Shown: one piece after another, positions 1 through 62,927 of the stretch
Position numbering within the stretch: position 1 is the stretch's first letter
How the letters are laid out: each line of letters begins with the position of its first letter
DNA from: a virus
Taxonomy: Duplodnaviria; Caudoviricetes
Direction: 5' to 3' (one strand)
DNA length: 62,927 nucleotides
IMG/VR virus record: IMGVR_UViG_3300035187_002838
Span: 1-62,927 of that record
Position numbers and translations under genes: made by a program
Notes under the pieces: generated by a model
What the model was told of the DNA's origin: nothing
What the model saw: only the letters and a program-made list of their open reading frames with translations
Database searches by the model: none

Positions 1-1
1 T

Positions 2-1141
2 ATTGCCAGAAATGCTGCAGCAACAGTGGCTGGTTATCAACCAGTCGCAATTGCTTCACTTGCTAATGCAACAACCACGGCAACGGTTACAACTGCACAT
101 CCTCATCAGTTTAAGGTTGGTGAATTAGTTAGTGTTCGCGGTGCAACAGACGCAAACTTTAACGTAACCAACGTTGCAATTGCTACTGTACCTTCAGCGA
201 CTACGTTTACCTATGTAATGGCAGGGACTCCTGCTGCGACTACGATTCCTGGTGCTCAATCTGCTACAACACTCACAGACGGTTCTAAGAGTTGGACAGT
301 TAACCAGTGGGCAGGTTTTACCTGTCACATGTACGCAGCAACTCCGACCGCTGCGTCTGGTTCAACCACAGGTCAAGTATTGCGAATTGTAAGTAACACT
401 GCTACAACCCTGACATTTGCTGTAGCTGGTACTGCGCCTGCGAACGGTATTAGTCGATACTCTATCTGCGCTAGTTCAGCAATTGGAGCTACTGACTCTG
501 GTGTTGCAACGGGTACACACAGCACAACGACACTGCAAGATACCAGCAAAGCTTGGGCTGTAAACATTCATGCCGGTAAGAGAGCTCGTATCTTGGCAGG
601 TCCTGGTGGTCCAGCTGAGGCTATTATTAGTAGCAATACTGCTAATACGTTGACATTCTCTGCTGCACTGGGTGCTGCACCCGTGAGTGCTCAAACAGGC
701 TATGCAATCATTGAACCTACTGCAAGAGGTCTTGGCACTACAGTGTGTTGGGCGTTCGGCACTAGTGTTGCAGCCCTTCGTGGTCGGTACATGTACATTA
801 CTCGTGGCGGTGCTGCAACTGGTTTTGATCGCTGGGACATTACTACAGATCGCGTTAGCTTAATGACTACTTCACCATTGACAGAAACTTTGACTACAGG
901 CACTATGGCAGCGTATGATGGCAGAGATCGCGTCTACTTCCACAAAGACAACACTCAACGTGTTTATAGCCTAAACGTAGTAACTGCAAACGTTAACGGT
1001 GCTTCAATGTATCCATATGTTGCTCCTACAGCAATTATCGGTAACCGTATGGAAATTATTACAACAAAAGACGGCTTGAAATACATCTGGCTCAACAGAG
1101 CATCTTTTGCAGAGTGCTTCCGTTGCTTGGCTTTCTGGTAA
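2..1141 (+). CDS. 5'-truncated Thr/Ala/Gly-rich virion structural protein (beta-rich, internal repeats)
   Basis: Frame open from position 2; repeated motif L(T/Q)D(G/T)SK(S/A)W(T/A)VN ... I(V/I)SNTA.TLTF; lies upstream of the portal. Confidence 0.55.
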   Translation: MARNAAATVAGYQPVAIASLANATTTATVTTAHPHQFKVGELVSVRGATDANFNVTNVAIATVPSATTFTYVMAGTPAATTIPGAQSATTLTDGSKSWTVNQWAGFTCHMYAATPTAASGSTTGQVLRIVSNTATTLTFAVAGTAPANGISRYSICASSAIGATDSGVATGTHSTTTLQDTSKAWAVNIHAGKRARILAGPGGPAEAIISSNTANTLTFSAALGAAPVSAQTGYAIIEPTARGLGTTVCWAFGTSVAALRGRYMYITRGGAATGFDRWDITTDRVSLMTTSPLTETLTTGTMAAYDGRDRVYFHKDNTQRVYSLNVVTANVNGASMYPYVAPTAIIGNRMEIITTKDGLKYIWLNRASFAECFRCLAFW

Positions 1142-1151
1142 AGGAGGTCTT

Positions 1152-1319
1152 ATGTTATTACAAGATATTGTACAAATTCTTAATAACAAAATAGAATCGC
1201 TAAAAGCTAAAAAGACCATTGCTGTTAATTCCGGAGAATTGGAACAAGTTTACCAGTTAGATCTTCAAATTTCCGAAACGTTAGCAACATTGAATCAGCT
1301 AAAGACGCTATTGGTATAA
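1152..1319 (+). CDS. small coiled-coil hypothetical protein
   Basis: AGGAGG RBS before ATG 1152; in frame with track ORF 1107..1319. Confidence 0.6.
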   Translation: MLLQDIVQILNNKIESLKAKKTIAVNSGELEQVYQLDLQISETLATLNQLKTLLV

Positions 1320-1322
1320 TCT

Positions 1323-2915
1323 ATGTTATTAACCCTGCTCCAATCTAGTGGCACTGCAAGCTATAATCTTGTTGGAGCAAATTCTAATCAAGATAATAGT
1401 GCCCCGTCTTTAGCAATAGTTCAAATACACAATTTAACAGGCGATTCTTCGATACAGTCTAACAACTTATCGTCAGGAAGCTTATCAGGTGCCGTTGAGC
1501 TAACAGGTTCTTCAAGTCTTCAGACAAATATTAGCCAGTCTGGTGCTGTAACTCAAACACATGCGTTAGCAGCTGATTCTTTAATACAGACTAACACCTC
1601 AGCGCTAGGAAATGTTTCTGGCACTATAAATTTAATTGGATCTACGAGTTCTCAAGCAAACAGTGCTAATTCTGATGTTATAACTCAAACGTATACATTA
1701 ATAGCTGACTCTTTAATACAGACTAACAATTTATCGTCAGGAAGTCTTTCTGGTGCTATAAGTTTAATAGGTGCCTCAAGCTCTCAAGCAAATAGTTCTG
1801 CCTCTGCTGCTGTAAGTCAAACACATAATTTGCAAGGAATAATTTCTACACAAGCACAACTATCAATTTCAGCAGCTGTTGTACAGCAACACAATATACA
1901 AACAGCTACTTCACTGCAATCTAATTTATCTTCTACAGGTTCTGTAACAGGTACCGCAAACTTGACTGCAAGCCCGGACATTCAATCTAATCAATCAGCT
2001 ACCGGCGAATTGAGTGGAAATATACAACTTGTAGGTTCGCCACTTAATCAGTCAGCAGTTTCTTCATCTAATGCAATAGTTCAAAGATTCGACTTACTAG
2101 GCAGCAATGCTACTCAAGATGCAGTCTCAAGCCTTGACACAATTGTCCAGAGATACAACCTTGCAGAGAGTTTTGTTACTCAAACTAACAGCTCTAGCAC
2201 GGGTAACATAAGTCTCATCAGACAATTAGAAGGCACTGATACTGTACAATCAAACAGCAGTCCTTCAAACTCTGTTCAAGTTATCTATCAAGTTGTTGGT
2301 TCTAATGCTGTCCAAAACAATGCAAGCAGTATCAATTCAATTCAGTATATTGTCAATTTACAAGCTTCATCTGTGAGTTCGATAAATGTATCTGCTGAAG
2401 GTAATGTTGTACAAGCCTTGAATTTGCAAAGTGCCGCTACAAACACATGTCTCAACGAAAGTCTTTCTAGTGGCATTTCTCAAATACATAATATTTTGGC
2501 TGCTACTTCTTCACAAACAGCTCAAAGTATTATAAGCTTTATTCTTGTTGATTTGTCAACAACACAAGTAAATAATTTATTGAGCTTTGTAGATAACAAC
2601 CTGAGATTTAACCCGACTGTTGAAAATCTTGCGTCAGGGCTCTCTAACATCCTTAACAGCGAACAGTTGTCTAGGCTCTTAAATATTCTTGGCATGCCCG
2701 GTTCAAATCTTGCTGAGGATATCGTAGATGAACTCTTAAGTAGACTTACACAACAACCACTTGTAGTGGACTTGTTAAGTGCTACTAAGACAGACGTTGC
2801 ACAAGCTGTTAGAAATAATCTAATGTCAACAACAATACCTGTCAATGTTAAGCAAGTAAATGATGCTTACATTAAAGGTACAGGCCAACCTGGCAATGAA
2901 TGGGGGCCACTATGA
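1323..2915 (+). CDS. Ser/Gln/Thr/Asn-rich repeat protein, probable virion structural protein
   Basis: 530 aa with imperfect ~21-aa repeats (L.G..S.Q.N.SS...V.Q); C-terminus VNVKQVND...GTG..GNEWGP. Confidence 0.55.
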   Translation: MLLTLLQSSGTASYNLVGANSNQDNSAPSLAIVQIHNLTGDSSIQSNNLSSGSLSGAVELTGSSSLQTNISQSGAVTQTHALAADSLIQTNTSALGNVSGTINLIGSTSSQANSANSDVITQTYTLIADSLIQTNNLSSGSLSGAISLIGASSSQANSSASAAVSQTHNLQGIISTQAQLSISAAVVQQHNIQTATSLQSNLSSTGSVTGTANLTASPDIQSNQSATGELSGNIQLVGSPLNQSAVSSSNAIVQRFDLLGSNATQDAVSSLDTIVQRYNLAESFVTQTNSSSTGNISLIRQLEGTDTVQSNSSPSNSVQVIYQVVGSNAVQNNASSINSIQYIVNLQASSVSSINVSAEGNVVQALNLQSAATNTCLNESLSSGISQIHNILAATSSQTAQSIISFILVDLSTTQVNNLLSFVDNNLRFNPTVENLASGLSNILNSEQLSRLLNILGMPGSNLAEDIVDELLSRLTQQPLVVDLLSATKTDVAQAVRNNLMSTTIPVNVKQVNDAYIKGTGQPGNEWGPL

Positions 2916-3052
2916 TGAATGGTTGGGGTAAATCCTGGAGCTATTCATGGGGAACATCTTGGGGACACTTTGTAGTAGCTGCCGTGCGGACTATTACAAA
3001 GATGCCCTCAAGGTATCTCACTTTTCCACGTTTTAAATTAGGTAGAAGATAA
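2912..3052 (+). CDS. 46-aa Trp-Gly repeat peptide (not in ORF track)
   Basis: MMNGWGKSWSYSWGTSWGHF...; ATGA overlap with upstream stop and TAATG overlap with downstream start. Confidence 0.55.
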   Translation: MMNGWGKSWSYSWGTSWGHFVVAAVRTITKMPSRYLTFPRFKLGRR

Positions 3053-3279
3053 TGTCAGTCGAAATGAATACTCCCTCTCCTACGCTAGGTCTCACTATTG
3101 AAGACACAGCTAACGTTATGCAGGCAGCACCAGAAACTGTTCGAAAGACTAAGGTGGTTCCAAGCGACTGGAATATTACTCCAGTAGAAGGTTCTGATGA
3201 TATCTTAGCTGTCAATACAAACACGCGTGAGACTTTTACAGGTTCTGTCGAAGAGTTTAATAAATTCTTGAGAGGTTAA
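3052..3279 (+). CDS. hypothetical protein
   Basis: 75-aa ORF coupled to neighbours, directly upstream of portal. Confidence 0.6.
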   Translation: MSVEMNTPSPTLGLTIEDTANVMQAAPETVRKTKVVPSDWNITPVEGSDDILAVNTNTRETFTGSVEEFNKFLRG

Positions 3280-3283
3280 TCTT

Positions 3284-4861
3284 ATGGCAGTTGTAAATGC
3301 TGCTCTTGCAAATAAAACTGTCTCAGATCCAAATGCTGAATACGAATCCCTAAGACCTTTATGGCAGAAAAGCCGTGCTATCTGCAGTGGAGAGCGTTTC
3401 ACAAAGGACTTTGACAGTTATTTAGATGTCAGTAATTTTACAAACTTACTGATTCCATTCTCTCCTAGCATGACAGCACAACAATACGGGTTTTACAAAG
3501 CAGAAGCTGAGTTGCCAGGTATTGTTGCGCAATTTGCTAAAATGCTTGTTGGAGGCTTGTTAAGAAAGCAGCCGGTACTATCATTACCTCCGGGAGTACC
3601 TGAAGAAGTTCAAGACTGGATTATGAATCAATTTGGCCAAGATGACTCAAGTCTTATTGGCTTTCTCGATTCAGCATTGTGGGAAGAACTCCAGACAAGC
3701 CGTGCTTGGATTTATGTAGATCACCCTGTAGTAGATCCGGACACTCTTAGTGTAGAAGATAAGCAACTCTTAAAACCATATCCGGTACTCTGGCAAGCTG
3801 ACTCAGTTATTAATTGGAGAACTCGTAAAGATCCTTTTGGTAAGATGATTTTAGATCGTGTAATTGTGCGATCTTATGAAGAGTCTTTTGAAAAGAACGA
3901 GTTCCATCCAGCTTTTAAAGACACGGTTCGTGTGCATGAACTTGATGAATCAGGTTTTTATCAGATTAGAGTATTTCAGCAAAGATCTGATACAACTTCT
4001 GTGCAAGTTGTAAACGGTCAACAGCAAAAAGAATTTTCTAATCGTAAGCCTTCGTTTGAGCTTATAGATACTATTCAAAATATTTTAAATAATGGCGAAA
4101 GGCTTAGGGTAATTCCCGCGTGGCCTTTGAATGGCTCAGTCAATTTATTAGAGCCAATTTTAATGCCTATTATCGATAAAGAAGTCAGCCTATATAATAA
4201 AATAAGTAGACGTAATCATTTGTTATATGGTGCTTCTACTTACACTCCAGTCATCATGTCTGACATGAATGATGATGAATTTGAAGAGGTGGTTAACAAG
4301 GGCTTAGGCTCTTGGTTAAGACTTAGGCAAGGCGATGAGGCAAAAGTTTTAGAAACACCTACAGCAGCTTTACAAGACATGGATAGGGCTATTGCTGCAG
4401 CTATTGAAGAAATGGCAAAGCTTGGCATTAGAATGCTAAGCCCAGAGTCCGCTCAATCTGGTATTGCTCTTGAAATTCGAAATGCAGCTCAAAATGCTCA
4501 ATTGGGTTCTTTGAATACTAAAATAAGCTCTACTTTGAGAGCAGTGATTTGCTTTATGATCAATTGGAGATACAATCTTCAATTGAGACCTCAAGATATT
4601 AACTTTAGTTTGTCTTCGGACTTTAATCCAATACCTTTAGGCGCAGATTGGTTGAGACTTGCCACAGAATGGTATCAACAAGGTCTGATTCCTCGTTCTA
4701 TTTGGTTGATGATTCTCAAGCAAAATGATATGGTGCCTCCTGACTATGATGATGAGGAGGGTAGAATGGAAATCACTAAAGACTTGGATATGGCGCTTCA
4801 AAGACAAAATGAACAATACGCTGATAGCATAGCTTCACAGGAAGGAAATACTAATGGCTAA
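3284..4861 (+). CDS. portal protein (DUF4055-like)
   Basis: 525 aa, start of head module; PY...QADSVINWR, VRVHELD...YQIRVF and SG.A...R patterns resemble this portal family. Confidence 0.8.
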   Translation: MAVVNAALANKTVSDPNAEYESLRPLWQKSRAICSGERFTKDFDSYLDVSNFTNLLIPFSPSMTAQQYGFYKAEAELPGIVAQFAKMLVGGLLRKQPVLSLPPGVPEEVQDWIMNQFGQDDSSLIGFLDSALWEELQTSRAWIYVDHPVVDPDTLSVEDKQLLKPYPVLWQADSVINWRTRKDPFGKMILDRVIVRSYEESFEKNEFHPAFKDTVRVHELDESGFYQIRVFQQRSDTTSVQVVNGQQQKEFSNRKPSFELIDTIQNILNNGERLRVIPAWPLNGSVNLLEPILMPIIDKEVSLYNKISRRNHLLYGASTYTPVIMSDMNDDEFEEVVNKGLGSWLRLRQGDEAKVLETPTAALQDMDRAIAAAIEEMAKLGIRMLSPESAQSGIALEIRNAAQNAQLGSLNTKISSTLRAVICFMINWRYNLQLRPQDINFSLSSDFNPIPLGADWLRLATEWYQQGLIPRSIWLMILKQNDMVPPDYDDEEGRMEITKDLDMALQRQNEQYADSIASQEGNTNG

Positions 4862-5120
4862 AGGCGCTAAAAGTCGAAAAAATGTAGATCCCGAACGATC
4901 TTCTGCTATGAAAGGTAATAATAATGCCTCAAAAAAGAATATCAGCCTGAATAAGGTCATTCTTGCAAATGTTGGAGGTGTAGCTACTGGACTCCTACAG
5001 TCTCCTGCATATTCAGCAAAATCCGCAGAAGTGTACAAGAAGTATGGAGCTGGAAGCATTGGCCATGGGCTAGGCGTAGGCGTTAGACGTTTAACGACAT
5101 TAGACTTTAAAAAATATTAA
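4854..5120 (+). CDS. small basic protein, possible internal virion protein
   Basis: 88 aa, Lys-rich, MKGNNNA motif; GGAAGGA RBS. Confidence 0.55.
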   Translation: MAKGAKSRKNVDPERSSAMKGNNNASKKNISLNKVILANVGGVATGLLQSPAYSAKSAEVYKKYGAGSIGHGLGVGVRRLTTLDFKKY

Positions 5121-5152
5121 AATTTAAGTGTTAACTATAATGAAAGGTAATT

Positions 5153-5491
5153 ATGGCTGGTAAAAAAGGTGCCCCTATGGGCAACAGAAACGCTGCAGGT
5201 ACTGGTGGTGCTAGAACTGCAGTTTTAGGTAGTGTAGTGCCTTTTGGAAGTGTTTTAGGCGGTGCTGTATTAGCTGCTAGTGGTAGAAATAAAAGAGCAC
5301 TTACACGTCATACTACAGTAGCAACTGGTTTAGGCGCAATTGGTGGAGGTCTCGTTGGGGCTGTATCAGGAACCATTGCTATGCCTATTATTGGAACTGC
5401 AATAGGTGGCGTAGTTGGCAGCGCTACCGGTGCGGGTACTAGTTATATTGGCTCTAAAGTAGGCCATTTAATTGGAAGAAAGATTCGATAA
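5153..5491 (+). CDS. glycine-zipper protein with basic N-terminus
   Basis: GAPMGNRNAAG then GxxxG arrays (GLGAIGGGLVGAVSG...IGTAIGGVVGSATGAG). Confidence 0.6.
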   Translation: MAGKKGAPMGNRNAAGTGGARTAVLGSVVPFGSVLGGAVLAASGRNKRALTRHTTVATGLGAIGGGLVGAVSGTIAMPIIGTAIGGVVGSATGAGTSYIGSKVGHLIGRKIR

Positions 5492-5492
5492 C

Positions 5493-5959
5493 ATGGCCGA
5501 AAATCGCATTAATAATCCTCAAGGAAAAATCAGTACACTGGTGCTTCAAGTTCCAACCGCGCCGCATTGCAAATGCAAGGTGGTTATTCTAAAGAATATT
5601 TAGAGTCTAAACGGCTAGCAGCTGAGCAAGCCAAGTATACACAAAGAGAAGCCTTTTACAAATCTGTCGAAACTGGTGTCGAAAAACTAGGTGTTGCTGC
5701 AAAAGTGGCAGGCGGTGTTGGTTTCGTTGCAGGCGCAGCTGTTGGTACAGCCAATCTTATGTTTAGAGAAGGAAGCATACAATCTCTTAGACACGCAGCA
5801 GCCGTAGGCAAGGCCGCAGGAGCTGAACTTCTTTCCCCTAACAGAGTAAACCTAATCGAAAAAGTTCAAAAGACTCCTGAGTTTGCTGATTGGAAAAAAG
5901 CTCAGTCAGCTCAAGCAGATGCTGATTCCGCATATAAGAGAGCTCTTTCTAAATTTTAA
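5493..5959 (+). CDS. hypothetical protein whose likely start (ATG 5493) is offset by a -1 frameshift at the A5 run 5525-5529
   Basis: MAENRINNPQGK in one frame continues as NQYTGASSSNRAALQMQGG in the -1 frame, which is track ORF 5567..5959. Confidence 0.5.
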
Positions 5960-5962
5960 TTT

Positions 5963-6121
5963 ATGCCTCTCAAAAAAGGTTATTCTGATAAGACGGTTTC
6001 TAAAAATATTAGTGCAATAGTAAAAGAGGGTCGTCCTCAAAAACAAGCTATTGCAATTGCTTTGGAAACTGCTAAAGAAGCAAAGAAAAAGAATACTAAA
6101 AAGAGTAACTCTAAAGATTAG
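5963..6121 (+). CDS. 52-aa basic phage protein (not in ORF track)
   Basis: [43 protein letters not shown]...; resembles small basic proteins common in phage head modules. Confidence 0.7.
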
Positions 6122-6279
6122 ATTTTAAAGAGTTAAAAATATGCAATTTAAAGCGGTCCTAGGTGTCTGCGGGTGCATATGGCATGGCCGAGGTATGGCC
6201 ATTCGTAAAAAATTGCACCTGCAGGCAACCTGGGTACCAGTCGGGGCCATCCTGCGACTACCGCAGCTGAGAGGTTGAT

Positions 6280-9200
6280 ATGGCGAGTAACGCTAATACT
6301 GATATATACGACAGAACAATAAATAGAGCTGCAATGATAAGGCTTTATGAAAAAAGAGTCAGTGACAAGGTTGATTTAATTGTTAACGATCATACCGGAA
6401 GAATAAACGAGCTTCTGAAAAATGGCGACTTGTCTGTAACAGGTCGAAAGAAGCTAGTCGAAGCTATTGATAAAGAACTTCTTAAAACTTATAGAGAAAC
6501 TTTTAACATTACTAAAAGATCTTTGCTAGATCTTGTGACTGACCAACTTTCATATACTTATCAAACTATTGAATCTGCAATGAGTAAAATTTGGCGTACT
6601 GAAAGACCTCAAAAGCGTGTTGCAGAAGACATTGTATTAGAAAGACCATTATATCAAGACAAAACCTTAGCTGCAGGCTGGGCTAGCGTAAGTGCGGCTG
6701 AGAAGAAAAGACTTGATGCTGTTATTCGAAAAGGTATTGCAGAAAATAAAACTATTGATCAAATAGCATTAGAAATCCGTAAGGGAAATATTCATAATAT
6801 AACAAGAGCCCAATCACGAGGACTTGTTATAACAGCCATTACCTCCGTAACATCACAAACTGATCAAGAGGTATACAAGGCAAATCAAAAAGCAATTCAG
6901 GGTTGGCAGTATGTTTCTGTCTTAGATTCCCGGACTACTCCAGTATGCATTCATAGAGATGGTAAAATTTATGACACTACAGATACTGTACATTTACCAC
7001 CTGCGCATTTTAACTGTAGATCCACAACTGTTCCTGTATTTAAATCTTGGGAAGATATCTCAAAACTAGAAGGTGTTGCTCAAATTCGCAGACGTAATAT
7101 TGAAAATTTGAGCAAAGAGCAAATTGCGTATTACGACGGACAGACACCTTTACGTGAATCTTACAATTCATGGTTGTTACGTCAAGATAAAGCAATTCAG
7201 TTAAGGCATCTTGGTGATTATCAAAAGGTAGAGCTGTTTAGATCAGGACAGCTTGAAGTAGATAAATTTACAAATGCTGATGGTAACTCTGTTGGCATAA
7301 AAGAATTAAGAGCTCTTACAGACAGTGGCTATACGCTGCCTAACGACACTAAAAAGTTTGCAATTGCAAAGGAAAAACTAGATACAATGCAATTGGGTGC
7401 AAGTAGTCCCGATGATTTTATCAATGATGAGAAACTTCGAAAAACATTAATAGATTATTACTTGTTACAAAGCGCAGAATTGAACGGGACACTGTCATTA
7501 ACTAACTATCGAGGTGTTCTTACAAATGTTAAACGTGGTGTTAAAACTCGAGTTCTGACGTCTCCGCCTAGAGAAGATCAACTGAAATTTAATCCAATAA
7601 CAGGACGATATGAAGACGTTAGATTATATCAACCAAATTCAGCTGTCTTGGCTAACAACACAAGACTTATCCAAGAAAGTGATAAGTTACTGGACAGAGA
7701 CAGGGAATTTATATTTAAAGTTTTGGATGGTCTTTCTGAGAGGATGAGTGTAAACGAAAGAGCTGTTGTCGCAGACAATCTTCGAATTATCTTTAGCAGA
7801 TACAGAGACAACAAAGAGCCCTGGACAAATTTTAAAGCGGTAGTTCAAGGTCAAATAAAGTTTGATGTAATGAACGTTTCGGATGCTATTGAAACTCAAA
7901 TTCGAAAGGATTCTGATGTTTTAAAGAAGCTACTTCAGGATAACTACTTAGATCCTGTTTTAGGTCCTACACAGTTACAGGAGCTTCATGATGATTTCAT
8001 TTCTAATATTCTTGCAAGAAATAAGTGGGAAGATAAGACAGCTCCTAAAATTGCGCAAGAATTAAGAACAGTATTTGATTACAAGATACCTGCTAAGATA
8101 CTTGGACGAGTTACTGATCGAAATTTACAACAGTTTTATTTGAAATTTGCGCATAGGTTAAGTTTAGCAGACTCCCCTGATAGAGACAGTTTTGCGGTTT
8201 CGTTAGGCAGAGACCTTTACAATCTTGCAAATTTTAATGGAAATCGACGTCAATGGTATGAGCTTGGCATGAAACTCTTAGAAGCTAAAAATGTCAAGAA
8301 ATTCTTTGAAGTTGAAACTTTTGGTGTTCAAAAGAGAAGAATGAAAAGCAGACTAAGCGGTCAATATTTTGGTCCGTACTATGATGCGTTATCCTATAAC
8401 ATTAGAATTGTAGATCCTAGAATTCAAGAGTACGCTAAGCTAAATAGAAAAGTTGAACTCGGTCTTCGAGTTTCTGTAACAGAAGATAAAAATAGACTTC
8501 TATTTAGAGAAGGCTACAAAACATATTTCATTGATAGAGGAATTTTAGGATTAGAAGATACAAGAATTCCAATTACATCAACCAGCAGCTTCAGTGATTT
8601 TCCTGAAGAATTTGTAGACAAAAATCTAGTTGATGCTTTGAATTGGGCTTCCAAAGCTAAGTATAAAATTGACGAAGACTATTTTGATTTTACACAAAAA
8701 TTATTATATTTTGAAGACGACAAAGGTCAAGCCAAAAAGTATAATGATTTGAATGAATATCGAAAATACATTTCCAGTCGTGGCGACGCTTATGAACGTT
8801 TCAAGACTATGGAATGGCTTCGTAAAGATGACAAGGCTTTTAGTAATCACCCTTTTATTGATCATCGAGCACGTATTTATGATCGTGGTTTAATCGGTCC
8901 TCAGTCTGGTGAAACATTTAGACCCTTTTTAAATACGGATGTAGCTAAGAACTTTAGTCCAGAAGATTTTGAGAACTTTCAAGATCAGATCGGATCTTTC
9001 TTAGGAGGACTTAGCGATTACTTTGAGGGAAAGTTTAATTCTCTATCAATCACAGGAAGACAGAAGATAGCAGAAAAGTGGCGTCCTGAGCTTGTTCGCA
9101 TTGGCAATCACATGCTTAGGAAGAAACCAGCAGATATTCGTGCTATTTTAGAATCTGAAATATTTCAAAAAATTGATGGCGAAGAACTTAATAAGTTTTT

Positions 9201-9528
9201 GCGTTTTGCGTTAGAGACTGCTAAAATTGATAATTACTTAGCAACTGACAGTCTCGGTTCGAAGTATTCAGTTAAAAACCTTCAAAGGCTTCGTGATTAC
9301 AAAACAGCGCTAGCTTTGGAACAAGATGCTTCATCTTCTGGCGCTCAGATTATTGCTTTAACAACTCGTAACAAACAGCTAGCAGAGTTAAGCAATGTAG
9401 TTCCTACAAACCAAAAGAAACGTTTGTATGACGAAATTGCAGCATTAACTTATAATGATCCTAGGTTCAGAGAGCTTAATCAAAAATTAGGATTAAATGA
9501 AAAAGATTTGAGAAAAGCTTCTAAGGCT
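6280..9528 (+). CDS. exon 1 of MuF (SPP1 gp7-like) head morphogenesis protein fused to a T7-type single-subunit RNA polymerase
   Basis: MuF signature WQYVSVLDSRTTPVC...PPAHFNCRST; RNAP motifs DHRARIY (T7 DWRGRVY), motif A LEQDASSSGAQ, first half of motif B RKASK. Confidence 0.88.
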
Positions 9529-10387
9529 TAAATTGGGCCTTGTAAAATCGGGTTAATTGCTGGAACAGCCTGCCGGCCAATCAGCAGCCAAGCTTAGAGA
9601 GAAATCTCTTTGAAGGTTCAACGACTAGGATATACCGCCCGTAAGGGAGATGAAATCCGTAGAATGGAAGTCCATTCGAAACGCCCGACACCGAAAGGTG
9701 AAGATATAGTCTGGTCTGCATGGGAACATGCAGGTTATTTATAGATAGGAACTGGAATGGAATATCAGAATCTTTACGTAAACTTGCTTTTAAAGCATGG
9801 CACTGAAGAGAAACCTAAAGGGTATTCAGAACGACATCATATAATTCCAAAATCAAAAGGTGGAGATGACTCTCCAGAAAATTTGATTTATTTGTCGGCT
9901 AGAGCGCATTTAATTGCACATTGGTTGTTATTTAAAATACATAAGTGTGATATGACCGCTAGAGCTTTCTATGGAATGTGCGATACTTATCGAAGGCCTG
10001 AAAGAGGTCGTATAACAAGCCATACGTACGAAGCTGCAAAGAAAGCTTTTAGTATGAACAATCATATGAAATTGCCTAAATACAGGAAGCTGGCCAAAGA
10101 GTCGGCAACTGAGCAATGGGCTAAAAAATATGATGAGATGAAGTCTTCTAATGCATTTATGTTTTCAGACGAAAAACATCCAATGTATATGAAAGGTAAG
10201 ACAGGCGACCTTCATCCACGCTCTAAGGCTGTTATTACACCACTAGGCAGATTTGGCTCAGTTCGAGAAGCAGCTAAAGCACATATGATTTCACACCCTT
10301 TAATTTCTAGATATTGCAAAAGTGCAATACACCCAGAGTACTACTATGAATAACAGCTACAAATAACGAATGTAGCTTAACATTACA
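9529..10387 (+). mobile_element. group I intron (859 nt) carrying an HNH homing endonuclease
   Basis: P1 AAGGCU/GGCCUU with U-G at 5' splice site; P TTGCTGG, Q AATCAGCAG, R TTCAACGACTA, S AAGATATAGTC; P9 CTGCATG-GGAA-CATGCAG; removal restores motif B RKASKA|QNMVTFYG. Confidence 0.9.
9757..10353 (+). CDS. intron-encoded HNH homing endonuclease
   Basis: HHIIPKSKGG...NLIYLSARAHLIAH HNH core; C-terminal FGSVREAAKAHMIS NUMOD/HTH-like module; sits after P9. Confidence 0.85.
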   Translation: MEYQNLYVNLLLKHGTEEKPKGYSERHHIIPKSKGGDDSPENLIYLSARAHLIAHWLLFKIHKCDMTARAFYGMCDTYRRPERGRITSHTYEAAKKAFSMNNHMKLPKYRKLAKESATEQWAKKYDEMKSSNAFMFSDEKHPMYMKGKTGDLHPRSKAVITPLGRFGSVREAAKAHMISHPLISRYCKSAIHPEYYYE

Positions 10388-11818
10388 CAAAACATGGTGA
10401 CCTTTTACGGTGCTGGTGAAAAAACCAGCGGCCTAAATGTAGAAGGTAAACTGTCTAAGGTTTTAGATAAGCAAGAGAATGTTTTAGTGGTCAAGGCTTC
10501 TGAAAGAGATGTAGTTCTTAATGAGATTTCTGCAAGAATTGCAAGATACGAAAAATTTGATCCAGAAACTGCCGAGGAACTTCGACAATTACGACAAAAT
10601 GTCAGAGACATTTTTAATAAAGGCTTAGATCCTGGCGATGAAATTTTAGACCAGCTTTATTTTCTAGAACCTAAAACAAAAGAACTTGTAGAAAAGCTAT
10701 CTCAGTCGTACGAGAGAGTAGTTACACCTGATGATTTTAAAGCAATTGCTAGAATCATGAGTGAATACTTATCAGAGCAAGTCCCTATACTTAAAGATTT
10801 TACCAGGTATTTTGGCAGGCTAGCCGAAGATTATTTGGCAAATGCAAAACCTTCAGGCAGTAATTTTGACTGGGAATCCATTGCAAAAACACAGCTTGTC
10901 GGCACTAAGAAAAAAGGTTATGTGTTACCTGATAATATAAGCAGATTGTTAGGAATAAAAGCTGGAGAACCTGTTTCAGAAAAGATTCTTAAAAGATTCG
11001 GATTTTGGGAGCCTAATGGTAACTTAGCGCAGCTGATTTTTGGTGTAGACTCTCCTGAATACCGTAGGACTGGAGCTAAGTACTTTAAGACTGAAGTTGT
11101 TGTTCCAACAATTGATATTGAAAAAGGTGCTTTAGCTAAAGAAGTTTCCCTCAGTGGGTTTGAAGTTTTTAAGGCAAATAAATTACCTAAAAGCTGGACT
11201 AACGTTCCTTGGGTAAATTTTGATGGAAAAATTATTGAACAAAATTTTACACAGTCTTTTGAAGAACGGCTTGTTTATAAGGATAAATACGGTAACTGGA
11301 CTACTAATATACTTCAATTACCGCAGAAAACCGAGATATCGTGGGTAGATACGCTGATTAACAAGTCAGGAAAGATTAATGACATTGCTGATTTTACGCG
11401 TGCAAGAACAGCATTCGCAGTTAATGGCAATCACTCTAATGATGCTGTAATTGTTAAAAAGTTTCATCTTTGGGGCAAGAAAACAGGTGTTACAACTTCT
11501 ACTATTCATGATGCTTTCTTTACTAATGCCGCAGACATGCTTACTGCAAGGTCAGCCTTGAAAGAGATTTATGCAGATGTATTAGATAGGAATGTTATCA
11601 AGATGACTCTAGATGAAATGAAAGCCAGAGGCTTGCCTAAGGAGTTGTATGATAAGTATCTTGAAGAAGCTATCGAAAAAGGTTTAATACCTATTCCAGG
11701 AAAATCTAGAGTTGGTGATAAAATTTTAAATGAAAAAGACATACTGAATAGAAAAGATATTTTAAAGGAAATTCCTAAAGGCTTTTCCAATGACTATGGA
11801 TGGTACGGTGTTGGCTAA
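10388..11818 (+). CDS. exon 2 of MuF-RNA polymerase (rest of motif B, fingers, motif C); spliced product 1559 aa
   Basis: QNMVTFYGA completes R-x3-K-x7-YG; NGNHSNDA (T7 NFVHSQDG); motif C TIHDAF. Confidence 0.88.
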   Translation, partial: QNMVTFYGAGEKTSGLNVEGKLSKVLDKQENVLVVKASERDVVLNEISARIARYEKFDPETAEELRQLRQNVRDIFNKGLDPGDEILDQLYFLEPKTKELVEKLSQSYERVVTPDDFKAIARIMSEYLSEQVPILKDFTRYFGRLAEDYLANAKPSGSNFDWESIAKTQLVGTKKKGYVLPDNISRLLGIKAGEPVSEKILKRFGFWEPNGNLAQLIFGVDSPEYRRTGAKYFKTEVVVPTIDIEKGALAKEVSLSGFEVFKANKLPKSWTNVPWVNFDGKIIEQNFTQSFEERLVYKDKYGNWTTNILQLPQKTEISWVDTLINKSGKINDIADFTRARTAFAVNGNHSNDAVIVKKFHLWGKKTGVTTSTIHDAFFTNAADMLTARSALKEIYADVLDRNVIKMTLDEMKARGLPKELYDKYLEEAIEKGLIPIPGKSRVGDKILNEKDILNRKDILKEIPKGFSNDYGWYGVG

Positions 11819-11825
11819 GCCAAAT

Positions 11826-11841
11826 CCCGTTAGATTAACCC
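11826..11841 (+). promoter_or_regulatory. putative phage RNAP promoter, class B, CCCGTTAGATTAACCC
   Basis: One of four intergenic copies of CCCGTTARNTTAACCC; upstream of scaffold/capsid operon. Confidence 0.7.
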
Positions 11842-11923
11842 AGGTGAGAATCTCCACAGATAACATCTGATTTTAAAATAAAGATTGTATCTTTATTAAA
11901 TGAGTCGTACTCAAGGAAACAAA

Positions 11924-12607
11924 ATGTCAACTGATACAAATCAAGAAGATCAAAACAACGTCGATGACTCTTCATCTGACAAGAGCACAACCGAGACTAA
12001 CAAGGACACTGCAACAGGCTCAGCAGACCCTGTTGAGAAACTTATAGAATCACGTGTTCAAGAAGCTCTTAAGGATATTAAGCTAAAACTCGACAAAGCA
12101 TACAGCGTCAGAGATGAAGCTTTGCGCAAAGCTGCTGAGATTGAGCAAGCTAAGAAACAAGAAGAGATCAAGCGACTTCAAGAGGATGGTAAGCATAAAG
12201 AAGCACTTGAACTGCAACTTGCAGAAGAAAAGGCACAGAGAGCTGCATATGAAAAACGTGTCGTAGAACTAACACGCGACATGGACCTCAAAAATGCGCT
12301 AAGTACTTACTCTTTCAAAAATGAAAATGCCTTCAGTATGGCATATCGTGAAATTGTAGATCAACTCGCCCAAGATGACAAAGGAATTTGGAGACACAAA
12401 TCGGGTGTATCTCTTAAAGACTTTGTAAAGCAATTTGCAGATGATGAAAACAATGCTTTCTTGCTGAAACCTAAAGTATCTTCTGGTTCTGGCAGTTCGA
12501 CAACGAAGGTTAAAGATTCTTCGAGTGGTATGTCCGGAAAGTCTATTTTCGAATTACCGCAAGACGAAGTTTTGAAACTCGCTAGAGAAGGCAAATTGAG
12601 AAAATAA
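11924..12607 (+). CDS. capsid scaffolding protein
   Basis: Acidic N-terminus, long coiled coil, GSGS linker near C-terminus; directly upstream of capsid gene; AAGGA RBS before ATG 11924. Confidence 0.75.
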   Translation: MSTDTNQEDQNNVDDSSSDKSTTETNKDTATGSADPVEKLIESRVQEALKDIKLKLDKAYSVRDEALRKAAEIEQAKKQEEIKRLQEDGKHKEALELQLAEEKAQRAAYEKRVVELTRDMDLKNALSTYSFKNENAFSMAYREIVDQLAQDDKGIWRHKSGVSLKDFVKQFADDENNAFLLKPKVSSGSGSSTTKVKDSSSGMSGKSIFELPQDEVLKLAREGKLRK

Positions 12608-12633
12608 CCTTCCTAGCTATCTAGGATAATAAA

Positions 12634-13821
12634 ATGACTGTTCGTGTTAACGTTGCTGGTGCCGACAATTTTGTTCTTCAGGAAGCAATTAGCGCTTACT
12701 CTGACGAAGCATATACCACAGCTAGAAAGCTTTCTGGTACTGGTATTGTTGGTTCCAATCCCCTTATTGATACTTCAACCGAAACTTTCGTCGGTCAAGT
12801 CCGTTGGTACAAGCCGCTGAATCCTACCATTAACGTTGCATCCTTAACGGACTCGACGGATGGTACAGGTACTTCTTACAGCTCTGAGTATGTTAACTAT
12901 GTTAAGACTGTGCGTACGCATGGTGCTAACAAAGTCAATATGCAACAAGTTGTCACGCAAGTGGACGGCCTTGCCAAGATCGGTCGTGACTTTGGTGAAA
13001 CAAAAGCTCAAGATGAGCACAATGCAGTGCTGTCTGTGCTGCGTGGTGTTGCTATTTCTGAAGCACTTAATGGTTGTGCTGCAGGTTCTGGCAACACAGG
13101 TCTTGGCGGTCAAACTTTTGATAACGATCCGACCAATAAGCGTTATGGTTTCTATGTAGACCTCGGCGCAAACAAGCCTATTGTTGATGCAACCGCTGCT
13201 GTTCAAGGTGCTGCAAGAGCTGAAGGTTTCTTGAGAGCCTTTGGCATGGCTTATAAGGACTATGAGCCTGACTATGCTTATCTTGTCTGCTCTCCTGAAA
13301 TCGTGGCTTCTTTGCGTTCTGCGAATCTGGTTGATAGCACTACCGTTGTCGATGGTAATATTACTTTCAACACAATCTTCCAAGGTAAGTTCCGTCTGAT
13401 TCAGACTCGTGCTTCCCAAGGTTTTAGCACAGCTGAGCTGACAAAACTCAATACTGGCGCTGGTGTTGATATTGTCGGTACTAAGACTTCCTTTATTGTT
13501 CTTCCTGGTGCACTGGCTATGGAACCTCTTGCTGTTCCTGACAGTGTTGAAATTGAGCGTAAAGCTGCTGCTTATAAAGGTGGTGGTACTACCGCTGTGT
13601 GGTATCGTTGGGGCTATGTTGTGCATCCTGCCGGCTACAATTGGGCTGGTTCGCAAGACGCTTTCCCTTCTGATACAGACTATGTTAGCGTCTTGGAAGG
13701 CACTACCCAGAAGGCTCTGGCAAGTGTCGCTTCTGGTACGTTGGCATCAACTGGCGGTGTATGGGCACGTAAAGCTAGCTCTGCGCTTAGCTTGGGTATT
13801 CTGCCTGTGTTCCATGCCTAA
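12634..13821 (+). CDS. major capsid protein
   Basis: 395 aa after scaffold; C-terminal IERKAAAYKGGGTTAVWYRWGYVVHPAGYNW typical of siphovirus coat proteins. Confidence 0.82.
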   Translation: MTVRVNVAGADNFVLQEAISAYSDEAYTTARKLSGTGIVGSNPLIDTSTETFVGQVRWYKPLNPTINVASLTDSTDGTGTSYSSEYVNYVKTVRTHGANKVNMQQVVTQVDGLAKIGRDFGETKAQDEHNAVLSVLRGVAISEALNGCAAGSGNTGLGGQTFDNDPTNKRYGFYVDLGANKPIVDATAAVQGAARAEGFLRAFGMAYKDYEPDYAYLVCSPEIVASLRSANLVDSTTVVDGNITFNTIFQGKFRLIQTRASQGFSTAELTKLNTGAGVDIVGTKTSFIVLPGALAMEPLAVPDSVEIERKAAAYKGGGTTAVWYRWGYVVHPAGYNWAGSQDAFPSDTDYVSVLEGTTQKALASVASGTLASTGGVWARKASSALSLGILPVFHA

Positions 13822-13839
13822 TAACTAAGGAGAACACTT

Positions 13840-14319
13840 ATGGCTCTCGTTAAAAACGTAAACTCATATGCAACTGTAGAAGAAGCTAACACCTATTTTG
13901 CAGACCGCATAGACGTTGCTGCTTGGACGAATGCCGTTCCTGATCAAAGAGCACAAGCGTTAGTAACTGCTACAGGTTTGCTTGATGCTTTAGATTGGAT
14001 AGGCTATGCCGTAAGTGATTCTCAATCTCTTGCTTTTCCAAGATTCGGAGTCTATTTTGACCCACGTTTAGGTAAAGAAGTAATTCTTTCAGAAACTACA
14101 GTTCCAGATAGAGTTTTAAAAGCTGTTTATGAGTTGTCTTATCACTTGCTAAATAATGATGGCTTATTAGATGATACAGGGTCTGTTAAAGATCTTTCTG
14201 TTGGTAGTATTAAATTAACACTTGTTAAGAGTGCAAACAAACTGCCAGTAGTAGTTAGAAATTTGGTTAAACCGTTAAGAGTTAATGGTGGCTTAAATCT
14301 TTGGTGGAGAGCTAACTAA
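13840..14319 (+). CDS. head-tail adaptor (DnaT-like family)
   Basis: NSYATVEEANTYF...QALVTAT..LD...QSLAFPR signature; follows capsid gene. Confidence 0.75.
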   Translation: MALVKNVNSYATVEEANTYFADRIDVAAWTNAVPDQRAQALVTATGLLDALDWIGYAVSDSQSLAFPRFGVYFDPRLGKEVILSETTVPDRVLKAVYELSYHLLNNDGLLDDTGSVKDLSVGSIKLTLVKSANKLPVVVRNLVKPLRVNGGLNLWWRAN

Positions 14320-14672
14320 TGAGCTACAAAAACCTTGTGGACAATAGTTTAAAGTTAGCATTTAATTCTGTAAAAGACCTAGCCAAAGAAGCAACTCTTA
14401 CAAAGAAAACGAATCCAACGTTTAACTTTGGAACGGGAGAGTCCGAATTTCAATCTACACAAAATGTATCAACTAAAATAGTAGTTTCGCAGTATTTGAA
14501 AAATTCTAAAGATCGGAATTCTATCAAGTGCGAAATATTACTTAAAGCTAATGAAGTTGGTGATTTGAACAATTATTCAACAATTTCCTTTGACTCTAAT
14601 ACTTGGAACTTTGCAGATATTCAAAAGAATGATGGTTTTATCTTGATTGCTAATGTTTATAGAGAGGCCTAA
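14319..14672 (+). CDS. putative head closure protein
   Basis: 117 aa, beta-rich, syntenic position. Confidence 0.5.
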   Translation: MSYKNLVDNSLKLAFNSVKDLAKEATLTKKTNPTFNFGTGESEFQSTQNVSTKIVVSQYLKNSKDRNSIKCEILLKANEVGDLNNYSTISFDSNTWNFADIQKNDGFILIANVYREA

Positions 14673-15080
14673 ATGGGAAAATACTCAAATGTACAAGATG
14701 ACATTTTCTCAATATTCAATAGCACTTCTTGGAAAGCAGAAAATATAAAAACATTTCCAAATAACTTTGTAGCAGTTATGCCTGGAAATGAATTTATAAG
14801 AGTATCAGTTATTAGCAGGAATGTCGGCATCAATATTGAATCCGTATCTGGCATATTAATGATAGACATATTTACATCTGCTGGAAATGGCCCCAAGCGC
14901 GCTAATCTAATTGCAGATAAGTTAGACCAATACCTTGTAGGAAAAAGTGTCTCCACTCTTACTGGCAGTACAACTCAATTTATGAGTAGTGCGTTAGATT
15001 TTAGAGGGATAGACACTTCAGATCCCGCTTTGTCAAAGTCTAACTACTCCGTTCCGTTCAATTACTTTAGGAAACAATAA
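14673..15080 (+). CDS. putative tail terminator protein
   Basis: GILMIDIFTSAGNGPKRANLIADKL pattern; immediately before tail tube. Confidence 0.6.
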   Translation: MGKYSNVQDDIFSIFNSTSWKAENIKTFPNNFVAVMPGNEFIRVSVISRNVGINIESVSGILMIDIFTSAGNGPKRANLIADKLDQYLVGKSVSTLTGSTTQFMSSALDFRGIDTSDPALSKSNYSVPFNYFRKQ

Positions 15081-15661
15081 TGGCTCACATTTCTTCGATC
15101 GGCGCTGGTTTGTACTCAGATCTTTCTGTTGCAATTGACGCAACAGATATCGCTACAGCTTTCGCTAATCCCACTGAAGCTAATTTAAAGGCAGCTTTTG
15201 CAGTTGCACTTAACAACGGCTCAGCTCCTACTGCTACTGCCGGTGAATTTATTCGTATCAGAAACGTTAGAGAATTCCCTGCAATGGGCACTCCTCCTAA
15301 CGTGGTCAACGTTGCTGTTTATGGCCAAAAGTCGTCTCAGCAAATTCAAGGTCAATCTGATGCACCTTCTATCGAAATTACCTTGAACTACATTGGTTCT
15401 GATTGGCAAAAGGCTGCTAACTTCTTGGGCACCATGGTGGGTGACGGTACTCGCCGTCTGTTCCGCTTTACTTTGCTCAATTCTGAACCTTCTGGTGGCT
15501 ACGCGGGCACAGTGACTGGTTTAGGTACGACTGAGAACAGCCAATATTACTGGTTCGGTAAGATGGAAGCTCTGCTTGTGAATCCTCAGCTTACAGATGC
15601 AAATACTGCGACGCTGACAATCACTGTGCAATCTGACTTCTACGGCGCCTTTACTATTTAA
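15080..15661 (+). CDS. major tail tube protein
   Basis: 193 aa; REFPAMGTPPNVVNVAVYGQKSSQQIQGQSDAPSIEITLNY typical of siphovirus tube proteins. Confidence 0.78.
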   Translation: MAHISSIGAGLYSDLSVAIDATDIATAFANPTEANLKAAFAVALNNGSAPTATAGEFIRIRNVREFPAMGTPPNVVNVAVYGQKSSQQIQGQSDAPSIEITLNYIGSDWQKAANFLGTMVGDGTRRLFRFTLLNSEPSGGYAGTVTGLGTTENSQYYWFGKMEALLVNPQLTDANTATLTITVQSDFYGAFTI

Positions 15662-15756
15662 TTAACGTTAGGGAGTATTCCTTGGTGAAGAATACTTAAA
15701 CAATCCGCACTAACACGTATTGCTCGTGCAGGATGTCCCTACTACGACAGAAATAT

Positions 15757-15993
15757 ATGGCACAAGAATATGAAAAGCCGTTTAGCATGGGCTACGTATT
15801 ACGTACCACTGCCAAACACATGAGGAAAAGTATTGATATCAGCATCAGAAAAACATTCGAACGTGTTTCTGAGTTTAGTAGCAATCAAGAGAAGTCGCAA
15901 GAAGTTTTCAAAACACTTGCATTTTTACATACAATGAGGAAGCAATTAGATGACTTCCAACATCAAAATTCCCAAGATTTCAAAGGAGAATAA
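15757..15993 (+). CDS. hypothetical protein
   Basis: MAQEYEKPF... within track ORF 15733..15993; between tube and chaperone. Confidence 0.55.
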   Translation: MAQEYEKPFSMGYVLRTTAKHMRKSIDISIRKTFERVSEFSSNQEKSQEVFKTLAFLHTMRKQLDDFQHQNSQDFKGE

Positions 15994-15994
15994 T

Positions 15995-16300
15995 ATGGCA
16001 GAAGGTATTCGCGGTCTTGTTGGCCGTAAGATGACAAAGACAGTTAAGTTTATGAATGAAGACGTTAAGATTTCAAAGCTTAGCGTTTCTGAGGTAATGG
16101 AAGTCCAAGAACTTGCTAAAAAGATTGAAAGCAACGAATCTGAAGGCTTTAACGCTCTTAAAACAATCATCAGAGCTGGTGTTGAAGGCGGCAAAGACCT
16201 GGACGATCAAGCTTTTGAGAATTTCCCGCTTGACGAACTTTCAAAACTTTCTTCTGAAATCATGAAGTATTCTGGGATTGGCCAAGATACGGGAAAATAA
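15995..16300 (+). CDS. tail assembly chaperone (lambda gpG-like)
   Basis: AAGGAG RBS; ends at slippery G GGA AAA immediately before TAA. Confidence 0.75.
   Translation: MAEGIRGLVGRKMTKTVKFMNEDVKISKLSVSEVMEVQELAKKIESNESEGFNALKTIIRAGVEGGKDLDDQAFENFPLDELSKLSSEIMKYSGIGQDTGK
16291..16297 (+). other. programmed -1 frameshift site GGGAAAA
   Basis: X XXY YYZ heptamer; the -1 frame reads GGG AAA ATA AAT CTT... in frame with ORF 16318..16635. Confidence 0.85.
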
Positions 16301-16635
16301 ATCTTTCAGATGAAGAGTTGCTTATTTATGAAATAGCTTTTCATCTGAAACTACCATTATATGAATTGTTAGATAAAATGCCCTACACAGAGTTGCTAGG
16401 GTGGTCTAATTACTTTGATAGAAGACCTGTTGGTTGGCGAGAAGATAATCGCGCATATCAACTTATGCGAGCGCAGGGTGTCAAAGAAAAGCCAGAAGCA
16501 ATCTTTGAATCACTTGCTGCAATCCGAAGAAATAGCAATTCTCAAACAGAACCTGATAGAATTTCTAATACGTTTAAGAATTCTTATTTGTATCAAAAGC
16601 TAATGACAGCAAAAGCTGGAGAGAAAGTATCATGA
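16297..16635 (+). CDS. frameshift extension of tail chaperone (gpGT-like)
   Basis: MPYTELLGWSNYF motif; reached by the -1 shift. Confidence 0.72.
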   Translation: MNLSDEELLIYEIAFHLKLPLYELLDKMPYTELLGWSNYFDRRPVGWREDNRAYQLMRAQGVKEKPEAIFESLAAIRRNSNSQTEPDRISNTFKNSYLYQKLMTAKAGEKVS

Positions 16636-16940
16636 TAAAAGTTTCTAATGTCCAAAAGACAATTCAAAGGCTTAAAATTGATTTTGAAAAAGAAACACTT
16701 AAACGTGTTGGAGATAAAACTAAAAGTGTTGTAGAAGCCTTGAAACTGGCCACTCCTGTTGATACAGGAGAAGCTCGTGATGGCTGGAGAATTGAAGGAA
16801 AAAGTATAGTTAATGATGTAAGTCATATTTCGCAACTTAACGAAGGGTCTTCTACACAAGCCCCTAGTAATTTTGTAGAGAAAACTGTTTTATCACAAGA
16901 GGGTGTTCGCCCTAGTGGTACAATTGTGGTGTATAAGTAA
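16632..16940 (+). CDS. HK97 gp10-like tail completion protein
   Basis: TPVDTGEARDGW and LNEGSSTQAPSNFVE motifs. Confidence 0.75.
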   Translation: MIKVSNVQKTIQRLKIDFEKETLKRVGDKTKSVVEALKLATPVDTGEARDGWRIEGKSIVNDVSHISQLNEGSSTQAPSNFVEKTVLSQEGVRPSGTIVVYK

Positions 16941-16946
16941 TCACCG

Positions 16947-16989
16947 ATCCCCGCTAGAGTAGATTTAGTCTGCTTAGCGGGGATTTTTT
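16947..16989 (+). terminator. intrinsic terminator/attenuator before the tape measure gene
   Basis: ATCCCCGCTA...TAGCGGGGAT stem followed by T-run. Confidence 0.6.
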
Positions 16990-17000
16990 ATGAGGTCCTT

Positions 17001-20000
17001 ATGTCTGGAATTCAAATAGATGTAAATGCAAGGACTTCGAAATCCGAACAAGACCTTGCAAAAATAAATCAATCGCTCAAAAGTATTGAGCAAAGTACAA
17101 CCAGTGCATCCAGAGCATTATCGTCTACCTTTATCGGATTAGGTACAGCTTTAGTTACTGGCGGTGCATTAGTATCACTTAGAAACATCTCTACTGAATT
17201 TACCAATCTTGAAAACAAGATAGCATTGGTAACTGGTAGAACAGAGCAGCTAGTTATAACACAAACTCGGCTTTTCAAAATTGCTGAAGAAACCCGTGGC
17301 AGCCTTGCTGGGACTGTCACTGTATTTTCTAGCTTTGGAAGAGCTCTTAGAGATGCGGGCGCTTCTACTGAAAATATCCTTAAAGCTACAAAGACCGTTC
17401 AACAGTCTATTGCTATTTCAGGCTCTAGTGCAGAGTCTGCTGCCGCAGCTTTAGTCCAGTTAGGGCAGGGTTTATCTTCAGGTGTTTTAAGAGGCGAAGA
17501 ATTAAACTCAGTTTTAGAGCAAACACCTAGACTTGCTCAAGCTATTGCCGATGAGCTTAAGGTAAACTTAGGTCAATTAAGACGCTTAGGCGCAGAAGGC
17601 CAACTTGTAAGCGACGTTGTGTTTAAGGCGCTTTTAAACCAGTCGCAAAAGATCAACAAAGAATTCCAAGTACTTGCTCCGACATTCCAACAAGCAAGTA
17701 ATGCTTTAACAGATTCTATAAAGATTTATGTAAATGAACTTGATAAAGGCTTAGGTGTTTCAACGACACTAGGTAAGCTTACATTTAGTCTAGCTAAATC
17801 AATAAAAGGCGCCTCTGATAACGCATTTGAGCTTGGAAACAATATTAGAATTGCATTCAACCGAAACAAGACAACTGCGTTATCGGTGATACAACCTATT
17901 GGCAGATCGCTTGTAGAGCTGTCAAAACAATTTCTACAGATTGTACCGGGACTCAATTTAACAAGAACTCTTAAAGGTGATTTTAGAGAAGCACTTCGAT
18001 TCATTGATAAAGAATTTCTTGGCGGTTTGATAACCAGATTTAATCAGTTTAAGTTTATTGATCTGATCTCTGTAGAATCAAATGTCGAAAAAGCTATAAG
18101 AAAACTTAAGCGACTAAGCCCGACTTATTGGGCCGCTAGTGGTTTTGATGTTAAGACAATTCAACAAGTTTTAAGTACAGAAAATATAAGGTTATATGGC
18201 GCAGCTTTTACTGAACTTGCAGATGCCTTAAAAGGAAATACAGAAGGTATTGGAAACGCTTTTACAAACTTAGCTCGAAAAGTTGACTTTTCATTTAAGG
18301 CAATTTCAAGGTATTTAGGCTTTCGTGTTGACACTATAATTGCTTTTTCACGAGGTCAATTAGATACGTTCTTTGTAACACTCTCAGAAATTGTTCGCGG
18401 TATTACGGGTGTTAGGATAAAATTCTTTGAACTTAAAAGTTTATTTATTAATGTTGCGCAGCCAGGTATAGAAGCTTTTGCAGATGCTGTAATAGACTCA
18501 TTCAACGCTCTACCAGAAGGGTTTTTAAACTTTGTAGATAATGTTGCAAAAGGTTCTGTAAGACTCATTCAAATTGTTGGACAAATAACAAGAGAACTTT
18601 TGTTCACAGAATTAAATATTAACTACAAAGAAGTTTTAGACACCATCTTAAATTACATTACAAGTTTTTCTGATTCTGTCGCAAATCTTTTAAGCTTTGA
18701 TAGTTCTTTAGATAAACTTCAAAACTTTGGAAATAAAGTTATTGAAATTTTTAGAGAAATTTATGATAAAGTTATTGGAAATTCGTGGTGGACGGATACA
18801 ATAAATAACGTAATTCAAACTTCAGAAACACTTTGGGATAGAACATCTAACGGGCTAAGTCGTTTTAAGAAAAATGTAATTGGTGTTTTTAAGGATATTT
18901 TTACAAACAAAACATCTTTTGATTTTGAAATTAGCAAAAAGGTTTCATTTGATGACGTATTTGGTGGCCTTACAGCCGACGGTCTTGTAAAAACCTTTGA
19001 TGTTGTTGTTGAAAAAGCTACAAAGGTATTTGAGAAATTTTTCGAAACATTTCCAAATCTTGCAAAGGTAGCTTTGACAGGTATTGCTGGCGCACTAGTG
19101 TACAGTTTATTTCCGCCTTCTGTATTAAAAACTATAATTTTAACAAGTATTGTAAGCAGTCTTGCAACCAATTCAACACTCCTTGCAGAAAAATTCGGCG
19201 CTGCTATGACAGGAGGTAGTTTTGCTTCTACTCTTGGATATGCCATAGGTCGTGGTGCGGGATTTTTTATTAGTAACTTTATTAGAGACATTCCTCAAAT
19301 TTTAAATACAATTGGCGGTTTCGTTTCATCTCTTTTTAGAGGTATTACAGAGCAATTGCCAATAATTGGAAGTGCAATATCATTTATATTTTCGTTAGCA
19401 TCTGCAGTAGGGGCTGCAGGACCTTTAGGCATTATTGGAACTTATTTACTCGGCAAGAATTTAAATGTGTTTTCTTTAATTGCAAAGATTGAACCTATAA
19501 AAGGTCTTTTAGAATTCTTCGATCTTAAACTCGGAAAAGATGACGACAAAAAGAAGAATAAAAGCCCAGGTGTGACAGGCGCTATTTTTAGCTATCTGTT
19601 TGGAAACTTTGGTAAAGAGCGCACTATTGCTAGTATCTTAGGTGTTTTAGATCTTTTAGGTACTTTTGAATCCTTATTTGCAAATTCACCACTAACGCAA
19701 ATGGCTGCCAGAGGCGGTATCTTAGCCACTATTTTGTATGGCGAAGAAGCTACTACAATGTTTAAAAACGGTTTTACCAAATTTGTTGCAAAACCTCTCG
19801 GAGATGCTTTAAGGAAATTTTCAGAAACTAAGGGTGGTGGCATTAAGACTATTTACGATATTATTTTTGGATCCGGCGATCCCCTCGCATTACCGTCTAC
19901 GTTTGCTGAAAGAATTTCTCTTGTACTTAGACCGCTAATTGACAAAGTTACAGCAAATATTGTAGACTATGCATCGCCTAAGTTGAAAGCTGGCTATGAT

Positions 20001-23000
20001 TTTTTAGAAAAACTTTTCTTAGGTCGCAGACCTAAAAGAACAATTGCAAAGATTAATCAAGAACTTCGGGCTGTTTATGAATCAGTGGCTAAGACAGTTA
20101 CAGCATACGCTTCTAAGTTCATATCACCTTTTACAAATATTTTTAAATTTGGCAAAGGCCAAAAAGATGATGCTTCTGGAGTCGTTGACTTAGTCAACAA
20201 AACGGGTGCTTCAATTTCAAGCAAGGCTACAGAAGCTGCTTCAAAAGCTAGTGAAGCAATAGGCAAAGCAGCTAAAGAGTCATCTAAAACAATCGATAAA
20301 ATTGCAGGTGAAACCGGATTATTAGGCCGTCTTTTTCTAGGAAAATACGGTAAAGCAATTATTATAGGTTCAATACTTTCTGTATTTTCTGCACTTGCTC
20401 TTGCTAATGTGCAAGCGGAAAAAGACCTAAAGTCACCTTTTGATACATTAATTGAAGATGTAAAGAAAATTGACTTTTTGGCACCCTTCAAGGCACTTTC
20501 GACAGAAACACTGTTAAGTATAATTCCTGCTCTTATCGGTGGCTTCCTCTTATTTAAGAATAATATTCTGACTGTGTTTGGCGACATTAAGAGAGCAGCA
20601 ATGAGCACGTTTGCTTCGGTTGCTGCTGCAGCAGGTGCTACTGGTTTAGCTAACATGCTTGGTGGTGTTGCTGGCGGTGGTGGTGGACGTGCGGCACGTA
20701 ACTCACGTACGTTGGCTGTTGGAAGTATTGGAATTGCCGCAGGTGCGGGTGTTGGAGCCGCATTAATTGACAATATAACAACAGGTATTTTAGTAGGCGG
20801 TGCTTTACTTACTTTCATACAAGCTTTGCCTGCAAAGTTAGCCTTAGGTATTATCGGCGGTATTAAAACAGCCTTGTTAGCAACACTTAGTGCTATTTTT
20901 AGCATTCCAACCTTAATTGGCGCTGTTGCATTGACTGCAATAGGTGCGGCAGGTGTTTGGTTATTCGGTCCTAACAAGGAATTCTTTAAAGATTTAGATT
21001 TAGCAATTGACAAGGCAAGGGAGCTTGTCGGTCTGAGGCCTAGAGAAAAACCTTCAGATCGCGGTTTAGCAAAGTCCGATGAAGCATTTCTGAAATCCAG
21101 AAGTATTGAAAGTACATTTTCATTAAAGCAAGTTAACTTACAAAATCTAGACTCAAAAGACATACAGAAGCTTAAGGAAAAGACCGCTGAATATTCTAAA
21201 GCCATTGACAAGGCAAGAGAGGAAGAAGAACAACGTGGCTCTATTACAGACGAAACTCGAAAAGAACTAGAATTATTGGATGCTGGTCTTAAAAACTTTA
21301 CTGGAAAGTTAGCAGTTAAATCTACTAAATTTTCAGGCTCTATGTCTGAATTTATTCAAAACCTAACTAAAGTTGAAGGTGGAAGTAGGTTTGGAGATTT
21401 TGTTTTAAGATCTGAACAATTTAGAAATGATATAATCTTAGGTATTACAAGAGCTGCAGTTCAAGCTAGAAGATTTTTAGATCCTACTAAAGAAGGTAAA
21501 GCAGCTGCTACAGAGCGACTTGCTGAACTAGATTTTGAAGCTAAAACAATTTTTAATGCATTCTACAGACCTTTGTCTGAAACAGAAAAACAGCTCCTTA
21601 ATCTTGCAAAAGCTGCTGAAGCTGTAACAATAACTAATGAAGACTTAGAGCAAAGTCTGCTCAAGGCAAGACAGTTGTATGAGTCTGAAGCTGATAGGGT
21701 TCGGCTGCAACAAGCAACGCCCTTTGGAGGGTTTAAACAATTAACAGCTGCTGATACAGGATCGCTTACAATTCTAAGAGCAGATTACGATTTATTACTC
21801 CGTCAACGAGTTGCATTTGATCGTGTTAGAAAAGCTGCAAATGCTTACCAAGCAGACTTAGCCGCTTTAGGGAATACATTTAAGGATGTTTTAGGCTTAG
21901 ACGTAGATTTTAATGATATTTTTGCTGTAGATCAATCTGACTTAAAACGTATAAAAGATTTACAAGGTGAAGCTAAAAGGCTTGCAGAACAAATAAAGGA
22001 CACCTCTGATGTTGGACGTCAAAATGAAATTACTTTAAGAATTACTGAAATTAGAAGACAAGTTGTACAAATTGTCGAAAATGCTAAAGTCGAAGTTTCG
22101 CCGTTAAGACCCCAAGTTAGAGCTAGAGAACTTGCTGAAAAAGCTGGAATTATTAACAGCGATCAATTTTACGAAGGCTTAGGAGACGAAAGTGCAAGAG
22201 CTTTAATAAGAACATATCAAAATATTATCGAGAAAATAGATAATGCTAAAATTAATCCTTTAAAGCCTTTTGATATTTTCAGTCCAACTGACAAATTAAG
22301 ACCGGTTGAAACTTTAAAAGGTGCTCCTCAACAATCTTTCGGACAATTGCAAGCAGACATTCGAGCTCAACAAGAAGCAGCTGTAAGACAGGCTAAAGAC
22401 GCTGCTAGAGGCACTAAGGCTGAATTGGTGGCTTTACAACAAGATGCTGAAAAATTCGGTATAAATTACGAAAGTTTAATTACAAAGTACGGCATAAAAA
22501 GTTCTATCGGTGTTATTCAAAATCTTTCAAATAAGTTTAGAGAACTGGAAATTGCAAAAACAAACAGGCAGGATAGCAGAGTTGCAATACTAACTAGGCA
22601 AATCGGATTATTAAAAGAAGAGATTAATAAAGTACCTCTAGACTTCCAAGCTGCATTGGGTTATCTAAGCAGCGGCACATTTTCAATTACTGCCGAAGAT
22701 TTGTTCCAAACGCCTGGTATTCTTAAAGACTCGTTAGCCCTTGGCAGAGTATTTAAAAATGTTGAGGATAAGTTTAGACTGATGACTACAAATGTTTCTG
22801 AAATTGAATTTCAAGAAGTTTTTAAAGAGAAGATCGAGGCAAGTCGTAAAGTATTTGATTTATTCCTTAAAACTATTGGGAACACTCCTGCAAAGTTAAC
22901 GCAAGCATTTGAAAGAACTTTTGGTGTAAATCTTTTAGAAACCACATTGCCATCTGAAGATCTTTTAGATTTTGCAGTAAGTGTTGAGAGGATTAAGCTT

Positions 23001-26000
23001 GAACTAGAAGACCTTGCAAAACGAGGTGGTACACGTGAAGAGTTTGCATTCATCACATTGCTTCAACAGCAACTGAATAAAACTATTGAGTTTGCAAAAA
23101 ATAAATTACCTAAGACATTTGAGCAAATTTTTAATAGAGTAAACTCAACCTTAGAATTAAATCTGACTGAAGCTCAACTTATTCGATTACCTAAAGATAC
23201 TCAAAAGTCTTTACAAGACTATGCTAATTATATTCAATCAAGCTTAGAAAAGATTAGGAAATCAACTTTACCGGCGCTTAAAGAAACTCCTGAAGAGTTT
23301 TTTAAAAGTTTAGATGAGATTCTTCGTAAAACTAGTTTTGTAAAATTCTTTACAGATTTTAGCAAGTCGTTTGCTAAAATTGCATTTGAAGGTTTTGTAG
23401 ATCAATTCGGAAGATTGAAAGATCTCGTTTCAGATCTGAAGTTAGAAAAATCCGAATTTGCACAGTTACCTAAGCAGATAAGAGTTCAACTTGCTGAAGA
23501 TGCAACATTAGTAAGAACCTTTGAAAATTTAATTGAAACTCTTCCAGGTATTACAGAAGAACAATTAAGTATTTTAAGCGAATTATCGCCGACAGGTAGT
23601 AATCTAAAAGCTGTTTTTGATGCATTTGCAAGCTCTGTGTTAGCAAGCTTTAATACGTTGCCAGAAAATGTTAGAAGATCTATAGATGCTTTGCTAAAAC
23701 CAGAAACTGATCCTATTGTAAACCAAATTAGATCTTTAGATAATGTTTCGACAAGACTTGACAGTCTTAGAATTGCAATTGACAATCTTACTGCAAAAAT
23801 TTCAGCACCAACAGGTTATGCAGATGGTGGTTATGTAACAGGCCCTGGCACAGGTACTTCAGATTCTATCCCGGCTGTATTGTCTAACGGTGAGTTTGTT
23901 GTTAATGCTGCAGCAACTCGTAGACATAAAAAGTTACTCGAAGAACTGAACAATAATAGCAATGTTTTTAAAAATACCTTTAATACACCTGAGGATATTA
24001 TTCAGAAGAGTCTTGAGATAAATTCTGAAAAGAACCTGTTAAAAGAACTTACATCTGTTCAAGTCGGTTCTGGGAATCTGAGCTTAGCCAAATTCGGAAA
24101 GTCATTTGGTCTTAAGTGGATGTCTAAGTTTGCAAAAGGTGGCGGAATAAAAACGTTTGGATCTCCTTTTGCAGATAGAGTAGAATACGACAAAGAAAAA
24201 CTTAAATTGTTAAATACACCTTATTTTAATTTTGAAAGTTTGTATGAAATTGTTTCACAAACTGAAAAACAACTTTCTGGTGTAGATATTAGTTCTAAAA
24301 AGGATTCAGTAAAGCTTATTGATATACTTACAGGAGACCTTGATAAAAAATTAAAACTTATTGAATCCCTTGAAACTAAAGATTCAAAACTATTTGAAAT
24401 CGGTAAATCAGGTGCATTTGATACTAGTCGTATACTTGATTATAGAATTAACAGGCCTAATGATATTATTGAAACAAACGGTTTAACAGCCTTGACTAAC
24501 GGCCGTGGAGGACTTAAATGGCAGTTAACAGATGATCCTTTTGAGGCTTATTTCAGGCCTGGTTTCGACATGAAGTACCCGAGCCGATACATCTCAGCCC
24601 AAACTTACAGTTTAAAAAATTCAGAAAAAGAATTCTTGCTACCACGAATGGATACTAGCAAAAGTATTCCCGATCTTTTTGCTAGATACGCAATTTCGAA
24701 TCACGAGCTAGGTCATTATTTTAGCCAAAGAAGAACATTGCCAAATGTTGCCGATTTATTTGATCCTCAAAATTTACCTAAATCATTTCAGAACTTAGAT
24801 TATTTTATGGAACTTCGAAATGTACTTAAAGGATATTCGCATGAAAGATACAATTTTGAAGACGTAACTAAAGACTCTTTTTACGAACGATTACTTTTAG
24901 ATGCAGCCTACGTTGATAAAACAGCTGTTACGGAATCGAGTAATTTAAATTTTAGAAAAGGCCTTCAAAACAATCTTTATAGTTTTAAATTATTTGAAGA
25001 GCTGACTGCCTCAAATATAGCCTCGCTTATAGATCCTACAAAAAGTTCTTGGCTAGTTAATCAAAATGCCTTAAGAACTTACCAAGTACAACAACTCAAT
25101 AATTTAGGTTTGTTAAGCCTAATAGAAATGATTTCTAAAAAGGAAAATTATGAAGGATTTTTCGAAATGTTTGAAACACCTAAGATTAATCCTTTTAGCA
25201 CACAACGCCAAGTTAACAGTATGGTTGGTATTCTGTCGAGTAAGACTCAAGATACTTCTACTATTTTTGAAAATTTGAAAAGACTAGATAAAAATAAATT
25301 CGCTTTGCAAACCGATGCTGCAATAGAATATTCTACAGAAGCTTTTAAAGCAATTGAGGAAGAGATCAAAGAACATAGTCGAGTTGGCAACAGCCTTGTA
25401 ACTAAGACTCTGTTTATAGATCCTTACGATCCATATATAGAAAGTTTAAAAGCTCCTGACAAAGCAAGTAAATCAAAAAACACTAAACTAAGCCAATACA
25501 GCCCTCTTCTTGGCCTAGGTGTTTCGACAGGTATTGCTGGATTTGATTTTCTAAATAATGCTAGCGGAAGTGAATTATACTCTGATACTGTGGGTATTGC
25601 ATCTGTTTTAATGAGACTTAGAAATGCTACTGCGACAGGTCTTTTAACTTACGCACCAGAGGTTGCAGATGCTACTTTGAAAAAGAATAATCCAGAGCTT
25701 TGGAAACTCCAACAAGAAACTGACTTGATTAGACAAGCGTCAGAACGAGCTAAAATCAGAAGTTCTGTTGTAGATTCTAAAATGAAAGTACCTAACTCAT
25801 CTCAGAAGAAGCTTTTAGAGCTTGTTCAAGAACCGACTAAGTCTGACAGTATTAGACAAGGCTTTAACAACTTTGGTTTAAATTTTACAGATGATTTAAT
25901 AAAAAGAATGGGTGATCCTGCAAATATATTCTTAAGCAATAGAGCTAAAAAGAGAGCAAACGGTGGTATATTAGAAGGTCCTGGGACAGGCACTTCAGAT

Positions 26001-27362
26001 TCTATACCCGCCTGGCTTTCTAATGGCGAGTTTGTTGTAAACGCAGCAGCCACACGCAAGCACAAAGATTTGCTTGTTAAACTAAATTCTGCAAAAGGGT
26101 TTCAAACAGGTACTGAAACAGATTCTTCAATTGTGTCTAGCAACGTAATGGGGCAACTTGTAACAGTGCTTAATGATCTTAGGAACACTATTTCTAGAAG
26201 AACGACAGAAGCTTTACCACCTGATATAAAGACTTTAGTCAGAGCTAGAAGTTTAGGTGTAGATGTCGATGAGCTAAAACTTAAGTCATTAGAACCTGCA
26301 TTACAGGCTGAGCTTACTAAGCTTATTGAAGCCGCTTATCAAGCTGAAATAAAAGCCCGTAAAGAGAAAACGCCTGAAGCAATAAAAGAGTCTCAAAAGG
26401 CTCTTGACTTTGTAGAATACTTTGTTGAAACAAACTTGCCAAAATTTTCTAATAAGATTAGGGATATTGGATTATCTTTTGCAGATTCTGTTGGTAGTTC
26501 TTTAACAGAGGCTTTAAAAGGATTGTTAAAAGGACAAACAGAAGAAGGTAAAAGCGCATTCCAAACGTTTGCAAAGAGATTCTTAGATAACTTTACAAAC
26601 ACTGTTATAGACACTTTTGTAGCTGGATTAATGGATCCTTTAACAGGCAAGGATGGTTTAATTACAAAGGCTGCAAAAGGCCTTGGAGAGGGTATTTTCG
26701 GATCTGCAAATAAAGCAACTACAGATGCCCTTAACGTAATTAAACCTAAAAATGTTATTTCTCCTGACAAAGTTCCGGTAGAGTCTAGAGATTTATCGGG
26801 AATTAAAGAAGGAGCCCCGGGAATAATTGATAAGATTACGTCAAAACTGAAAGAAGGTGTATCGGGTATAACAGGTTTGTTTAAGGATTTTAAACTTCCA
26901 GATTTTTCAAGCATCTTTAAGGACTTTAAATTACCAGACTTTTCAAGTATTTTTAAAAACTTTGATATTAGCTCGATCTTTAGTATTTTTGGATTTGCAG
27001 AGGGTGGTAAAGTTTCTGGTGCCGGTAGTGGCACCTCGGATTCTATCCCCGCAATGTTATCTAATGGCGAATTCGTCATAAACGCAAAAGCTACGAGAGA
27101 TCATATAGGTCTTTTAACTTCCATCAATTCAGGTAAGCTTAAGAAATTTGCAGAAGGTGGGCTGGTGTCTACGGCAATGTTAGCTGCACCAGCGATAGCT
27201 GATGTAAAAACCGCACAAGTCAATAATCAATCTTCCCAACAAGTTATCAATTTAACTATTACTGGTGATATCAGCCGCCAAACAAAGGCTGAGATTTATC
27301 AAATGCTACCTTCTATTGCTGAAGGTGTAAATTCACACAATCGAGAAAGAGGTTATCGTTAA
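17001..27362 (+). CDS. tape measure protein (3453 aa) with C-terminal repeats and an inserted HExxH domain
   Basis: N-terminal tape-measure motif QLGQGLSSGVLRGEELNSVLEQTPRLA; three GPGTGTSDSIPA.LSNGEFV.NA repeats; HELGH at 24702. Confidence 0.88.
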   Translation: MSGIQIDVNARTSKSEQDLAKINQSLKSIEQSTTSASRALSSTFIGLGTALVTGGALVSLRNISTEFTNLENKIALVTGRTEQLVITQTRLFKIAEETRGSLAGTVTVFSSFGRALRDAGASTENILKATKTVQQSIAISGSSAESAAAALVQLGQGLSSGVLRGEELNSVLEQTPRLAQAIADELKVNLGQLRRLGAEGQLVSDVVFKALLNQSQKINKEFQVLAPTFQQASNALTDSIKIYVNELDKGLGVSTTLGKLTFSLAKSIKGASDNAFELGNNIRIAFNRNKTTALSVIQPIGRSLVELSKQFLQIVPGLNLTRTLKGDFREALRFIDKEFLGGLITRFNQFKFIDLISVESNVEKAIRKLKRLSPTYWAASGFDVKTIQQVLSTENIRLYGAAFTELADALKGNTEGIGNAFTNLARKVDFSFKAISRYLGFRVDTIIAFSRGQLDTFFVTLSEIVRGITGVRIKFFELKSLFINVAQPGIEAFADAVIDSFNALPEGFLNFVDNVAKGSVRLIQIVGQITRELLFTELNINYKEVLDTILNYITSFSDSVANLLSFDSSLDKLQNFGNKVIEIFREIYDKVIGNSWWTDTINNVIQTSETLWDRTSNGLSRFKKNVIGVFKDIFTNKTSFDFEISKKVSFDDVFGGLTADGLVKTFDVVVEKATKVFEKFFETFPNLAKVALTGIAGALVYSLFPPSVLKTIILTSIVSSLATNSTLLAEKFGAAMTGGSFASTLGYAIGRGAGFFISNFIRDIPQILNTIGGFVSSLFRGITEQLPIIGSAISFIFSLASAVGAAGPLGIIGTYLLGKNLNVFSLIAKIEPIKGLLEFFDLKLGKDDDKKKNKSPGVTGAIFSYLFGNFGKERTIASILGVLDLLGTFESLFANSPLTQMAARGGILATILYGEEATTMFKNGFTKFVAKPLGDALRKFSETKGGGIKTIYDIIFGSGDPLALPSTFAERISLVLRPLIDKVTANIVDYASPKLKAGYDFLEKLFLGRRPKRTIAKINQELRAVYESVAKTVTAYASKFISPFTNIFKFGKGQKDDASGVVDLVNKTGASISSKATEAASKASEAIGKAAKESSKTIDKIAGETGLLGRLFLGKYGKAIIIGSILSVFSALALANVQAEKDLKSPFDTLIEDVKKIDFLAPFKALSTETLLSIIPALIGGFLLFKNNILTVFGDIKRAAMSTFASVAAAAGATGLANMLGGVAGGGGGRAARNSRTLAVGSIGIAAGAGVGAALIDNITTGILVGGALLTFIQALPAKLALGIIGGIKTALLATLSAIFSIPTLIGAVALTAIGAAGVWLFGPNKEFFKDLDLAIDKARELVGLRPREKPSDRGLAKSDEAFLKSRSIESTFSLKQVNLQNLDSKDIQKLKEKTAEYSKAIDKAREEEEQRGSITDETRKELELLDAGLKNFTGKLAVKSTKFSGSMSEFIQNLTKVEGGSRFGDFVLRSEQFRNDIILGITRAAVQARRFLDPTKEGKAAATERLAELDFEAKTIFNAFYRPLSETEKQLLNLAKAAEAVTITNEDLEQSLLKARQLYESEADRVRLQQATPFGGFKQLTAADTGSLTILRADYDLLLRQRVAFDRVRKAANAYQADLAALGNTFKDVLGLDVDFNDIFAVDQSDLKRIKDLQGEAKRLAEQIKDTSDVGRQNEITLRITEIRRQVVQIVENAKVEVSPLRPQVRARELAEKAGIINSDQFYEGLGDESARALIRTYQNIIEKIDNAKINPLKPFDIFSPTDKLRPVETLKGAPQQSFGQLQADIRAQQEAAVRQAKDAARGTKAELVALQQDAEKFGINYESLITKYGIKSSIGVIQNLSNKFRELEIAKTNRQDSRVAILTRQIGLLKEEINKVPLDFQAALGYLSSGTFSITAEDLFQTPGILKDSLALGRVFKNVEDKFRLMTTNVSEIEFQEVFKEKIEASRKVFDLFLKTIGNTPAKLTQAFERTFGVNLLETTLPSEDLLDFAVSVERIKLELEDLAKRGGTREEFAFITLLQQQLNKTIEFAKNKLPKTFEQIFNRVNSTLELNLTEAQLIRLPKDTQKSLQDYANYIQSSLEKIRKSTLPALKETPEEFFKSLDEILRKTSFVKFFTDFSKSFAKIAFEGFVDQFGRLKDLVSDLKLEKSEFAQLPKQIRVQLAEDATLVRTFENLIETLPGITEEQLSILSELSPTGSNLKAVFDAFASSVLASFNTLPENVRRSIDALLKPETDPIVNQIRSLDNVSTRLDSLRIAIDNLTAKISAPTGYADGGYVTGPGTGTSDSIPAVLSNGEFVVNAAATRRHKKLLEELNNNSNVFKNTFNTPEDIIQKSLEINSEKNLLKELTSVQVGSGNLSLAKFGKSFGLKWMSKFAKGGGIKTFGSPFADRVEYDKEKLKLLNTPYFNFESLYEIVSQTEKQLSGVDISSKKDSVKLIDILTGDLDKKLKLIESLETKDSKLFEIGKSGAFDTSRILDYRINRPNDIIETNGLTALTNGRGGLKWQLTDDPFEAYFRPGFDMKYPSRYISAQTYSLKNSEKEFLLPRMDTSKSIPDLFARYAISNHELGHYFSQRRTLPNVADLFDPQNLPKSFQNLDYFMELRNVLKGYSHERYNFEDVTKDSFYERLLLDAAYVDKTAVTESSNLNFRKGLQNNLYSFKLFEELTASNIASLIDPTKSSWLVNQNALRTYQVQQLNNLGLLSLIEMISKKENYEGFFEMFETPKINPFSTQRQVNSMVGILSSKTQDTSTIFENLKRLDKNKFALQTDAAIEYSTEAFKAIEEEIKEHSRVGNSLVTKTLFIDPYDPYIESLKAPDKASKSKNTKLSQYSPLLGLGVSTGIAGFDFLNNASGSELYSDTVGIASVLMRLRNATATGLLTYAPEVADATLKKNNPELWKLQQETDLIRQASERAKIRSSVVDSKMKVPNSSQKKLLELVQEPTKSDSIRQGFNNFGLNFTDDLIKRMGDPANIFLSNRAKKRANGGILEGPGTGTSDSIPAWLSNGEFVVNAAATRKHKDLLVKLNSAKGFQTGTETDSSIVSSNVMGQLVTVLNDLRNTISRRTTEALPPDIKTLVRARSLGVDVDELKLKSLEPALQAELTKLIEAAYQAEIKARKEKTPEAIKESQKALDFVEYFVETNLPKFSNKIRDIGLSFADSVGSSLTEALKGLLKGQTEEGKSAFQTFAKRFLDNFTNTVIDTFVAGLMDPLTGKDGLITKAAKGLGEGIFGSANKATTDALNVIKPKNVISPDKVPVESRDLSGIKEGAPGIIDKITSKLKEGVSGITGLFKDFKLPDFSSIFKDFKLPDFSSIFKNFDISSIFSIFGFAEGGKVSGAGSGTSDSIPAMLSNGEFVINAKATRDHIGLLTSINSGKLKKFAEGGLVSTAMLAAPAIADVKTAQVNNQSSQQVINLTITGDISRQTKAEIYQMLPSIAEGVNSHNRERGYR
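26880..26990 (+). repeat. in-frame tandem repeat FKDFKLPDFSSI (two full copies plus degenerate)
   Basis: Visible in the tape measure translation. Confidence 0.8.
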
Positions 27363-27976
27363 TGACATACGGTATCTATGAAAATGGAAAGGTTATTGCA
27401 AGATTTACAGCGCCATTGACTGTAAGAAGCAATCAACCAATTTCTGTTTCAGATACCCTTTCTCTAAAGAGACAAATAGCAAAAAGAGGAGCTCAGCGTT
27501 GGGAAATTACATCCAACCTTGAGCCCCTCGGCCTAGATGCCGCAGACTTATTTGTTAATTTAGTTACGAAAGGGTTTTCTAACACAGAAGTTGTAACTAT
27601 AGTAATGCCCCAAAACTATGCTTCAAAACAAAATAGAACTGCTAATACAGGTTTAGCTGCGTATGGCTCTCAGTATGCTACTCAATTAACTGTATCCGGA
27701 TTTGGCAGTGGAATTGTTCCAAAAGGTACTTTTATAAGATTTGCAAACCATCCTAAAATATATATGATGACTTCAAATTTAGAAGTAAATGGTGCATTAA
27801 ACATATTTCCCGGTTTAGTGACAAACGTAGGTTCTATTGGCAGTCCTGTTGCATTTACTTATAGAGACGATGTCTTTATGGATTGTTATTATGATACTGA
27901 TGTCGTGAAAGGTATGGTGTATTCTGACGGTATTCTTATGGATACTGGAACAGTTACACTTATAGAAAAGCTATGA
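27362..27976 (+). CDS. putative distal tail protein
   Basis: Directly after tape measure; SLKRQ..KRGAQRWEI pattern. Confidence 0.6.
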   Translation: MTYGIYENGKVIARFTAPLTVRSNQPISVSDTLSLKRQIAKRGAQRWEITSNLEPLGLDAADLFVNLVTKGFSNTEVVTIVMPQNYASKQNRTANTGLAAYGSQYATQLTVSGFGSGIVPKGTFIRFANHPKIYMMTSNLEVNGALNIFPGLVTNVGSIGSPVAFTYRDDVFMDCYYDTDVVKGMVYSDGILMDTGTVTLIEKL

Positions 27977-28554
27977 TATCATTTAATTCAACACTTATAG
28001 CTTTGTTACAAAACCCAGTAATAAATGCTTTTTATTTAGTAAAAATAGGTTTGCCTTCTGGATTTTATTTGACAACGTCTCATTTTGCAAATATAACGTT
28101 ATCCAACGGTGATACATATCTTTCAGATGGGAAATTGCTGAGCGCTGATGTCCCTAAATTATCTTCTGTTGTTGATAGAGAAATTTATAAAGTTGTGCTT
28201 GCTGATGTTGACTATACTTTAGGTGCAGCAATGCAAACAGGAATCGTAGGAAAGGTATTTGAGGTTAGGATAGGCTTTATAGATCCAGCAACTGAAGTTC
28301 CTTATACACAGATTGAGAATACAATTCTTGCATATAAAGGTATTATAGATAGCATAGGCTATAGTATCGAAACAGGTAATACAGGTGAAGCAGCTCTTTC
28401 TATTTCAGGTGCAAGTCCGATGGCTGACTTAGATCTTACAAGAACTCCCTATTCTAGCAAAGAATATATTAGAGGACTGTTCCCTAATGACAGCTGTTTC
28501 GATCAGGTATATGAAGGCTCAGGACCTGTAAATATTAAATGGGGTAAAGGATAA
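27973..28554 (+). CDS. minor tail / baseplate hub protein
   Basis: Synteny; ends FPNDSCFDQV...IKWG like siphovirus minor tail proteins. Confidence 0.6.
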   Translation: MISFNSTLIALLQNPVINAFYLVKIGLPSGFYLTTSHFANITLSNGDTYLSDGKLLSADVPKLSSVVDREIYKVVLADVDYTLGAAMQTGIVGKVFEVRIGFIDPATEVPYTQIENTILAYKGIIDSIGYSIETGNTGEAALSISGASPMADLDLTRTPYSSKEYIRGLFPNDSCFDQVYEGSGPVNIKWGKG

Positions 28555-31500
28555 TGGGATTACTTACAGCAATTACTGCAATAGGAGTGTTTCTATCAAA
28601 AGTTCAGGTTTTTATTGTCTTAGCTTCAATGGCATACCAAATAGTACAAGCTAAGAAAATGCGTAATGCAGCAAAAGCAGCTGCTGAAGCGAGAAAAGGC
28701 TTTGAACTAGTTGTAGAAGCGGCTATCCAGCCAATACCTTTAGTTTACGGAAGAGCTATTATAGGTGGAACGAGAGTTTACCATAACACTAGTAGCTCAT
28801 TTGTGATGCCTACTACTCCTACTACTGCAAATAAAACCTTCAGCACTGGTGCTGCAGCGCAAGCCGGTGACAATTACACTTACACTGATGAGAACGGAAG
28901 TTTAGCTACAGTCACGTATGGTGGTACTCCTGAAAAGAAATTAAATTCTAATATTAACGGCTCGAAAAATGAATTTTTGTTTTTCCAGCAAGCACTTTGC
29001 GTGGGTCCTATCAACGCAGTATATGATGTAATTATTGATGAAACACAGTTTTTGAATGACCCTGCTCTAGGCGATTCGTATACTGAGTTTGTGTATAAAA
29101 GCGGTTCCTTTGTAAGAGATACTGACAATAAAGCAGCAATGCGTCTTGATTATTTTTACAATGGTGGTGTAGACCCCATAATGTCCAGCAACTTTGGGGA
29201 AAGATCTACCGCAACTTTTAATAACATTGCGTACCTGTCAGCTACAATTCGTTTAGACAGAGATGAGCCACAGTTTAATAAAGTACCTACTATTCAAACT
29301 TTTATTGAAGGTAGAGTAGTAAGAGAAATTTCAAGAAGTGGAACAAGTCCAAATTTTTCATATGCATTAGGTAATAATGTTTACTCTAACAATCCTGCTT
29401 ATTGCTTGTTAGACTACTTGCTAGATTCTACCGTAGGTAAGGGATTAACAATTTCCGATATTGACTTAGGTAGTTTCTATGATGCTGCTCAAATCTGCAA
29501 TACAGTCGTACAAAGCAATGTAAATGTCGGTGGAAATATTTGGCAAACTACAGACAAAATTACTAGAAATATTAGCACTCGAAATTTACCTTTATACGAG
29601 TGTAATATTATTATCGATGTTTCTAAACCTATTCGAGAAAACGTTCAATCTATACTCTCAACAATGGGCGATGCAAGACTTGTATGGTCACAAGGTCGAT
29701 ATAAGTTGTTGCTTCAATATCCTGCTACGAATGCTAATATTAATCTTGCAGCAACAATAACCGATGATGACTTAGTACATGACAAGCCTGTGGAAATTCT
29801 CTGGCCATCGGCAAGTGATAGACTTAATTCTTGCACTATACGATATCATAATGAAGCAACTAACTTTAAAGAAGACTCTGTGTCTTGGCCTCCCAAAATC
29901 AATAGCACATTTGCTAGAGGTCTTGGCGCTACAAAGTATGTTGCAGTATCTGGTTGGGAAGGCACTAGCGAAGGTGAAAGACTCTTAAATAATTATGCTG
30001 TTTGGAACGGCGGTTCTAATACAACTTCAATGTCTTGGAAAATAGTTGCACCTTCTTCTGGCGACTATGCTTTGAAATTTACTGCAGACGATGTTATAGA
30101 CATTACTTTGAATACCACAAGTTCTAGAAGTGGGCATACTGGTGTATCTACTGTAACAAGAACACTTACTGCAAATGCGGAGTATACAATATCAATATCC
30201 GCAACAAACACTGGAGGTTTGTTTGGAGCTGCAGCAACCTTAACGGCACCTGATGGTACTACAGTTTGGACAACCAGAAGTGATGCTTATACGTCTTTTG
30301 TAAACATATCTCAAACAAACACCGTTTACAACGCATATCTTGCAGAAGATAATAATGTCAAACTAGAGACAGACATTTTTGCAGAAGGCATTACCGACTA
30401 TTATCATGCTATTGCAAAAGCTGAAGAAACTGTAAGAATCAGTCGTACAGCTAGAACAATAAGATTTCAATATGTATTAAAGAATAACTATTTAGAGCCT
30501 GGCGACATTATTAAGCTAAACAGCGCTACTCTAAGCTTAGGCAATACCTCTGATGTATATCTCAGAGTGAATGAAGTAAAGCTTGAAGATAATGCAATTT
30601 GTGAAGTTGTAGGATCTCAGTTTGATGCAGCACAGCTTGTATGGAGTACTAAAGACTCACAAGCAATAAATGCTATTAAATTGTACAACTTCTTTTTGTA
30701 TGCACCATCGAGTCTTACATTTACAGCGGGTAACAATGTTGTAGCTAATTCTCCTGGAACTTTGACTTGGCCGGCATCTTCAAGCCCTTCTATTAGTGGA
30801 TACATACTTTATTTTCATAAAGTATTAGATCTAGACAGCAGCGGCCGACCGATATATAATGAAATTGGCCGCGCAACTCAAACTCTGTTTTATGTCCCTG
30901 ATTTAGGTGATGTTAATGGCGTTTTTGGTGTAAGAGCTTTTACAGACTCAATTGTATCTGATTTAAGGACTAGTGGCAATGCCGTTAGGCTTAATACTGC
31001 ATTAGTGCCACCAACACCAACTGGGTTTGCTGTAGCATTAGGAGGCGATTACAATCAAGTTTCAAAGCTCACTTGGACAATTCCTGCCTTAAGGTCTAAT
31101 GGAATTCCTTACGCCGATCATTTCTTTACGAAGATTTTTAGAGCAAAAGACATTCCGAATCCGGTATTTATTGAAGTAGGTACTTCAGGTACTAGTGAAT
31201 ATTTAGATATTTCAGCAGAATTTGGAAATTTGCTTTACAGAATTGCTTTCGTTTCAAGAAGAAATATTACAGGAAATTTATCTTCAATTGTAAGTACCAC
31301 GTTACAGCCTAATTACTCAGTTATTCCTGGAATTTCAGCGCCAAGTGTAAATGTAAGTAATGAGAATATAAGTTTTGGTGCTCCTCTGAATGGATATGCA
31401 GGTATCGTATTTTCCAGCGGTTCATCTGAAATTACAGCTTTTATCGGAAATACTCAACTAACTTATGGCACAACTGGCGCAAATACGTTTAGTGTAACCT

Positions 31501-33350
31501 CTCAAGTAAGCACTGGTATTACCGTTGCAGCCGGCACGGGCACTGGCTCTACATACACAGTTCCTGCACCTACAGCAATGAGTGCTGATGTCGCATTTAC
31601 TGATTTGTCTATTGTTGTAAGAGACGGTGCCGGAACAGCCTTGCCAGCTATTTCTAAAAGAATAACTTACAGCTTAAGCCGAAGAGGTGAAGGTGGAGCT
31701 GAAGGGACTAAAAGCGTCGCTATTAGCTGTTTTAAGTGGTCTACTACACCTATAAGTCCAATACCATCTCAAGCTGCAACTCTAACGTGGGCCGATTTAA
31801 GTATAAATTCATACCCATCAGGCTGGACTGCTGTTCCAGGTGCTGCAGCTAATAATGGGATGGTTTTATACCAACTTACGGCAATCGTTACTGCAACAGT
31901 CTCTGCTACTACGACAAACTTTAATTGGAGCTCAGGTTATATAGGTTCAATTGGTTATAGGCAAGACGGTTCAATAGGTTTACAAGGAAAATCTAGTAGA
32001 ACTGCGTATACTGTAACAACTAGCGCTACTCCTCCTACTGGTATAACAGCAGGTACAGGTGATGTTGTTCCAACTTCTCCAGGGACATGGAGTTTCAGTG
32101 CTACAAGCACACTGACAGAAGGTCAGTACATGTATCAAGTCGACGGCTTGTATGATGTTGTTACTGACGCAATTGTTTGGGGTAATGCTTACTTAAGTAA
32201 TCTGAAAGTTGGTTCTTTAAGTGCTATATCTGCAAATCTTGGAGCTATAAGTGCAGGCTCTATAAATATCAACAGCGGTGTAGCTACTATTTCAAATACT
32301 GGTGCAGCAGTCTTTAGAAATATTCAGATACAAGACTCTGGCGGTGGAATTATTCTGCAAAGTAACGGAAATATTGATTACTCAAGAGTAAATAATAAAC
32401 CGGCATCTCTGAATGATATTAATACTGCCGAAAGTACTAAGCTTACTGGTATTGCAACTGGTGCTAATAACACTTCTATTGATGCTAATGGTTTGATACA
32501 AGGAGTTAGTTCCGGTAGTGGGACTTTGGTGTCAAATGACAAGATACGCTCTGGAGGTATTAATTTAGTAGGTAATAGTGGTTTTATGAAAACCAGCCCC
32601 ACCATGCCTACCAATTGGAGTCTTTATAATAATGCTGGCGTTGCCACTACAACTTCTGTTCAAGCTGGTGGCTTGTTTGGTCAAAACTACTATAGAGTAA
32701 CTACTGGCGCAAATACAACATCAACAATGGGTATTTATATTGTCCCTAGTTCTACGGACTCTGTCAAAGCTTGGGAACCTGGACAAACTTACTGTATTTC
32801 TTATTGGGCAAGAGGCCAGGCAGGCGCTGTTGGAAAGACTATGAACGGTTTTGACAGCAATATGGGTTTTAATACTACTACAATTTTAGAGAATCCAGCT
32901 GTGACAGGTACATGGCAGCGTTACGTATTTAAAGGAAAACCTAACAGCAATGCAACAACACCTAATGGTGAATTGTTTCTCTCTTGGTTCACTACTGGAA
33001 CTTTAAATAGCGGCTCTATTATTGATATTTGTTGCCCTAAAGTAGAGCTGGGAGATCAGCCTAGTTCTTGGACGCCAGCTCCTCAAGATCTTGTCTCTGT
33101 TGGTAATAAGATTACAGCTACGACTGCTTCAACATTTATTGCTGATGCTGCGATTCAAAATGCTCAAATTGGTGATGCCCAAATTAGTCTTGCGAAAATT
33201 AACACCGCCACTATCGGCAGCCTGTCTGCAATAACAGCGACTATAGGTACATTACGAACTACAGCTAGTGGTAGCCGAGTAGAAATCCGTGACAACGTAA
33301 TAGAAGTTTACGAAAGTAATGTTTTACGTGTTAAAATTGGAAACTTATAA
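28554..33350 (+). CDS. tail tip / central fibre protein (gpJ-like)
   Basis: IPLVYGRA, NPAYCLLDYL, LEPGDII motifs; FnIII-like segments; carbohydrate-binding-like module ending KVELGDQPSSWTPAPQD; C-terminal LRVKIGNL. Confidence 0.82.
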   Translation: MGLLTAITAIGVFLSKVQVFIVLASMAYQIVQAKKMRNAAKAAAEARKGFELVVEAAIQPIPLVYGRAIIGGTRVYHNTSSSFVMPTTPTTANKTFSTGAAAQAGDNYTYTDENGSLATVTYGGTPEKKLNSNINGSKNEFLFFQQALCVGPINAVYDVIIDETQFLNDPALGDSYTEFVYKSGSFVRDTDNKAAMRLDYFYNGGVDPIMSSNFGERSTATFNNIAYLSATIRLDRDEPQFNKVPTIQTFIEGRVVREISRSGTSPNFSYALGNNVYSNNPAYCLLDYLLDSTVGKGLTISDIDLGSFYDAAQICNTVVQSNVNVGGNIWQTTDKITRNISTRNLPLYECNIIIDVSKPIRENVQSILSTMGDARLVWSQGRYKLLLQYPATNANINLAATITDDDLVHDKPVEILWPSASDRLNSCTIRYHNEATNFKEDSVSWPPKINSTFARGLGATKYVAVSGWEGTSEGERLLNNYAVWNGGSNTTSMSWKIVAPSSGDYALKFTADDVIDITLNTTSSRSGHTGVSTVTRTLTANAEYTISISATNTGGLFGAAATLTAPDGTTVWTTRSDAYTSFVNISQTNTVYNAYLAEDNNVKLETDIFAEGITDYYHAIAKAEETVRISRTARTIRFQYVLKNNYLEPGDIIKLNSATLSLGNTSDVYLRVNEVKLEDNAICEVVGSQFDAAQLVWSTKDSQAINAIKLYNFFLYAPSSLTFTAGNNVVANSPGTLTWPASSSPSISGYILYFHKVLDLDSSGRPIYNEIGRATQTLFYVPDLGDVNGVFGVRAFTDSIVSDLRTSGNAVRLNTALVPPTPTGFAVALGGDYNQVSKLTWTIPALRSNGIPYADHFFTKIFRAKDIPNPVFIEVGTSGTSEYLDISAEFGNLLYRIAFVSRRNITGNLSSIVSTTLQPNYSVIPGISAPSVNVSNENISFGAPLNGYAGIVFSSGSSEITAFIGNTQLTYGTTGANTFSVTSQVSTGITVAAGTGTGSTYTVPAPTAMSADVAFTDLSIVVRDGAGTALPAISKRITYSLSRRGEGGAEGTKSVAISCFKWSTTPISPIPSQAATLTWADLSINSYPSGWTAVPGAAANNGMVLYQLTAIVTATVSATTTNFNWSSGYIGSIGYRQDGSIGLQGKSSRTAYTVTTSATPPTGITAGTGDVVPTSPGTWSFSATSTLTEGQYMYQVDGLYDVVTDAIVWGNAYLSNLKVGSLSAISANLGAISAGSININSGVATISNTGAAVFRNIQIQDSGGGIILQSNGNIDYSRVNNKPASLNDINTAESTKLTGIATGANNTSIDANGLIQGVSSGSGTLVSNDKIRSGGINLVGNSGFMKTSPTMPTNWSLYNNAGVATTTSVQAGGLFGQNYYRVTTGANTTSTMGIYIVPSSTDSVKAWEPGQTYCISYWARGQAGAVGKTMNGFDSNMGFNTTTILENPAVTGTWQRYVFKGKPNSNATTPNGELFLSWFTTGTLNSGSIIDICCPKVELGDQPSSWTPAPQDLVSVGNKITATTASTFIADAAIQNAQIGDAQISLAKINTATIGSLSAITATIGTLRTTASGSRVEIRDNVIEVYESNVLRVKIGNL

Positions 33351-33361
33351 AAGGACTGTGT

Positions 33362-33676
33362 ATGCCTTACGGAATGAGAATTTGGGATGCTAGTGGCAAT
33401 CTAACTCTAGACACCACAGACCGAATAACCCGGTTTGTGACAAGTATAACACCAGGTACTATCGCAGCAAATTCAACAGTCAGTTACAGTGTGCCCGGCA
33501 TCGTAGACGATGGTACGTGGTTTTTGGTAGTAATGAACACATGGCGACCGGCTTCTAATAGCACTGCTGTTTTTATCGTAATGACAATTACATCTGGTTT
33601 TATAAATGCTGAAAATAAGAGTACCACGGCTTGGACAAATGGTCTTGGTACTAGAATAGAAGTATTTAGGGGCTGA
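33362..33676 (+). CDS. tail tip accessory protein
   Basis: MPYGMRIWDASGNLTLD motif typical of genes after gpJ. Confidence 0.6.
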   Translation: MPYGMRIWDASGNLTLDTTDRITRFVTSITPGTIAANSTVSYSVPGIVDDGTWFLVVMNTWRPASNSTAVFIVMTITSGFINAENKSTTAWTNGLGTRIEVFRG

Positions 33677-33677
33677 T

Positions 33678-34313
33678 ATGTCATACGGTATTAATATTTA
33701 TAACGCTGCCAATAACATTATTATTAGCCAAGACTTTACTAACTATCACGTGGTTTCAAGCGGCACACTTGCAAATGCTGCGGCATGGCCTACGATTGCT
33801 GCTAATGAGATTCTTTTTATCAGAGCAAATACAGCAGGTGCAATAGTAAGATCTAGTATTCCGATAGGCACAATTTCGGTTTCTGCTGGGCTTGTCGAAT
33901 ATGTTGTGGTTAGACGTACTCCAAGCCCTTCCGCTAACACGTTTGGCCTACGCGTATATCAATCCGACGGAGTTAGCATAGCCTTTGACTCGGGGGCAGC
34001 AGCTGCAAAAATTGTATCAAGCTATACAAAAGTTGGACGGTCTGATGGGTTTTTTGCGTATTGGAATGTTACACTAAATCAACCTATTGCAGTTCCTACT
34101 GGCAGAAAACGATATATTACTGCCGAACCTTTCAGAGGCTTGACAGCAGTTTGGCCAGGATTCTTTCCTTTTCCGCCTGCTATAATTCTTGACCAAATCA
34201 CTTGGACCTCTGATACGCAACAGTATATTGACCAATTTACCACGGGTGGTGGTGGTTCAGGCGCTCCAATAGACTTTCAAAGTTCAAAGATCTTTTTAAC
34301 CATTGATATATAG
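33678..34313 (+). CDS. tail tip accessory protein
   Basis: YGINIYN and FGLRVYQSDG...FDS repeats. Confidence 0.6.
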   Translation: MSYGINIYNAANNIIISQDFTNYHVVSSGTLANAAAWPTIAANEILFIRANTAGAIVRSSIPIGTISVSAGLVEYVVVRRTPSPSANTFGLRVYQSDGVSIAFDSGAAAAKIVSSYTKVGRSDGFFAYWNVTLNQPIAVPTGRKRYITAEPFRGLTAVWPGFFPFPPAIILDQITWTSDTQQYIDQFTTGGGGSGAPIDFQSSKIFLTIDI

Positions 34314-34923
34314 GCCCAAAATGATGAGTGTATTCGTATATCTTGACCAAAATCAAACACCAACCGGAGTGCAGCGTTTCGAAACAATGCCCGGAGTGGA
34401 CATTACAGTTCCACCTGGAGTCTTGTATTTTGAAGACGCTTCTGAGCTACCTAATGACATGGATATCATAAACCATTGGAGAATAAAATCAGGTGTGTTA
34501 ACAGACGTCGGTCCAAATCCAGGTCCTTCGTATCGTTGGGACACAAATTCTGAAAGCTGGATTCCAGACATACCAAAGGCAAAAGAAAATAAACTTCAAC
34601 AATTAAAAGCTACGAGAGACCAAAAAGAATCTGGAGGCTTTGTTTGGGATGGTAGCGTATTTGATAGTGATCCATTGAGCCAATTAAGGATACAAGGTAG
34701 TGTAGCATTAGCGCAAGTTGCTTTTGCTTCCAATACGCCCTTTACAATAGAGTGGACTTTAAAAAACAATTCTATAAGAAGTCTTTCAGGACAAGATATG
34801 ATTCAAGTTGGACTCTCTTTAGCAAATCATATTATCACAATTCATCAGACTTATAGAGATTTAAAAGAACAGTTAAGTAATGCAACTACTCTGCAAGTTA
34901 TAGACAATATTTTATGGCCTTAG
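34303..34923 (+). CDS. DUF4376-like tail fibre-associated protein
   Basis: GGFVWDGSVFDSDPLSQLRI...WTLKNNS...I.W. Confidence 0.7.
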   Translation: MIYRPKMMSVFVYLDQNQTPTGVQRFETMPGVDITVPPGVLYFEDASELPNDMDIINHWRIKSGVLTDVGPNPGPSYRWDTNSESWIPDIPKAKENKLQQLKATRDQKESGGFVWDGSVFDSDPLSQLRIQGSVALAQVAFASNTPFTIEWTLKNNSIRSLSGQDMIQVGLSLANHIITIHQTYRDLKEQLSNATTLQVIDNILWP

Positions 34924-35369
34924 CTGTAATTGATAAAATAAAGCTTTTTCATGAGATTGCATACTGTGTCAACATGTATGCTAATTTGAATGACTTCACT
35001 TTTCTTCCAATCGATCGTAATTTAGCTATCCAAAATTTAGCATTAGCAGTACGTCGTCAAAAGTTTGTAAGAGTTTTAAAACAGGACAATCAAATAGTAA
35101 CCTGGATTTATGCAGATGTTGGAAATAGTCTTCATATGACTGAAAGAATACTTCAACAGCAATACTACTGCTCAACTTTAACTGGAACAAAAGCTTTTAG
35201 GGCAGTTCAAATCTTACACGAAGAACTTTTAAAATATGCTAAAGAAAATAAATACGACATAGTATTTTCCAATGGAAGTCATATGGATGAAAAATACGTC
35301 TTTACTCGTATGCTGGAAAAACTAGGCTGGCAACGCCGGGGCTACGTGGCCTACAAACGGCCCGACTAG
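34914..35369 (+). CDS. putative GNAT-fold acetyltransferase-like protein
   Basis: LLKYAKENKY...RMLEKLGW C-terminal GNAT-like pattern. Confidence 0.45.
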   Translation: MALAVIDKIKLFHEIAYCVNMYANLNDFTFLPIDRNLAIQNLALAVRRQKFVRVLKQDNQIVTWIYADVGNSLHMTERILQQQYYCSTLTGTKAFRAVQILHEELLKYAKENKYDIVFSNGSHMDEKYVFTRMLEKLGWQRRGYVAYKRPD

Positions 35370-35478
35370 GTACCAGACGGGTCCACCTTGCAAAAATTTT
35401 TCGTCGGTAGGGCCAGGGTGATGTCGTGAAAAATCGCGTCACCTTGGACCGTTTTTCTTTGCATATTTATTAGCGGAA

Positions 35479-35494
35479 CCCGTTAGATTAACCC
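35479..35494 (+). promoter_or_regulatory. putative phage RNAP promoter, class B
   Basis: Identical 16-mer to 11826; upstream of lysis genes. Confidence 0.7.
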
Positions 35495-35568
35495 AAGGAC
35501 GGCCCCTCCTATTAGATATCTGTATCATATTGTAGTAGATGTTATAGTACTAAAGTATAAGGAATAGA

Positions 35569-36096
35569 ATGATACCATTAATGATTCAGCCGCTCATTGC
35601 AGGAGGTCTTAATCTCCTTGCTAATGCAGCTATGGCAAAAGGTAAAGAATGGATTCAAGAAAAGACAGGTATTGATATTGATAAAGGTTCTTTGTCACCT
35701 CAAGAACTTCATGCTCTACAACAGTATGAAATGGATCACGAGGAAGAGCTCTTAAGAATCAAACAAGAAGACAATAGAATTGCTGCAGACCTTGAAAAAG
35801 CATATTTAGCAGATGTGCAAAGTGCTAGAAACATGCAGCAGACTGCTATCGAATCTGACGATAAATTTGTCAGACGGTTTGTGTATTACTTTGCAATTTT
35901 CTGGGCAATTTGTACGGCGTCTTACATTGGATTTATTACCTTTGGTGTAGTGCCTGAAGATAATGTAAGATTTGCAGACACAATTCTTGGCTTCTTGCTC
36001 GGCACAATTTTGTCTGGAATTTTTAACTTTTTCTATGGTTCGTCTAAAGGCAGTCAAGATAAAACTCAAGCAATGCTTAAGGAGATCTCTAAATGA
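35569..36096 (+). CDS. putative holin
   Basis: DVQSARNMQ, two hydrophobic segments, FFYGSSKGS; adjacent to endolysin. Confidence 0.7.
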   Translation: MIPLMIQPLIAGGLNLLANAAMAKGKEWIQEKTGIDIDKGSLSPQELHALQQYEMDHEEELLRIKQEDNRIAADLEKAYLADVQSARNMQQTAIESDDKFVRRFVYYFAIFWAICTASYIGFITFGVVPEDNVRFADTILGFLLGTILSGIFNFFYGSSKGSQDKTQAMLKEISK

Positions 36097-36422
36097 TGAC
36101 ATTAGGTCAACATCAAGAAGCCTTTGCGAGAGATCTTGCAAAACTATTGTCAAAAGCTTTTGAGCTAGGTTATGATGCTCGCTTAGGTGAGCTACAAAGA
36201 ACAGTTGATCAGCAGACTATTTATGTTAAGACAGGCAAGTCGCAAACAATGAATAGTATGCATTTAAAGAAATGTGCAATTGACATTTTCTTTACAAGAT
36301 CAGGGCAGCTTGTATACCCTGAAGAGCTTGGGAAATATTGGGAGAGCTTAAATTCTCTTAACCAAGCTGGTATGTTTTGGCGAAAATTTAAAGATGGTCC
36401 ACATTACGAAAGAAGGTGCTAA
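36093..36422 (+). CDS. endolysin, peptidase M15 family
   Basis: R..DQQ, SMH....AID and DGPHYE zinc-ligand motifs. Confidence 0.82.
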   Translation: MMTLGQHQEAFARDLAKLLSKAFELGYDARLGELQRTVDQQTIYVKTGKSQTMNSMHLKKCAIDIFFTRSGQLVYPEELGKYWESLNSLNQAGMFWRKFKDGPHYERRC

Positions 36423-36533
36423 ATGGCTACGAAACCAATGATCCCAATTAAGAAAGATAATTTTAAAACTTGCCCTGGATGCCCTAGTCCAGGTAAGTGC
36501 AAAGCTGCAGGCAAGTGTCTTAAAAGCAAGTAA
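36423..36533 (+). CDS. 36-aa Cys/Lys-rich peptide (not in ORF track)
   Basis: MATKPMIPIKKDNFKTCPGCPSPGKCKAAGKCLKSK; GAAGG RBS; followed by terminator. Confidence 0.55.
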   Translation: MATKPMIPIKKDNFKTCPGCPSPGKCKAAGKCLKSK

Positions 36534-36537
36534 CATC

Positions 36538-36566
36538 AACCCCACTGAAAGGTGGGGTTTTATTTT
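36538..36566 (+). terminator. intrinsic terminator after lysis genes
   Basis: AACCCCACT-GAAA-GGTGGGGTT then T-rich tail. Confidence 0.75.
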
Positions 36567-36575
36567 GGAGTTAAG

Positions 36576-36827
36576 ATGCCATACGATCCTAGTAGAAAAA
36601 GAGATTACAAAAAAGAATATAAGCAAGACCTGAAAACAGGCAAGTCCGGTCCAGATAGTGATCAACATGAACGTCAGAAGGCTAGACGAATGTATGATTC
36701 TATGGGCGTTGATAGGGATGGTAAACATATAGACCACAAGAAGCCAATTAGGAGTGGCGGTAAGTCTGTTAAAGGTAATTTAAGATTACGTGACCCTAGC
36801 AAGAACAGCGCTGATAACGGCAAATAG
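36576..36827 (+). CDS. small HNH endonuclease-like protein
   Basis: HIDHKKPIRSGG...NLR......N; GGAG RBS before ATG 36576. Confidence 0.7.
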   Translation: MPYDPSRKRDYKKEYKQDLKTGKSGPDSDQHERQKARRMYDSMGVDRDGKHIDHKKPIRSGGKSVKGNLRLRDPSKNSADNGK

Positions 36828-36841
36828 TTCAACGGGTGTCA

Positions 36842-36874
36842 TGCGGAAAAGTCGGTATCTTATATGATAAGCAA
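36842..36874 (+). promoter_or_regulatory. putative early promoter, class A, copy 1
   Basis: TGCGGAAAAGTCGGTATCTTATATGATAAGCAA; near-identical copies at 40898 and 41515. Confidence 0.65.
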
Positions 36875-36939
36875 AAGCCTATCAACAAATTCATATGCGA
36901 TGCGCATATGGACTTTTGTAATCTACGCCTAAACGGGCA

Positions 36940-37215
36940 ATGGAGAAGTCAACAATGCTTTCTCACACAGAAGCTTTGTCAAAGCTGAAGACTGTTGAGC
37001 CGTCTGATCTCGTACAAATCAGTACGCGTATTGGAAAATATCTTGGACGGCCGATCTATCCGGCATCGTCGATAGTAATTGAAGAAGTAAGTGACGATGG
37101 CGGCCTTGCCGCTATGGTCAAGATGACTTACAAGGGGGTGCAGGTTTACAATTCCATGGCATATCATCCCACCCTGGCCCAGTGCATTGTCTTCGTTATG
37201 GCAAAGCATTGGTAA
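36940..37215 (+). CDS. early hypothetical protein, paralog of 37858..38130
   Basis: Shares LVQISTRIGKYLG, EVSDDGG, PTLAQCI, MAKHW with the paralog. Confidence 0.75.
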   Translation: MEKSTMLSHTEALSKLKTVEPSDLVQISTRIGKYLGRPIYPASSIVIEEVSDDGGLAAMVKMTYKGVQVYNSMAYHPTLAQCIVFVMAKHW

Positions 37216-37279
37216 GTGAAACTGAAGAGGCTTAAATAATAGCCGAAACCTAGGCCCTTCGGGGCCGATGGTCTTTCAC
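37216..37279 (+). ncRNA. type I hammerhead ribozyme 1 (cleavage after C37273)
   Basis: Stem I GTGAAA/TTTCAC; CTGAAGA core; stem II GGCT/AGCC; GAAA; stem III capped by cUUCGg; GUC triplet. Confidence 0.88.
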
Positions 37280-37299
37280 AACTTTGAAGGAATCTTCAA

Positions 37300-37605
37300 A
37301 TGAAACGTCAAGGTGCTGTATTTAACAGGCGCGAATTAAAGCGCGCAAGAAATTTAGTAAGGTGGGTTGCAAATGGATGCAACTGGAAAAATCCAGTCAA
37401 CGCAACTTCAATAGCAGCAAAATCGTCTTTAAATAACTATGCAGTTTGCATTGAAGTACTTGGATTTGCAAAGAATCTTGCAAATCAAGGAAACAGTCTT
37501 ATTACGCAATCTATAGCAGGAGCTGCTGTTGATGCCGTTCTTAGAGGAGACTTAGGATGGGCTGATGATTTGATGGACTTTTGGTCTGAACGCGGACTTT
37601 TATAA
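37300..37605 (+). CDS. early hypothetical protein
   Basis: GAAGGA RBS just 3' of ribozyme 1. Confidence 0.65.
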   Translation: MKRQGAVFNRRELKRARNLVRWVANGCNWKNPVNATSIAAKSSLNNYAVCIEVLGFAKNLANQGNSLITQSIAGAAVDAVLRGDLGWADDLMDFWSERGLL

Positions 37606-37641
37606 CCAATGAGATTTTTTTTTTTTCAAAGGAGTTTTAAA

Positions 37642-37776
37642 ATGAACGCTTATCTGCGTTACATGAAAGCCGAAGCTCGCGCTTATGAGAGCAACAATGT
37701 TTCCAGAATGTTGAAGTTGGCAAGTCTTAAAGCGCGTGCGTACAGTATGTACGGTTTAACTTGTCTTTACTGGTAA
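37642..37776 (+). CDS. 44-aa early protein (not in ORF track)
   Basis: T12-CAAAGGAG RBS; MNAYLRYMKAEARAYES...CLYW; stop abuts ribozyme 2. Confidence 0.65.
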   Translation: MNAYLRYMKAEARAYESNNVSRMLKLASLKARAYSMYGLTCLYW

Positions 37777-37837
37777 GTGAAACTGAAGAGACCTTTATGG
37801 TCGAAACCTAGGCTCTTCGGGGCCGATGGTCTTTCAC
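37777..37837 (+). ncRNA. type I hammerhead ribozyme 2 (cleavage after C37831)
   Basis: Same core; stem II covaries to GACC/GGTC. Confidence 0.88.
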
Positions 37838-37857
37838 AAACTTTGAAGGAGTCTTAA

Positions 37858-38130
37858 ATGGAAACTTTTCTCTCTCATGCAGATGCTTTAACAAAGCTGA
37901 AAACTGCGGATCCTTTCTGTCTTGTACAGATTAGTACTCGTATTGGAAAGTATCTAGGAAAGCCTCTTTATCGGACATCATCAATCGTGGTGCACGAGGT
38001 GAGTGACGATGGTGGCATTGCTGCTCAGGTTAAGATGACTTATAAAAGTAAGTCTATCGTTGATCCTGACGGAACGTATACTCCAACCCTCGCACAATGC
38101 ATTGCATTTATCATGGCAAAGCATTGGTAA
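37858..38130 (+). CDS. early hypothetical protein, paralog of 36940..37215
   Basis: GAAGGAG RBS; shared motifs with the paralog. Confidence 0.75.
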   Translation: METFLSHADALTKLKTADPFCLVQISTRIGKYLGKPLYRTSSIVVHEVSDDGGIAAQVKMTYKSKSIVDPDGTYTPTLAQCIAFIMAKHW

Positions 38131-38191
38131 GTGAAACTGAAGAGGCTTCATTAGCCGAAACCTAGGCCCTTCGGGGCCGATGGTCTTTCAC
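38131..38191 (+). ncRNA. type I hammerhead ribozyme 3 (cleavage after C38185)
   Basis: Same core and stems; loop II TCATT. Confidence 0.88.
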
Positions 38192-38206
38192 AACGGAGTT
38201 TTTTGT

Positions 38207-38608
38207 ATGAACGCAACCGCACGGTTCTCTTCCACCTCTCAAAAGGAAGACGGTCTGACTGTTACTGAAAAAACAGTCCTCACGATATGCCCTCCTGGAT
38301 GCTTCAAAGAAGAAGCGGAAGACGATGGTGTGTCTTACAAAAGCATCCTCAAGCTTTCAAATGGAAGCCACTTTCTCGTCTGGGACGAAGTAAAGAAGGA
38401 GGATGGTGTGTGGTTCTACGGATTCCACGAGTTCACTTGGGACTCGGATATCCAATACAACACCCACGTAGGTGGCATCTGCTTCTCAGCAGTTAAGCCA
38501 GGATACATCGAGTGGAATTCCCGTAACTGGGACGTGACTGATAAAGACGTCACGATGGCTGAAGAAAATAAATTCCGCCAAGTCATCCACCGCGTACTAG
38601 GCGGCTGA
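38207..38608 (+). CDS. early hypothetical protein
   Basis: GGAG RBS then ATG 38207; the track start 38180 lies inside the ribozyme. Confidence 0.65.
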   Translation: MNATARFSSTSQKEDGLTVTEKTVLTICPPGCFKEEAEDDGVSYKSILKLSNGSHFLVWDEVKKEDGVWFYGFHEFTWDSDIQYNTHVGGICFSAVKPGYIEWNSRNWDVTDKDVTMAEENKFRQVIHRVLGG

Positions 38609-38613
38609 TACTT

Positions 38614-38640
38614 AGACCTGAGCAGGTCTTTAAAAGGCTC
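38614..38640 (+). repeat. repeated H-type pseudoknot motif, copy 1
   Basis: AGACC-TGAGCA-GGTCT-TTAAAAG-GCTC; loop GAGC pairs with 3' GCTC. Confidence 0.6.
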
Positions 38641-38695
38641 TGACTGAGCGAGCTGTAGCGTAATTTTTTTTTTTTTTTTTTCAAAGGAGTGTTAA

Positions 38696-38899
38696 ATGAA
38701 AAAGTTTATGAACTGGTTTAAAAATCTGTTTCAACCGCGGTCTGCGGCAGTTCTCGCCTTGATTGAGCTTGAAGAGTCGAAGCGGCAATTTCTTGTGTAC
38801 AAGGCTTCAGAAGAACAAGGCAAACACCTGGCCAAGTACTACAGCGAAAAGATTAGCAGGCTTGAAGCCTATCTCAAAGGGGACCAAAATGAAAAGTGA
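38696..38899 (+). CDS. early hypothetical protein
   Basis: T18-CAAAGGAG RBS; 67 aa. Confidence 0.65.
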   Translation: MKKFMNWFKNLFQPRSAAVLALIELEESKRQFLVYKASEEQGKHLAKYYSEKISRLEAYLKGDQNEK

Positions 38900-38962
38900 A
38901 GATATTGGACTGATTGTCGTATCTGCAATTGCAATTCTTTTAATGATTACAGGAGTGATTTA

Positions 38963-39106
38963 ATGGTCACATTTGGGAAGTTCAAGTGGCCAGTGAGCAT
39001 CGTGAGTTACGCGCAGGAAAGCCACATGCGCAATCCCGCGTATTACCACATGTCTTTGGAGGAAATCCTCCATAAGTTTTACAGCACTTATAAGAGAGCT
39101 GTTTAA
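38963..39106 (+). CDS. 47-aa early protein (not in ORF track)
   Basis: AGGAG RBS; MVTFGKFKWPVSIVSYAQ... Confidence 0.5.
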   Translation: MVTFGKFKWPVSIVSYAQESHMRNPAYYHMSLEEILHKFYSTYKRAV

Positions 39107-39163
39107 CCCATTTAGAAGCCATTAGAGATAGTGGCTTCAATAATGTGTTAATTTTGACACAGA
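39105..39163 (+). repeat. repeated long stem-loop (RNase III site-like), copy 1
   Basis: CATTTAGAAGCCATTA-GAGA-TAGTGGCTTC-AAT-AATG; copies at 39584 and 40562. Confidence 0.6.
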
Positions 39164-39181
39164 CTTTGAAAGGACTTTGAA

Positions 39182-39580
39182 ATGAAACATTTTCCATTGA
39201 GCTTGCCGCAAGAGATCGAGCTTATTGCGCAATTGCACCTTACTGGATCGCGGTACTTTGGAACTGCAAGACCTGTTTCTGACTGGGACTTTATTGTAGA
39301 TTCTGCGTCCAACGAAGTGATTTTAGCGTTATTTCGAAGGCACAAAGCCTACCTTATTGGCTCATATGCCATCGAGACTGGAGGCCAAGTTTGGCGTTGG
39401 GATTATGAGGCTCAACAAACCCATATCGACTTCCAGATCGTTCCAAATATAGCTTGGAAGCTCCGAGCGCAAGCTTGGATCAAAGCTATGTTGGATGAAG
39501 GGTTTTGCTTTCCAGACTCAAAAGTAAAAAGAAATAAGATTTGGGAGGCTGCTTTTAAGGCGTCAGAAGACCACGGTTAA
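39182..39580 (+). CDS. minimal nucleotidyltransferase (Pol-beta superfamily)
   Basis: hTGSRYFG.....SDWDF motif plus third Asp in HIDFQI. Confidence 0.7.
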   Translation: MKHFPLSLPQEIELIAQLHLTGSRYFGTARPVSDWDFIVDSASNEVILALFRRHKAYLIGSYAIETGGQVWRWDYEAQQTHIDFQIVPNIAWKLRAQAWIKAMLDEGFCFPDSKVKRNKIWEAAFKASEDHG

Positions 39581-39583
39581 CTT

Positions 39584-39642
39584 AACTCATTTAGAAGCCA
39601 TTAGAAATAGTGGCTTCACTAATGTGTTAATGGTAACACAGA
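39584..39642 (+). repeat. repeated long stem-loop, copy 2
   Basis: Near-identical to 39105 copy, followed by the same CTTTGAAAGGAC RBS. Confidence 0.6.
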
Positions 39643-39658
39643 CTTTGAAAGGACTGAA

Positions 39659-39934
39659 ATGTTCTTGCATGTTTTCTATAACGGTAATGTTGATGTGAAA
39701 GAATTTAGTCTTCCACATGAGGCTTGGAATGCGCTGTATAAGCGTATGGAAGAGCTGTCGACAGAAGAAGTTTATGCGAAACTTTCTAATCAACCTGCAG
39801 AGGCTAATCCTTTTTTCTGGAGAAAAATTACGAAAGATCGTACTTCGCATCTTTCTATGAATCAAAAATATTTGCGAGGAATTAAAATTCTTCAGCAAGG
39901 AATTGATTCTTGGTATAACTCGAAAGGATTTTGA
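39659..39934 (+). CDS. early hypothetical protein
   Basis: GAAAGGA RBS; 91 aa. Confidence 0.6.
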   Translation: MFLHVFYNGNVDVKEFSLPHEAWNALYKRMEELSTEEVYAKLSNQPAEANPFFWRKITKDRTSHLSMNQKYLRGIKILQQGIDSWYNSKGF

Positions 39935-39935
39935 A

Positions 39936-40151
39936 ATGGGTACTATTGACAGAGCAACTGCTGAAAAGATTCGTAGCGGGGCGCTATCCCAGGTATCGAT
40001 CCAATATATTATAGAATATAATAACATGTTTAATGGAGGTCTCGCCTATGGGTGTATCGGCTGGAGAGAAAACAAACGGAGATATCACGAATCTCCAGCC
40101 TGTATCAATCCGAGGCTTTGGTGGTCTAACCCTAAAGCTGAACCTTTTTGA
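39936..40151 (+). CDS. early hypothetical protein
   Basis: GAAAGGA RBS before ATG 39936. Confidence 0.6.
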   Translation: MGTIDRATAEKIRSGALSQVSIQYIIEYNNMFNGGLAYGCIGWRENKRRYHESPACINPRLWWSNPKAEPF

Positions 40152-40163
40152 AAGGACTTGACA

Positions 40164-40418
40164 ATGAATGCTGAAATCAAGTTGGCTGCTGAAACACTAG
40201 CCACGCATACTATTGAGTTTCATTTGGCAGCCTTTAATCTGCAAAAGGCTCGAGCCGAGCACTTCGGGATGCCTGGTGAGACTCGTTCTCCTGTGACTCG
40301 TTATCCTGCTGTGATTCGCGAGCTGGAGGATGATCGTATAGATTCCTATCATCGCATGGCTAGTGCTCAAGATGCTCTTAGTGCCATGTGCAGAGAGTAC
40401 GCCAAACTTAACTTTTGA
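40164..40418 (+). CDS. early hypothetical protein
   Basis: GAAAGGA RBS; within track ORF 40158..40418. Confidence 0.6.
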   Translation: MNAEIKLAAETLATHTIEFHLAAFNLQKARAEHFGMPGETRSPVTRYPAVIRELEDDRIDSYHRMASAQDALSAMCREYAKLNF

Positions 40419-40428
40419 AGGAGTTATC

Positions 40429-40560
40429 ATGTACCGTGTGTGGATTCCTATGATTCAAAAGTGGATCGAGAATGTGCCTGTGACAGAGGCAGTAGTATAT
40501 AAGGAAGAGGGCTACAAAGTTCTTCGTATGGATCTTCCGTACGAAACTCCTCCGCGCTAA
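40429..40560 (+). CDS. 43-aa early protein
   Basis: GAAGGAG RBS before ATG 40429. Confidence 0.55.
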   Translation: MYRVWIPMIQKWIENVPVTEAVVYKEEGYKVLRMDLPYETPPR

Positions 40561-40561
40561 G

Positions 40562-40620
40562 AACGCATTTAGAAGCCATTAGAAATAGTGGCTTCAATAA
40601 TGTGTTAATGGTTAACACAG
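40562..40620 (+). repeat. repeated long stem-loop, copy 3
   Basis: Near-identical to 39105 and 39584 copies. Confidence 0.6.
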
Positions 40621-40647
40621 AAACGCCCAAGTGGGCAAGGAGGTTCC

Positions 40648-40776
40648 GTGGAAGTAGTTGTAATCGCGGTATTCTCGTTTGGTGTCCTTAGGATTCTGAC
40701 AAAGAGTCCTAGGACTACTATCAGTGAACTCTCTGGCGAGGAGGGTTTTCTCAGCGCTCGCACACAATCTGTGTAG
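40648..40776 (+). CDS. 42-aa peptide with hydrophobic N-terminus (not in ORF track)
   Basis: AAGGAGG RBS then GTG; MEVVVIAVFSFGVLRILTK... Confidence 0.45.
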   Translation: MEVVVIAVFSFGVLRILTKSPRTTISELSGEEGFLSARTQSV

Positions 40777-40852
40777 AGCACTCTATCATACCATCCAAAA
40801 GGTGGTATGTTATGAGTGTTTTAATTCAAGGCCTACGAAGGCCGATGATAAG

Positions 40853-40880
40853 AGACCCGAGCAGGTCTTAAAAAGGCTCA
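40853..40880 (+). repeat. repeated H-type pseudoknot motif, copy 2
   Basis: AGACC-CGAGCA-GGTCT-TAAAAAG-GCTCA. Confidence 0.6.
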
Positions 40881-40897
40881 TTTATCATATAAGAAAC

Positions 40898-40930
40898 TGC
40901 GGAAAAAGCGGTATCTTATATGATAAGCAA
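40898..40930 (+). promoter_or_regulatory. putative early promoter, class A, copy 2
   Basis: TGCGGAAAAAGCGGTATCTTATATGATAAGCAA. Confidence 0.65.
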
Positions 40931-40967
40931 TAGGGCTTATCAACAACATTAACCAAAGGAGTTAAAA

Positions 40968-41312
40968 ATGTTGTTGAATCTTACACCGCATACGATTGTG
41001 GTGAGGCTCTCAGATGGCGGAGAACACGTGTTCTCTCCGTTCGGCCAAACGGCTCGTGTGCAAATGATGCATGAGCCTGTAGAGAGCAGTTTCCCCTTTC
41101 CTGTCGTCACTCGCTTTGCGAGTACGATAGTTGAGGGCCTGCAGTATGACGAGCAAGGCAGGATTCTTCCGTGTCTTGTTTCGTCCATGGTTCTGGATGC
41201 CCTTCCTAAGGGTACCCAGAACGTGTATGCCCCGGATGCGGGGCCAACGGCCATTCGGGAGAATGGTCAAATCGTCGCGGTAACGCGGCTTATTCAAAAG
41301 GAGGGGTTGTGA
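40968..41312 (+). CDS. hypothetical protein (NLTPH-motif family)
   Basis: AAGGAG RBS; MLLNLTPHTI...LVSSMV...APDAGPTAIRENGQIVAV. Confidence 0.7.
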   Translation: MLLNLTPHTIVVRLSDGGEHVFSPFGQTARVQMMHEPVESSFPFPVVTRFASTIVEGLQYDEQGRILPCLVSSMVLDALPKGTQNVYAPDAGPTAIRENGQIVAVTRLIQKEGL

Positions 41313-41461
41313 AAAAACCCGAACAGATGCAAGCCGAGCAGCTTGCCAAGAACCAAGCCACAAGGGCTTGGGCTGCTTCGAATGGGGTGGGCTCTAAGCC
41401 TGCTTCGTTCCCCGAGATTTCTCGGGCACCGGTTAAGAGCCGGAAGAACATCAAGCGTTGA
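41309..41461 (+). CDS. 50-aa basic peptide (not in ORF track)
   Basis: AAGGAGG RBS, GTGA overlap with upstream stop; MKKPEQMQAEQLAKNQ...RKNIKR. Confidence 0.5.
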   Translation: MKKPEQMQAEQLAKNQATRAWAASNGVGSKPASFPEISRAPVKSRKNIKR

Positions 41462-41466
41462 TGTTC

Positions 41467-41496
41467 AAAGACCTGAGCAGGTCTTTAAAAGGCTCA
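41467..41496 (+). repeat. repeated H-type pseudoknot motif, copy 3
   Basis: AAAGACC-TGAGCA-GGTCTTT-AAAAG-GCTCA. Confidence 0.6.
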
Positions 41497-41514
41497 AAAG
41501 TGTCCGCATAAAAA

Positions 41515-41540
41515 TGCGGAAAAAGTGGTATCTTATATGA
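41515..41540 (+). promoter_or_regulatory. putative early promoter, class A, copy 3
   Basis: TGCGGAAAAAGTGGTATCTTATATGA. Confidence 0.65.
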
Positions 41541-42070
41541 AAGGAGAAATCCCTATCAAGAGAACTGTGTGTTGAGTAGCGGAACACAGACTCTGTAAAA
41601 GTTAGCTATCGAGTAGTGACGTAATCACTCAGCCAATAAGTCAAAGCTGTCAAAGAGGACGATTCTACTCACGTTGTAAGATCGCGGGTCATGCCTATAC
41701 CCGATCGCATCAAATAGGAACCCATCTGAAATATGGTGGGACCACTTAAGCATCTTTAATCGGGTGCTTAAATGGTCTGACTGGGCTGGATAATGCCGAA
41801 TTTATCCTAGGTATAGAACACCGAACATGTACGTTGTTTCAGTCTATTGGAACAAGCCGGAGTAACGTAACCGGCAACCCTTTAGCAGCGGGGAAAAGCT
41901 AGCTATGAACAACTCAGTGTTGTTCCGTAAAGACTACGAAATGTCGAGCGACAGCTGCAACATCGCTTAATCAAGCGCAGCAACACCCAGCGAGTATGGT
42001 GTATAAAAACATCTTGTGAGAATCGAATGCCGAATCGATTCGAAATTTAAGCAGGCATCAAATTGGTCTT
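41541..42070 (+). ncRNA. candidate large structured noncoding RNA (~530 nt)
   Basis: No credible ORF; more than 10 local hairpins and several long-range complementarities; starts right after a class A motif. Confidence 0.62.
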
Positions 42071-42096
42071 CAAATCAGTTCTTGAAAGGAACTATC

Positions 42097-42549
42097 ATGC
42101 GTGCTATTCAAGTTCTCCATTTCATTGTCAATGTCATTGTGAACTTCTTTATGGGAGTTCTCATTGGGTTGGCGGCCGTCAAGGTCTTTGCCCTGACGGG
42201 CTTGGCCTTGTCTTCAGGCTTTGGCTTGATCGTCTACCTGGCGCTTGCGTTCGCTGCAATGATTGCAGCCGGTACGATCGCTCAGGTGTACGATCGCGAA
42301 ATCGCCGCTTTCAGCGTCTATATTACTGGCGCGTTGATTGCGATCGCTGGCCTTGCTAGTCTCCCCATTCTGGCGCTGATTTCAGTTGCCTCTATGGTCA
42401 TCGGCTATGCTATCATGGCTGTTGGCCTTGTGGCTGGCATCACCCTTGTAGGTTTCTACAAGGCAAAGGATGCCGTCACAAGGGTTGTCAGCAATGTCAA
42501 GGCTTTCTTTAAGAAGGCTAAGAACAAGCTGACCCCGGCCCTGGCCTAA
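42097..42549 (+). CDS. multi-pass membrane protein
   Basis: GAAAGGA RBS; about four hydrophobic helices, basic C-tail. Confidence 0.7.
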   Translation: MRAIQVLHFIVNVIVNFFMGVLIGLAAVKVFALTGLALSSGFGLIVYLALAFAAMIAAGTIAQVYDREIAAFSVYITGALIAIAGLASLPILALISVASMVIGYAIMAVGLVAGITLVGFYKAKDAVTRVVSNVKAFFKKAKNKLTPALA

Positions 42550-42557
42550 AAGAAAGA

Positions 42558-42608
42558 ATAAGGGGCACCCTAAAAAGTGCCCCTTATCTTTTTCTTTTTT
42601 TTTTTTTT
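42558..42608 (+). terminator. intrinsic terminator
   Basis: ATAAGGGGCAC/GTGCCCCTTAT stem, T5-C-T14 tail. Confidence 0.8.
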
Positions 42609-42610
42609 CA

Positions 42611-42775
42611 ATGAAAAACAGAGCTATTCTACTTTCGACATTTGTAGTAGCCTCCCTACTTTTGTCAGAAGTTTTCAAGCTGTTTGATGAAGAGTACTAT
42701 AAAGTACTCGGAGGTGTTAGTGGACTTCTGATTTGTGTCTTTGTAAACAATCATCTTCAAAGGAAATCATCATGA
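42611..42775 (+). CDS. 54-aa membrane peptide (not in ORF track)
   Basis: Two hydrophobic stretches; ATGA overlap with next gene; weak RBS. Confidence 0.4.
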   Translation: MKNRAILLSTFVVASLLLSEVFKLFDEEYYKVLGGVSGLLICVFVNNHLQRKSS

Positions 42776-42984
42776 TGAAACTTTTCTTAAATGCTGCAAA
42801 AGCTTTTGCGGTAGTTTTCTTCATTGCACTTGCATTCGCAGTGTCGGCTGCTCCTGTGTTCTTTGGAATTGTATTTCTCTCGGCGACAGCCGTGGGAGCC
42901 GCAATTGTGTACGGGCTTTTCGGGGCAGTTGCAACAGGACTTATCGGGTACTTCAAAAGTGCAAAAAGCAAGCAAGATGTCTGA
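42772..42984 (+). CDS. small membrane protein
   Basis: AAAGGA RBS; two hydrophobic helices. Confidence 0.6.
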   Translation: MMKLFLNAAKAFAVVFFIALAFAVSAAPVFFGIVFLSATAVGAAIVYGLFGAVATGLIGYFKSAKSKQDV

Positions 42985-43267
42985 TGTCCAAGTGGACATC
43001 GAAGGGCTCTTCTGCGTATCTAAACAATACCCAGAAATTAACAAGAGCATGTATCTTCCAACAGAACTTTTTAAGCCTTCAGTCAGGAGGTTTAAACTGT
43101 TCAACCTTCGTGAAACGTCTATGAAGAGGCTCGTCGGAAAGCCTCTAGCGTCTACTGAATACACCGGTATTGTAGACGTAGAAGGGTCACTTGTCCCCTT
43201 CTTTATCAAAACAGACAAAGTAGAAAAATTGAGACAGGCACAAGAGAGTATAAATAGTTTTATTTAA
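42977..43267 (+). CDS. hypothetical protein
   Basis: MSDVQVDIEG... overlapping upstream stop. Confidence 0.55.
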   Translation: MSDVQVDIEGLFCVSKQYPEINKSMYLPTELFKPSVRRFKLFNLRETSMKRLVGKPLASTEYTGIVDVEGSLVPFFIKTDKVEKLRQAQESINSFI

Positions 43268-43271
43268 AAAC

Positions 43272-43333
43272 AACCTCAGGTGCCCGCAAGGGCATCTGGG
43301 GTTATTCTTTTTTTTTTTTTTTTTTTTTTTTTT
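43272..43333 (+). terminator. intrinsic terminator with T26 tract
   Basis: AACCTCAGGTGCCC-GCAA-GGGCATCTGGGGTT then 26 T. Confidence 0.8.
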
Positions 43334-43585
43334 GTGGTAAGCAAGAAAAGGGCAATTAAAAAAAGGAGAAAATGTGTCGCCGAAATCTAATTATAAAGTT
43401 ATGCATTTTCTTTTGATTGTAATTGTCTTGTTCTTATTTTCCCGACTGTCTTTTGATGCCCTGATTTTAGGCGCCCTTGTGATTTATTTATTGCAGCGAA
43501 CAGGTAAGAAAGATGATTAAGTTTTTGATTGGACTTTATCTAATTTATCTTATCCCTAAAATAATATCTAAAATAAAGGAACTTG

Positions 43586-45838
43586 ATGAAAAAGAAAATT
43601 CTTGATTCTTTAAACTCAAGAATAACAACTGAAATATCGGGACATAACCCGCTTAAATATTTGCTTAAGATTAAAACAGAAGATTATATTGATACATTAA
43701 TATCTATTGTATATCTATACACTAGACCGAAGAAGGGTCATAATAAAAATTCTATTTATCTTACAGAAGTTATTTCAGCTATCGGACACGGTATTCGGAA
43801 TAAGTTCAAACTAAAACGTGACTCAGCATTGGCGGCTAAAACTGGCGCCTTCATGTTATATACTTTTGAACATCTCGGATATATTCAAGTTGTTCTCGGA
43901 CAAGGCTCAAAAGGGCATAACACTTATCTTGTGCAAGTGCTCAATGATGATGAAATTTGCAATTTGTGGAATTCACTAGATCCTTCTCAAATTGAAAAGT
44001 TACCTTCAGAGACTCCCTACGAACCGTGGACTTCTGCAAAGCATTCAACGGGTGTCTGGCTTGTTAAAACAGGCAATAAAACAGTCTTAGACAGTCTTAC
44101 TCCAGAAACACATCCTATTGTCTTTAATTGCGTCAACAAAGCACAACAGATGGGCTGGAAAATAAACAATTGCGTTTACGATCTTCATTTGTGGGCCTTA
44201 CGAAATAAAACAGATGCATTCTCTGAAATCTGGGAATTGTCTAATGCGGAAGCAAAGGCAACTAAACTAAGAGAAGCAAAAGCTATAGGTGACATCTCAC
44301 GAAGATTCTTAAATAAAGTTTTTTATCATCTTTATTACTATGACTTTAGAGGTCGTAAATATACCGCTACTGCATATTTGCATGAGCAAGGCTCTGACCT
44401 TGCAAGAGGTCTACTATTGAGAGCAGACTCAAAACCAATTGGAAAAGAAGGCTTCTTTTGGCTAATGGTATCAATTGCTTCAAATTGGGCGGGTGATGCT
44501 GGCAGAGAAGATGGTGCAAAGACTGACAAAATACCGCTTCAAGAACGATATCTTTGGGCTCTAGACAACGAAGAAATTCTATTGTCATATGCCGAAAACC
44601 CTAAAGTAAATCAAGGTTGGATGAAAGCTGATAATCCTTGGCAATTCATTGCAGCGTGCAACGAACTAATGCGATTTAGAATCTGGCAAATGAATGTGTA
44701 TGAAAACCACAAAGATGTTGTAGCTGAATATGACTACCCATCATCGCTTGAAGTATATATTGACGGGTCAAACAATGGTAGTCAGCATCTTGCAGCATTG
44801 ACTAAAGATGAAATAATTGCACCGCATGTAAATCTGGTGCCATTAAACTTGCCTGGAGATCTCTACAAATATGTCGGTGACCATGTCTGGAAACATCTTG
44901 AAGAAGAGCTTTCTTTAATGACAAATGAAGAAATTCAGGACTGTGAACGAGTCATTGATAATCTAATTCAGCTTAAAAAGCAAATAAATGCTGCTGAACC
45001 TAAAAGTGATTTTAGAAAACAACTCATAGAACAAATCAAAGAATTTAAGTCTGAAAATGATCAGCTTATTGGGATTGCTGCACCTGTATTTTGGTCTAGA
45101 ATTAAAGATGCAAAACACAAGAGAAAGATTGTGAAAAGAAATACGATGACTATCCCGTATGGCGGAACAGCCTATGGCTTAGGTCAGCAAATCATTGATG
45201 ATGCTAGAAAGCATAATATTGAACTTTTGCTTTATATGGAACATCGATGGGGTGCATATCTCGGAAGAGAAGTGTTTAATGACTGCAAGCGTTCTTTAGA
45301 AAAGCCTATGCAATTGCTTAAGATCTTTGAAGAGGCTGGTCGAAAAGCTGAGCAAGACGGCAAGTTTTTATCCTGGACTGTGCCTGTTACAAAGTTTCCT
45401 GTAGTACAAAACTATACAGAAGGCGTTGTTAAAAAGATTTACGTACAATATGGTCCACCTCAAGGTCTTAGAAATAGCACAGGTTATTTTGATAATACAC
45501 TGCAATTAGCAATATGCTTCATTGAGGATGTAAAACCTTCTAAAGGAAAACAGTCTCAAGGTGCAAGTCCGAATATCATTCACAGTCTTGATGCTGCGCA
45601 TCTGTCTATGATTGTAGCTTCTTCTGACTTTCCTGTAACGACTATTCACGATTCTTTCGGATGTCTTCTGGCAGATATGCCTAAGTTGTTTGCAGTAACT
45701 AGACAAACATTTGTTGAACTTTATAAACAAGATCCTTTAACATCGATTATGAAAGATATAGGAGGTAATGCAAATGAAGTAGAACTAGGAAATCTTGATT
45801 TAAACTTGGTAATTGAATCCGAATATTGTTTTTGCTAA
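43586..45838 (+). CDS. T7-type single-subunit DNA-dependent RNA polymerase (stand-alone)
   Basis: DFRGRKY; motif A IDGSNNGSQH; motif B RKIVKRNTMTIPYG; PNIIHSLDA; motif C TIHDSF. Confidence 0.93.
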   Translation: MKKKILDSLNSRITTEISGHNPLKYLLKIKTEDYIDTLISIVYLYTRPKKGHNKNSIYLTEVISAIGHGIRNKFKLKRDSALAAKTGAFMLYTFEHLGYIQVVLGQGSKGHNTYLVQVLNDDEICNLWNSLDPSQIEKLPSETPYEPWTSAKHSTGVWLVKTGNKTVLDSLTPETHPIVFNCVNKAQQMGWKINNCVYDLHLWALRNKTDAFSEIWELSNAEAKATKLREAKAIGDISRRFLNKVFYHLYYYDFRGRKYTATAYLHEQGSDLARGLLLRADSKPIGKEGFFWLMVSIASNWAGDAGREDGAKTDKIPLQERYLWALDNEEILLSYAENPKVNQGWMKADNPWQFIAACNELMRFRIWQMNVYENHKDVVAEYDYPSSLEVYIDGSNNGSQHLAALTKDEIIAPHVNLVPLNLPGDLYKYVGDHVWKHLEEELSLMTNEEIQDCERVIDNLIQLKKQINAAEPKSDFRKQLIEQIKEFKSENDQLIGIAAPVFWSRIKDAKHKRKIVKRNTMTIPYGGTAYGLGQQIIDDARKHNIELLLYMEHRWGAYLGREVFNDCKRSLEKPMQLLKIFEEAGRKAEQDGKFLSWTVPVTKFPVVQNYTEGVVKKIYVQYGPPQGLRNSTGYFDNTLQLAICFIEDVKPSKGKQSQGASPNIIHSLDAAHLSMIVASSDFPVTTIHDSFGCLLADMPKLFAVTRQTFVELYKQDPLTSIMKDIGGNANEVELGNLDLNLVIESEYCFC

Positions 45839-45841
45839 ATT

Positions 45842-46252
45842 ATGAAAACACTTGGCACAAATCTTAAGAATCTTAAAGAGTGTGGTATACCGGCACTTTA
45901 TGAGAAAATTTATAAATATTGTGAATCTTATAACAATGAAAGCTCCGATTTAGAGTTCCCTATCGGAGATAATTTTAATGTTGACCTAGGTGGTCCAATT
46001 CTTCTAGCAGAAACCGTAGAAGATTTACAAGCAATTCAAACTAATCACTATAATCACGACGCTAGTCGTTATTACAGTATTGCAGAACGTGCTTGTCAAT
46101 TTGATATTTGTGAATATTTCGATGATGAAAAGTATGTTTACGTACTGATGTGTACACACAATGGTGGCGGTACTACCTATCTGATTCTTAAAGAACTCGC
46201 AGATAAATTTGAAACAATTCGTGAAAGTATTAAGCTAACAGCCTATGATTAA
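45842..46252 (+). CDS. hypothetical protein
   Basis: 136-aa ORF in operon. Confidence 0.6.
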   Translation: MKTLGTNLKNLKECGIPALYEKIYKYCESYNNESSDLEFPIGDNFNVDLGGPILLAETVEDLQAIQTNHYNHDASRYYSIAERACQFDICEYFDDEKYVYVLMCTHNGGGTTYLILKELADKFETIRESIKLTAYD

Positions 46253-46454
46253 GATAACTAAGACATCAATTATCAGTGGTACTACTAGAACTATCGAATT
46301 ACCGATTACTCAAGATCAACTTGAGCGTTGGCAACGTGGTGAAGACTTGATTCAAAACATTATGCCAGACTTGACGCCAGAACAACGAGAGTTTGTCATG
46401 ACTGGTGTAACTTCTGAAGAGTGGGATGATACTTTTAAAGACGAGGATGTTTAA
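46245..46454 (+). CDS. hypothetical phage protein
   Basis: LIQNIMPDLTPEQREFVMTGVTSEEWD. Confidence 0.65.
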   Translation: MIKITKTSIISGTTRTIELPITQDQLERWQRGEDLIQNIMPDLTPEQREFVMTGVTSEEWDDTFKDEDV

Positions 46455-46455
46455 A

Positions 46456-46695
46456 ATGGATGTTAATAATCTTTACATTATTGCTACAATTGGCGAAAAT
46501 GATGCCAGTATTGCAATCCCACACTCTGAGGAAGCATTGGTTTTCCTATCGAAAATAAAGATTCTATATCGAACAAGTAATTGGCGTGGTATTTCAGAAT
46601 TTGAGCATACCGACAAAAAGATGTATTTGTCGCTTGTAGATTACGAGTCTATCAAGCAATTGCCTACACCTGTTCCGCCCGAAGACAAAATTTAA
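46456..46695 (+). CDS. hypothetical protein
   Basis: GAGGA RBS before MDVNNL; within track ORF 46426..46695. Confidence 0.5.
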   Translation: MDVNNLYIIATIGENDASIAIPHSEEALVFLSKIKILYRTSNWRGISEFEHTDKKMYLSLVDYESIKQLPTPVPPEDKI

Positions 46696-46716
46696 AGTGA
46701 ACATTTGTTAAGCAAT

Positions 46717-46732
46717 CCCGTTAAGTTAACCC
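46717..46732 (+). promoter_or_regulatory. putative phage RNAP promoter, class B variant CCCGTTAAGTTAACCC
   Basis: 14/16 identity with 11826; upstream of replication operon. Confidence 0.7.
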
Positions 46733-46766
46733 TCAAGTGAGGGACATGTTTTTACTAAGGAATTTT

Positions 46767-47261
46767 ATGCCGATTATTTCTAACTGCGAGTTGTGGTTTC
46801 CAAAGCTGGACCCCAAGCGTCCTAATAGCAAATTCAATAAAGAGAATCCTACGTGGGAAGTGCAAATTCGCACTACCTCGAAGGAAGTCAAAAAGAACTG
46901 GGAAGAACTTCAGCTCCCTGTAAAAGCTATTGTGCCTGATGAAGGTGCCCCGTATTACCGCGTCAATCTCAAGAAGAAAGTCTTCAAAGAAAACGGTGAA
47001 AATTCTTCTCCAGTCAAGCTTGTAAATGGTAAGCTGGAAGATATGGATCCTAATTCTGTGGGTAACGGCAGTCTTGGCAATGTTCGCATTTACCAATACG
47101 AGTATCCTAAGAAGGATGGCGGAAAAGGCTTTGCAAGCGTTTTGATGGGCGTGCAAGTTACTAAGCATGTGCTCTATACTCCCAAAGCTCGTAATGATGA
47201 GTTTGGTGAGACCGAAACGGAGATTGTAGAACCTTCTGACGACGAGACCGAAGAGTTCTAA
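46767..47261 (+). CDS. single-stranded DNA-binding protein (T7 gp2.5-like)
   Basis: VGNGSLGNV and LMGVQV OB-fold motifs; acidic tail ending DDETEEF. Confidence 0.8.
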   Translation: MPIISNCELWFPKLDPKRPNSKFNKENPTWEVQIRTTSKEVKKNWEELQLPVKAIVPDEGAPYYRVNLKKKVFKENGENSSPVKLVNGKLEDMDPNSVGNGSLGNVRIYQYEYPKKDGGKGFASVLMGVQVTKHVLYTPKARNDEFGETETEIVEPSDDETEEF

Positions 47262-47265
47262 CATT

Positions 47266-47294
47266 AAGGGGCTACCTCATGGGTAGCCCCTTTT
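47266..47294 (+). terminator. intrinsic terminator
   Basis: AAGGGGCTACC-TCATG-GGTAGCCCCTT-TT. Confidence 0.7.
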
Positions 47295-47297
47295 AAT

Positions 47298-47924
47298 TTG
47301 AAAGGAGAAATTGTGCTATATACCTATACTGTTTATAAGACTATTGACCCAGGTCGTGAAATTGTTCGCTGTGATATTTTTACAAGAGAAGAAGAACTTA
47401 AGTTCTGGCAGGTAACAAAACCTTTTCATGTTAGCGTGTTTGACAATCTTCAAAACAAAAATATTCTTATCTTAAACACTAAAGAAGCTTTAGAAGAGTG
47501 GTTTAATACGGTAGAAGATAAAAGAGTTGCTGCAGAACGGGCGTTTGCTTGGAAACCTGAAATGGATCAAAAGCCTGCAATAGGTAAAGTTGAAAAAGTC
47601 ACTGCAACAGGCAGAATTGACACAGTCACAACAATAATAAATTCAACAGCTGTTAAGCCGACACATTACGAAAACTTCATTGGTGAATATCAATGGATTG
47701 ACGCAATGTCTAGGATTCCCAGATTTAAGGATCCTAAAGTATTCATTGCAGCTGTAGAGTTACAAGTTCGTAAGTATCTCGATCGTAACGGTCGAAAAGA
47801 TGAAGAACTGCAAGAACTGAAGAAAGGTTTGTTCTACTATATGTACATGGTAAAGTACATTCAGAATAACAACACTCCTGTTTTAGCAAAAGATATCCAT
47901 GCAATTATGGAGCACTTTAAGTGA
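47298..47924 (+). CDS. protein with C-terminal DUF3310 (T7 gp1.7-like) domain
   Basis: VKPTHY...KYLDRNGRKD...ELKKGLFY. Confidence 0.6.
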   Translation: MKGEIVLYTYTVYKTIDPGREIVRCDIFTREEELKFWQVTKPFHVSVFDNLQNKNILILNTKEALEEWFNTVEDKRVAAERAFAWKPEMDQKPAIGKVEKVTATGRIDTVTTIINSTAVKPTHYENFIGEYQWIDAMSRIPRFKDPKVFIAAVELQVRKYLDRNGRKDEELQELKKGLFYYMYMVKYIQNNNTPVLAKDIHAIMEHFK

Positions 47925-49786
47925 AAGTGATCTTTGATGCAGAAGCAGATGGATTGCTTCTAGTAGCCAAACGAATGTGGATTTTATCTACATTTGTACA
48001 CGAAACAAAAGACCGTAAAACTTTCTTAGAAAATGACTTAGGCTGGCAAGACCAGTTTAACAATGCAACGCATGTTATTGGCCATAACATTATGGCTTAT
48101 GACTTGCCATTGCTCGAGAAGTTGTTTGGTTACAAATTGCCAAAGCATGTGACACCTATTGATACTATGATTCTATCACAAGTTTTAAACTATAAGAGGT
48201 TCGGAACTGATGGACATAGCTTAGGTCGGTGGGGTGAAGCGCTTGGTCACAAAAAACCTGAGCATGAAGATTGGTCTCAATATTCAGAAGAAATGCGTAT
48301 TCGAAATACTGAAGACGTTGAAATTACAGTTAAAGTGTTTGATACTGTAAGAGCTGAATATCAAGCACTTCTTGCAAAAGAACCTAAGATTAAATTTTAC
48401 ATTAGAGCTGAACATGCTGCAGCTAAATGGTGTGCAACAGCTTCTCTCCACGGCTGGCCTTTTGATGTGCCAGCTGCGAAAACTCTATATGAAAACCTTG
48501 AGACATCGATGGGAAGGGCGTACACAGCTTTGAATGAAAAACTTGGAATGAAATGTGTAGCTGTTGATAAAAAGAAAGGCATTGTTGAAGAGAAGCGGCC
48601 TAAATGGACTAAGCAAGGCTGCTATGATGTTCATACTGCAAATTGGTTTAATATAGATCCATGGTCAGGTTTTGAGGGTGAGGCACGTCCTATTCTAGGT
48701 CCATACTCAAGAGTTGAATTTCAAAATTTAAGTCTAGATTCTGTCACTGATGTAAAAACATTCTTATATCGACATGGTTGGCAGCCTACAGAATGGAACT
48801 ACAAAATTGATGAAGACACAGGTAAGAAAGTAAAATCGTCTCCAAAAATTTCCGAAGACAGTCTTGAGTTTCTAGGCGGTGATGGCAAACTTTATACTGA
48901 GTTTTTAACTGCAAGATCTCGGTATGGTATTCTTAAAACATGGCTAGAAAATACTGATGAAAATGGAATGCTACATGGTGATTGTATGTTGGTCGGAACA
49001 CCTAGTATGCGTGCTAGACATTCAATTATTGTCAATGTTCCAAGTGCCGACAGTCCTTGGGGTAAAGAGATGCGATCGCTTTTTACTTGTTTGCCTGGCT
49101 GGAAATTGATTGGCTGTGATTCGTCTGGTAACCAAGCAAGAGGTCTTGCTCATTATCTTGGTGATGAAAAGTTTATCGATACACTTTTGAATGGCGATAT
49201 CCACCAGTATAATGCAGATGTTCTTACGGCTGTATTGAAATCTATAAATGTAGACTTTGTAGTAAAGCGCTCTCAAGCAAAGCGTATCTTGTATGCGTTC
49301 TTGTTTGGAGCATCTGGTGGCAAATTATGGAGTTATATCTTTGGTGTAATTGACGATATTCAAGGCAAAAAATTAAAGAATGGCTTCCTAAAAGCTGTTC
49401 CTGGATTTAAAGCACTTCTTGAAAAACTCGAAAGCATTTATGGTAAAACATCACAATTCGGTGACGGTTACATTCCTAGCCTTGCTGGTAACCGTATTTA
49501 TGTGGATTCCTTTCACAAGCTTCTTGTGTATCTTTTACAATCTGCTGAAAAAATTACCTGTGCATCGGCTTTAATGCTTACTGTAGAAGCTCTTGAAAAG
49601 GAGAATATTCCATATATCCCGTGTATCTTTTATCACGATGAAATCGATTTCATGGTACCTGAGCAATATGCTGAGCGTGCTGGAGAAATCGGTAAAAAGT
49701 CTTTTGCAGAAGGTCCTAAGTTGTTCGGTATAACGATTATGGACGGTGGCGCAAAAATTGGAAATTCATGGTATGATGTGCATTAA
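47921..49786 (+). CDS. family A DNA polymerase (T7 gp5-like) with 3'-5' exonuclease
   Basis: ExoI FDAEAD, ExoII GHNIMAYD; motif A DSSGNQAR, motif B RSQAKRILYAFLFG, motif C YHDE. Confidence 0.92.
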   Translation: MKVIFDAEADGLLLVAKRMWILSTFVHETKDRKTFLENDLGWQDQFNNATHVIGHNIMAYDLPLLEKLFGYKLPKHVTPIDTMILSQVLNYKRFGTDGHSLGRWGEALGHKKPEHEDWSQYSEEMRIRNTEDVEITVKVFDTVRAEYQALLAKEPKIKFYIRAEHAAAKWCATASLHGWPFDVPAAKTLYENLETSMGRAYTALNEKLGMKCVAVDKKKGIVEEKRPKWTKQGCYDVHTANWFNIDPWSGFEGEARPILGPYSRVEFQNLSLDSVTDVKTFLYRHGWQPTEWNYKIDEDTGKKVKSSPKISEDSLEFLGGDGKLYTEFLTARSRYGILKTWLENTDENGMLHGDCMLVGTPSMRARHSIIVNVPSADSPWGKEMRSLFTCLPGWKLIGCDSSGNQARGLAHYLGDEKFIDTLLNGDIHQYNADVLTAVLKSINVDFVVKRSQAKRILYAFLFGASGGKLWSYIFGVIDDIQGKKLKNGFLKAVPGFKALLEKLESIYGKTSQFGDGYIPSLAGNRIYVDSFHKLLVYLLQSAEKITCASALMLTVEALEKENIPYIPCIFYHDEIDFMVPEQYAERAGEIGKKSFAEGPKLFGITIMDGGAKIGNSWYDVH

Positions 49787-50228
49787 TTGGAACGATATCT
49801 TTACATACAAAGACGGACAGCTTATCTGGAAAATATCACCTTCATACAAAATCAAAGAAGGTGCTGTTGCTGGGAATAAAACGGGTCCAGGTTATTGGCA
49901 AATATGTTTTAAGGGTAAGTTTTACAAATTACATAGAATTATTTGGCAAATGTTCTATGGTGAAATTCCACAGGACTTAGAGATAGATCATATTGATCGT
50001 GACAAAGACAACAATAGGATTGAAAATTTAAGGCTTGCAACACGCTCTGAAAATGCAAACAACAGAGATGCTCAATCTAATAATAAACTAGGTGTAGCTG
50101 GAGTTGTAAAAGATGGAAATAAATTTGTAGCTTATATCAGAATAAACAATAAAACAGTTAATCTAGGTAGGTTTAATACTATTTTAGAAGCAAGCTCAAC
50201 TTATCAAAAGGCAAAACTCGAGATTTAA
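49773..50228 (+). CDS. free-standing HNH endonuclease with AP2-like C-terminus
   Basis: HRIIW...IDHIDRDKDNNRIENLR; NLGRFNT..EA. Confidence 0.85.
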   Translation: MMCINWNDIFTYKDGQLIWKISPSYKIKEGAVAGNKTGPGYWQICFKGKFYKLHRIIWQMFYGEIPQDLEIDHIDRDKDNNRIENLRLATRSENANNRDAQSNNKLGVAGVVKDGNKFVAYIRINNKTVNLGRFNTILEASSTYQKAKLEI

Positions 50229-50229
50229 A

Positions 50230-50562
50230 ATGAATACTGACCCTAAACCAAGCACTCTCGCTTACACTATTCCAAAGCCAGTTAAACGATCTCAAAAGAA
50301 TCCTTTACATCTAGAGGCTCGCTATAGTATACCTCCAGACAGACAAATTGGAACAACTACTGCAATTGCATTTGAAACGATTGCTAAAGCAATTAGAAAC
50401 CCTTACACTTGGATTCCTATTTCGGATCACTATGGTACTGTCGAGGCTGATAAGCATTTACAAATGGTAATAAGTACAATATGCAGCTCTCTTGGATTGA
50501 GACAAATTTATTTCAAAATGCTAAATTCAAGACACTTTGTAGCTTTTGGAGATCCTAAGTGA
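50230..50562 (+). CDS. hypothetical protein
   Basis: 110-aa ORF in operon. Confidence 0.55.
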   Translation: MNTDPKPSTLAYTIPKPVKRSQKNPLHLEARYSIPPDRQIGTTTAIAFETIAKAIRNPYTWIPISDHYGTVEADKHLQMVISTICSSLGLRQIYFKMLNSRHFVAFGDPK

Positions 50563-50846
50563 AATTTCTCTTTAAAGAATATTTGCTTGTTGTACTCGCA
50601 GAAGAAGCTGCAGAAGTTCAGAAAGAAGCTCTCAAGTGTCTTCGATTTGGAATTAATCATTCTGAAGTAGAAGGTCACCAAAGTAATCTGGATAAGCTTG
50701 AAACTGAGTGGAACGAGCTAGTCGCAATTGTTGAAATGTTGAATGAGGAAGGCGTTAAGCTTAGAACATTCACTAAACTTATTGAAGCTAAGAAAGCAAG
50801 AACAGGATTCTATTATGAAAAATTCAGCAAACCCGATGAAGTATAA
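50559..50846 (+). CDS. MazG-like nucleotide pyrophosphohydrolase
   Basis: LAEEAAEV...KCLRFG...LETEWNEL. Confidence 0.6.
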   Translation: MKFLFKEYLLVVLAEEAAEVQKEALKCLRFGINHSEVEGHQSNLDKLETEWNELVAIVEMLNEEGVKLRTFTKLIEAKKARTGFYYEKFSKPDEV

Positions 50847-51057
50847 GGTAATGGTTGGCTTTAAGCAGTATTTGGACTTTAGTAAAGGATACACGTACCT
50901 TTCTGATAAAGAGTACAAAAAAGACGATTTAGTACTTGTTCATGCAGGTAATTGGTATTCTGTAGGTAAGGTTGAAAGCTGCTCTGATCTTGTGGAAAAA
51001 GATCTAGATCCGCATGTCAAATATAAAGCTGTTATTCAAAAAGTAGAAGTTGAATGA
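50836..51057 (+). CDS. hypothetical protein
   Basis: MKYKVMVGF...YTY...DLVLV; within track ORF 50743..51057. Confidence 0.55.
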   Translation: MKYKVMVGFKQYLDFSKGYTYLSDKEYKKDDLVLVHAGNWYSVGKVESCSDLVEKDLDPHVKYKAVIQKVEVE

Positions 51058-51551
51058 ATATCTTTATCTTAGAAGTAAACCCTCAAGTTGCAGCTCAAAT
51101 GTTAATGGACAAACATGTTGTCAAGATGGCATTAGAGACTGCACAAATTCTTTCCACAGTCAGCGGAGGCCCTTATAAGCCAACTCATAAGAATCATCCG
51201 TGTGTGCTTTGGGCAGGCTCCTTTTCAGAAAATTATGCTTGGCTAGTAGAACATGGTATCGGTATTTGTAATGAATATAGATATCGATATGGAAAAGAGC
51301 ATAAGTGTCAGGAAGTAATTTACAAGCTTAGAAATCCTCCGAACACACTTACAAAAGGACTCTCACCCTTTGTGCAATGCATGCCAGATGAATACAAAAA
51401 AGAACTTGCTGTAGACGCTTATAGAGCATATTACCATAGCAAGCGATCATTTGCAACTTGGACTAAACGTAGTAAACCTTATTGGTGGAAAGTAGAAGAT
51501 GTTCAAAGTACCCGAACAACATCGATTGACCCAAGGTCCATCGTCATTTAG
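51054..51551 (+). CDS. pyrimidine-dimer DNA glycosylase-like protein
   Basis: MNIF.L...DKHVVKM.LE.AQILS, YKPTHKNHPC..W, EY..RYGK.H, QCMPDEYK. Confidence 0.8.
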   Translation: MNIFILEVNPQVAAQMLMDKHVVKMALETAQILSTVSGGPYKPTHKNHPCVLWAGSFSENYAWLVEHGIGICNEYRYRYGKEHKCQEVIYKLRNPPNTLTKGLSPFVQCMPDEYKKELAVDAYRAYYHSKRSFATWTKRSKPYWWKVEDVQSTRTTSIDPRSIVI

Positions 51552-51633
51552 TTGGAAATGCTTTAAGTGCAACGGTAAAACAAATAATTATTTTGTAAAA
51601 TGTTTGTATTGCAATCAAAGGAGGTATATTTGA
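51499..51633 (+). CDS. 44-aa zinc-ribbon peptide (not in ORF track)
   Basis: WKCFKC-x10-CLYC; stop overlaps TTG start of the exonuclease. Confidence 0.5.
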   Translation: MFKVPEQHRLTQGPSSFSWKCFKCNGKTNNYFVKCLYCNQRRYI

Positions 51634-52454
51634 CAATAGCAATAATTGATGGAGACGTTTTGTGCTACCAAGCATGTAAGCCTCGTTGGGAAAAGAAAGC
51701 GAGAATTGAGGATGGAGTTTCTTTCATATCACTAGATGACAGTGGTAGCCGAATTCCTCTCGAATGGACAAAGGATGAAGATAGACATTACTTAGAAGAG
51801 TCTTGGGAAAATCTTAAGAAAGACCTGAGTTCACTTCTTGACGTTCTTTTCTGTACGGAATATTTAATGGCTGTAAAAGGCTCTGGAAATTTCAGAAACA
51901 GTCTCTATCCCGAATACAAGCTTAATAGGCACGCAGACCCTAATAGACAAAACCACTTTGTTCCAACACTTAGAAAATTAGCTGTTGCTGAAGATTTAGC
52001 AGTAGAAGCTACTGGAAGAGAAGCTGATGATTTAATGCGGATGTGGGCCGAAGAGGCAATAGCATCAGGTGATGAGTATGTAATTTGCTCGATAGATAAA
52101 GACTTAAAATGTATTCCAGGTAAACACTACTTGATGCATAAAAAAGAGTTTATAACAGTAAGTCCAGATGAAGCTCTTAGACACTATTATGAGCAACTTT
52201 TAAAAGGCGATCCAACAGATAATATACCTGGAGTGCCACGTGTAGGCGAGGTTAAAGCTAAAAAGTTTCTAGAAAATTGTCAAACTGAAAATGAATTTCA
52301 GGAAGCCGTTGTAGACCAATATTTAATGGCGTATGGCGATGATTGGAAACAATATCTGCTGAGTAATGGAAAGATGATTTATCTTCAGAAACATAAAGAT
52401 GATTACTTTAAAGTAGAAGATTGGCCGATAGTACGAGAGTTAGGAGGTTTATGA
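51630..52454 (+). CDS. 5'-3' exonuclease (T7 gp6/FEN-like)
   Basis: IDGD, FR..LYPEYK.NR, EADD, SIDKDL, GDPTDNIPG; AGGAGG RBS before TTG. Confidence 0.88.
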   Translation: MTIAIIDGDVLCYQACKPRWEKKARIEDGVSFISLDDSGSRIPLEWTKDEDRHYLEESWENLKKDLSSLLDVLFCTEYLMAVKGSGNFRNSLYPEYKLNRHADPNRQNHFVPTLRKLAVAEDLAVEATGREADDLMRMWAEEAIASGDEYVICSIDKDLKCIPGKHYLMHKKEFITVSPDEALRHYYEQLLKGDPTDNIPGVPRVGEVKAKKFLENCQTENEFQEAVVDQYLMAYGDDWKQYLLSNGKMIYLQKHKDDYFKVEDWPIVRELGGL

Positions 52455-52945
52455 AATTTGAAGGTGTAGTGCCTTCCATCTCAATTCCAGTTTCTATTCC
52501 AAAACAAACACGTTTTAATAATGGACACTGGTGCTTCCCTGAGCAGATGGGAGACTCAGTAGGGTTTATCTATGTAATACGTGATACGATTCTTGAGAGA
52601 TTCTACCTAGGTAAGAAACTGTTTGTAGGTACAGGTAAGCTTAATAAAGGTAAGGAATCTAATTGGAAAAAGTACACATCTTCCTCAAAAGTTTTAAATG
52701 AACTTTTAAAGCATAGACCTAAAGAAGAGTTTGATTTTGTTTGTTTAGAGCAATATAAAACAAAAGGCACATTGTCATATTCAGAGACATGGTCTTTATG
52801 TTTTGTAGAAGCACCTACAAACAAAATGTGGTATAACACTTTGATTGAAAAAGTTTCATGGCCTGTTAAAGAGCCTATCACAGCCAGGCACAGAGATAGA
52901 TTATTTAAGGTCTGTAATGGACACAATTTTAAGGATGAGATATGA
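52451..52945 (+). CDS. GIY-YIG-like nuclease
   Basis: GFIY.I......FYLGKK...WKKYTSSS. Confidence 0.6.
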   Translation: MKFEGVVPSISIPVSIPKQTRFNNGHWCFPEQMGDSVGFIYVIRDTILERFYLGKKLFVGTGKLNKGKESNWKKYTSSSKVLNELLKHRPKEEFDFVCLEQYKTKGTLSYSETWSLCFVEAPTNKMWYNTLIEKVSWPVKEPITARHRDRLFKVCNGHNFKDEI

Positions 52946-53175
52946 AAACTTTTGCTAAAGTTATTGACATTGTAAACTTCTTTATTATTGCATTTGGTGT
53001 TTACGCTTGTATTACAGCTTTTACGAAGCTGCTTGATGTGCCTGAATGGAGTCATTTTGAATATCTCGGAGCAGCATTCTCTGCACTTATCTTTGGAGCT
53101 TTTCTTTCAGCTATTAAAGGACATCTTGTAGAAAATGGGCAAAATCGTCAAAAAGAATCTGAAATGTCTAAGTAA
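52942..53175 (+). CDS. small membrane protein
   Basis: Two hydrophobic helices. Confidence 0.5.
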   Translation: MKTFAKVIDIVNFFIIAFGVYACITAFTKLLDVPEWSHFEYLGAAFSALIFGAFLSAIKGHLVENGQNRQKESEMSK

Positions 53176-54775
53176 AGACTGTAGCTCAAGTGATGCAAGA
53201 CAGCTTTATGAGAACGGGACTTCTTTTTGTTTCTCATGCGAAGGTTGGTTTCCTAAACAAGATAATGAGGAACTAGAAGTGCCAGAAGTTAGAAAAGCAC
53301 CAGATTTCTTTAAAAAATTAATGGGTATTGAAGAAATCCAAGAGCTGCCAATAAGAGGCTTTAAAGAAAGAGGAATTACAAAACAAGTTTGTGAATTCTT
53401 TGATGTTAGAGTCTCTTATGGAGAAAACGGAGAAATTGATGCCCATTATTATCCGTACGATGATGGCAAAGCTTATAAAGTCAGAAAACTGCCTAAGGAT
53501 TTTACTTGGACAGGTAAATCTTCGAATCTGTTTGGCCAGACTAAATTTAATGGTGCAGGTAAACGGCTTATTATCACTGAAGGTGAAATCGATGCTTTAT
53601 CGGTTGCACAGGCATCTTACGATAAATATAAAAAAGTTTATCCAGTAGTTGCAATGTCATCTGCTACGATGACAAAGGCATTACTAGAGAATAGAGATTG
53701 GATTAGGTCTTTTAATGAAATTGTACTTTGTTTAGATAACGACGATGCTGGAAAGAAAGCTACTGAAGAAGCTATTAAGATAATTGGTATTGATAAGGCT
53801 AAGCTAGTAAAGCTACCTTGTAAAGATGCTAATGAAGTCTTAACAAAGTTTGACAGCAATCGTTTGATGCAATGCATCTTTGATGCTGCACCATATGTGC
53901 CAGCAGGTATTATTGGTAAAGAAGAACTTTGGGAAGCGCTTCAAAATTATAATAATGCACCTTCAGTACCGTATCCACCGTGTTTAGCTGGTGTTAACAC
54001 TAAGTTAAAAGGCATGCGTGGTGGAGAGATAACTCTGTTTATATCGGGTACAGGTAGCGGCAAGTCTACAATACTTAGAGAGATAATGCTTGATATCTTA
54101 TTTAACACAGAAGATAAAATAGGCATTGTAAGCCTTGAGGAATCTCCTGCTGAAACAGCTAGAAAGTTAGCAGGAATGGCTATCAATTTAAATCCAGCAA
54201 AAGAAGAAATTCCTTTAAATAAATTGAAAATTGGATTTGACTCTGTCTTTGCGTCGGACAGAGTTGTATTGCTAGATCATCAAGGTTCAATAAATGACAA
54301 CAGTATTGTAGATCAGCTTGAATACATGTGTCTTGTAGGGTGTAAATATTTATTTATAGATCATATTACTATTCTTGTTTCAGAGGGTGTTGAGAATCTA
54401 ACAGGCAATGAAGCTCAAGACAAAGTAATGAATGACTTGCTGAGACTTGTTAAAAGACATCCGCAAACTTGGATCGGTTTAGTTTCTCATTTAAGAAAAG
54501 CTCCAAATAATAAGGGTTCTTTTGAAGAAGGTAGATTACCTTCTATTGATGATATCCGGGGCTCAGGCTCTATCAAACAAATTTCCTTTGATATTATTTC
54601 TTTTGCAAGAAATCTAACAGCAGACAGCGAAGTTGAAAGAAATACAATTAAAATGAGAATTCTTAAATCACGCTACACAGGTCTTACAGGTGACGTTAAG
54701 GGTGCTCATTATGTATACGATACTGGAAGGTTAGTAGCTTCTACAGCTGACGTAGAAGAATTTGTAACGATTTAA
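53135..54775 (+). CDS. primase-helicase (T7 gp4-like)
   Basis: Zn finger C..C...FCFSC; TOPRIM ITEGEID and LDNDDAG; Walker A GTGSGKS; IDHI; RGSGSIKQ. Confidence 0.92.
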   Translation: MGKIVKKNLKCLSKDCSSSDARQLYENGTSFCFSCEGWFPKQDNEELEVPEVRKAPDFFKKLMGIEEIQELPIRGFKERGITKQVCEFFDVRVSYGENGEIDAHYYPYDDGKAYKVRKLPKDFTWTGKSSNLFGQTKFNGAGKRLIITEGEIDALSVAQASYDKYKKVYPVVAMSSATMTKALLENRDWIRSFNEIVLCLDNDDAGKKATEEAIKIIGIDKAKLVKLPCKDANEVLTKFDSNRLMQCIFDAAPYVPAGIIGKEELWEALQNYNNAPSVPYPPCLAGVNTKLKGMRGGEITLFISGTGSGKSTILREIMLDILFNTEDKIGIVSLEESPAETARKLAGMAINLNPAKEEIPLNKLKIGFDSVFASDRVVLLDHQGSINDNSIVDQLEYMCLVGCKYLFIDHITILVSEGVENLTGNEAQDKVMNDLLRLVKRHPQTWIGLVSHLRKAPNNKGSFEEGRLPSIDDIRGSGSIKQISFDIISFARNLTADSEVERNTIKMRILKSRYTGLTGDVKGAHYVYDTGRLVASTADVEEFVTI

Positions 54776-54787
54776 ACAGGAATTTGA

Positions 54788-56692
54788 ATGACTGAGATAC
54801 AAACGCCCTGGTCCACTGTGGGCTATCTGACATATAAAAGAACATATGCAAGGCCTTTAGAAGGTACGTCTGCAACAGAGGAGTTTGCAGACACTGTTGA
54901 GCGTATTATTGCAGCTTGTAAAACTCAACTTAATGTTGGTTTTACAGAAGATGAAGAAGCACGTTTGAGAGAATATTTCTTAAAGCTCAAATGTTCTGTC
55001 GCTGGAAGATTCTTATGGCAGTTGGGTACAAAAACAGTAGACAGGTTAGGTTTAGCAAGTCTTCAGAATTGTGCGTTTACTGTTGTAGACAATCCTGTTA
55101 GACCGTTTTGTTGGGCAATGGACATGCTTGCGTTGGGTTCTGGTGTAGGCTATAACATTCAAAGACAACATGTGAATAAACTTCCTGTTGTTCGTGAATG
55201 GTTTAAAGCACCTACTAGAGTAGATCATGGCGGTGCTGATTTCATTATTCCTGATTCTCGAGAGGGTTGGGTGCAGTTTCTTGGTAAGACGCTTAAAGCT
55301 GCATTTTTATCTGAACGAAAAGAAAAAGGAACCTTTACATATTCTACACAAGCTATTCGAGGTAAGGGTGCACCTATCAAAGGCTTTGGTGGTGTTGCGT
55401 CTGGTCCTGAAGACTTGTGTTGGGGTATTGGAAAGATTTCTGAAATTCTTCAAAAGAGACATGGAAAGAAAATTCGTCCGATCGACGCATTAGATATCAT
55501 GAATATTATTGGTCACATTATTGTGGCAGGTAATGTTAGACGTTCTGCGCAAATTGCGTTGGGCGACCCTGATGATGTCGAATATTTGCTTGCAAAGCGT
55601 TGGGACATGGGTAGCATTCCTTCATGGCGTGCAATGTCTAATAATAGCGTTGTGTGTGAGAATATTGAAGATTTGCATGATTACTTCTGGGATGGCTACG
55701 AAGGTAAAGGCGAGCCCTATGGCCTTATTAATCTCGCTTTATCTCGCAAAGTCGGAAGACTTGGTGAGGATCAATATCCCGATCCTGAAGTTATGGGCTA
55801 CAACCCATGCGCTGAGCAATCTCTTGCACCATATGAAACATGCTGTCTCGCTGAGGTTTTCTTGCCTAATGTTGAAAGTAAGGAAGAATTCTTAGATATT
55901 CTTGAACTACTGTATCGCATCAATAAACACTCTCTTACATTACCTTCACATAATCATGAAACCGAGCGCATTGTCCACAAGAATATGCGTATGGGTATTG
56001 GCTTAACAGGTATTCTTCAAGCTTCTGAAGAGCAAAATTCTTGGATGAACGAAGGCTATGAGTATTTGAGAGACTTCGATGAGCGCTACTCTGAGCTCAA
56101 GGATTTCAACATTTCAATCAAGCTTACAACAGTCAAACCTTCTGGAACTTTGTCGCTACTTCCTGGTGTGACTCCTGGAATTCATCCTGCGTATGCACAG
56201 TATATGTATCGCAGAATTAGAATTGCAGCTGGTCATCCATTAGTAGAAACATGCAGACTTGCTGGATATCCTATTGAGTATGTTAAGAACTTTGATGGCT
56301 CTGAAGACTATAATACAGTCGTCGTAACTTTCCCGTTCTCATACCCAGAAGGTACTAAGCTGGCTAACGAAATGACAGCGTTAGATCAACTGAATCAAAT
56401 TAGGCGATTGCAAACAAACTGGTCTGATAATAGTGTGTCTTGCACGATTTATTATCGTAAGGAAGAAATCCCTGAAATAAAAGCGTATTTAAGAGATAAT
56501 TATAAAGACAATCATAAGAGTCTTTCATTCCTACTACACTCTGAACATGGCTTTGCACAGGCACCGTATCAAGAAATTACAAAGGAACAATATGACGAAC
56601 TTGTGGCAAAAACTAGGGTTATCTCCAGCCTCAACAGTGCCGAATTCGAAAGCAGTGACGAATGCGCCTCAGGGGCTTGTCCAATCCGATAA
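54788..56692 (+). CDS. nrdJ: class II (adenosylcobalamin-dependent) ribonucleotide reductase
   Basis: GNVRRSA, YNPCAEQ, TVKPSGT, C-terminal CASGACP; no beta-subunit gene seen. Confidence 0.88.
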   Translation: MTEIQTPWSTVGYLTYKRTYARPLEGTSATEEFADTVERIIAACKTQLNVGFTEDEEARLREYFLKLKCSVAGRFLWQLGTKTVDRLGLASLQNCAFTVVDNPVRPFCWAMDMLALGSGVGYNIQRQHVNKLPVVREWFKAPTRVDHGGADFIIPDSREGWVQFLGKTLKAAFLSERKEKGTFTYSTQAIRGKGAPIKGFGGVASGPEDLCWGIGKISEILQKRHGKKIRPIDALDIMNIIGHIIVAGNVRRSAQIALGDPDDVEYLLAKRWDMGSIPSWRAMSNNSVVCENIEDLHDYFWDGYEGKGEPYGLINLALSRKVGRLGEDQYPDPEVMGYNPCAEQSLAPYETCCLAEVFLPNVESKEEFLDILELLYRINKHSLTLPSHNHETERIVHKNMRMGIGLTGILQASEEQNSWMNEGYEYLRDFDERYSELKDFNISIKLTTVKPSGTLSLLPGVTPGIHPAYAQYMYRRIRIAAGHPLVETCRLAGYPIEYVKNFDGSEDYNTVVVTFPFSYPEGTKLANEMTALDQLNQIRRLQTNWSDNSVSCTIYYRKEEIPEIKAYLRDNYKDNHKSLSFLLHSEHGFAQAPYQEITKEQYDELVAKTRVISSLNSAEFESSDECASGACPIR

Positions 56693-56915
56693 GAAAGCTG
56701 AATTGATTTTAGAAGATGGTCGATTTGCAACTATTTACAAAGTCAAACTAGGGCATGTAGTAGCGGCACAAGATCCTGATGCATTGCATTTTGCTGTAAA
56801 ACTTATTGCACAATGTGTAAAGGTTGATGATAAAATTCCGACATTCCAAGAAATTATGAACTTCGATTTACATGATTACTATAAAATCATGAATCATTTG
56901 TCAACAAATAAATAA
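56655..56915 (+). CDS. hypothetical protein (start uncertain)
   Basis: C-terminal part of track ORF 56547..56915. Confidence 0.5.
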   Translation: MTNAPQGLVQSDKKAELILEDGRFATIYKVKLGHVVAAQDPDALHFAVKLIAQCVKVDDKIPTFQEIMNFDLHDYYKIMNHLSTNK

Positions 56916-56959
56916 CTAAATGGGTAGCAACATCGCTACCCTTTAAAATTGAAAGCATT

Positions 56960-57169
56960 ATGAAAACAGAAGACGAAAAAAGCTTTTATATGGTATATGT
57001 AGCAGGCCGAAACGGACCTGGAAAATCGCATGATACTTATGCTGAAGCCCATGCTGAAGCTAGACGATTGGGCGGTTTGCATTTAAATCAAAAAGTTTAT
57101 ATTCTAAAAGCATGCGAGTATTTAATTAGCGAAATTCCGCTACCAAAACGAGTAAGCTTAAAGGACTAA
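56960..57169 (+). CDS. hypothetical phage protein
   Basis: H.TY.EA..EARRL...VYILK. Confidence 0.6.
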   Translation: MKTEDEKSFYMVYVAGRNGPGKSHDTYAEAHAEARRLGGLHLNQKVYILKACEYLISEIPLPKRVSLKD

Positions 57170-57361
57170 ATGGATAGGCTAGCTACAATATCAGAGGCAG
57201 TAACCGAGTATGTCTTTAACGTAGGTAGAGACAGAAAAGACTCTGCTTGGATTTTAAGCCCTTTTGACACATGGCATAAAAATCCTTTTTACAAAGGGCC
57301 TCCTCAACCACATCCGGAAGATCCAGATGACGATTACTTTCTTTCTGAAGAAACACAATAG
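57170..57361 (+). CDS. hypothetical phage protein
   Basis: WILSPFDTWHKNPFYKGPPQPHPE. Confidence 0.65.
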   Translation: MDRLATISEAVTEYVFNVGRDRKDSAWILSPFDTWHKNPFYKGPPQPHPEDPDDDYFLSEETQ

Positions 57362-57713
57362 TTCTGTTGAAATGCCGAGTTCTAGTTTCAACCCTCTTGA
57401 ACCGGAAGATCCTATATATAATCCTAGAACCTTTAAGGAATCTATTTATCCTGAACTCAACGTATCTAATACAACAGCTAGTAAAATATTGAATGCAATT
57501 GGTATTTGGAAACATGATGAGCCTTTTCCTTATGAAGGTTTGATTGAAAACAAGAAGTTGGACGATTTATGCAAGTATATTCAAAAGCATATTCAAAATC
57601 ATAACGATACTGTAAAATTTATTGATTCAGACGGCTTTATCGTAAAATTACAAAGATTGGACAGAGTTTTACGTTTTGCAATTGCTCTTAACGACGATGT
57701 TGTGTGGTGTTAA
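57327..57713 (+). CDS. hypothetical protein
   Basis: Within track ORF 57264..57713; ELNVSN motif. Confidence 0.5.
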   Translation: MTITFFLKKHNSSVEMPSSSFNPLEPEDPIYNPRTFKESIYPELNVSNTTASKILNAIGIWKHDEPFPYEGLIENKKLDDLCKYIQKHIQNHNDTVKFIDSDGFIVKLQRLDRVLRFAIALNDDVVWC

Positions 57714-57715
57714 AC

Positions 57716-58627
57716 ATGTTTAAACCAATGCTAGCTCCTGGAGAAGACCCTTTATCTTTTCCCGATTACTTTAAAAAGCTGCAATATCCACTGTTGTGTT
57801 CTCCGAAATACGACGGTGTACGAGCGGTAATTAAGGGTCGAAAAGCAATGTCAAGATCTTTCAAGATTTTGCCATCTTACCAAGTTCAGGATGAATTTTC
57901 AGAATTTGAGCATTTCGACGGTGAAATTATCGAAGGCAATTCTACTGACTTTAATGTTTATAACAGAACACAAAGTCATGTAATGTCTGCCAACAAGCCT
58001 GGAAATCTTACATACTTTGTATTTGACTATACACATCCAGAGTTTTTAAACAAGCCTTTTCATGAGCGTCTTGAGTTTCTAGAATGGTTCATTGGCACTA
58101 CATTCATTGGCACTACAGGCCAAGCTCGATTTGTGCCTCATGAGTATGTAGAGACTTACGAAGAACTGATTGTCTATGAAAAGAAGTGTTTAGCTCAAGG
58201 CTTTGAAGGCATTATGATGCGAGACCCCATGGGTTTCTATAAGCCGGGTAGAGGTACGTTCAGGGAAGGTCTTATCTACAAACTAAAGCGTTTTAAAGAC
58301 GCTGAAGGACTTATTGTTGATATTCTTCCAATGATGGTCAATAATAATGAACTTCAAACAGATGAGCTAGGTTACGCAAAAAGGTCTTCAAGTAAAGCAG
58401 GTCTGGAAGAAGGAGATATTGCAGGTAAATACGTAGTGTTCTTTGAAGGGATGCATCTGGATATTGCTCCCGGTGCATTTACCCATGGTGAACGCTATGA
58501 GATGCTTCAAAATAAGGAAAAGTATGTTGGAAAGAAACATCTTAAGTTTAGATTCTTTAATCACGGTGTAAAAGATAAACCAAGGTTTCCAAGAGCAATC
58601 GGTCTAAGGGAGACACTCGATCTATGA
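57716..58627 (+). CDS. ATP-dependent DNA ligase
   Basis: Motif I SPKYDGVR, FDGEI, FD, GFEGIM, KLK, PRFP. Confidence 0.9.
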   Translation: MFKPMLAPGEDPLSFPDYFKKLQYPLLCSPKYDGVRAVIKGRKAMSRSFKILPSYQVQDEFSEFEHFDGEIIEGNSTDFNVYNRTQSHVMSANKPGNLTYFVFDYTHPEFLNKPFHERLEFLEWFIGTTFIGTTGQARFVPHEYVETYEELIVYEKKCLAQGFEGIMMRDPMGFYKPGRGTFREGLIYKLKRFKDAEGLIVDILPMMVNNNELQTDELGYAKRSSSKAGLEEGDIAGKYVVFFEGMHLDIAPGAFTHGERYEMLQNKEKYVGKKHLKFRFFNHGVKDKPRFPRAIGLRETLDL

Positions 58628-58830
58628 ATGAAGATTTTGTAAAAGCACTAAATGAAGCTGACTTAAGCCTATCTGAGTTTCTTGACGTATATTCTAATGA
58701 AATTGAGGAACTTATTGAGACAGGACACTGTGAGTTGACTTTAGGGCTTATTGAGACAGGACCTTGTGACTTAACTTTAGGGAATAAAGATAAAGTCTGG
58801 AAACTTTATCTAACTGTTAAGAAAGATTAA
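58624..58830 (+). CDS. small acidic protein with internal 12-aa duplication
   Basis: LIETGHCELTLG / LIETGPCDLTLG. Confidence 0.55.
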   Translation: MNEDFVKALNEADLSLSEFLDVYSNEIEELIETGHCELTLGLIETGPCDLTLGNKDKVWKLYLTVKKD

Positions 58831-58831
58831 C

Positions 58832-59839
58832 ATGTCTGGAATGAAAACTAACGTAATAAAGCTTGCTCTTAATCATAAGATTAAAGACTGGCTTTCGACA
58901 ATTACTGATGAAAGTGTCAAAAAGCTTGCAGAAGCAAACACACTTGTTTCTGGCGGAGCTATTGCTTCAATGCTTGCCGGTGACAAAGTCAACGATTATG
59001 ACATTTACTTTAGAAATCAAGAAACTGCACTCGCAATTGCATACTATTATGTAAATACGTTTAATAAAACAAAAGGAGAGCTAAAAGCAAAAGCAATTGC
59101 AAGCTGTAATCCAGAAGTTAAAGTGGAAACTCGTAAAAATATTCGAAATGAAGAAGAAGCGCGTATCGTAATATACATAAAGTCTGCAGGTGTTGCTTCT
59201 GAATCTCAGACAACATATGAGTACTTTGAAAGCAGTCCTGAGATTTCTAACGATGAATTTATGTCAAGTTTGAGCTCAGACGAGGGAGATGAGACTGTTA
59301 ATGAAATTCTAGTTACTGATCCTTACACCACAGCTCAAGAACTTTCTGAAGATCTTAAGGATAAGAAGGCTAAATATCGTCCGATTTTCTTTTCAGAGAA
59401 TGCCGTTACACTGTCTCAAAAGGTTCAATTAGTAACGAGATTTTACGGTGAGCCAGATAAGATTCATGACAATTATGACTATGCGCATTCAATGTGCTGT
59501 TATGATTATGCCAAAGGTAACTTGATTATCCACGAAGAAGCCTTGCGAAGTATTCTTAGCAGGTCGTTGATTTACAAGGGCTCACTGTATCCTGTGGCAA
59601 GTTTGTTTAGGATTCGTAAGTTTATTAACAGAGGTTGGCGAATTAGTGCTGGCCAAATGCTTAAGATCATCATGCAGCTTTCAAATGTTGATCTTAAGAA
59701 TCCTGCTGTTCTCAAAGAGCAGTTGATTGGTGTTGATCAAGCGTACATGCATCAACTTATTGCAGCTTTGCAAAGTCAAGACAGCAATCGAGTTGATACT
59801 ACATATCTGGCAAAACTAGTGGATGAGATTTTTGAATGA
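58832..59839 (+). CDS. nucleotidyltransferase-fold protein (CCA/poly(A) polymerase-like N-terminal motif)
   Basis: SGGAIASML....VNDYDIYF; later YD..H and R..KF..RGW. Confidence 0.62.
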   Translation: MSGMKTNVIKLALNHKIKDWLSTITDESVKKLAEANTLVSGGAIASMLAGDKVNDYDIYFRNQETALAIAYYYVNTFNKTKGELKAKAIASCNPEVKVETRKNIRNEEEARIVIYIKSAGVASESQTTYEYFESSPEISNDEFMSSLSSDEGDETVNEILVTDPYTTAQELSEDLKDKKAKYRPIFFSENAVTLSQKVQLVTRFYGEPDKIHDNYDYAHSMCCYDYAKGNLIIHEEALRSILSRSLIYKGSLYPVASLFRIRKFINRGWRISAGQMLKIIMQLSNVDLKNPAVLKEQLIGVDQAYMHQLIAALQSQDSNRVDTTYLAKLVDEIFE

Positions 59840-60024
59840 TTAAAGAAGGCGAACGTTGGATGACTCGTAATGGAGAAATTTTCACAATTTTCTCTATAGG
59901 CACGGATAAAGAATTTCCGATTATTGCAATCAACGATAAAAAGCGATTGGAAAAGTTTACACGAGATGGTTATCTTGTGAACAAAACTTTTCCTAAATCC
60001 GGAGACTTGGTGACACCGCTATGA
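59836..60024 (+). CDS. hypothetical protein
   Basis: TRNG...FPI...FTRDG...DLV. Confidence 0.55.
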   Translation: MIKEGERWMTRNGEIFTIFSIGTDKEFPIIAINDKKRLEKFTRDGYLVNKTFPKSGDLVTPL

Positions 60025-60284
60025 CCAAACAAAATAATACTGAATTTCTCGTAGATGTAATGGAATTTAGTAAAAGCGGACCTTTGATGCAAATCTTTGT
60101 TATTGAAGCTTTGCGTTATTATTCTGAACTTGTTTCTAAAACGGAGGCTACTGAGACTGAAAAAGATTCTGTTTCATTGATTAATCCAAAAGCTTGGCGG
60201 GAAACTGCCAAAGAACTTCATAAACTTTTGACTGAAAAATATGAGCCTAAAACCACTGGTGATCTACCACAAAAACTGTCTTGA
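60021..60284 (+). CDS. hypothetical protein
   Basis: 87-aa ORF coupled to neighbours. Confidence 0.55.
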   Translation: MTKQNNTEFLVDVMEFSKSGPLMQIFVIEALRYYSELVSKTEATETEKDSVSLINPKAWRETAKELHKLLTEKYEPKTTGDLPQKLS

Positions 60285-61089
60285 TGGCTTTGCTGCAGCC
60301 TGGTGCTTTCATAGAATTGGACAGCTGAATCCCAATATATACCCGCAAGGTATTGATTTTCATGCAGCTTCATATAATAAAGAACCTCCGAATATAAGGG
60401 ATCGTGACGTTTTTATTGTAGACTTCTCTTATCCTAGAGATGTCACAGAGAAGATGCTTCAAGATGTTCTTAACCTTACAATCCTTGACCATCACGAATC
60501 TGCAATAAGGAATCTTGAGGGCTTAAGCCATCATAAGCTTAAAATGATTCTTGATAAAAGTCGTAGCGGTGCAAGGATTGCTTGGGACTTTTGTTTCGGC
60601 AATTGGGCTGAACCTCCTATGGTTCTTAAGCATATCGAAGACAGAGACCTCTGGCTGTTCCATCTCCCTAACACCCGGCATATTGCAGCTGTTGTTGCGC
60701 TTGGCGGGTTTGATTTTAAGGAGTATGACAAGCTGATGCTTGATCCTGACATGGATCGACTTGTTGAAGCAGGAATGATTCTTGACAAGTATCAGCAGAA
60801 GGCTGTCAAAGATTTGGCCAATCATGCCAGGCCTATGATTATTGGCGGTCATATGGTTCCATGTGTTAATGCGCCTTTCATGTTTGCTAGTGACATTGGT
60901 AATTTGCTTTCAGAGGATGTGCCATTTGCTGCTAGCTATTTTGACAGTGAACATTCACGAATGTTCTCGCTTCGATCGAGACCTGGAGGCCTTAACGTAT
61001 CGTTGATTGCTGAGAGGTATAACGGTGGCGGTCACGAGCATGCTGCCGGTTTTAAAGTCGATCGAGATCACGATCTTGCAAAAGCTTAA
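60241..61089 (+). CDS. DHH/DHHA1 phosphoesterase
   Basis: YH..C.DG, VDFS, LDHH, DRDLW, SLRS, GGGHEHAAG. Confidence 0.88.
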   Translation: MSLKPLVIYHKNCLDGFAAAWCFHRIGQLNPNIYPQGIDFHAASYNKEPPNIRDRDVFIVDFSYPRDVTEKMLQDVLNLTILDHHESAIRNLEGLSHHKLKMILDKSRSGARIAWDFCFGNWAEPPMVLKHIEDRDLWLFHLPNTRHIAAVVALGGFDFKEYDKLMLDPDMDRLVEAGMILDKYQQKAVKDLANHARPMIIGGHMVPCVNAPFMFASDIGNLLSEDVPFAASYFDSEHSRMFSLRSRPGGLNVSLIAERYNGGGHEHAAGFKVDRDHDLAKA

Positions 61090-61249
61090 CACCGAGAGCT
61101 GTTGAAAATAAACAATTTCTAGGGGCCGTAGGAGACGTCGTTTGACGTCCCATGGCCGTCCTACTAGCTTGCCACAAGCGTGCCAAGTAGGGTACTTTCC
61201 GGCCCAGCATGGGGTACTTTAGGAGACTGCAGTGTACGACACCAGCTAA

Positions 61250-61265
61250 CCCGTTAACTTAACCC
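61250..61265 (+). promoter_or_regulatory. putative phage RNAP promoter, class B variant CCCGTTAACTTAACCC
   Basis: Fourth intergenic copy of CCCGTTARNTTAACCC. Confidence 0.7.
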
Positions 61266-61403
61266 TTATTCTGAAAATAAAGGTTCGCAATACCATTCGC
61301 GTTAGAAATGGTTCATGAATGTGTCTTAATCTGTTTCTATAAACCAAAGGAGTTGATCATGTTAATCAATCATTAGTGATGCTGTGCATCAAAGGATATA
61401 ATC

Positions 61404-61973
61404 ATGGAATTGAGGCAAGTTTTTACCACTCCCGACGGCAAGACTTTCGACACTAAGGCTGAGGCTTTGACCTATCTGCGTCGTCCTAAGATCAAAGAGG
61501 CGATGATGAAGGTTACGGGTGGTAATGCTGAGCTTTCTGATTGGTTGATCGAAAACCAAGAGAAGGTCGAGGTGGCTTTTGAGACTGGCACCATTCGGCG
61601 TGTTACGAAATCTGAACATAACAAGTTGTCCAAGGCTCTGGATGCTCTGAAGGAAATTCAAGGGAATTCCAAGATTGCTTTCCTGCAAGAAAATGCAGGC
61701 GCGATTCTGGATTCGTTCCGTTGGCCTTCCGTCAAGCGCATGGATGAAGCTGAAAAGGCAACGGCTGCGCGCAACACTCTGGTTGCTGCTAGCGAAGGTA
61801 ACGAGAAGCTGGCTGAGTGGGTTCTTGGTAACAAGGACGCTATCCTGGCTGCTTATGAGGCTGGTATTGAGAAGAAGCAGATTAATGCTAAGGCTCAAGA
61901 AGGTCTTGCTGCTTATCGCGCTAAGATGGCTGCTCAAAAGGCAGCTGCAGCTGAAGGTAAAGCCGCAGAGTGA
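61404..61973 (+). CDS. hypothetical Ala/Lys-rich helical protein
   Basis: AAAGGA RBS; 189 aa; two related segments (GNAELSDWL / GNEKLAEWV). Confidence 0.7.
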   Translation: MELRQVFTTPDGKTFDTKAEALTYLRRPKIKEAMMKVTGGNAELSDWLIENQEKVEVAFETGTIRRVTKSEHNKLSKALDALKEIQGNSKIAFLQENAGAILDSFRWPSVKRMDEAEKATAARNTLVAASEGNEKLAEWVLGNKDAILAAYEAGIEKKQINAKAQEGLAAYRAKMAAQKAAAAEGKAAE

Positions 61974-62087
61974 TATAACAAAACCACTTCCTCAAGTCTT
62001 AAATCATCCTCACGGAAGAGCTGTACTTGGCTCGTTGATTTAGACTTGAGGGTGTCATCTGTTATAGATACATGTGGTTTTGGTTGT

Positions 62088-62143
62088 AGACCACCAAGTC
62101 TTTAAACTGGAATGTAGACCTGAGTAAGTCTTAAAATCTGCTT
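62088..62143 (+). repeat. two tandem variants of the H-type pseudoknot motif
   Basis: AGAC-CACCAA-GTCT-TTAAAC-TGG and AGAC-CTGAGTAA-GTCT-TAAAATC-TGCTT. Confidence 0.55.
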
Positions 62144-62205
62144 GTTGAAAAATCTTTAGGTTAATCAAGTTCAGTCTCCTTTCGGGATTTGCTTAGAGGT
62201 TTTAT

Positions 62206-62250
62206 TCCCTCCTGAGTTTACTTAATTGTAGCTCAGGAGGGATTTTTTTT
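62206..62250 (+). terminator. intrinsic terminator
   Basis: TCCCTCCTGAG...CTCAGGAGGGA then T8. Confidence 0.8.
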
Positions 62251-62271
62251 ATTCAATACAGGAGTCTTCAA

Positions 62272-62436
62272 ATGATGTTTAATTGTTTTCGTCTTAAAGT
62301 AAACGGTCGTACTTTCGGATTCTTCAAGTCTGAACAGTCAGCCGAACTTGTTAAAAACAGTCTTGATGAAATGGGTCTAATTTATGGAGAAGAATGGAAT
62401 ATCACCGGTGAGTATGTTCCTGATCTAACTTGGTAG
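62272..62436 (+). CDS. 54-aa hypothetical protein (not in ORF track)
   Basis: AGGAG RBS; MMFNCFRLKVNGRTFGFFKSEQSAE... Confidence 0.6.
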   Translation: MMFNCFRLKVNGRTFGFFKSEQSAELVKNSLDEMGLIYGEEWNITGEYVPDLTW

Positions 62437-62446
62437 TACAATCAGT

Positions 62447-62474
62447 GGGCTGTTAGCTCAGTTGGTCAGAGCAG
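62447..62474 (+). pseudogene. 5' fragment of a tRNA gene (acceptor 5' strand and D-arm only)
   Basis: GGGCTGT-TA-GCTC-AGTTGGTCA-GAGC-AG; no anticodon or T-arm follows. Confidence 0.65.
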
Positions 62475-62500
62475 TATCTATTCATTCAAAGGAAATGAAA

Positions 62501-62927
62501 ATGATAACACAAGAGTATTTAAAAAAGCTGTTTGATTATAATAATTTTGACCTTATATGGAAAGAAAGCAGAGGTCCTGCTAAAGCAGGTTCTATTGCTG
62601 GTACTGTCAATTCTAGAGGCTACCGTCATATTAGGATTGATAATAAGTTCTATCAAGCACACCGTTTAATTTGGATTTACATATATGGATTTTTAAATGA
62701 TAATGAAAAGATAGATCATATTGATAGAAACCGAACTAATAATAAAATTTCTAATTTAAGAAAATGCTCTGATACTGAAAACAGCCTGAACAGAAATGCT
62801 TCTTCAAATTCATCGTCTGGTATTAAAAATATTTATGTAACAAAGTCTGGGTTATTCTATGTTGAGTGCAGATTAAACGGTAAACAGTATAGGACACCTA
62901 AATTTAAAAACATAGATGAAGCTGTTA
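62501..62927 (+). CDS. HNH endonuclease, truncated by window end (not in ORF track)
   Basis: AAAGGA RBS; MITQEYLKKLFDY...AHRLIW...IDHIDRNRTNNKISNLR. Confidence 0.85.
   Translation, partial: MITQEYLKKLFDYNNFDLIWKESRGPAKAGSIAGTVNSRGYRHIRIDNKFYQAHRLIWIYIYGFLNDNEKIDHIDRNRTNNKISNLRKCSDTENSLNRNASSNSSSGIKNIYVTKSGLFYVECRLNGKQYRTPKFKNIDEAV

Follow-up and report, generated by a model that had tools for sequence, protein, structure and literature searches.

A MuF head protein fused to a T7-type RNA polymerase: a candidate virion-delivered polymerase in a long-tailed phage

A head gene of a tailed phage, found in the 62,927-nt stretch of DNA analysed here (the window), encodes a MuF domain joined to what its sequence and predicted fold indicate is a single-subunit RNA polymerase (RNAP) of the T7 type, divergent yet complete. 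We consider it probable that this fusion is packaged via its MuF domain, ejected with the DNA and used to transcribe the early genes, and that a second RNAP encoded by the phage would then take over the middle and late genes.

The fusion gene occupied positions 6280..11818 of the plus strand and was a single gene of two exons (Table 1). The ORFs that the sequence-only reading had placed at this locus (6280..9531, 1083 aa; 9757..10353, 198 aa; 10394..11818, 474 aa) were confirmed from the ORF list and its translations. Joining the 1083 aa of exon 1 to the 476 aa of exon 2, read from 10388, gives 1559 aa. This was the total given in the sequence-only reading and is also the length of an intron-less ortholog (P0232), whose reading frame runs uninterrupted over the exon junction position and which is identical, ungapped, at 1457 of 1559 positions (~93%). 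The start was backed by a conserved N-terminus (M..NANT.IYD..DRAAMIRLYE), which 25 of 28 listed relative loci show in full. The gene order portal, fusion, scaffold, coat was found both here and in the phage DSS3_VP1, and the fusion gene is a late gene, part of the structural module. MuF-type proteins are expected to dock on the portal; three small ORFs separate the portal gene from the fusion gene. The tape measure protein was 3453 aa long (PF20155), which makes this a long-tailed phage. Its source was lake water.

Table 1. Positions in the window of the fusion gene, its parts and other features
Feature	Position	Strand	Details
Portal gene	3284..4861	+	phrog_145 portal, E 2.6e-56; Pfam DUF4055, E 6.3e-10
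Exon 1	6280..9528	+	1083 codons; MuF domain, linker, RNAP N-terminal domain, palm, fingers to first half of motif B (...DLRKASKA)
MuF / SPP1 gp7-type head morphogenesis domain	6280..7323	+	aa 1-348; phrog_241, PF04233
DHRARIY (D-x2-GR-type motif of single-subunit RNAPs)	8860..8880	+	aa 861-867
Motif A, DASSSG (catalytic Asp)	9325..9342	+	aa 1016-1021
Motif B first half, RKASKA (end of exon 1)	9511..9528	+	K1082 = K683 of alignment A2
Group I intron	9529..10387	+	859 nt; ribozyme core ~9529-9733, HNH ORF in 3' extension, short 3' tail
HNH homing endonuclease ORF, intron-encoded	9757..10353	+	198 aa; PF01844, E 1.7e-5
Exon 2	10388..11818	+	476 codons + stop; motif B second half (QNMVTFYGAG), fingers, long beta-hairpin insertion, motif C, C-terminus
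Motif C, TIHDAF (catalytic Asp)	11501..11518	+	aa 1455-1460
Scaffold gene	11900..12607	+	phrog_206
Major head protein gene	12634..13821	+	phrog_247
Promoter-like motif, copy 1	36843..36867	+	GCGGAAAA-N3-GGTATCTTATATGA
Promoter-like motif, copy 2	40899..40923	+	motif match
Promoter-like motif, copy 3	41516..41540	+	motif match
Second, canonical T7-like RNAP gene	43583..45838	+	751 aa; PF00940 E 2.2e-62; phrog_414 E 9.5e-107

About the first 350 residues had been read as a MuF/SPP1 gp7 domain, and both family databases agreed: the PHROG family phrog_241 ('head morphogenesis') matched with E 7.9e-64, and PF04233 matched aa 146-250 (E 4.5e-12; 47.1 bits vs a cut-off of 29.6). With a score above the curated cut-off and a position near the portal in the head module, the fusion belongs to the PF04233 family. 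The MuF core (LD..T..C / PP.H..CRS) was invariant in 27 sequences.

A profile built from 28 members of the family matched T7 RNAP in the PDB (1aro, E 2.6e-11) over three colinear stretches (T7 399-490, 527-578 and 698-860). It also matched mitochondrial RNAPs (1.8e-6) and N4 RNAPII (2.5e-4), while no N4 vRNAP chain was found at E<=1 in this search. In the first stretch DHRARIY aligned to 'DWRGRVY' of T7 RNAP, and the R and G of this block were invariant in the alignment of the RNAP part (A2). Motif A aligned to 'DGSCSG' in the second stretch, and its D-A-S was invariant in all 28 sequences, a set reaching down to 20% identity. Motif B (RKASKA-QNMVTFYG) spans the exon junction, here marked by the hyphen; intron-less orthologs read RKASKAQNMVTFYGAG at this site. 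Its lysine (K1082) was invariant in 28 sequences and its Tyr-Gly at least 90% conserved. An NGNHSNDA block lay at aa 1429-1436. Motif C aligned to 'IHDSF' of T7 RNAP, with its Asp at least 90% conserved in 28 sequences. Thus the full set of single-subunit RNAP motifs described in the sequence-only reading was located after intron removal, with catalytic residues invariant or nearly so. The same reading expected Phage_Mu_F and then RNA_pol from Pfam, and PF04233 and PF00940 were indeed found on the exons and on the intron-less ortholog. PF00940 scored 27.8 bits on exon 2 (aa 320-413 of the exon-2 ORF; cut-off 22) and 45.1 bits on P0232, which carried PF04233 as well; on exon 1 alone it scored 15.6 bits, under the cut-off. 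Exon 2 also matched the RNA polymerase family phrog_414 (E 3.4e-8).

For the RNAP part (1159 aa), AlphaFold2 gave a model with a mean pLDDT of 80.9 and a pTM of 0.77. Its best Foldseek matches were T7 RNAP (E 8.4e-18, probability 1.00, 1061-1217 aligned columns, target-normalised TM 0.46-0.57) and mitochondrial RNAPs. In BFVD, T7-like phage RNAPs ranked first, with E values from 1e-20 to 1e-13, above N4-type virion RNAPs (5.6e-13 and weaker). The predicted fold is the polymerase right hand, including an N-terminal domain of T7 type. Residues 843-952 of the model formed an insertion of ~110 aa, predicted with low confidence, and a linker of roughly 290 aa is present in the fused enzyme. The motifs predict that the RNAP part is catalytically intact. 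Membership in the N4-like vRNAP clade was considered and rejected: besides the missing profile match and the lower rank of N4-type models in BFVD, Pfam scans of the fusion ORFs and P0232 found no peptidase family.

The intron that interrupts motif B was recognised by Rfam (RF00028 at 9467-9733; 89.3 bits vs a cut-off of 50). Its boundaries were set by the intron-less orthologs P0006, P0232 and L003 and by the homologous intron of a related locus (L054), which contains a homologous HNH ORF. The intron opens with an in-frame UAA and closes in A. By inspection, P1 is formed by AAGGCU (9523-9528) with GGCCUU (9536-9541), giving a U9528.G9536 pair at the 5' splice site, and P10 by UUG (9533-9535) with CAA (10388-10390), 3 bp. 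The same P1 was found in L054, L074 and L076. The P1 of Rfam's own alignment, ~50 nt upstream and within conserved coding sequence, was rejected.

The terminal guanosine (omega-G) was absent at the homology-defined 3' splice site (10387/10388): base 10387 is A, where G is usual, and correct splicing, hence an intact polymerase, is therefore not assured in this genome. The window may hold a defective allele, in which ligation fails or the nearest G, G10375, is used and a variant without the normal fused polymerase results, though we give this a slim chance. G10375 is the sole G between the in-frame stop (10373-10375) and the ATG, and its use would insert four residues (LNIT) in the motif B helix. 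The homologous L054 intron ends in ...AACAG and has identical P7 strands, so that the G-binding site here contains no compensating change. However, A at 10387 recurs in contigs X3 and X4 from two more lake metagenome runs of other studies, with no differences over 10096-10700 and 10156-10700, and the variant thus persists in nature. No RNA sequencing run was found to contain the stretch. The exons are otherwise intact, 93% identical to the intron-less ortholog, and P1 and the 3-bp P10 suit the canonical junction.

The fusion architecture was widespread. PF04233 and PF00940 were both found on 83 of the best 120 of 429 matching proteins (E<=1e-3). At the 50% clustering level 107 representatives matched, the full-length ones all from residue 362 or later. 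The MuF domain was kept in all six divergent full-length representatives tested; two of the 107 (P0172 and P0174) begin at the RNAP part, without MuF. The database survey that the sequence-only reading had called for recovered the same architecture in many relatives from aquatic metagenomes and in the cultured roseophages DSS3_VP1 and DSS3_PM1. By sequence comparison the fusion is a large conserved family, kept down to ~20% identity and common in aquatic viral metagenomes. A full-text literature search found no published description of a MuF-RNAP fusion. The virion-delivered RNAP design has so far been known mainly from the unrelated phage N4.

This conservation bears on whether the polymerase is delivered at all. 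The MuF domain might serve head assembly, with the RNAP part, possibly cleaved off, acting as a late RNAP in the producing cell or being discarded. The gene is located in the late structural module, and many head proteins undergo proteolytic processing. We nevertheless judge such a role unlikely. If the MuF linkage were irrelevant, its retention in the divergent representatives and in most of the best matches would be hard to explain, and the canonical RNAP is already there for late transcription. Pfam and PHROG found no prohead protease in the ORFs near the fusion gene, where the small ORFs at 4854..5959 had no family assignment.

The canonical RNAP gene is part of the replication module here, and the same holds for its orthologs in DSS3_VP1 (E 1.4e-125) and in G001, a complete relative (77% identity). 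The relationship of the canonical RNAP to the fused RNAP is remote (hhalign E 1.1e-7, 18% identity). We propose it as the middle/late polymerase; judged by gene content, the fused and canonical RNAPs together form an N4-like two-polymerase layout. A conserved 25-nt T7-promoter-like motif had three copies in the window, all upstream of the canonical RNAP gene, vs no match in 100 shuffles. When five copies from this phage and G001 were compared, 22 of 26 core positions were invariant, while the flanks had diverged. Sigma-70-like sites showed no excess in 35-44 kb (18 vs 15.5 +/- 3.4 expected), which is weak evidence. The three promoter-like sites are candidate early promoters, and the likely ones for the fused RNAP. 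Alternatively, they could serve the canonical RNAP, and early transcription would fall to the host enzyme, as it does in T7 or Xp10.

We suggest the following course of infection. Through its MuF domain the fusion would enter the procapsid at the portal, in a few copies, in the manner of MuF/gp7 proteins with other C-terminal cargoes, and the protein would leave the capsid with the first DNA via the long tail. In the new cell, the fused RNAP would transcribe early genes without host RNAP from the three conserved sites at 36.8-41.5 kb. Early transcription would lead, directly or indirectly, to production of the canonical RNAP, which would then transcribe the middle and late genes, the fusion gene among them. 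Delivery for early transcription is strengthened circumstantially by the retention of MuF, the invariant or nearly invariant catalytic residues, the second RNAP, the promoter-like motifs and the lack of sigma-70-like enrichment. As an observation against it, a 175-kDa protein would have to traverse a very long tail.

A packaged and ejected fusion could also have a main job other than early mRNA, pulling in the genome by transcription or making replication primers. Its domains and fold would be the same. T7-class RNAPs, mitochondrial RNAP included, are known to prime replication, T7 entry is driven by transcription, and transcription by both T7 RNAP and N4 vRNAP pulls in part of their genomes. 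Yet such a job would need promoters equally and does not exclude early transcription, and the N4-like pairing with a second RNAP suits a transcription cascade better. Pfam also identified a Toprim primase-helicase of the phage's own (53135..54775), which counts weakly against a primer role. We regard a main function of this kind as improbable.

Returning to delivery for early transcription, we put at slightly better than even the chance that several things hold jointly. These are that the hook-up of a complete single-subunit RNAP to MuF is a second origin of virion-delivered transcription in T7-class polymerases, and that a very large and ecologically abundant set of long-tailed aquatic phages enters cells in this way. 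Equipped with an early regulon of three promoters and a second RNAP, these phages would depend little on host RNAP from the very start of infection. N4's scheme of two polymerases would then have been reached with another packaging module and from another branch of single-subunit RNAPs. If this is true, MuF carries the phage's own information-processing machinery, beyond toxins, in a group that takes in the marine dU-DNA Naomviridae as well as the freshwater clade to which this window belongs.

The fused enzyme resembles T7 RNAP and T7-like phage RNAPs, including that of the siphovirus Xp10, in its whole-chain fold and in the D-x2-GR, A, B and C motifs, although identity to T7 RNAP in a structure-based alignment is ~12%. 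Those enzymes are free-standing early or middle products and are not packaged. Orthologous fusions occur in DSS3_VP1 and DSS3_PM1, cultured roseophages of the Naomviridae. The DSS3_VP1 protein has 1463 aa, is uninterrupted and is ~30% identical, and a BFVD model of 1463 aa (A0A7S5FRK7) matched the fused RNAP model with a TM of 0.76. The DSS3 phages have dU-DNA, whereas Pfam gave no dCMP-deaminase-family or HD-hydrolase match among the 30 window ORFs scanned. EBPR siphovirus 1 (gp47 + gp49) carries an orthologous fusion, 58-59% identical, also with a group I intron containing an HNH ORF, placed 11 nt downstream of the one here. The DSS3 'minor head protein-like protein' and the EBPR proteins are annotated merely as head or hypothetical proteins. 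The crAss-like phages and the jumbo phages of AR9/PBS1/phiKZ type also package an RNAP for early transcription and have a second, non-virion RNAP. Their virion RNAPs, however, belong to the two-barrel (multisubunit) type, whose fold is unrelated to that of the T7-class enzyme described here.

Phage Mu gp30/F, SPP1 gp7, the MuF polymorphic toxins and the 'polyvalent proteins' share with the fusion an N-terminal MuF domain encoded near the portal gene and a C-terminal enzymatic passenger; here the passenger is a 1200-aa polymerase. As in N4, where early promoters number three, there are few early promoters, here three conserved candidate sites. N4 vRNAP (gp50) is likewise a single-subunit RNAP among late genes, carried in the capsid and ejected, as shown for N4 and proposed here, and N4 RNAPII is likewise a second T7-class phage RNAP for the next stage. 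Passages of PMC5512222 describe MuF proteins as components of the head that carry fused effectors, presumably for delivery into the host. The cargoes named in these passages are RNases (PBECR), 2H phosphoesterases, RelA/SpoT, PRTases and zeta-toxin-like kinases, with no mention of an RNA polymerase, and N4-like virion RNAPs are said to be restricted to N4-like (pro)phages. N4 packages and ejects its vRNAP, according to PMC5512222 and the abstract of PMC13434306; the former gives its size as ~3500 aa, notes its fusion to zincin-like peptidase domains and attributes its encapsidation to a C-terminal region of its own. Unlike that enzyme of a podovirus, the protein reported here has 1559 aa, an N-terminal MuF domain and a long-tailed phage as its carrier, and by profile and fold its RNAP part has its closer relatives in T7 and mitochondrial RNAPs, with N4 vRNAP more distant.

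The fusion gene was represented by three consecutive ORFs on the forward strand (see table). The first matched PF04233 above the Pfam cut-off (aa 146-250, E 4.5e-12) and phrog_241 in PHROG (aa 1-348, E 7.9e-64), in agreement with the sequence-only reading, which had placed a MuF head domain at the N-terminus. More than 700 residues followed this domain, including DHRARIY (aa 861-867) and DASSSG (aa 1016-1021), and the ORF ended in ...DLRKASKA. The third ORF began with MVTFYGAG, carried NGNHSNDA and TIHDAF further in, and matched PF00940 (RNA_pol) at 27.8 bits against a Pfam cut-off of 22. The catalytic motifs that had been claimed (DHRARIY, DASSSG, motif B and motif C) were present across exons 1 and 2, and the domains were found in the predicted order, Phage_Mu_F and then RNA_pol. 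The claimed position between portal and scaffold was borne out by PHROG, which also identified a major head gene downstream. The earlier description of the fusion gene was accurate and the observation is confirmed.

The length of the tape measure protein marks this as a long-tailed phage; its size and 98-nt repeats imply an unusually long tail. The 158-nt spacer ahead of the start codon of the fusion gene held a long, imperfect, GC-rich hairpin (6155-6238, MFE -66.5 kcal/mol, z = -4.8) that matched no Rfam family. A similar element was seen in the IMG/VR loci L016 and L017, and most relatives had a short spacer only; several of them appeared, on visual inspection, to have the fusion gene immediately after the portal gene. 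The sequencing runs containing the window sequence were lake-water metagenomes, and no RNA run was among those listed. P0319, a portal homolog with 67% identity, is assigned by one source to 'Flavobacterium sp.', which together with the GC content of the window (34-47%) hints weakly at the host group.

Coordinates of the features in the window
Feature	Position	Details
First ORF of the fusion gene	6280..9531 (+)	1083 aa
Middle ORF, HNH endonuclease (Pfam)	9757..10353 (+)	198 aa
Third ORF of the fusion gene	10394..11818 (+)	474 aa
Portal gene	upstream of the fusion gene	PHROG
Scaffold and major head genes	downstream of the fusion gene	PHROG
Tape measure protein	17001..27362	3453 aa; a 98-nt repeat occurs three times internally
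Promoter-like motif copies	36843-36867, 40899-40923, 41516-41540	
Repeated intergenic unit, first family	37213-37281, 37771-37839, 38125-38193	strong hairpin
Repeated intergenic unit, second family	39103-39176, 39582-39655, 40560-40633	strong hairpin
Long T runs	37610-37627, 38664-38682, 42588-42610, 43305-43335	13 to about 30 nt
Canonical T7-like RNAP	43583..45838	751 aa, TTG start; PF00940 E 2.2e-62, phrog_414 E 9.5e-107
HNH_3 homing endonuclease, free-standing	49746..50228	replication module; E 1.2e-22; overlaps the DNA polymerase gene at its end
SegE-like GIY-YIG homing endonuclease, free-standing	52421..52945	replication module; E 7.5e-19

A group I intron was the sole Rfam family in the whole window (9467-9733, 89.3 bits against a gathering score of 50). 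The intron ends were re-derived because the automatic P1 (9471-9492) fell inside coding sequence that is conserved in intron-less orthologs, and this P1 was discarded. An intron end at 9733, where the Rfam model ends, was rejected as well, since the frame closed immediately downstream. It was also at odds with the introns of EBPR siphovirus 1 and of the IMG/VR locus L054, whose ORFs follow the ribozyme core and precede the 3′ splice site, as the HNH ORF does in the window. The uninterrupted orthologs P0006 and P0232 (98% identical in the region searched) and the IMG/VR contig L003 read through as ...DLRKASKAQNMVTFYGAG..., and the junction is therefore 9528|10388. Exon 1 (1083 codons) and exon 2 (476 codons) add up to the 1559 aa that had been claimed after intron removal, which is also the length of P0232, and 1457 of the 1559 positions were identical to that protein. 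By inspection, P1 pairs AAGGCU (9523-9528) with GGCCUU (9536-9541) and includes the U.G pair that is canonical for a 5′ splice site, and UUG (9533-9535) can form P10 with the first three bases of exon 2.

The terminal base of group I introns is near-universally G. At the homology-defined 3′ splice site of the window, the last intron base (10387) was A, and the homologous intron of L054 ends in ...AACAG|; the P7 strands were unchanged relative to L054. The same A was found in contigs, identical across this site, from two other lake-metagenome runs belonging to different studies, and is thus not an error of a single assembly. The intron may splice with its terminal A, it may use G10375, the sole G nearby (which adds LNIT), or it may fail; a less probable reading is that the allele of the window is defective through this base. 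Among the metagenome contigs aligned at the intron site, no intron-less joint was found. The intron is polymorphic within the phage population of the window, since L003 is naturally intron-less.

Motif B was uninterrupted in 67 of the 80 IMG/VR loci. Seven loci (L016, L017, L027, L031, L041, L060 and L077) had a group I intron after ...ATGGU|, the site used in EBPR siphovirus 1, and the insertion site of the window, GCU|, was occupied in one (L054). Two more, L074 and L076, possessed an ORF-less copy of the window-type intron and a further intron after ...ACCUU|, with a mini-exon of about 18 nt between the two; the remaining three loci were left unclassified. The three insertion sites (GCU|, AUGGU| and ACCUU|) all lay within 18 nt of the motif B codons, a typical pattern when introns home into the best-conserved segment of a gene that is essential.

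Homology of the polymerase to proteins of known structure was detected only with a profile of 28 family members (alignment A2), and phmmer searches of the PDB sequences with single exon products gave chance-level matches only. The A2 profile matched T7 RNAP with E 2.6e-11 in colinear stretches covering T7 residues 399-490 (DWRGRVY), 527-578 (motif A) and 698-860 (HSQD and motif C), and it also matched mitochondrial RNAPs and the N4 RNAPII subunits. In this alignment D-A-S of motif A and the lysine of motif B were invariant, and Y-G of motif B and the aspartate of motif C were at least 90% conserved, in sequences down to 20% identity. A structure was predicted, with the A2 alignment, from the L003 allele, which naturally lacks the intron and is 99% identical in exon 2, over the equivalent of aa 400-1559 of the window, giving a mean pLDDT of 80.9 and a pTM of 0.77. 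With this model Foldseek retrieved T7 RNAP and the yeast and human mitochondrial RNAPs from the PDB (E about 1e-17, more than 1000 aligned columns). In BFVD a 1463-aa DSS3-type protein ranked first (TM 0.76), T7-like phage RNAPs came next, and fragments of N4-type virion RNAPs ranked below these. The alignment and the predicted model indicate that the fused RNAP is a complete member of the T7 class on a deep branch, and, judging from its sequence, it is apparently catalytically active. It shared only about 18% identity with the canonical RNAP of the same phage, so that an origin as a recent duplicate was discarded. In the loci L067-L082 (e.g. L068:6007-8085) and the proteins P0110 (1775 aa) and P0010 (1699 aa), the C-terminal half of the polymerase carried an in-frame extension of about 140-220 aa. 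An intein or other Pfam domain was discarded as the source of this extension in L067-L082 and P0110, as no such match was found in Pfam.

A search of a 90%-clustered protein collection recovered 429 proteins at E<=1e-3 among 8000 candidates scored. Among the best 120 of the 429, all of them at least 69% identical, 83 carried both PF04233 and PF00940, 34 PF04233 alone, two PF00940 alone and one neither domain; 28 of the 34 were 1065-1152 aa long, the size of the exon 1 product. The polymerase part of exon 1 matched 107 representatives (94 at E<=1e-10) in a 50%-clustered library of 1.84 billion proteins. The match started at or after residue 362 in every full-length representative (1411-2073 aa), all six divergent representatives scanned had a MuF domain at about aa 140-245, and no canonical free-standing RNAP was recovered at E<=1e-3 in this search. 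Two distant proteins without MuF, P0172 (785 aa) and P0174 (812 aa), had a methionine at the start of the polymerase core; these could be split or unfused forms, or they could be parts of a gene with an interruption further upstream.

In a set of 50,697 deposited phage genomes, the polymerase part was found in only four records, namely EBPR siphovirus 1, the roseophage DSS3_VP1 (two records) and the roseophage DSS3_PM1, and the fusion was present in all three phages. More than 1000 other phage genomes matched the MuF part only; the Pelagibacter phages Kolga and Aegir were the closest of them. In 16 unrelated phages, megablast of the fusion gene against the phage collection matched some 40 nt of the intron core and nothing else. 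When relatives were sought in genome contigs with P0003, none of 67 pattern matches was confirmed, and neither a prophage copy nor an indication of the host was found. The source names of the family proteins were 'head protein', 'minor head protein-like' and 'SPP1 gp7 family head morphogenesis protein', and the polymerase is consequently invisible to annotation-based surveys.

The canonical RNAP gene immediately preceded the replication genes, which encode a family A DNA polymerase, a primase-helicase, an RNR and a ligase. Orthologs were present in DSS3_VP1 (W01:42595-44628) and in G001, a complete 70-kb relative, and no match was found in the partial record of EBPR siphovirus 1. No dCMP-deaminase-family or HD-hydrolase match was obtained with Pfam in 30 of the larger ORFs of the window, a result that speaks neither for nor against dU-DNA in this phage.

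Three copies of a promoter-like motif, GCGGAAAA-N3-GGTATCTTATATGA, were located among the small ORFs upstream of the canonical RNAP gene, compared with none in 100 shuffles of the window. A fuller form, GCGGAAAA-N3-GGTATCTTATATGA(T/A)AAG, was conserved over 25-31 nt. G001 had three copies of the same element (34540, 35537 and 54319), 86-90% identical over 29-33 nt. Two aligned G001 copies, both upstream of its RNAP gene, shared a core with the three window copies in which 22 of 26 positions were invariant, and the flanks had diverged. In its length and in the ...TATATG at its end, the motif resembles T7-class promoters. Between 35 and 44 kb, sigma-70-like sites were not enriched (18 against 15.5 +/- 3.4 expected, with a consensus that may not be that of the host), and hairpin-plus-T terminators were (27 against 7.4 expected). 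A crude 12-mer search of intergenic DNA gave nothing convincing as a second genome-wide promoter family.

Several further elements were observed in this presumed early region. Ahead of two of the three motif copies lay a hairpin motif that is conserved (AGACCYGAGCAGGTCT, at 40844 and 41460). The roughly 475 nt directly downstream of the third copy (41541-42015) were poor in ORFs and relatively rich in GC; this stretch had no Rfam match at the gathering score and could be a non-coding RNA. Both families of intergenic repeats preceded small ORFs, with hairpins GGCCCUUCGGGGCC and GAAGCCA...UGGCUUC, and two of the small ORFs were paralogous (36951-37133 and 37863-38045). Several of the long T runs directly followed terminator-like hairpins and directly preceded ribosome-binding sites.

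Parts of PMC5512222 describe MuF and gp7 proteins as head components of portal-terminase phages that are repeatedly joined to enzymatic passengers (RNases, phosphoesterases, RelA/SpoT, PRTases and kinases), thought to enter the host with the DNA. The fusion protein would be made late in infection; its MuF domain would bring it to the portal, and it would exit the capsid together with the DNA. The fused RNAP would then read the early region from the promoter-like motif copies, until the canonical RNAP takes over. We favour this sequence of packaging, ejection and early transcription as plausible. Alternatively, the fusion may be ejected and act mainly as an entry motor or primer-maker, or the polymerase may not be delivered at all, working in the producing cell only or being cleaved off. 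The interpretation of an injected, transcribing RNAP is strengthened by this analysis; it is plausible but unproven. Both DSS3_VP1 and its host, Ruegeria pomeroyi, are cultured, which makes a direct test feasible.

In openly searchable full text, which excludes subscription journals and supplements, we found neither a MuF-RNAP fusion nor a long-tailed phage with a packaged RNAP described. Passages of PMC5512222, PMC8323127, PMC12697855, PMC12669031 and bioRxiv 10.1101/2025.10.29.685362 gave no account of the fusion, and the terms 'RNA polymerase', 'RNAP', 'MuF' and 'minor head' had zero occurrences in the main text of PMC8323127 (Rihtman et al. 2021), on Naomviridae. This family, to which the DSS3 phages belong, is reported in part of PMC12669031 to be abundant in seawater. 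The fusion family is large and ecologically prominent. If the injected-RNAP interpretation is true, it would account for the start of transcription on dU-DNA in Naomviridae, and it would reveal a modular path, one that evolves readily, to early transcription independent of the host, because any enzyme fused behind MuF would be injected. The fused RNAP, a new ssRNAP that is compact and deeply divergent and for which a 25-nt candidate promoter is at hand, is also of interest as an orthogonal transcription tool.

Packaged RNAPs are rare, being known from N4-like podoviruses, crAss-like phages and some jumbo phages, and a MuF-tethered T7-class polymerase would, if true, add long-tailed phages to this list. 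Virion RNAPs and MuF cargo are both known kinds, and the fusion is not categorically new. Sections of PMC5512222 confine N4-like virion RNAPs to N4-like (pro)phages, and in N4 itself, according to PMC5512222 and the abstract of PMC13434306, a giant RNAP is packaged and transcribes the early genes. With one fused and one canonical RNAP, the window phage has a two-RNAP arrangement resembling that of N4.

Follow-up and report, generated by a model that had tools for sequence, protein, structure and literature searches.

Coliphage N4 (Schitoviridae) employs two phage-encoded T7-type RNA polymerases (RNAPs), one after the other. The enzyme that is packaged and injected starts from a few promoters at the beginning of the early region, which in turn encodes the other enzyme, RNAPII. 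The N4 virion RNAP (gp50) uses hairpin promoters, and the late transcripts of N4 are made by the host RNAP. Transcription of phiKZ and AR9 is not known to require the host enzyme. Published accounts describe a packaged N4 virion RNAP that transcribes the early genes, and a virion RNAP of the Thermus phage P23-45 that transcribes the pre-early genes, among them the one encoding a second, non-virion RNAP (gp64). The latter then transcribes further classes, and host RNAP is used for middle and late genes. Chimallin-type jumbo phages are described as possessing one virion and one non-virion multisubunit RNAP. Cascades combining a virion and a non-virion polymerase are already known from N4, P23-45 and phiKZ/AR9.

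The window, which is the whole 62.9-kb assembly (62,927 nucleotides) of a siphovirus-like phage, encodes two T7-type RNAPs, MuF-RNAP and RNAP2, and carries two conserved sets of promoter-like motifs, class A and class B. Two T7-type enzymes are also found in N4, and the family profile of MuF-RNAP matches N4 RNAPII. However, the candidate virion RNAP of the window is about 1540-1560 aa long, is fused to a MuF head domain and belongs to a siphovirus-like genome, its candidate promoter has no conserved hairpin, and one motif class precedes both middle and late genes. The earlier note had contrasted the locus with N4 alone, which is fair, but P23-45 and the chimallin-type phages are comparators as well. 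P23-45 is likewise a long-tailed siphovirus with a virion RNAP fused to a structural protein, whereas its RNAPs are two-barrel enzymes related to cellular RNAP and the fusion is to the tape measure protein instead of MuF. The phiKZ-like phages (Chimalliviridae) and AR9/PBS2 are described as using a packaged RNAP for early genes and a newly made one for later genes, with multisubunit two-barrel enzymes in genomes of >200 kb, compared with two single-subunit enzymes in 63 kb here. In T7/T3 (Autographiviridae) and the Xanthomonas siphovirus Xp10, a single T7-type RNAP is made early by the host RNAP. An arrangement of two T7-type RNAPs with a MuF fusion was not found in the published literature searched.

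The closest named relatives are the roseophages DSS3_VP1 and DSS3_PM1 (Naomviridae) and EBPR siphovirus 1, which share the portal, MuF-RNAP, scaffold, capsid, tail, RNAP2, PolA and primase-helicase genes. Their records label the MuF fusion only as a head protein, and the DSS3_VP1 paper makes no mention of RNA polymerase and does not use the words virion or structural protein. DSS3_VP1 differs in having dU-DNA, its deaminase being without a match in the window, and bears its own promoter-like repeat at at least seven sites. In EBPR siphovirus 1, the MuF-RNAP gene is split in the same way and accompanied by an HNH gene, with the intron located 8 nt further downstream, and class B variants are present.

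The MuF-RNAP gene and its intron

The MuF-RNAP gene is placed in the head module between the portal and the scaffold genes, the same position as in DSS3_VP1. Instead of the single ORF assumed previously, it comprises exon 1 (6280..9528), a group I intron (9529..10387; Rfam RF00028, 89.3 bits against a gathering score of 50) and exon 2 (10388..11818), all on the + strand. An HNH endonuclease ORF (9757-10353; Pfam E = 1.7e-5) follows the ribozyme core within the intron. Exon 1 encodes a MuF domain (aa 146-250; Pfam Phage_Mu_F, E = 4.5e-12), a linker and the N-terminal portion of a T7-type polymerase up to and including motif A (DASSSGAQ) and the motif B lysines (RKASKA), and gives a weak match to Pfam RNA_pol. 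Exon 2 (RNA_pol, E = 1.4e-6) carries the remaining motif B (QNMVTFYGAG), a stretch that aligns to T7 residues 701-859, and motif C (TIHDAF), with the Y, G and D columns invariant in the family alignment. The intron splits the gene inside motif B, at the O-helix codons. Its boundaries were set from the intron-less allele P0005, an intact homologue of 1541 aa with 98% identity; the usual 3'-terminal G was absent in every in-frame reading. If the intron were left unspliced, the window phage would make no working MuF-RNAP.

Judged from the invariant catalytic residues, the profile match and the predicted fold, the MuF protein is a real polymerase of the T7/mitochondrial type. Twenty family members with identities of 22-71% show no variation at the motif A Asp, at either motif B Lys, at the motif B Tyr-Gly or at the motif C Asp. 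A profile of the family finds T7 RNAP with an E-value of 3.3e-12, and also mitochondrial RNAPs and N4 RNAPII (E = 7.2e-5 for the latter), in colinear pieces. For the polymerase part of the intact orthologue in the related genome G001, the AlphaFold model has a pLDDT of 80 and a pTM of 0.76, and a Foldseek search with it gave T7 and mitochondrial RNAPs as the best matches (E about 1e-17). No solved chain of the N4 virion RNAP was among the profile matches or the Foldseek matches listed (ranks 1-50). The roughly 175-kDa MuF fusion is probably packaged and injected, as its domain content and gene order suggest.

RNAP2 and the end of the early region

The stand-alone T7-type RNAP recognized in the earlier note at 43586..45838 (+ strand, about 750 aa) proved to be a real and complete polymerase. 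Its ORF ends at 45838 and may start at 43583 (TTG) or 43586 (ATG); the ATG is the likelier start, as ATG-AAA-AAG opens RNAP2 in relatives. RNAP2 matches Pfam RNA_pol (PF00940) with an E-value of 2.2e-62 and T7 RNAP with 1.7e-38 in phmmer, and the T7 alignment contains motif A (DGS..G.QH), motif B (R...K.......YG) and motif C (HDSFG). It shows 27-29% identity to the RNAPs of Xp10 and T7-like phages. Since phmmer with either MuF-RNAP half returned no RNAP match, compared with about 1e-38 for RNAP2, the latter is nearer to T7 RNAP. In the relatives sharing both motifs, RNAP2 is 47-98% identical to that of the window, and in DSS3_VP1 it is 34% identical. The stretches aligned to the T7 specificity loop are both diverged between the window phage and DSS3_VP1, and each differs by a 12-residue indel.

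As in T3, RNAP2 is the last gene of the early region, and a phage promoter-like site precedes the replication genes behind it, with the correction that the interval from RNAP2 to the next class B copy contains three small ORFs (45842-46695). Downstream of the last class A copy and ahead of RNAP2 stand two terminator-like elements, both on the + strand. The first, a hairpin with a long T tract (42558..42608; -24.3 kcal/mol, z -5.4), is inside the last class A unit, and the second, a hairpin with a T26 tract (43272..43335; -26.2 kcal/mol, z -5.9), is 250 nt upstream of RNAP2. This layout is repeated in most relatives. These elements complicate the path from class A to RNAP2 proposed earlier: if termination there were efficient, no RNAP2 would be made from class A.

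Two conserved promoter-like motifs

Class A (TGCGGAAAARNNGGTATCTTATATGA) was found three times in the window at up to 3 mismatches, at 36842..36871, 40898..40927 and 41515..41544, all on the + strand, with 0.00 matches expected. Its restriction to the early region was thereby borne out; three further repeat families, not mentioned previously, also occur there. The first copy opens the early region, the second follows a D8 hairpin by 18 nt, and the third has a D8 hairpin upstream and 475 nt without an ORF behind it. The motif reads tGCGGaAAaA-N2-gGTATCTTATATGATA over roughly 30 bp, and in 17 distinct instances from the window and its relatives conservation stops sharply after GATA. Class A is on the gene strand ahead of small-ORF blocks, is upstream of RNAP2 in every locus that has it, and no other motif conserved across relatives was seen ahead of these blocks. 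In DSS3_VP1, the early region opens with two copies of a class-A-like motif (GGCATCTATAATGA behind GAGAAAAC). This version includes a perfect TATAAT, which makes a host -10-like reading possible. Class A is nevertheless unlikely to be a host promoter, given that it has no -35 element, that sigma-70-like sites are not enriched (found versus expected, 32 vs 26.1, 5 vs 4.0 and 32 vs 31.0), and given the DSS3_VP1 counterpart.

Class B (CCCGTTARNTTAACCC) gave four matches at up to 2 mismatches, all on the + strand, against 0.14 expected, and four were reached in none of 100 shuffles. They precede the scaffold/capsid, lysis, replication and 61.4-kb units, as the earlier note had stated. The first copy (11826..11841) begins 8 nt past the MuF-RNAP stop codon, ahead of the scaffold gene (PHROG 206) and a gene matching the annotated DSS3_VP1 coat protein, and its position is shared with G001, G008 and EBPR siphovirus 1. 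The second (35479..35494) is ahead of the lysis genes. The third (46717..46732) is ahead of PolA, primase-helicase, RNR and ligase, and overlaps a CCCTC-loop-GAGGG hairpin (46730-46743) that is present in 10 of the 20 distinct instances from the window and relatives. The fourth (61250..61265) is ahead of the ORF 61404-61973, whose homologues in G002 and G005 have class B about 80-90 nt upstream. Conservation stops sharply after CCCT, and in nearly all loci RNAP2 is followed by class B at a distance of 0.6-1 kb. In sequence, class B resembles the promoters of the T7 group: the copy at 46717, the single best + strand site of the window, agrees with the annotated T3 promoter consensus at 17 of 23 positions, and TTAACCCTCA is common to class B and this consensus.

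Both motifs behave like promoters for phage-encoded single-subunit polymerases. They span 19-30 bp, are strand-specific, lie between genes and stay invariant in diverged relatives, where they occupy the gene strand at matching positions. G001 (94% complete) has the same four class B copies and two class A copies, and both RNAPs co-occur with both motifs in the two related 100%-complete genomes examined. In G007 and G008, a class B copy is located 46-130 nt upstream of a class A copy, in agreement with two promoters active at different times.

Proposed transcription cascade

Based on the two polymerases and the two motifs, we adopt, at roughly even chances, the two-step cascade of the earlier note, in which injected MuF-RNAP would read class A and RNAP2 would read class B. 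The MuF-fused polymerase would be made late with the head proteins, with the MuF domain as capsid anchor, and would enter the cell together with the DNA. It would then recognize the duplex promoter class A, transcribe the small early genes and reach the RNAP2 gene by reading through the two hairpin/U-tract attenuators. RNAP2 would in turn recognize class B (CCCGTTAnnTTAACCC) and transcribe the replication genes, the 61.4-kb unit with terminase, portal and MuF-RNAP behind it, and the head/tail and lysis genes. Host RNAP may be dispensable, and this is the weakest step. The reading is made harder by the two hairpin/U-tract elements ahead of RNAP2, by the lack of a class A or class B motif belonging to the terminase-portal-MuF-RNAP unit, and by the missing 3'-terminal G of the intron. 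The layout fits such an early-to-late cascade, as class A is upstream of RNAP2, and class B comes after RNAP2 and ahead of the late units. The reverse assignment of the motifs was rejected, with RNAP2 lying within the class A region and the MuF-RNAP gene within the late units.

A somewhat unlikely alternative is that the cascade is right and host RNAP serves part of the genome via unrecognized promoters, for example the terminase-portal-MuF-RNAP unit (62272..11818). At up to 2-3 mismatches, neither motif class has a copy in this unit, which is separated from the 61.4-kb ORF by a strong hairpin followed by T8 (62206..62250, + strand; -25.3 kcal/mol, z -5.45). Its transcription may require a further promoter, possibly of the host. 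Host RNAP also makes the late genes in N4 and in P23-45. However, sigma-70-like sites are not enriched in 60900-62927 or 1-12700, and with read-through of the 62.2-kb hairpin the four class B copies, the same four as in G001, would serve all modules.

It is quite unlikely that, as in T7 or Xp10, host RNAP, perhaps aided by a phage factor, reads class A to give RNAP2 and then class B transcription, leaving MuF-RNAP another job such as a few pre-early genes, priming or DNA pull-in. The AT-rich class A core with its -10-like TATAT/TATAAT would suit this scheme, and the Pelagibacter phage Kolga, in which an RNAP2 homologue occurs alongside a MuF protein that lacks a polymerase, indicates that an RNAP2-only scheme is present among distant relatives. 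The early region also contains other structured repeats (D3 and D8), but each is conserved no further than one relative. Beyond the lacking -35 element, the invariant class A positions (GCGGAAAA, GGTATCT) fall outside the sigma-70 hexamers, and conservation over roughly 30 bp is held between phages whose RNAP2 is 34% identical. In T3, E. coli promoters are annotated upstream of the early genes, whereas the window has no outstanding sigma-70-like early promoters and encodes a second RNAP in the head module.

That class A is an operator, or a leader or processing element of early RNAs with the true early promoters elsewhere, is very unlikely: a 12-nt inverted repeat flanks copy 2 and a 5-nt one copy 3, a CTTAT-ATG-ATAAG palindrome lies inside the motif and a D8 hairpin often precedes it, but the flanking repeats are not conserved, only 8 of the 17 distinct instances keep the right palindrome arm intact and compensatory changes are absent, so that a conserved hairpin is not seen, and class A is always on the gene strand upstream of small-ORF blocks that have no rival conserved motif.

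The core of the earlier note, namely RNAP2 and the placement of class A and class B, withstood re-analysis, and its self-contained two-RNAP cascade is supported in part, by both RNAPs, the promoter-like motifs and the early-to-late layout. With two RNAPs of its own and two motif sets, the phage may transcribe itself with little or no host enzyme.

Organization of the genome and its relatives

The assembly is a single contig of 62,927 bp with a GC content of 34-47% and with all large ORFs on the + strand. The terminase and portal region is followed by the head module, in which the MuF protein gene lies between the portal-like gene (3284-4861) and the genes for the scaffold (11900) and the capsid (12634). 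The tape measure gene (17001-27362), which contains three internal repeats of about 100 nt (family D1), is followed by tail genes and the lysis genes (35569-36827). Next come a stretch of about 6.7 kb (36842-43520) with small ORFs that match no family, the RNAP2 gene, a replication and nucleotide metabolism module (46737-61089) encoding PolA, a 5'-3' exonuclease, a primase-helicase, a class II RNR and a ligase, and a short unit at 61.4 kb. The 3453-aa tape measure protein makes the genome siphovirus-like; by the rule of thumb of about 1.5 Å per tape measure residue, the tail would be roughly 0.5 μm long.

Among named phages, the nearest relatives are EBPR siphovirus 1, with 58% identity in the MuF protein, and two roseophages cultured on Ruegeria pomeroyi, DSS3_VP1 and DSS3_PM1 (RNAP2 34%, MuF protein 30%). 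The window was searched with the ORF annotated as a deaminase in DSS3_VP1, which was later shown to be a dCTP deaminase, and no match reached E ≤ 1e-5. The window phage probably does not share the dU-DNA pathway of DSS3_VP1. The same missing match speaks against dU-DNA as the cause of a self-contained transcription. No dTMP phosphatase gene could be located in the DSS3_VP1 record.

The stand-alone polymerase RNAP2

The earlier note had claimed a second, stand-alone T7-type RNAP at the end of the early region, and the database searches bear this out. RNAP2 (43586-45838, or from 43583, + strand) matches the Pfam RNA_pol family (PF00940) with an E value of 2.2e-62 and a score of 211.8 bits, where the cut-off is 22. 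All three catalytic motifs are in register in an alignment with T7 RNAP (E = 1.7e-38): motif A reads YIDGSNNGSQH, motif B RKIVKRNTMTIPYGG and motif C IHDSFG, facing D537, R627/K631/Y639/G640 and H811/D812, respectively (T7 numbering).

The MuF-fused polymerase and its intron

MuF-RNAP, the MuF-fused candidate virion polymerase, had been described as one ORF. Its polymerase nature is upheld by profile, motifs and predicted fold, but the single ORF is not, as the gene is split by a group I intron into two exons (6280-9528 and 10388-11818). The 1083-aa ORF at 6280-9531 contains the MuF domain (PF04233; 47.1 bits against a cut-off of 29.6, E = 4.5e-12) and a weak RNA_pol match only at its extreme end, and stops just past a motif A-like DASSSGAQ and RKASKA. 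The significant RNA_pol match is found in a 474-aa ORF behind an HNH ORF; it starts with MVTFYGAG and contains TIHDAF. Against PF00940, exon 2 scores 27.8 bits with a cut-off of 22 and exon 1 stays under it at 15.6 bits. The predicted spliced product is about 1559 aa long from the ATG at 6280; counted from where the intact homologue P0005 begins, its length is 1541 aa. MuF and RNA_pol are its only significant Pfam domains.

The intron (Rfam RF00028; 89.3 bits against a gathering score of 50) lies directly behind exon 1 at 9529-10387 and carries the HNH endonuclease ORF at 9757-10353. The DSS3_VP1 orthologue aligns up to 9528 and resumes at 10391. P0005, a metagenomic protein of 1541 aa with 98% identity, reads ...RKASKAQNMVTFYGAG... 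across the junction, so that the two exons meet at 9528|10388, within the O-helix codons of motif B. The junction fixed in this way is GCT|CAA, or 1-2 nt leftward, with A, C or A as the preceding base, and the last intron base is not a G in any in-frame reading; the nearest upstream G as the intron end would insert four residues into motif B. To our knowledge, G as the last nucleotide of a group I intron is near-universal. EBPR siphovirus 1 has the same order of head protein, HNH and ORF, with its intron 8 nt further downstream than that of the window. Exon-1-sized homologues (about 1065-1152 aa, MuF domain only) make up 25 of the 120 listed, as counted by hand, so that interruption near this site looks common in the family and the site looks like an intron hot spot. 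Further homing-endonuclease-like genes are located at 49746-50228, 52421-52945 and 62462-62926, an HNH-like repeat is common to two ORFs in the window (family D15), and the replication module harbors a SegE-type GIY-YIG gene (E = 7.5e-19).

Six residues are invariant in 20 MuF-RNAP sequences of 22-71% identity, namely the motif A Asp (D998), two motif B Lys (K1061 and K1064) with the Tyr-Gly pair (Y1072 and G1073), and the motif C Asp (D1440; P0005 numbering). A single-sequence search of each half of MuF-RNAP against solved structures yielded no polymerase match, and a family profile was therefore needed. This profile matches T7 RNAP with an E value of 3.3e-12 in colinear pieces, which cover the DxxGR region and motif A as well as T7 residues 701-859 with motif C and include a stretch aligned with the T7 region of the specificity loop. 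It further matches mitochondrial RNAPs and N4 RNAPII, and among the solved structures no N4 virion RNAP chain was matched. Residues 400-1524 of the intact orthologue from the relative G001 were modeled with AlphaFold (pLDDT 80, pTM 0.76). Foldseek places T7 and mitochondrial RNAPs at the top for this model (E about 1e-17, TM 0.36-0.61), with 74 matches at E ≤ 0.001. The profile and the predicted fold together indicate that the candidate virion enzyme is of the T7/mitochondrial type, not N4-like.

A word-index search recovered 425 MuF-RNAP relatives at E ≤ 0.001 (7996 candidates scored). PF04233 and PF00940 occur together in 84 of the 120 homologues listed, which are about 1360-1775 aa long (counted by hand). 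An exhaustive search with exon 2 gave only 70 clusters at 50% identity, with full-length members of 1411-2073 aa and no ordinary phage RNAP among them. By these sequence comparisons, the MuF-RNAP family is a separate, deep branch. DSS3_VP1 encodes an uninterrupted orthologue of 1463 aa, annotated merely as a head protein. By analogy with MuF fusions, as far as the literature on them describes it, MuF-RNAP would reside in the virion and be delivered into the host.

Two classes of promoter-like motifs

Mismatch searches of the window recovered exactly three copies of class A (TGCGGAAAARNNGGTATCTTATATGA) at 36842, 40898 and 41515, with none expected by chance, and exactly four copies of class B (CCCGTTARNTTAACCC) at 11826, 35479, 46717 and 61250, against an expected 0.14 and with none of 100 shuffles reaching four. 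Both counts agree with the earlier note, as does the placement of each class B copy before one of the units it had named (the replication, capsid, lysis and 61.4-kb operons). All seven copies are on the gene strand.

RNAP2 relatives with 47-98% identity are encoded by 17 loci in IMG/VR. Class A was found in seven of these loci, with every copy on the + strand upstream of RNAP2 and the last copy about 1-2 kb upstream in 6/7. In nearly all loci, class B is found downstream of RNAP2 at a distance of 0.6-1 kb, and a class B variant lies 116 nt upstream of RNAP2 in L016. EBPR siphovirus 1 has class B variants, one of them directly after the polymerase exon 2 as in the window. In the relative G001 (65 kb, 94% complete), two class A copies and four of class B follow each other as they do in the window, and one of the latter is located 9 nt past the MuF-RNAP gene. 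Two 100% complete relatives, G007 and G008, carry both polymerases and both motifs. In larger relatives, a class A copy also stands in front of another block of small ORFs, which follows the homologue of the 61.4-kb unit; in G007 and G008 a class B copy is found 46-130 nt upstream of this class A copy. Tandem class B pairs about 105-115 nt apart are present in many IMG/VR contigs (e.g. L126, L130, L139 and L141). An exact-match scan of IMG/VR for a 16-nt core of class A detected 99 stretches, and one for class B detected at least 117. Many of these must be chance; 12 contigs are common to the two scans among the 80 matches listed for each.

The distinct instances from the window and its relatives (17 for class A, 20 for class B) define conserved blocks of tGCGGaAAaA..gGTATCTTATATGATA for class A and A.cCCGTTAa.TTAACCCT for class B, and conservation falls sharply past each. 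DSS3_VP1 has a class-A-like motif, GAGAAAAC-N4-GGCATCTATAATGA, with two copies where the early region starts (35.8 and 36.3 kb) and another at 67.8 kb. A separate promoter-like repeat of this phage, the class-B-like ATAGGGTGCGTTAAAG, occurs at no fewer than seven sites (2333, 19202, 19237, 45926, 46393, 46551 and 59196 in L002 and L025), with the variant ATAGGTTACGTTAAAGAGGGG at 6580, 7408 and 29396. These sites precede portal, tail and replication genes and also follow the RNAP gene of DSS3_VP1; the searched text of the DSS3_VP1 paper does not mention the ATAGGGTGCGTTAAAG repeat.

Nature of the sites

The 46717 copy of class B agrees with the consensus of 14 annotated T3 promoters at 17/23 positions, and is the only + strand site in the window with at least 16 such matches. 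The likeness of the other three copies to the T3 consensus is limited to TTAACCC(T). In 10 of the 20 distinct instances, all of them the copy after RNAP2, class B runs into a CCCTC-loop-GAGGG hairpin with variable loops.

N4 vRNAP promoters are DNA hairpins with a short stem and a 3-nt loop, and class A copies 1 and 2 contain a 5-bp/3-nt hairpin reminiscent of the N4 early promoters. The right arm is intact in only 8 of the 17 distinct instances, without compensatory change, so that a duplex, T7-style promoter is more likely for class A than an N4-type hairpin. Sigma-70-like sites are not enriched in the early region (32 observed, 26.1 expected), at 60.9-62.9 kb (5 and 4.0) or at 1-12.7 kb (32 and 31.0); class A itself is without a -35 element and has its invariant positions outside the sigma-70 hexamers. 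Sigma-54 and Bacteroidota-type promoters were rejected for class A by eye against their consensus sequences.

The early region also contains the structured repeats D3, D4 and D8, none of them widely conserved. D3, a 74-nt repeat with two hairpins (z -4.7), precedes early ORFs at 39103-39176, 39582-39655 and 40560-40633. Five copies with 91-96% nucleotide identity occur in the relative L004 (178-1753), the RNAP2 protein of which is only 79% identical, and D3 may serve in RNA processing or stability, or be a small mobile unit. D4, a 69-nt repeat at 37213-37281, 37771-37839 and 38125-38193, forms a GGCCC-UUCG-GGGCC hairpin inside a GUGAAA/UUUCAC stem and sits between paralogous early ORFs, with a 183-nt repeat common to those at 36940 and 37858; no copy of D4 was found in the relatives. 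As core promoters these repeats were rejected, since D3 occurs in one relative (the five copies), D8 in one and D4 in none. The 475 nt past class A copy 3 (41541-42015) contain no + strand ORF of at least 45 aa and match no Rfam family, and are partly deleted in the 98% relative L003.

Proposed assignment of the motifs to the two polymerases

RNAP2 lies within the class A region, and something present at infection must therefore read class A. The MuF-RNAP gene is part of the head module, which is late; of the two enzymes, RNAP2 is closer to T7 RNAP, and of the two motifs, class B is closer to the T3 promoter. All of this counts for a cascade in which MuF-RNAP reads class A and RNAP2 reads class B. 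From this evidence we infer that assignment, with class B as the candidate for the roughly 20-bp promoter of its own at which a T7-type RNAP such as RNAP2 would initiate. The cascade proposed in the earlier note is thus plausible and partly supported by comparative evidence. In the stretches aligned with the T7 specificity loop, each of the two enzymes differs between the window phage and DSS3_VP1 by a 12-residue indel. A search for RNA sequencing runs with the stretch 36500-46490 listed none.

The Pelagibacter phage Kolga has RNAP2 and a MuF protein without polymerase. Neither class A nor class B is recognisable in its AT-rich genome, and Kolga is therefore uninformative on the pairing. Four long IMG/VR contigs have a class B match with class A unlisted: G007 and G008 carry both polymerases and G006 and G009 neither, so that the class B matches of the latter two are chance. 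None of the four has just one of the two polymerases.

Besides the D3, D4 and D8 repeats of the early region, two features complicate the cascade. Long T tracts, each after a hairpin and just upstream of a ribosome-binding site, are found at 38659-38681 (T18), 42583-42608 (T14) and 43304-43335 (T26), and the latter two, with their strong hairpins at 42558-42608 (z -5.4) and 43272-43335 (z -5.9), separate the last class A copy from RNAP2. The relatives have T11-T13 tracts at the matching place ahead of RNAP2, and the order of hairpin, T tract, small hydrophobic ORF and RNAP2 recurs in most of them. For RNAP2 to be produced, transcription must pass through these elements, unless it is another polymerase alone that responds to them. 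In addition, the mismatch searches give the terminase-portal-MuF-RNAP unit neither a class A nor a class B copy, and a strong hairpin/T8 at 62.2 kb precedes it.

Comparison with known systems and implications

Phage N4 uses hairpin promoters, and its late transcription is carried out by the host RNAP. Its gp50 is a giant protein of roughly 3500 aa fused to a zincin-like peptidase, whereas the MuF-RNAP of the window has about 1541-1559 aa with MuF and RNA_pol only, and the N4-type gene neighbourhood is not found in the siphovirus-like window genome. The packaged virion RNAP of N4 is reported to transcribe the early genes, and N4-like vRNAPs, fused to a metallopeptidase, have been reported in N4-like phages only. 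In P23-45, according to its published description, the virion RNAP is a fusion with the tape measure protein; it transcribes the pre-early genes including that of a second phage RNAP, and the late genes are left to the host RNAP. Jumbo phages are described as having virion and non-virion multisubunit RNAPs. The T3 annotation shows E. coli promoters for the early genes and a phage promoter just after the RNAP gene. The logic of all these systems is shared by the window phage, which differs in the type of virion polymerase and in the fusion partner, and which possibly covers all gene classes with two phage enzymes.

Full-text literature searches, covering the main texts of papers, returned no description of a MuF-polymerase fusion or of such a two-polymerase siphovirus. 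The DSS3_VP1 paper mentions RNA polymerase 0 times and contains neither the word virion nor the term structural protein; the 2025 dU-DNA paper likewise does not mention RNA polymerase.

We tentatively consider a reading for the whole clade, which is possible if somewhat doubtful. A widespread siphovirus-like clade, with hundreds of metagenomic genomes and including the cultured Naomviridae roseophages, would carry out its entire transcription without the host RNAP, by means of two T7-type single-subunit enzymes. The first, MuF-anchored in the capsid and ejected with the DNA, would read a duplex promoter of about 30 bp that is almost unchanged clade-wide. The second, made early, would read a T3-like promoter whose sequence has drifted apart from lineage to lineage.

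If true, this would make MuF-RNAP the first virion polymerase of the T7 type from outside the N4 group, and also the first MuF fusion to carry a polymerase as cargo instead of a toxin or modifying enzyme. The cascade, if real, would add a third, independent way to start transcription without the host to those known from N4 with its giant vRNAP and from phiKZ/AR9, crAss-like phages and P23-45 with their two-barrel virion enzymes; it would combine the simplest polymerase type with a common head-protein anchor. The two compact polymerase/promoter pairs would be possibly orthogonal to T7, T3 and SP6 as tools. The cascade is testable in the cultured relatives DSS3_VP1 and DSS3_PM1, whose published descriptions call the fusion only a head protein and name no polymerase. 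For the clade itself, it would account for the ability of these phages to infect widely differing hosts while their early promoter stays nearly the same.

Follow-up and report, generated by a model that had tools for sequence, protein, structure and literature searches.

The window, i.e., the whole 62.9-kb stretch of DNA analysed here, is an entire IMG/VR virus record with an estimated completeness of 93%. The stretch was also present in DNA runs labelled lake water. All ORFs of at least 370 aa lie on the + strand. Structural and lysis genes are located before 36.5 kb, and a terminator is found at 36538-36559. In addition to a T7-type RNA polymerase, the window encodes a family A DNA polymerase, a primase-helicase and a ribonucleotide reductase. 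The closest cultured relative of the RNA polymerase is that of roseophage DSS3_VP1 (34%), and blastn with positions 36000-40000 retrieved nothing from a set of 50,697 phage records. A 3453-aa ORF was considered as a virion RNA polymerase and was ruled out by its tape-measure domain. The phage is apparently lytic and T7-like.

Small orphan genes occupy the region between the terminator and the polymerase gene. Among them lie three elements of 61-64 nt (repeat family D2, with spacings of 558 and 354 nt) that resemble hammerhead ribozymes and are co-oriented with all genes of the phage. The features of the region are as follows:

36853-36867, + strand: promoter-like motif CGGTATCTTATATGA, around which the ribozyme-bearing transcription unit probably starts
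36893-36911, + strand: hairpin CATATGCG-ATG-CGCATATG in the leader of gene 1, listed as terminator-like in a scan
36940-37215, + strand: gene 1, 91 aa, an orphan and a paralogue of gene 4 (ORF list)
37216-37279, + strand: hammerhead 1, assigned to type I, predicted cut 37273/37274 (core reading, pattern and stem-checking descriptor)
37300-37605, + strand: gene 2, 101 aa, without family (ORF list, Pfam, PHROGs)
37633-37776, + strand: gene 3, 47 aa, or 55 aa with a start at 37609, with a T12 run and AAAGGAG ahead of it (repeat D5; ORF list)
37777-37837, + strand: hammerhead 2, assigned to type I, predicted cut 37831/37832 (same three sources as hammerhead 1)
37858-38130, + strand: gene 4, 90 aa, paralogue of gene 1 (ORF list, pairwise alignment)
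38131-38191, + strand: hammerhead 3, assigned to type I, predicted cut 38185/38186 (same three sources as hammerhead 1)
38207-38608, + strand: gene 5, 133 aa from an ATG behind GGAG, without family (ORF list, Pfam, PHROGs)
38614-38681, + strand: hairpin GACCTG-AG-CAGGTC with a run of about 20 T further on, possible end of the unit
43583-45838: T7-type RNA polymerase gene, downstream of the hammerhead region

None of the five flanked genes could be assigned to a Pfam or PHROG family; a match to DUF3961 (E 0.039) was below the cut-off of that family. The only homologues obtained for the 91-aa product of gene 1 were the protein itself and its paralogue. The products of genes 1 and 4 share 67% identity, and the genes ∼74% at the DNA level. 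When the two gene regions were aligned, they became fully identical 18 nt ahead of the stop codon and remained so across the entire ribozyme, loop II excepted; this block ended at CACAAC, 9 nt past the cut. Since hammerheads 1 and 3 are identical outside loop II while the adjoining paralogues have diverged, the element appears to have been held constant, as expected under purifying selection, unless gene conversion is responsible.

The promoter-like motif lies 360 nt upstream of the hammerheads. Exact copies of CGGTATCTTATATGA are found at 36853 and 40909, and a copy with one mismatch at 41526. In each of the five relatives examined (loci L005, L010, L086, L106 and L069), its core, TATCTTATATG, precedes the hammerhead by 175-556 nt. 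The repetition of the motif and the gene order suggest that it acts as a promoter.

Core and helices of the three elements

The first-pass annotation had described three intergenic type I hammerheads with intact cores, and a base-by-base reading bears this out, with all the conserved core bases present in the three copies. The common layout is GUGAAA / CUGAAGA / stem II / GAAA / CCUA-hairpin-GAUGG / UC↓ / UUUCAC, where the arrow marks the predicted cut. The core is numbered according to the standard hammerhead convention. The core strand C3-A9 reads CUGAAGA in all copies, with an A at N7, the sole free core position in hammerheads. The G10.1-C11.1 pair closes stem II and is followed by G12-A13-A14 (GAG...CGAAA). 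The A15.1-U16.1 pair is likewise present in the three copies, and the cleavage base is C17, i.e., H17 is not G (GAAAC...GGUC↓U).

Stem I consists of six A/U-rich pairs (GUGAAA/UUUCAC) and is the same in the three copies. Stem II has 4 bp and a loop of 5-8 nt; it reads GGCU/AGCC in hammerheads 1 and 3 and GACC/GGUC in hammerhead 2, which confirms on the sequence the compensatory changes that had been reported and amounts to two double changes. Stem III is built from CC and a 5-bp helix with a UUCG loop, separated by a 2×3 internal loop (UA/GAU); here hammerhead 2 carries a single C-to-U change that retains a G-U pair. The topology is type I, stem I being the open helix and the other two ending in loops, as judged from the sequence, the descriptor matches and the folds predicted for bare copies 1 and 3.

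The elements are placed precisely with respect to the genes. TAA stop codons are found at 37213-15, 37774-76 and 38128-30, and each hammerhead begins 1 nt after its stop. The next start codons (37300, 37858 and 38207) are each preceded by a Shine-Dalgarno sequence, leaving leaders of 26, 26 and 21 nt from the predicted cuts. The internal pieces between the predicted cuts are 558 and 354 nt long, equal to the repeat spacing. The coordinates, the piece lengths, the starts just after a stop codon and the 21-26 nt leaders given earlier were all correct when compared with the sequence and the ORF list. The pieces had also been called gene-sized; this needs correction for the 558-nt piece, in which there are two ORFs (37300-37605 and 37633-37776) and not a single gene.

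Such elements are not expected by chance. The pattern CTGANGAGN{4,30}CGAAAN{6,36}GTC matched three times in the window, whereas 100 shuffles gave 0.03 matches on average and none of them reached three. A stem-checking descriptor, which additionally demands the three helices, retrieved exactly these three elements from the 62.9 kb. Over 749 kb of fetched loci, the same descriptor gave 78 distinct matches in the forward direction and none on reversed sequences.

A search with the Rfam hammerhead models had been proposed as a check on the elements. With the families of clan CL00010 (RF00163, RF00008, RF02275, RF02276 and RF02277), no match in the window attained the gathering score of its family. 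When E-values were used instead, copy 1 was the only one reported, as Hammerhead_HH9 (RF02275), with 20.1 bits (E 0.049) against a gathering score of 52. Two PhotoRC-I matches over stems II and III (17.5-18 bits, gathering score 45) were treated as chance. The same outcome was obtained with 16 related loci, where no type I element of this sub-type was at threshold, whereas the three type II hammerheads (RF02276) that neighbour them in L015, L023 and L029 do reach it. Because the Rfam scores are below gathering, we base membership of the hammerhead class on its defining features together with covariation. Standard Rfam annotation would overlook these elements and the whole sub-family.

Relatives, covariation and alternative roles of the repeats

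In order to analyse covariation, a search pattern that fixed the core, the G10.1-C11.1 pair, the first stem III pairs and the stem III internal loop was used, and it provided 59 stretches from IMG/VR contigs. Together with the three copies of the window, and after removal of identical sequences and of one match at a locus edge, they formed an alignment of 62 sequences. In this alignment, under the structure that we assigned to it, 92.8% of the cells held standard pairs, versus 64.0% in column shuffles (none of 500 shuffles reached the observed value). When the partner columns were slid by 1-3 positions, only 27-42% of the cells were paired. Double changes were observed in 14 of the 18 pairs (stem I, 6/6; stem II, 3/4; distal stem III, 5/5), and the four unvarying pairs were those fixed by the search pattern.

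A covariance model (R1) built from the same alignment gave 68.1, 66.5 and 67.7 bits for hammerheads 1, 2 and 3, respectively. A full-model search with the filters off revealed no fourth copy in the window, the next R1 match having 10.8 bits (E 0.66). Taken together, the core, the topology, the covariation and the family-model scores make the assignment of the three elements to the type I hammerheads well supported.

The closest relatives provide a further view of the family. Loci L005, L010, L086 and L106 have one copy each, with a stem I identical to that of the window; N7 is C, A or U, and stem II and the distal part of stem III differ in sequence yet still pair. A hammerhead was present in only one (L069) of 17 loci fetched by polymerase similarity, several of which are too short upstream. 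Within the family, an open frame of at least 40 codons on the same strand ended at most 12 nt from the CUGA box in 44 of 61 elements, which agrees with a role at gene boundaries. The stem-checking descriptor revealed type I arrays of 2-7 copies, spaced by 160-1600 nt, in 26 other de-duplicated contigs. Seven copies were counted in L012, L016, L094 and L101, five in L097, and four in L103, L107 and L114. A trio is thus ordinary for this class.

The predicted folds are less uniform than the sequences. The hammerhead shape was present in the folds predicted for bare copies 1 and 3, and it was the minimum-energy fold for copy 1. The minimum-energy fold of bare copy 2 was an alternative, non-hammerhead shape, and when the natural flanks were added the minimum-energy folds of the three copies favoured competing pairings. 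For fast cleavage at cellular Mg2+ concentrations, natural hammerheads normally need a contact between stem I and loop II. Inspection by eye of the three loops II (UAAAUAAU, UUUAU and UCAUU) revealed no complementarity to the flanks that would indicate such a contact or a pseudoknot. In certain distant members of the family, loop II is complementary to the 3′ tail.

These competing folds, the failure to find a tertiary contact by eye and the Rfam scores below threshold could be accommodated if the repeats were structural and had lost, or never had, the ability to cleave, acting instead as 3′ stabiliser hairpins, attenuators, weak terminators or protein-binding sites. It also fits this idea that the three stem III hairpins were listed as terminator-like by the scan, and that certain clustered hammerheads may be non-functional according to Perreault et al. 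(2011; PMC3088659). A hairpin role, however, would not preserve the single-stranded catalytic bases. In the core of the close relatives N7 alone varies (stem II and distal stem III were unconstrained by the fetching), and hammerheads 1 and 3 match, loop II excepted, over the whole three-way junction and hence beyond any hairpin. Furthermore, the GAUGGUCUUU sequence that follows the hairpin has at most three consecutive U, and stem III was rejected as a terminator on this poor U tract. We consider a purely structural role very improbable.

The repeats could also act at the DNA level, the ∼60-nt elements being homology linkers for the duplication or loss of gene cassettes or their swap between co-infecting phages, with RNA cleavage as a secondary trait. 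The trio arose in part by duplication of a gene plus its ribozyme, and stem I and the 3′ flank are homogeneous within arrays. Variant forms of the region are found in lake-water DNA contigs: in one form, position 37197 is joined to 38113, with the loss of 915 nt between the paralogues, and in other forms 36874-38614 is swapped for 538 other letters. In addition, the genes flanked by clusters are not constant, as stated by Perreault et al. (PMC3088659). The 915-nt joint, however, sits in a 36-nt stretch common to the paralogue ends and the ribozyme start, so that ordinary homologous recombination suffices to explain it. The 1739-nt replacement is bounded by promoter-like repeats and not by ribozymes. 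Since a linker role would also leave the conservation of the catalytic core and the compensatory changes in the stems unexplained, it appears extremely improbable as the main function.

Proposed cleavage of a polycistronic RNA and comparison with known systems

The best reading of the three elements, and one that we hold to be quite probable from their sequence, is that they are active type I hammerheads that would cleave a polycistronic RNA in vivo, so that the transcript processes itself. The first-pass annotation had placed the cuts at the gene boundaries of the first early transcript. The strand, the stop codons, the promoter-like motif and the location upstream of the polymerase gene all fit this proposal. 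Its remaining parts, cleavage itself and the assignment to the "first early" RNA, are predictions; the gene order and the repeated motif, in a T7-like layout, suggest that the transcript is an early one and possibly the first.

According to the proposed mechanism, a polycistronic RNA would start near the promoter-like site at 36853, within what is taken as the early region of this T7-like phage from lake water. Each ribozyme would fold co-transcriptionally and cut after its GUC. Four products are predicted. The first carries gene 1 and has hammerhead 1 as its 3′ end; genes 2 and 3 would be on the 558-nt RNA and gene 4 on the 354-nt RNA; and the last, downstream product begins with gene 5. Upstream products would end in a compact ribozyme fold with a 2′,3′-cyclic phosphate, and downstream products would open with 5′-OH-UUUCACAAC, 21-26 nt before the start codon. 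In this way adjacent early genes would probably gain independence from one another in message stability and translation, as they do through RNase III cuts in the early RNA of T7.

In T7, RNase III cuts the early RNA in intergenic spacers, leaving a structured 3′ end upstream and a short leader downstream. The sites of T7 and those of the window are alike in being intergenic, in a polycistronic RNA that is early (presumably so in the window), and in belonging to a phage with a T7-type polymerase. They differ in the agent and in the ends: here the RNA would be cut by itself, with predicted 5′-OH and 2′,3′-cyclic phosphate ends, whereas in T7 a host protein leaves a 5′-phosphate and a 3′-OH. An RNase III site of the T7 early type is a long double-stranded hairpin of roughly 20 bp; no continuous helix in the elements exceeds 6 bp, and they were rejected as RNase III sites, so the analogy is functional only. 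Within this limit, the proposals that the hammerheads may stand in for RNase III, and that the 5′-OH ends may evade decay, are reasonable analogies.

A closer precedent exists in prophages. Perreault et al. (2011; PMC3088659) described prophages in which one gene, or a short run of genes, is frequently flanked by several hammerheads, and it was proposed there that long phage RNAs are processed to gene-length mRNAs. Three tandem arrangements self-cleaved during in vitro transcription, and the Agrobacterium tumefaciens trio did so also in Escherichia coli. Because both the arrangement and its interpretation were published in that work, the main interpretation of the first-pass annotation is not new. 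The prophage clusters, such as the A. tumefaciens trio around ardA, have the same hammerheads on one strand between phage genes and the same proposed role, and the window, with three co-oriented copies 558 and 354 nt apart between + strand ORFs, falls under the definition of such a cluster. The differences are that here the cluster belongs to a metagenomic, apparently lytic T7-like phage and lies upstream of the RNA polymerase gene, and that all copies are type I, share stem I and the 2×3 UA/GAU loop, and score below the Rfam threshold. The basic finding is a further example of a phenomenon published in 2011.

The haloarchaeal viruses HF1 and HF2 provide a second precedent. According to the same paper (PMC3088659), a hammerhead variant is present in their early polycistronic transcript, upstream of an early helicase gene, and a mapped 5′ end at most 3 nt from the cleavage site suggests activity in vivo. 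The likeness is that a lytic tailed virus carries a hammerhead in a polycistronic transcript that is early (presumably so in the window); HF1/HF2 infect archaea and have only one ribozyme, whose core is a variant, whereas the window has three tandem copies with a consensus core. A 2019 review (PMC6765202) repeats the processing idea and regards the purpose of bacterial and phage hammerheads as still to be defined. In the open-access text surveyed, no literature was found on hammerheads in the early regions of T7-like phages or on phage-derived hammerhead circles.

Uniformity of stem I within arrays

The arrays were compared in 26 de-duplicated cases, with 138 within-array pairs. Mean sequence identities were as follows:

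Stem I (12 nt): 0.786 within arrays, 0.384 between arrays
Stem II (6 free nt): 0.571 within arrays, 0.447 between arrays
3′ flank (6 nt): 0.517 within arrays, 0.305 between arrays
5′ flank (6 nt): 0.365 within arrays

Within an array, stem I and the few bases that follow it are thus near-uniform, and stems II and III diverge. This is possibly a new pattern. With a uniform stem I, an excised piece can form pairs between its 5′ end and the ribozyme that it carries at the 3′ end. In both internal pieces of the window the 5′ end is complementary to the piece's own 3′ ribozyme over six of six pairs. Among the arrays, a compatibility of at least 4 bp was found for 37 of 59 adjacent pieces, whereas it was 14.9% when the two partners came from different arrays; these statistics overstate independence because the arrays are phylogenetically related. 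This compatibility is the strongest point in favour of circles or of a common leader.

The first-pass annotation had suggested that the internal pieces could circularise. The 558-nt and 354-nt RNAs would then be closed, either by the reverse reaction or by a host RtcB-type ligase, into circles or end-paired pseudo-circles. Besides the end complementarity and the uniformity of stem I over stem II within arrays, it is established that hammerhead cleavage leaves ligatable ends, and, if true, the circles would be exonuclease-resistant early messages. The predictions, however, did not favour closure. End pairing via stem I was absent from the minimum-energy and centroid folds of both pieces, which leave the ends apart, and an A/U-rich helix of 6 bp would be a weak link between ends 350-550 nt distant. 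Compatibility is not general either, with the arrays of L012 and L016 being mostly incompatible. In prophage clusters, circular and spliced products were considered and sought, and were not detected, as stated by Perreault et al. (PMC3088659). Likewise, among the papers retrieved on hammerheads, phages, circular RNA and RtcB, none reported phage circles in its title or the first lines of its abstract. The suggestion is thus not supported, and we regard circularisation as improbable.

Retrozymes and satellite and viroid-like RNAs offer a comparison on this point. Two reviews (PMC7761336 and PMC6765202) describe in them repeated hammerheads, interchangeable stem I sequences and units with ligatable ends, much as in the window; those units are non-coding and mobile or replicating, and their circles are documented. 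The units of the window, in contrast, are phage messages with ribosome-binding sites, and their predicted folds leave the ends open.

The uniform stem I could also be part of a dedicated system, in which either the message ends are paired or covalently closed, giving circular and translatable mRNAs in the latter case, or the common leader 5′-OH-UUUCACAAC is recognised by a phage or host factor. We consider such a system unlikely; if it exists, it would be a mode of bacterial mRNA maturation without description in the open-access literature surveyed.

Type I hammerhead arrays of up to seven copies occur in the fetched viral and metagenome contigs. With three consensus-core ribozymes at exact gene boundaries in an apparent early operon, the phage described here is a clean case for their study; in T7 itself the corresponding task falls to a host enzyme. 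The uniformity of stem I within arrays provides a testable lead on why phages use ribozymes over host nucleases.

Stem III, loop II and ribozyme types

An internal loop of 2x3 nucleotides (5'-UA / 5'-RAU), flanked by CC/GG, was found in stem III of all three hammerheads of the window (e.g., at 37248-37271). This loop, which may resemble a UA-handle or a tetraloop-receptor-like motif, was present in 57 of the 78 matches that the stem-checking type I descriptor returned from the fetched viral and metagenome loci, an overall frequency that is biased because the loci had been fetched with the same motif. Within arrays, it was carried by a minority of the copies (one of seven in L012, and two of seven in both L016 and L101).

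Type II hammerheads matching Rfam family RF02276 (37.6-38.9 bits) were observed in three fetched loci (L015, L023 and L029), on the same strand as the type I elements and 350-600 nt away from them. The hammerhead clusters of these loci are of mixed type.

Inspection by eye of a GC-rich subgroup of eight viral contigs (L011, L018, L019, L020, L042, L049, L053 and L057) revealed GCGG(A) in loop II and (U)CCGC in the 3' product, 4-8 nt past stem I. A pseudoknot between loop II and the tail of a hammerhead is described in PMC3088659, and from their sequences the two segments of the GC-rich subgroup could pair in the same manner. Alternatively, (U)CCGC could belong to a hairpin at the 5' terminus of the 3' product.

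Sequence signals and population variants around the ribozymes

The following elements were located near the small genes and upstream of the polymerase gene.

36853-36867, 40909-40923 and 41526-41540: three copies of the promoter-like motif CGGTATCTTATATGA
36893-36911: perfect hairpin CATATGCG-ATG-CGCATATG, 8 bp with a 3-nt loop
37615-37626: run of 12 T
38664-38681: run of ~20 T

The promoter-like motif is strongly conserved, and is also present in the related contigs L005, L010, L086, L106 and L069. The hairpin lies just 3' of the motif, within the first gene's leader. Each T run immediately precedes the ribosome-binding site (TCAAAGGAG) of a small gene, and comparable runs were found in two relatives, L005 and L010.

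Variants of the 36874-38614 interval, which comprises the whole ribozyme cassette, were detected within the population, in DNA contigs from three sequencing runs (X3, X4 and X5). In one contig position 37197 was joined to 38113, so that 915 nt between the two paralogous genes were missing; in contigs from two runs the whole cassette was exchanged for 538 other nucleotides.

Large open reading frames and a group I intron

Further large reading frames and an intron core were identified.

9467-9733: group I intron core (RF00028, 89.3 bits)
9757-10353: free-standing HNH ORF, after the intron core
10394-11818: ORF with a weak match to a T7-type RNA polymerase domain, downstream of the HNH ORF
17001-27362: 3453-aa ORF whose N terminus matches a tape-measure domain (PF20155, E 1.5e-53)

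The tape-measure ORF is unusually large among phages with a T7-type polymerase.

The intron core breaks the 3' end of a 1083-aa ORF that carries a Mu F-like domain. The 6280-11818 region may encode a single large virion protein, divided by an intron that is accompanied by a homing endonuclease.

Follow-up and report, generated by a model that had tools for sequence, protein, structure and literature searches.

Does the longest ORF-free stretch in the genome of an uncultured lake phage specify a single large RNA, or is it composed of smaller elements? The locus lies at positions 41541-42070 of an IMG/VR virus record of 62,927 bases, classed as linear and 93% complete; the whole record was analyzed, and is referred to here as the window. 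The original prediction held that some 530 nt form an ornate noncoding RNA, a member of a class like GOLLD and ROOL or of a new one, possibly acting as a decoy or scaffold. The conclusion that we reach is a different one. With a probability that we put at roughly 60%, the stretch is the mosaic untranslated leader of the gene for an orphan membrane protein, lying in a hypervariable early region and carrying a cis-acting RNA module.

The phage is a siphophage-like lake virus. Family searches identified a portal protein, a major head protein and a tape measure protein of 3,453 amino acids, and the window also encodes DNA polymerase, primase/helicase and ribonucleotide reductase. Almost all the long ORFs are on the plus strand. 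A single-subunit RNA polymerase of 751 amino acids is encoded at 43583-45838 (phrog_414, E = 9.5e-107), and among cultured phages the DSS3_VP1/PM1 phages (34% identity) and Xp10 (27%) have the nearest polymerases. The public sequencing runs that contain the stretch are lake-water metagenomes, and the literature yielded no useful match to a described relative. The region from 36.8 to 43.2 kb has small genes, repeated intergenic elements and a raised GC content. No tRNA or tmRNA was found in the window, and a scan of the window against Rfam at gathering scores gave a group I intron at 9467-9733 as its sole match. This intron and a homing endonuclease gene separate two ORFs with polymerase motifs, one encoding a MuF-like protein (6280-9531, with the motif at its end) and the other at 10394-11818. 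In each of two other genomes (G008 and G009) the counterpart is one ORF of about 1,560 amino acids, and the phage may carry a second, very divergent polymerase in its virion.

The absence of any plausible ORF in an otherwise gene-dense region was borne out by stop codons in all frames, codon usage and a scan for gaps between ORFs. TAA, TAG and TGA are each present in every one of the six frames of 41461-42130, ruling out a hidden ORF or an alternative genetic code. The longest ORF-free stretch of the window is 41541-42096, and when plus-strand ORFs of at least 45 amino acids are considered, the 62,927 nt have just two gaps of 250 nt or more, 41541-42015 being one of them. ORFs of at least 30 amino acids that touch the stretch comprise two on the minus strand (40 and 42 amino acids), a plus-strand TTG ORF (65 amino acids, 41343-41540) that ends at the first base of the stretch, and a GTG extension at 42016. 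The last is an upstream extension of the downstream gene, the likely start of which is ATG 42097, following GAAAGGA. With 23 long ORFs of the window as the training set, a codon-usage score averaged -0.21 in the stretch, compared with -0.13 for shuffled sequences and 0.10 to 0.45 for five neighboring small genes. A decayed gene is likewise ruled out; the coding signal is absent, and tblastn with 12 neighboring or downstream proteins gave nothing below E = 0.08. Two very short candidates were also rejected. A mini-ORF starting from ATG 41734, in the loop of the hairpin termed H1 below, varies in length between five loci (8, 8, 9, 30 and 45 codons) and has unrelated tails, and a 12-codon ORF starting from an ATG within the promoter motif has a broken frame in the relative L016. 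No tandem repeats were found in 41300-42300. DNA contigs from three lake runs were 100% identical to the stretch where they aligned; none spans 41776-41834, with ends at 41612, 41711 and 41775, but such gaps prove nothing.

The features of the locus, from 5′ to 3′, are as follows.

41470-41483, plus strand: terminator-like hairpin GACCTGAGCAGGTC, then TTTAAAA; end of the preceding unit, within a repeated cassette.
41504-41539, plus strand: small hairpin CCGCATAAAAATGCGG overlapping the 24-nt putative promoter motif GCGGAAAAAGTGGTATCTTATATG (41516-41539), the third copy in the window, P3.
41540-41561, plus strand: conserved 5′ leader with a small hairpin GGA-GAAA-TCC (41543-41552); 41469-41560 is 97% identical to L016 219-311.
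41562-41679, plus strand: segment A, an orphan with folding at the level of chance, holding a CGTAA-loop hairpin at 41615-41629.
41680-41718, plus strand: H-type pseudoknot; stem S1 41680-41687/41700-41706 (hairpin H0), stem S2 between loop CCTAT 41694-41698 and ATAGG 41714-41718.
41721-41740, plus strand: H1, CCCATC / 8-nt loop TGAAATAT / GGTGGG with a conserved U-G pair; full sequence CCCATCTGAAATATGGTGGG.
41741-41776, plus strand: H2, a 15-bp hairpin (41741-41755/41762-41776) with compensatory changes, abutting H1.
41777-42096, plus strand: segment B, an orphan multi-hairpin segment (fold z = -2.28), with ribosome-binding site GAAAGGA at 42084-42090.
42097-42549, plus strand: downstream gene (ORF), encoding a 150-amino-acid hydrophobic orphan protein.
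42558-42609, plus strand: strong terminator-like hairpin and long T run found by a terminator scan, closing the unit.

An early promoter-like motif of its own had been proposed to precede the stretch, and this is well supported. The sequence GCGGAAAAAGYGGTATCTTATATG occurs in the window at 36843, 40899 and 41516, i.e., three copies where none was expected. The window and loci L015-L034 together have 25 ATCTTATA sites, 17 of which carry an extended motif, roughly TGCGGAAAAAnnGGTATCTTATATGAtaAG, and many of these sites come directly after a hairpin and T run. In the window, copies of a terminator-hairpin cassette (repeat family D9) are present at 38605, 40844 and 41460. Phages bearing the motif encode related single-subunit RNA polymerases (39-98% identity), and because of this co-occurrence we read the 24-nt motif as a probable promoter for the phage polymerase. 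A sigma-70 scan revealed no plus-strand site at 41504-41539.

There is no plus-strand terminator-like site between 41541 and 42557, nor did a motif scan of the window reveal a second promoter motif before the gene at 42097-42549. The gene must therefore be reached via the leader, and transcription through the leader is probable. The 150-amino-acid protein has no Pfam or PHROG family, only near-identical copies were present among 5.8 billion proteins, and no relative was found in viral_contigs. Terminators with a hairpin and long T run are present at 42558 and 43272, between P3 and the polymerase gene at 43583, with no promoter motif between the two. In a freshwater RNA library, one contig of 155 nt spans 41554-41708 with 96% identity (six differences). 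Four of the differences have been placed on the predicted fold; two are unpaired, one changes a G-C pair to G-U and one would add an adjacent pair. This contig may be a weak hint of transcription, limited to segment A and with DNA carry-over a possible source.

Does the stretch fold as a single structured RNA? The hairpins and complementary pairs that had been listed for it were all located. The long-range or pseudoknot pairs are also present as described, but their number is at the level of chance; there are nine perfect long-range 7-mer complements compared with 6.2 ± 3.1, and 19% of 300 dinucleotide shuffles reach nine. For the complete 530 nt the folding score is z = -2.24 on the plus strand, a value matched by 3 of 100 shuffles, and z = -2.89 on the minus strand. 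The excess of folding over shuffled controls is strongest in the central part. There 41682-41778 gave z = -3.41, with none of 200 shuffles as good, whereas the first 141 nt (41541-41681) behave like shuffled sequence (z = -0.14; 89 of 200 shuffles as good). For 41779-42096 z = -2.28, with 2 of 100 shuffles as good. A sliding 120-nt scan points to the same part: within the stretch, the scan windows that stand out are the two that begin at 41680 and 41720. Comparison with Rfam covariance models over 41300-42300 at E ≤ 10 gave just two matches, both at chance level, to fiv_FSE (E = 1) and mir-3204 (E = 6.4). Nothing was found by Rfam at the element in eight related loci, and 41400-42200 has no match among GenBank phages.

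We have compared the stretch with two sets of fetched loci, 17 that surround relatives of the RNA polymerase (47-98% identity) and 13 that surround relatives of the upstream gene. The closest relative (L016/L044) is 95.6% identical in nucleotide sequence over 43583-49786 of the window (6.2 kb). Over 41561-43583, in contrast, only 41716-41776 matches (86%), beside 41469-41560 (97%; promoter motif and 20-nt leader) at the edge, and all other genes and noncoding bases up to the polymerase gene have been replaced. As only these two islands have been kept, the 530 nt is not a unit of inheritance. Another relative, L015, has a 41-nt identical piece (41716-41756) and then diverges within the H2 loop. 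The genes downstream of the module are unrelated between loci. The stretch is a mosaic of 5′ leader, segment A, conserved module and segment B, and its parts with relatives are the 20-nt leader and the module of about 100 nt.

BLAST against the fetched loci gave no relative of either segment A or segment B. A 20-mer of segment A was present in none of 2.9 million viral contigs in an exact scan, and a scan with the loop-pair pattern of segment B returned 10 loci, all unrelated by BLAST; the orphan status of both segments thus refers to exact-pattern scans and BLAST against the fetched loci. Segment B contains two hairpins with a AATGCCGAAT loop, at 41788-41807 and 42020-42041. The report of the same loop capping two stems is therefore correct, but this loop was found in no hairpin at any other locus. 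A further hairpin, GCCGG-AGTAACGTAA-CCGGC at 41856-41875, resembles L016 311-329. Given its folding, the same-loop hairpins and this L016-like hairpin, segment B may be more than mere filler.

The leaders behind the same promoter in two relatives are also ORF-free and are strongly structured, with z = -4.65 for the 380 nt of L016 and z = -4.70 for the 375 nt of L021. Structured early RNAs may therefore be a trait of this phage group. The L016 leader has about 250 nt in common with a noncoding stretch of L015, 5′ of H1, in which 8 of the 62 predicted pairs are compensatory between the two sequences. A further feature of these leaders is a clustering of hairpins whose loops end in CGTAA. The plus strand of the window has three such hairpins, two of them inside the stretch, and one of these two resembles a hairpin at the start of the L016 leader. 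The leader in the window may be a true variant of the structured early RNAs of the group, and it is the least structured of the three.

We now turn to the module of about 100 nt at 41680-41776. The comparison of lineages shows it to be a conserved folded RNA under selection on pairing. It is a new small RNA motif with good support, in no Rfam family. Upstream of H1 is the hairpin H0, the stem of which differs in every lineage while its loop is pyrimidine-rich. A pentamer ending two bases before H1 is AUAGG in the window, AGAGG in L033, GAAGG in L016/L015 and AAAGG in L034. The complements CCUAU, CCUCU, CCUUC and CCUUU each occur once per lineage in the 53 nt upstream, in the H0 loop of that lineage. 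The complement was thus matched in 4 of 4 cases within a lineage and in 0 of 12 between lineages, the probability by chance being 0.02-0.10 per lineage. Pentamers slid to other positions gave no match apart from L034 at offsets -6 and -5, which extend the helix. The pairing of a hairpin loop with a downstream sequence, kept by compensatory change in four independent lineages, marks an H-type pseudoknot. The covariation is at two positions, in these four lineages only, and the register of S1 was chosen for its likeness to L033; RNAfold prefers a 5-bp variant of this stem.

In an alignment of four sequences, 97.6% of cells in H2 are paired, compared with 31-45% for slid controls; both partners change in two of the pairs, and a single partner in four. 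In the four lineages that have both arms the basal stem is conserved, and the apical stem varies with compensation. The 3′ arm is replaced in L015. Covariation among homologues had been proposed as a test of the whole stretch, and is observed in the pseudoknot, in H2 and in an extension of the H1 stem (see below), but not across the whole.

The G-U pairs of H1 and H2 become A-C mismatches on the opposite strand, and hence fit the plus strand only. The orientation of the module is always that of the genes. In four of the five module-bearing loci, 65-106 nt separate the start of H1 from the next start codon, and each of the four module-bearing genomes has its polymerase gene downstream of H1. 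In the window H1 is directly followed by H2, and H2 by CTGACTGGG, which is not the arrangement of an intrinsic terminator. A search with a covariance model (R1; linker, H1 and H2) found the module in 5 of 42 sources, and no further copies. These sources included relatives with 47-79% identical RNA polymerase. As it is missing from relatives of the polymerase, the module is an accessory, dispensable element.

The 20-nt sequence of H1 is more widely distributed. Exact matches were found at 15 viral-contig loci, corresponding to 10 distinct contexts, or 11 with the window. These fall into two groups. In group (i), H1 is abutted by H2 (the window, L015, L016/L044, L033/L040 and L034), and all these contexts are from phages with a related polymerase. 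Group (ii) has H1 without this H2 (L035/41/43, L036/37, L038/39, L042, L045 and L046), and here the H1 stem is lengthened by lineage-specific flanking sequences that pair. The covariation score for this stem extension is 0.341, compared with 0.141 ± 0.044 for shuffles, and none of 500 shuffles reached it. In four of the six group (ii) lineages (L035, L042, L045 and L046) H1 is followed by T-rich sequence, i.e., it lies in a terminator-like context. In the group (ii) lineages, too, H1 is oriented with the genes. The window has one copy of H1, as do four of five other records scanned; the remaining record has an additional copy with C-G in place of the U-G pair.

A search of seven group (ii) records, one of them complete, revealed no related polymerase. 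All-against-all BLAST of 2,724 ORFs from 11 records revealed no family linking all four group (i) records to group (ii). One protein family links three of the four group (i) records to two lineages, and is absent from the window. Within the phages that have a related polymerase, H1 is identical where the polymerases are only 39-63% identical. A host origin of H1, as an attachment site, tRNA or repeat mimic, was rejected, with no exact copies in the genomes of 185,579 bacterial and archaeal species. Among GenBank phages the H1 region gave only chance matches of 16-24 nt, and a literature search, with supplements outside its scope, had no match to the H1 string in DNA or RNA letters. A metagenome scan with the H1/H2 junction gave two loci, both copies of the L033 type.

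How might this organization have arisen, and what could the module do? In the reading that we favor, 41541-42096 would be the untranslated leader, unusually long at about 555 nt, of the third early transcription unit. The unit would comprise the promoter at 41516-41539, the leader, the membrane protein gene at 42097-42549 and the terminator at 42558-42609. Close relatives retain only the regulatory islands, that is the terminator/promoter cassette and the module, and have swapped all the sequence between them. The islands probably provide patches of homology for recombination, as with PeSL cassettes, and repeated swaps may have piled several untranslated pieces into one long leader. The module probably acts in cis at the cistron boundary, where it would protect or stabilize the downstream cistron or be a site of processing. 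The pseudoknot and two stacked hairpins, placed just before the next ribosome-binding site in four of five loci, would shield or process the RNA.

PeSLs are described as composite stem-loop cassettes of terminator and early promoter in T4-type phages (PMC4122927; PMC2839356). In one of these accounts, conserved regulatory islands bound the wholesale replacement of genes between near-identical phages (PMC4122927). The locus studied here is similar in that its early region is hypervariable and contains short regulatory sequences that are conserved and repeated, the terminator hairpin and motif occurring three times. A stem-loop stands directly upstream of the conserved promoter motif in repeated copies (repeat families D8 and D9). 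The cassettes likewise flank gene replacement, 41561-43583 being replaced between the window and L016/L044 save for the islands, in phages whose core DNA is 95.6% identical. There are also differences. One island here is a pseudoknotted RNA module of about 100 nt rather than a simple stem-loop, the promoter motif goes with a phage single-subunit polymerase rather than being a host sigma-70 early promoter, and the present phage is not T4-like.

A function of the module in protection or processing has a parallel in the early transcripts of T7-like phages, which carry processing or stability hairpins (RNase III sites) between cistrons. In common with these, there are long irregular hairpins between early cistrons just upstream of a ribosome-binding site, in a phage that has its own single-subunit RNA polymerase. 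Unlike the T7 sites, H1 is conserved in sequence including the loop, and is preceded by a pseudoknot; to our knowledge RNase III sites do not need conservation of sequence or loop.

A broader reading might combine two of our observations, and we advance it tentatively. The module would be a new class of cis-acting RNA in which H1 docks a host factor used by unrelated freshwater phages, and in addition the polymerase-encoding group would make long, highly structured early RNAs from its own promoter, the leader in the window being one variant of them. Candidates for the factor docking at H1 are a ribonuclease, a chaperone or the transcription machinery. The structured early RNAs of the group could be fast-evolving functional RNAs, for example anti-defense decoys.

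The main rival, which we judge unlikely, is that the same anatomy harbors a regulatory site proper, for transcription or for a binding protein, either a cis-acting antitermination RNA of the put or boxB kind or an operator at H1 for a host RNA-binding protein. In the antitermination version the polymerase would read through the terminators at 42558 and 43272 and so reach the RNA polymerase gene. HK022 put consists of two abutting hairpins near a promoter and the lambda nut site contains the boxB hairpin, both being antitermination sites. The module resembles them in that the promoter-proximal transcript has two adjoining hairpins, or a small one whose loop contains GAAA, which occur once in each operon and share the orientation of its genes. 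Consistent with antitermination are the presence of two strong terminators from P3 to 43583, the absence of a promoter motif between them and the position of H1 upstream of the polymerase gene in four of four module-bearing genomes. H1 is moreover identical in sequence and single-copy in phages without a common protein family, and this fits recognition by a host factor. Yet relatives with the same promoters lack the module, and H1 lies in a terminator-like context in four of the six other lineages, unlike put and nut. The resemblance to put and nut is one of architecture only. Those sites act on the multi-subunit polymerase of the host, whereas the polymerase here is single-subunit, and we know of no such antitermination RNA for single-subunit polymerases.

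We consider it improbable that the whole stretch, module included, is functionless spacer, with scars of both illegitimate and homologous recombination and with shared pieces that are alike only through recent exchange. The mosaic pattern, the orphan status of segments A and B, the shuffle-like folding of segment A and the dispensability of the module in relatives would all be expected of spacer. But selection on pairing is required for the compensatory changes seen in the pseudoknot, in H2 and in the extension of H1, the orientation is always with the genes, and H1 is identical in phages with polymerases of only 39-63% identity and also in others that have no protein family in common with them.

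A discrete ornate noncoding RNA of about 530 nt, whether like GOLLD and ROOL or of a new class, and perhaps a decoy or scaffold, now seems very improbable. The locus is phage-borne, noncoding and rich in hairpins, as GOLLD and ROOL are; it is the longest ORF-free stretch of the window, stands behind its own promoter motif, folds with z = -2.24 overall and has strongly structured counterparts behind the same promoter in relatives. However, those large phage-associated RNAs are present in Rfam 15, and no covariance-model match above chance was obtained. A new class is opposed by the near-identical phage, which keeps 41469-41560 and 41716-41776 only and not the whole as a unit. The excess of folding is weak, with long-range pairs at the level of chance and segment A at z = -0.14, and no terminator precedes the next gene, which has no promoter motif of its own.

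Finally, an element acting at the level of DNA, either a packaging site or an origin primed from the phage promoter like the primary origin of T7, is the least probable of all, for although noncoding DNA follows a promoter motif and both the window and four of five other records have a single copy of H1, the stretch is not AT-rich (GC 0.44 compared with 0.39 for the window), H1 and H2 contain G-U pairs and are not true DNA palindromes, and the stretch is replaced in the near-identical relative.

What appeared to be a giant RNA has thus given way to a concrete and testable picture of an early region. A new pseudoknotted RNA motif outside all Rfam families has been defined, and the 20 nt of H1 provide a small and cheap target for probing and binding experiments. 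A candidate promoter has been defined for a family of uncultured phage polymerases. The identity of H1 in unrelated lake phages points to a shared host factor or a mobile regulatory element. For the polymerase-encoding phage itself, the early region emerges as a set of swappable gene cassettes set between conserved regulatory islands.

Directly 5′ of H1, a 20-nt hairpin common to several lake-phage lineages, a noncoding piece of about 250 nt is conserved between two related phages (L016 312-632 compared with L015 4694-4965). Within this piece 62 base pairs are predicted, 8 of them compensatory (n = 2 sequences), and the L016 leader folds with z = −4.65 relative to shuffled sequence. A search of Rfam with the conserved piece gave no match. 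As a candidate large structured phage RNA, this piece is stronger than the 530-nt stretch of the window for which such a role had been predicted. A further ORF-free leader, of 375 nt (L021 3620-3994), is found behind the same promoter motif as that of the window; the polymerase of this phage shares 71% identity with the window's. The L021 leader is unrelated in sequence to that of the window; it folds with z = −4.70, and it too had no match in Rfam.

Hairpins with loops ending in CGTAA are clustered in the leaders, and two of the three on the plus strand of the window fall inside the 530-nt stretch. A hairpin of the form GCCGG-(loop)-CCGGC is common to the window and L016. CGTAA-loop hairpins lie at:

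Window 41615-41629 and 41856-41875
L016 311-329 and 497-516
L015 4847-4866

The early regions of these phages contain additional elements. The repeat units of the two families in the window are 69-74 nt in length, and a 183-nt duplication is present there with copies at 36951 and 37863 (74% identical). In L033, another related phage, one tRNA gene ends about 130 nt upstream of H1.

Window 39103-39176, 39582-39655 and 40560-40633: hairpin-rich repeat family, 5′ of small early genes
Window 37213-37281, 37771-37839 and 38125-38193: second hairpin-rich repeat family, 5′ of small early genes
L033 2673-2746 and 3418-3499: tRNA genes, early region
L015 6806-6878 and 7995-8068: tRNA genes, early region

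Terminator hairpins followed by unusually long T runs occur at 42558-42609, 43272-43334 and 38660-38681 of the window. Two such terminators separate the last promoter motif from the RNA polymerase gene, and that gene lacks a promoter motif of its own.

The tape measure protein (17001-27362; 3,453 amino acids) is very long for a 63-kb phage. Elsewhere in the window, a head protein is interrupted:

6280-9531: MuF-like head protein with a single-subunit RNA polymerase motif at its end
9467-9733: group I intron (Rfam RF00028, 89 bits)
9757-10353: homing endonuclease gene, after the MuF-like ORF and the intron
10394-11818: continuation of the MuF-like protein with another polymerase motif, 3′ of the endonuclease gene

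The counterparts in two other phage records (G008 and G009) are each a single uninterrupted ORF of about 1,560 amino acids. The region 6280-11818 probably encodes a second RNA polymerase, carried in the virion and split by an intron.
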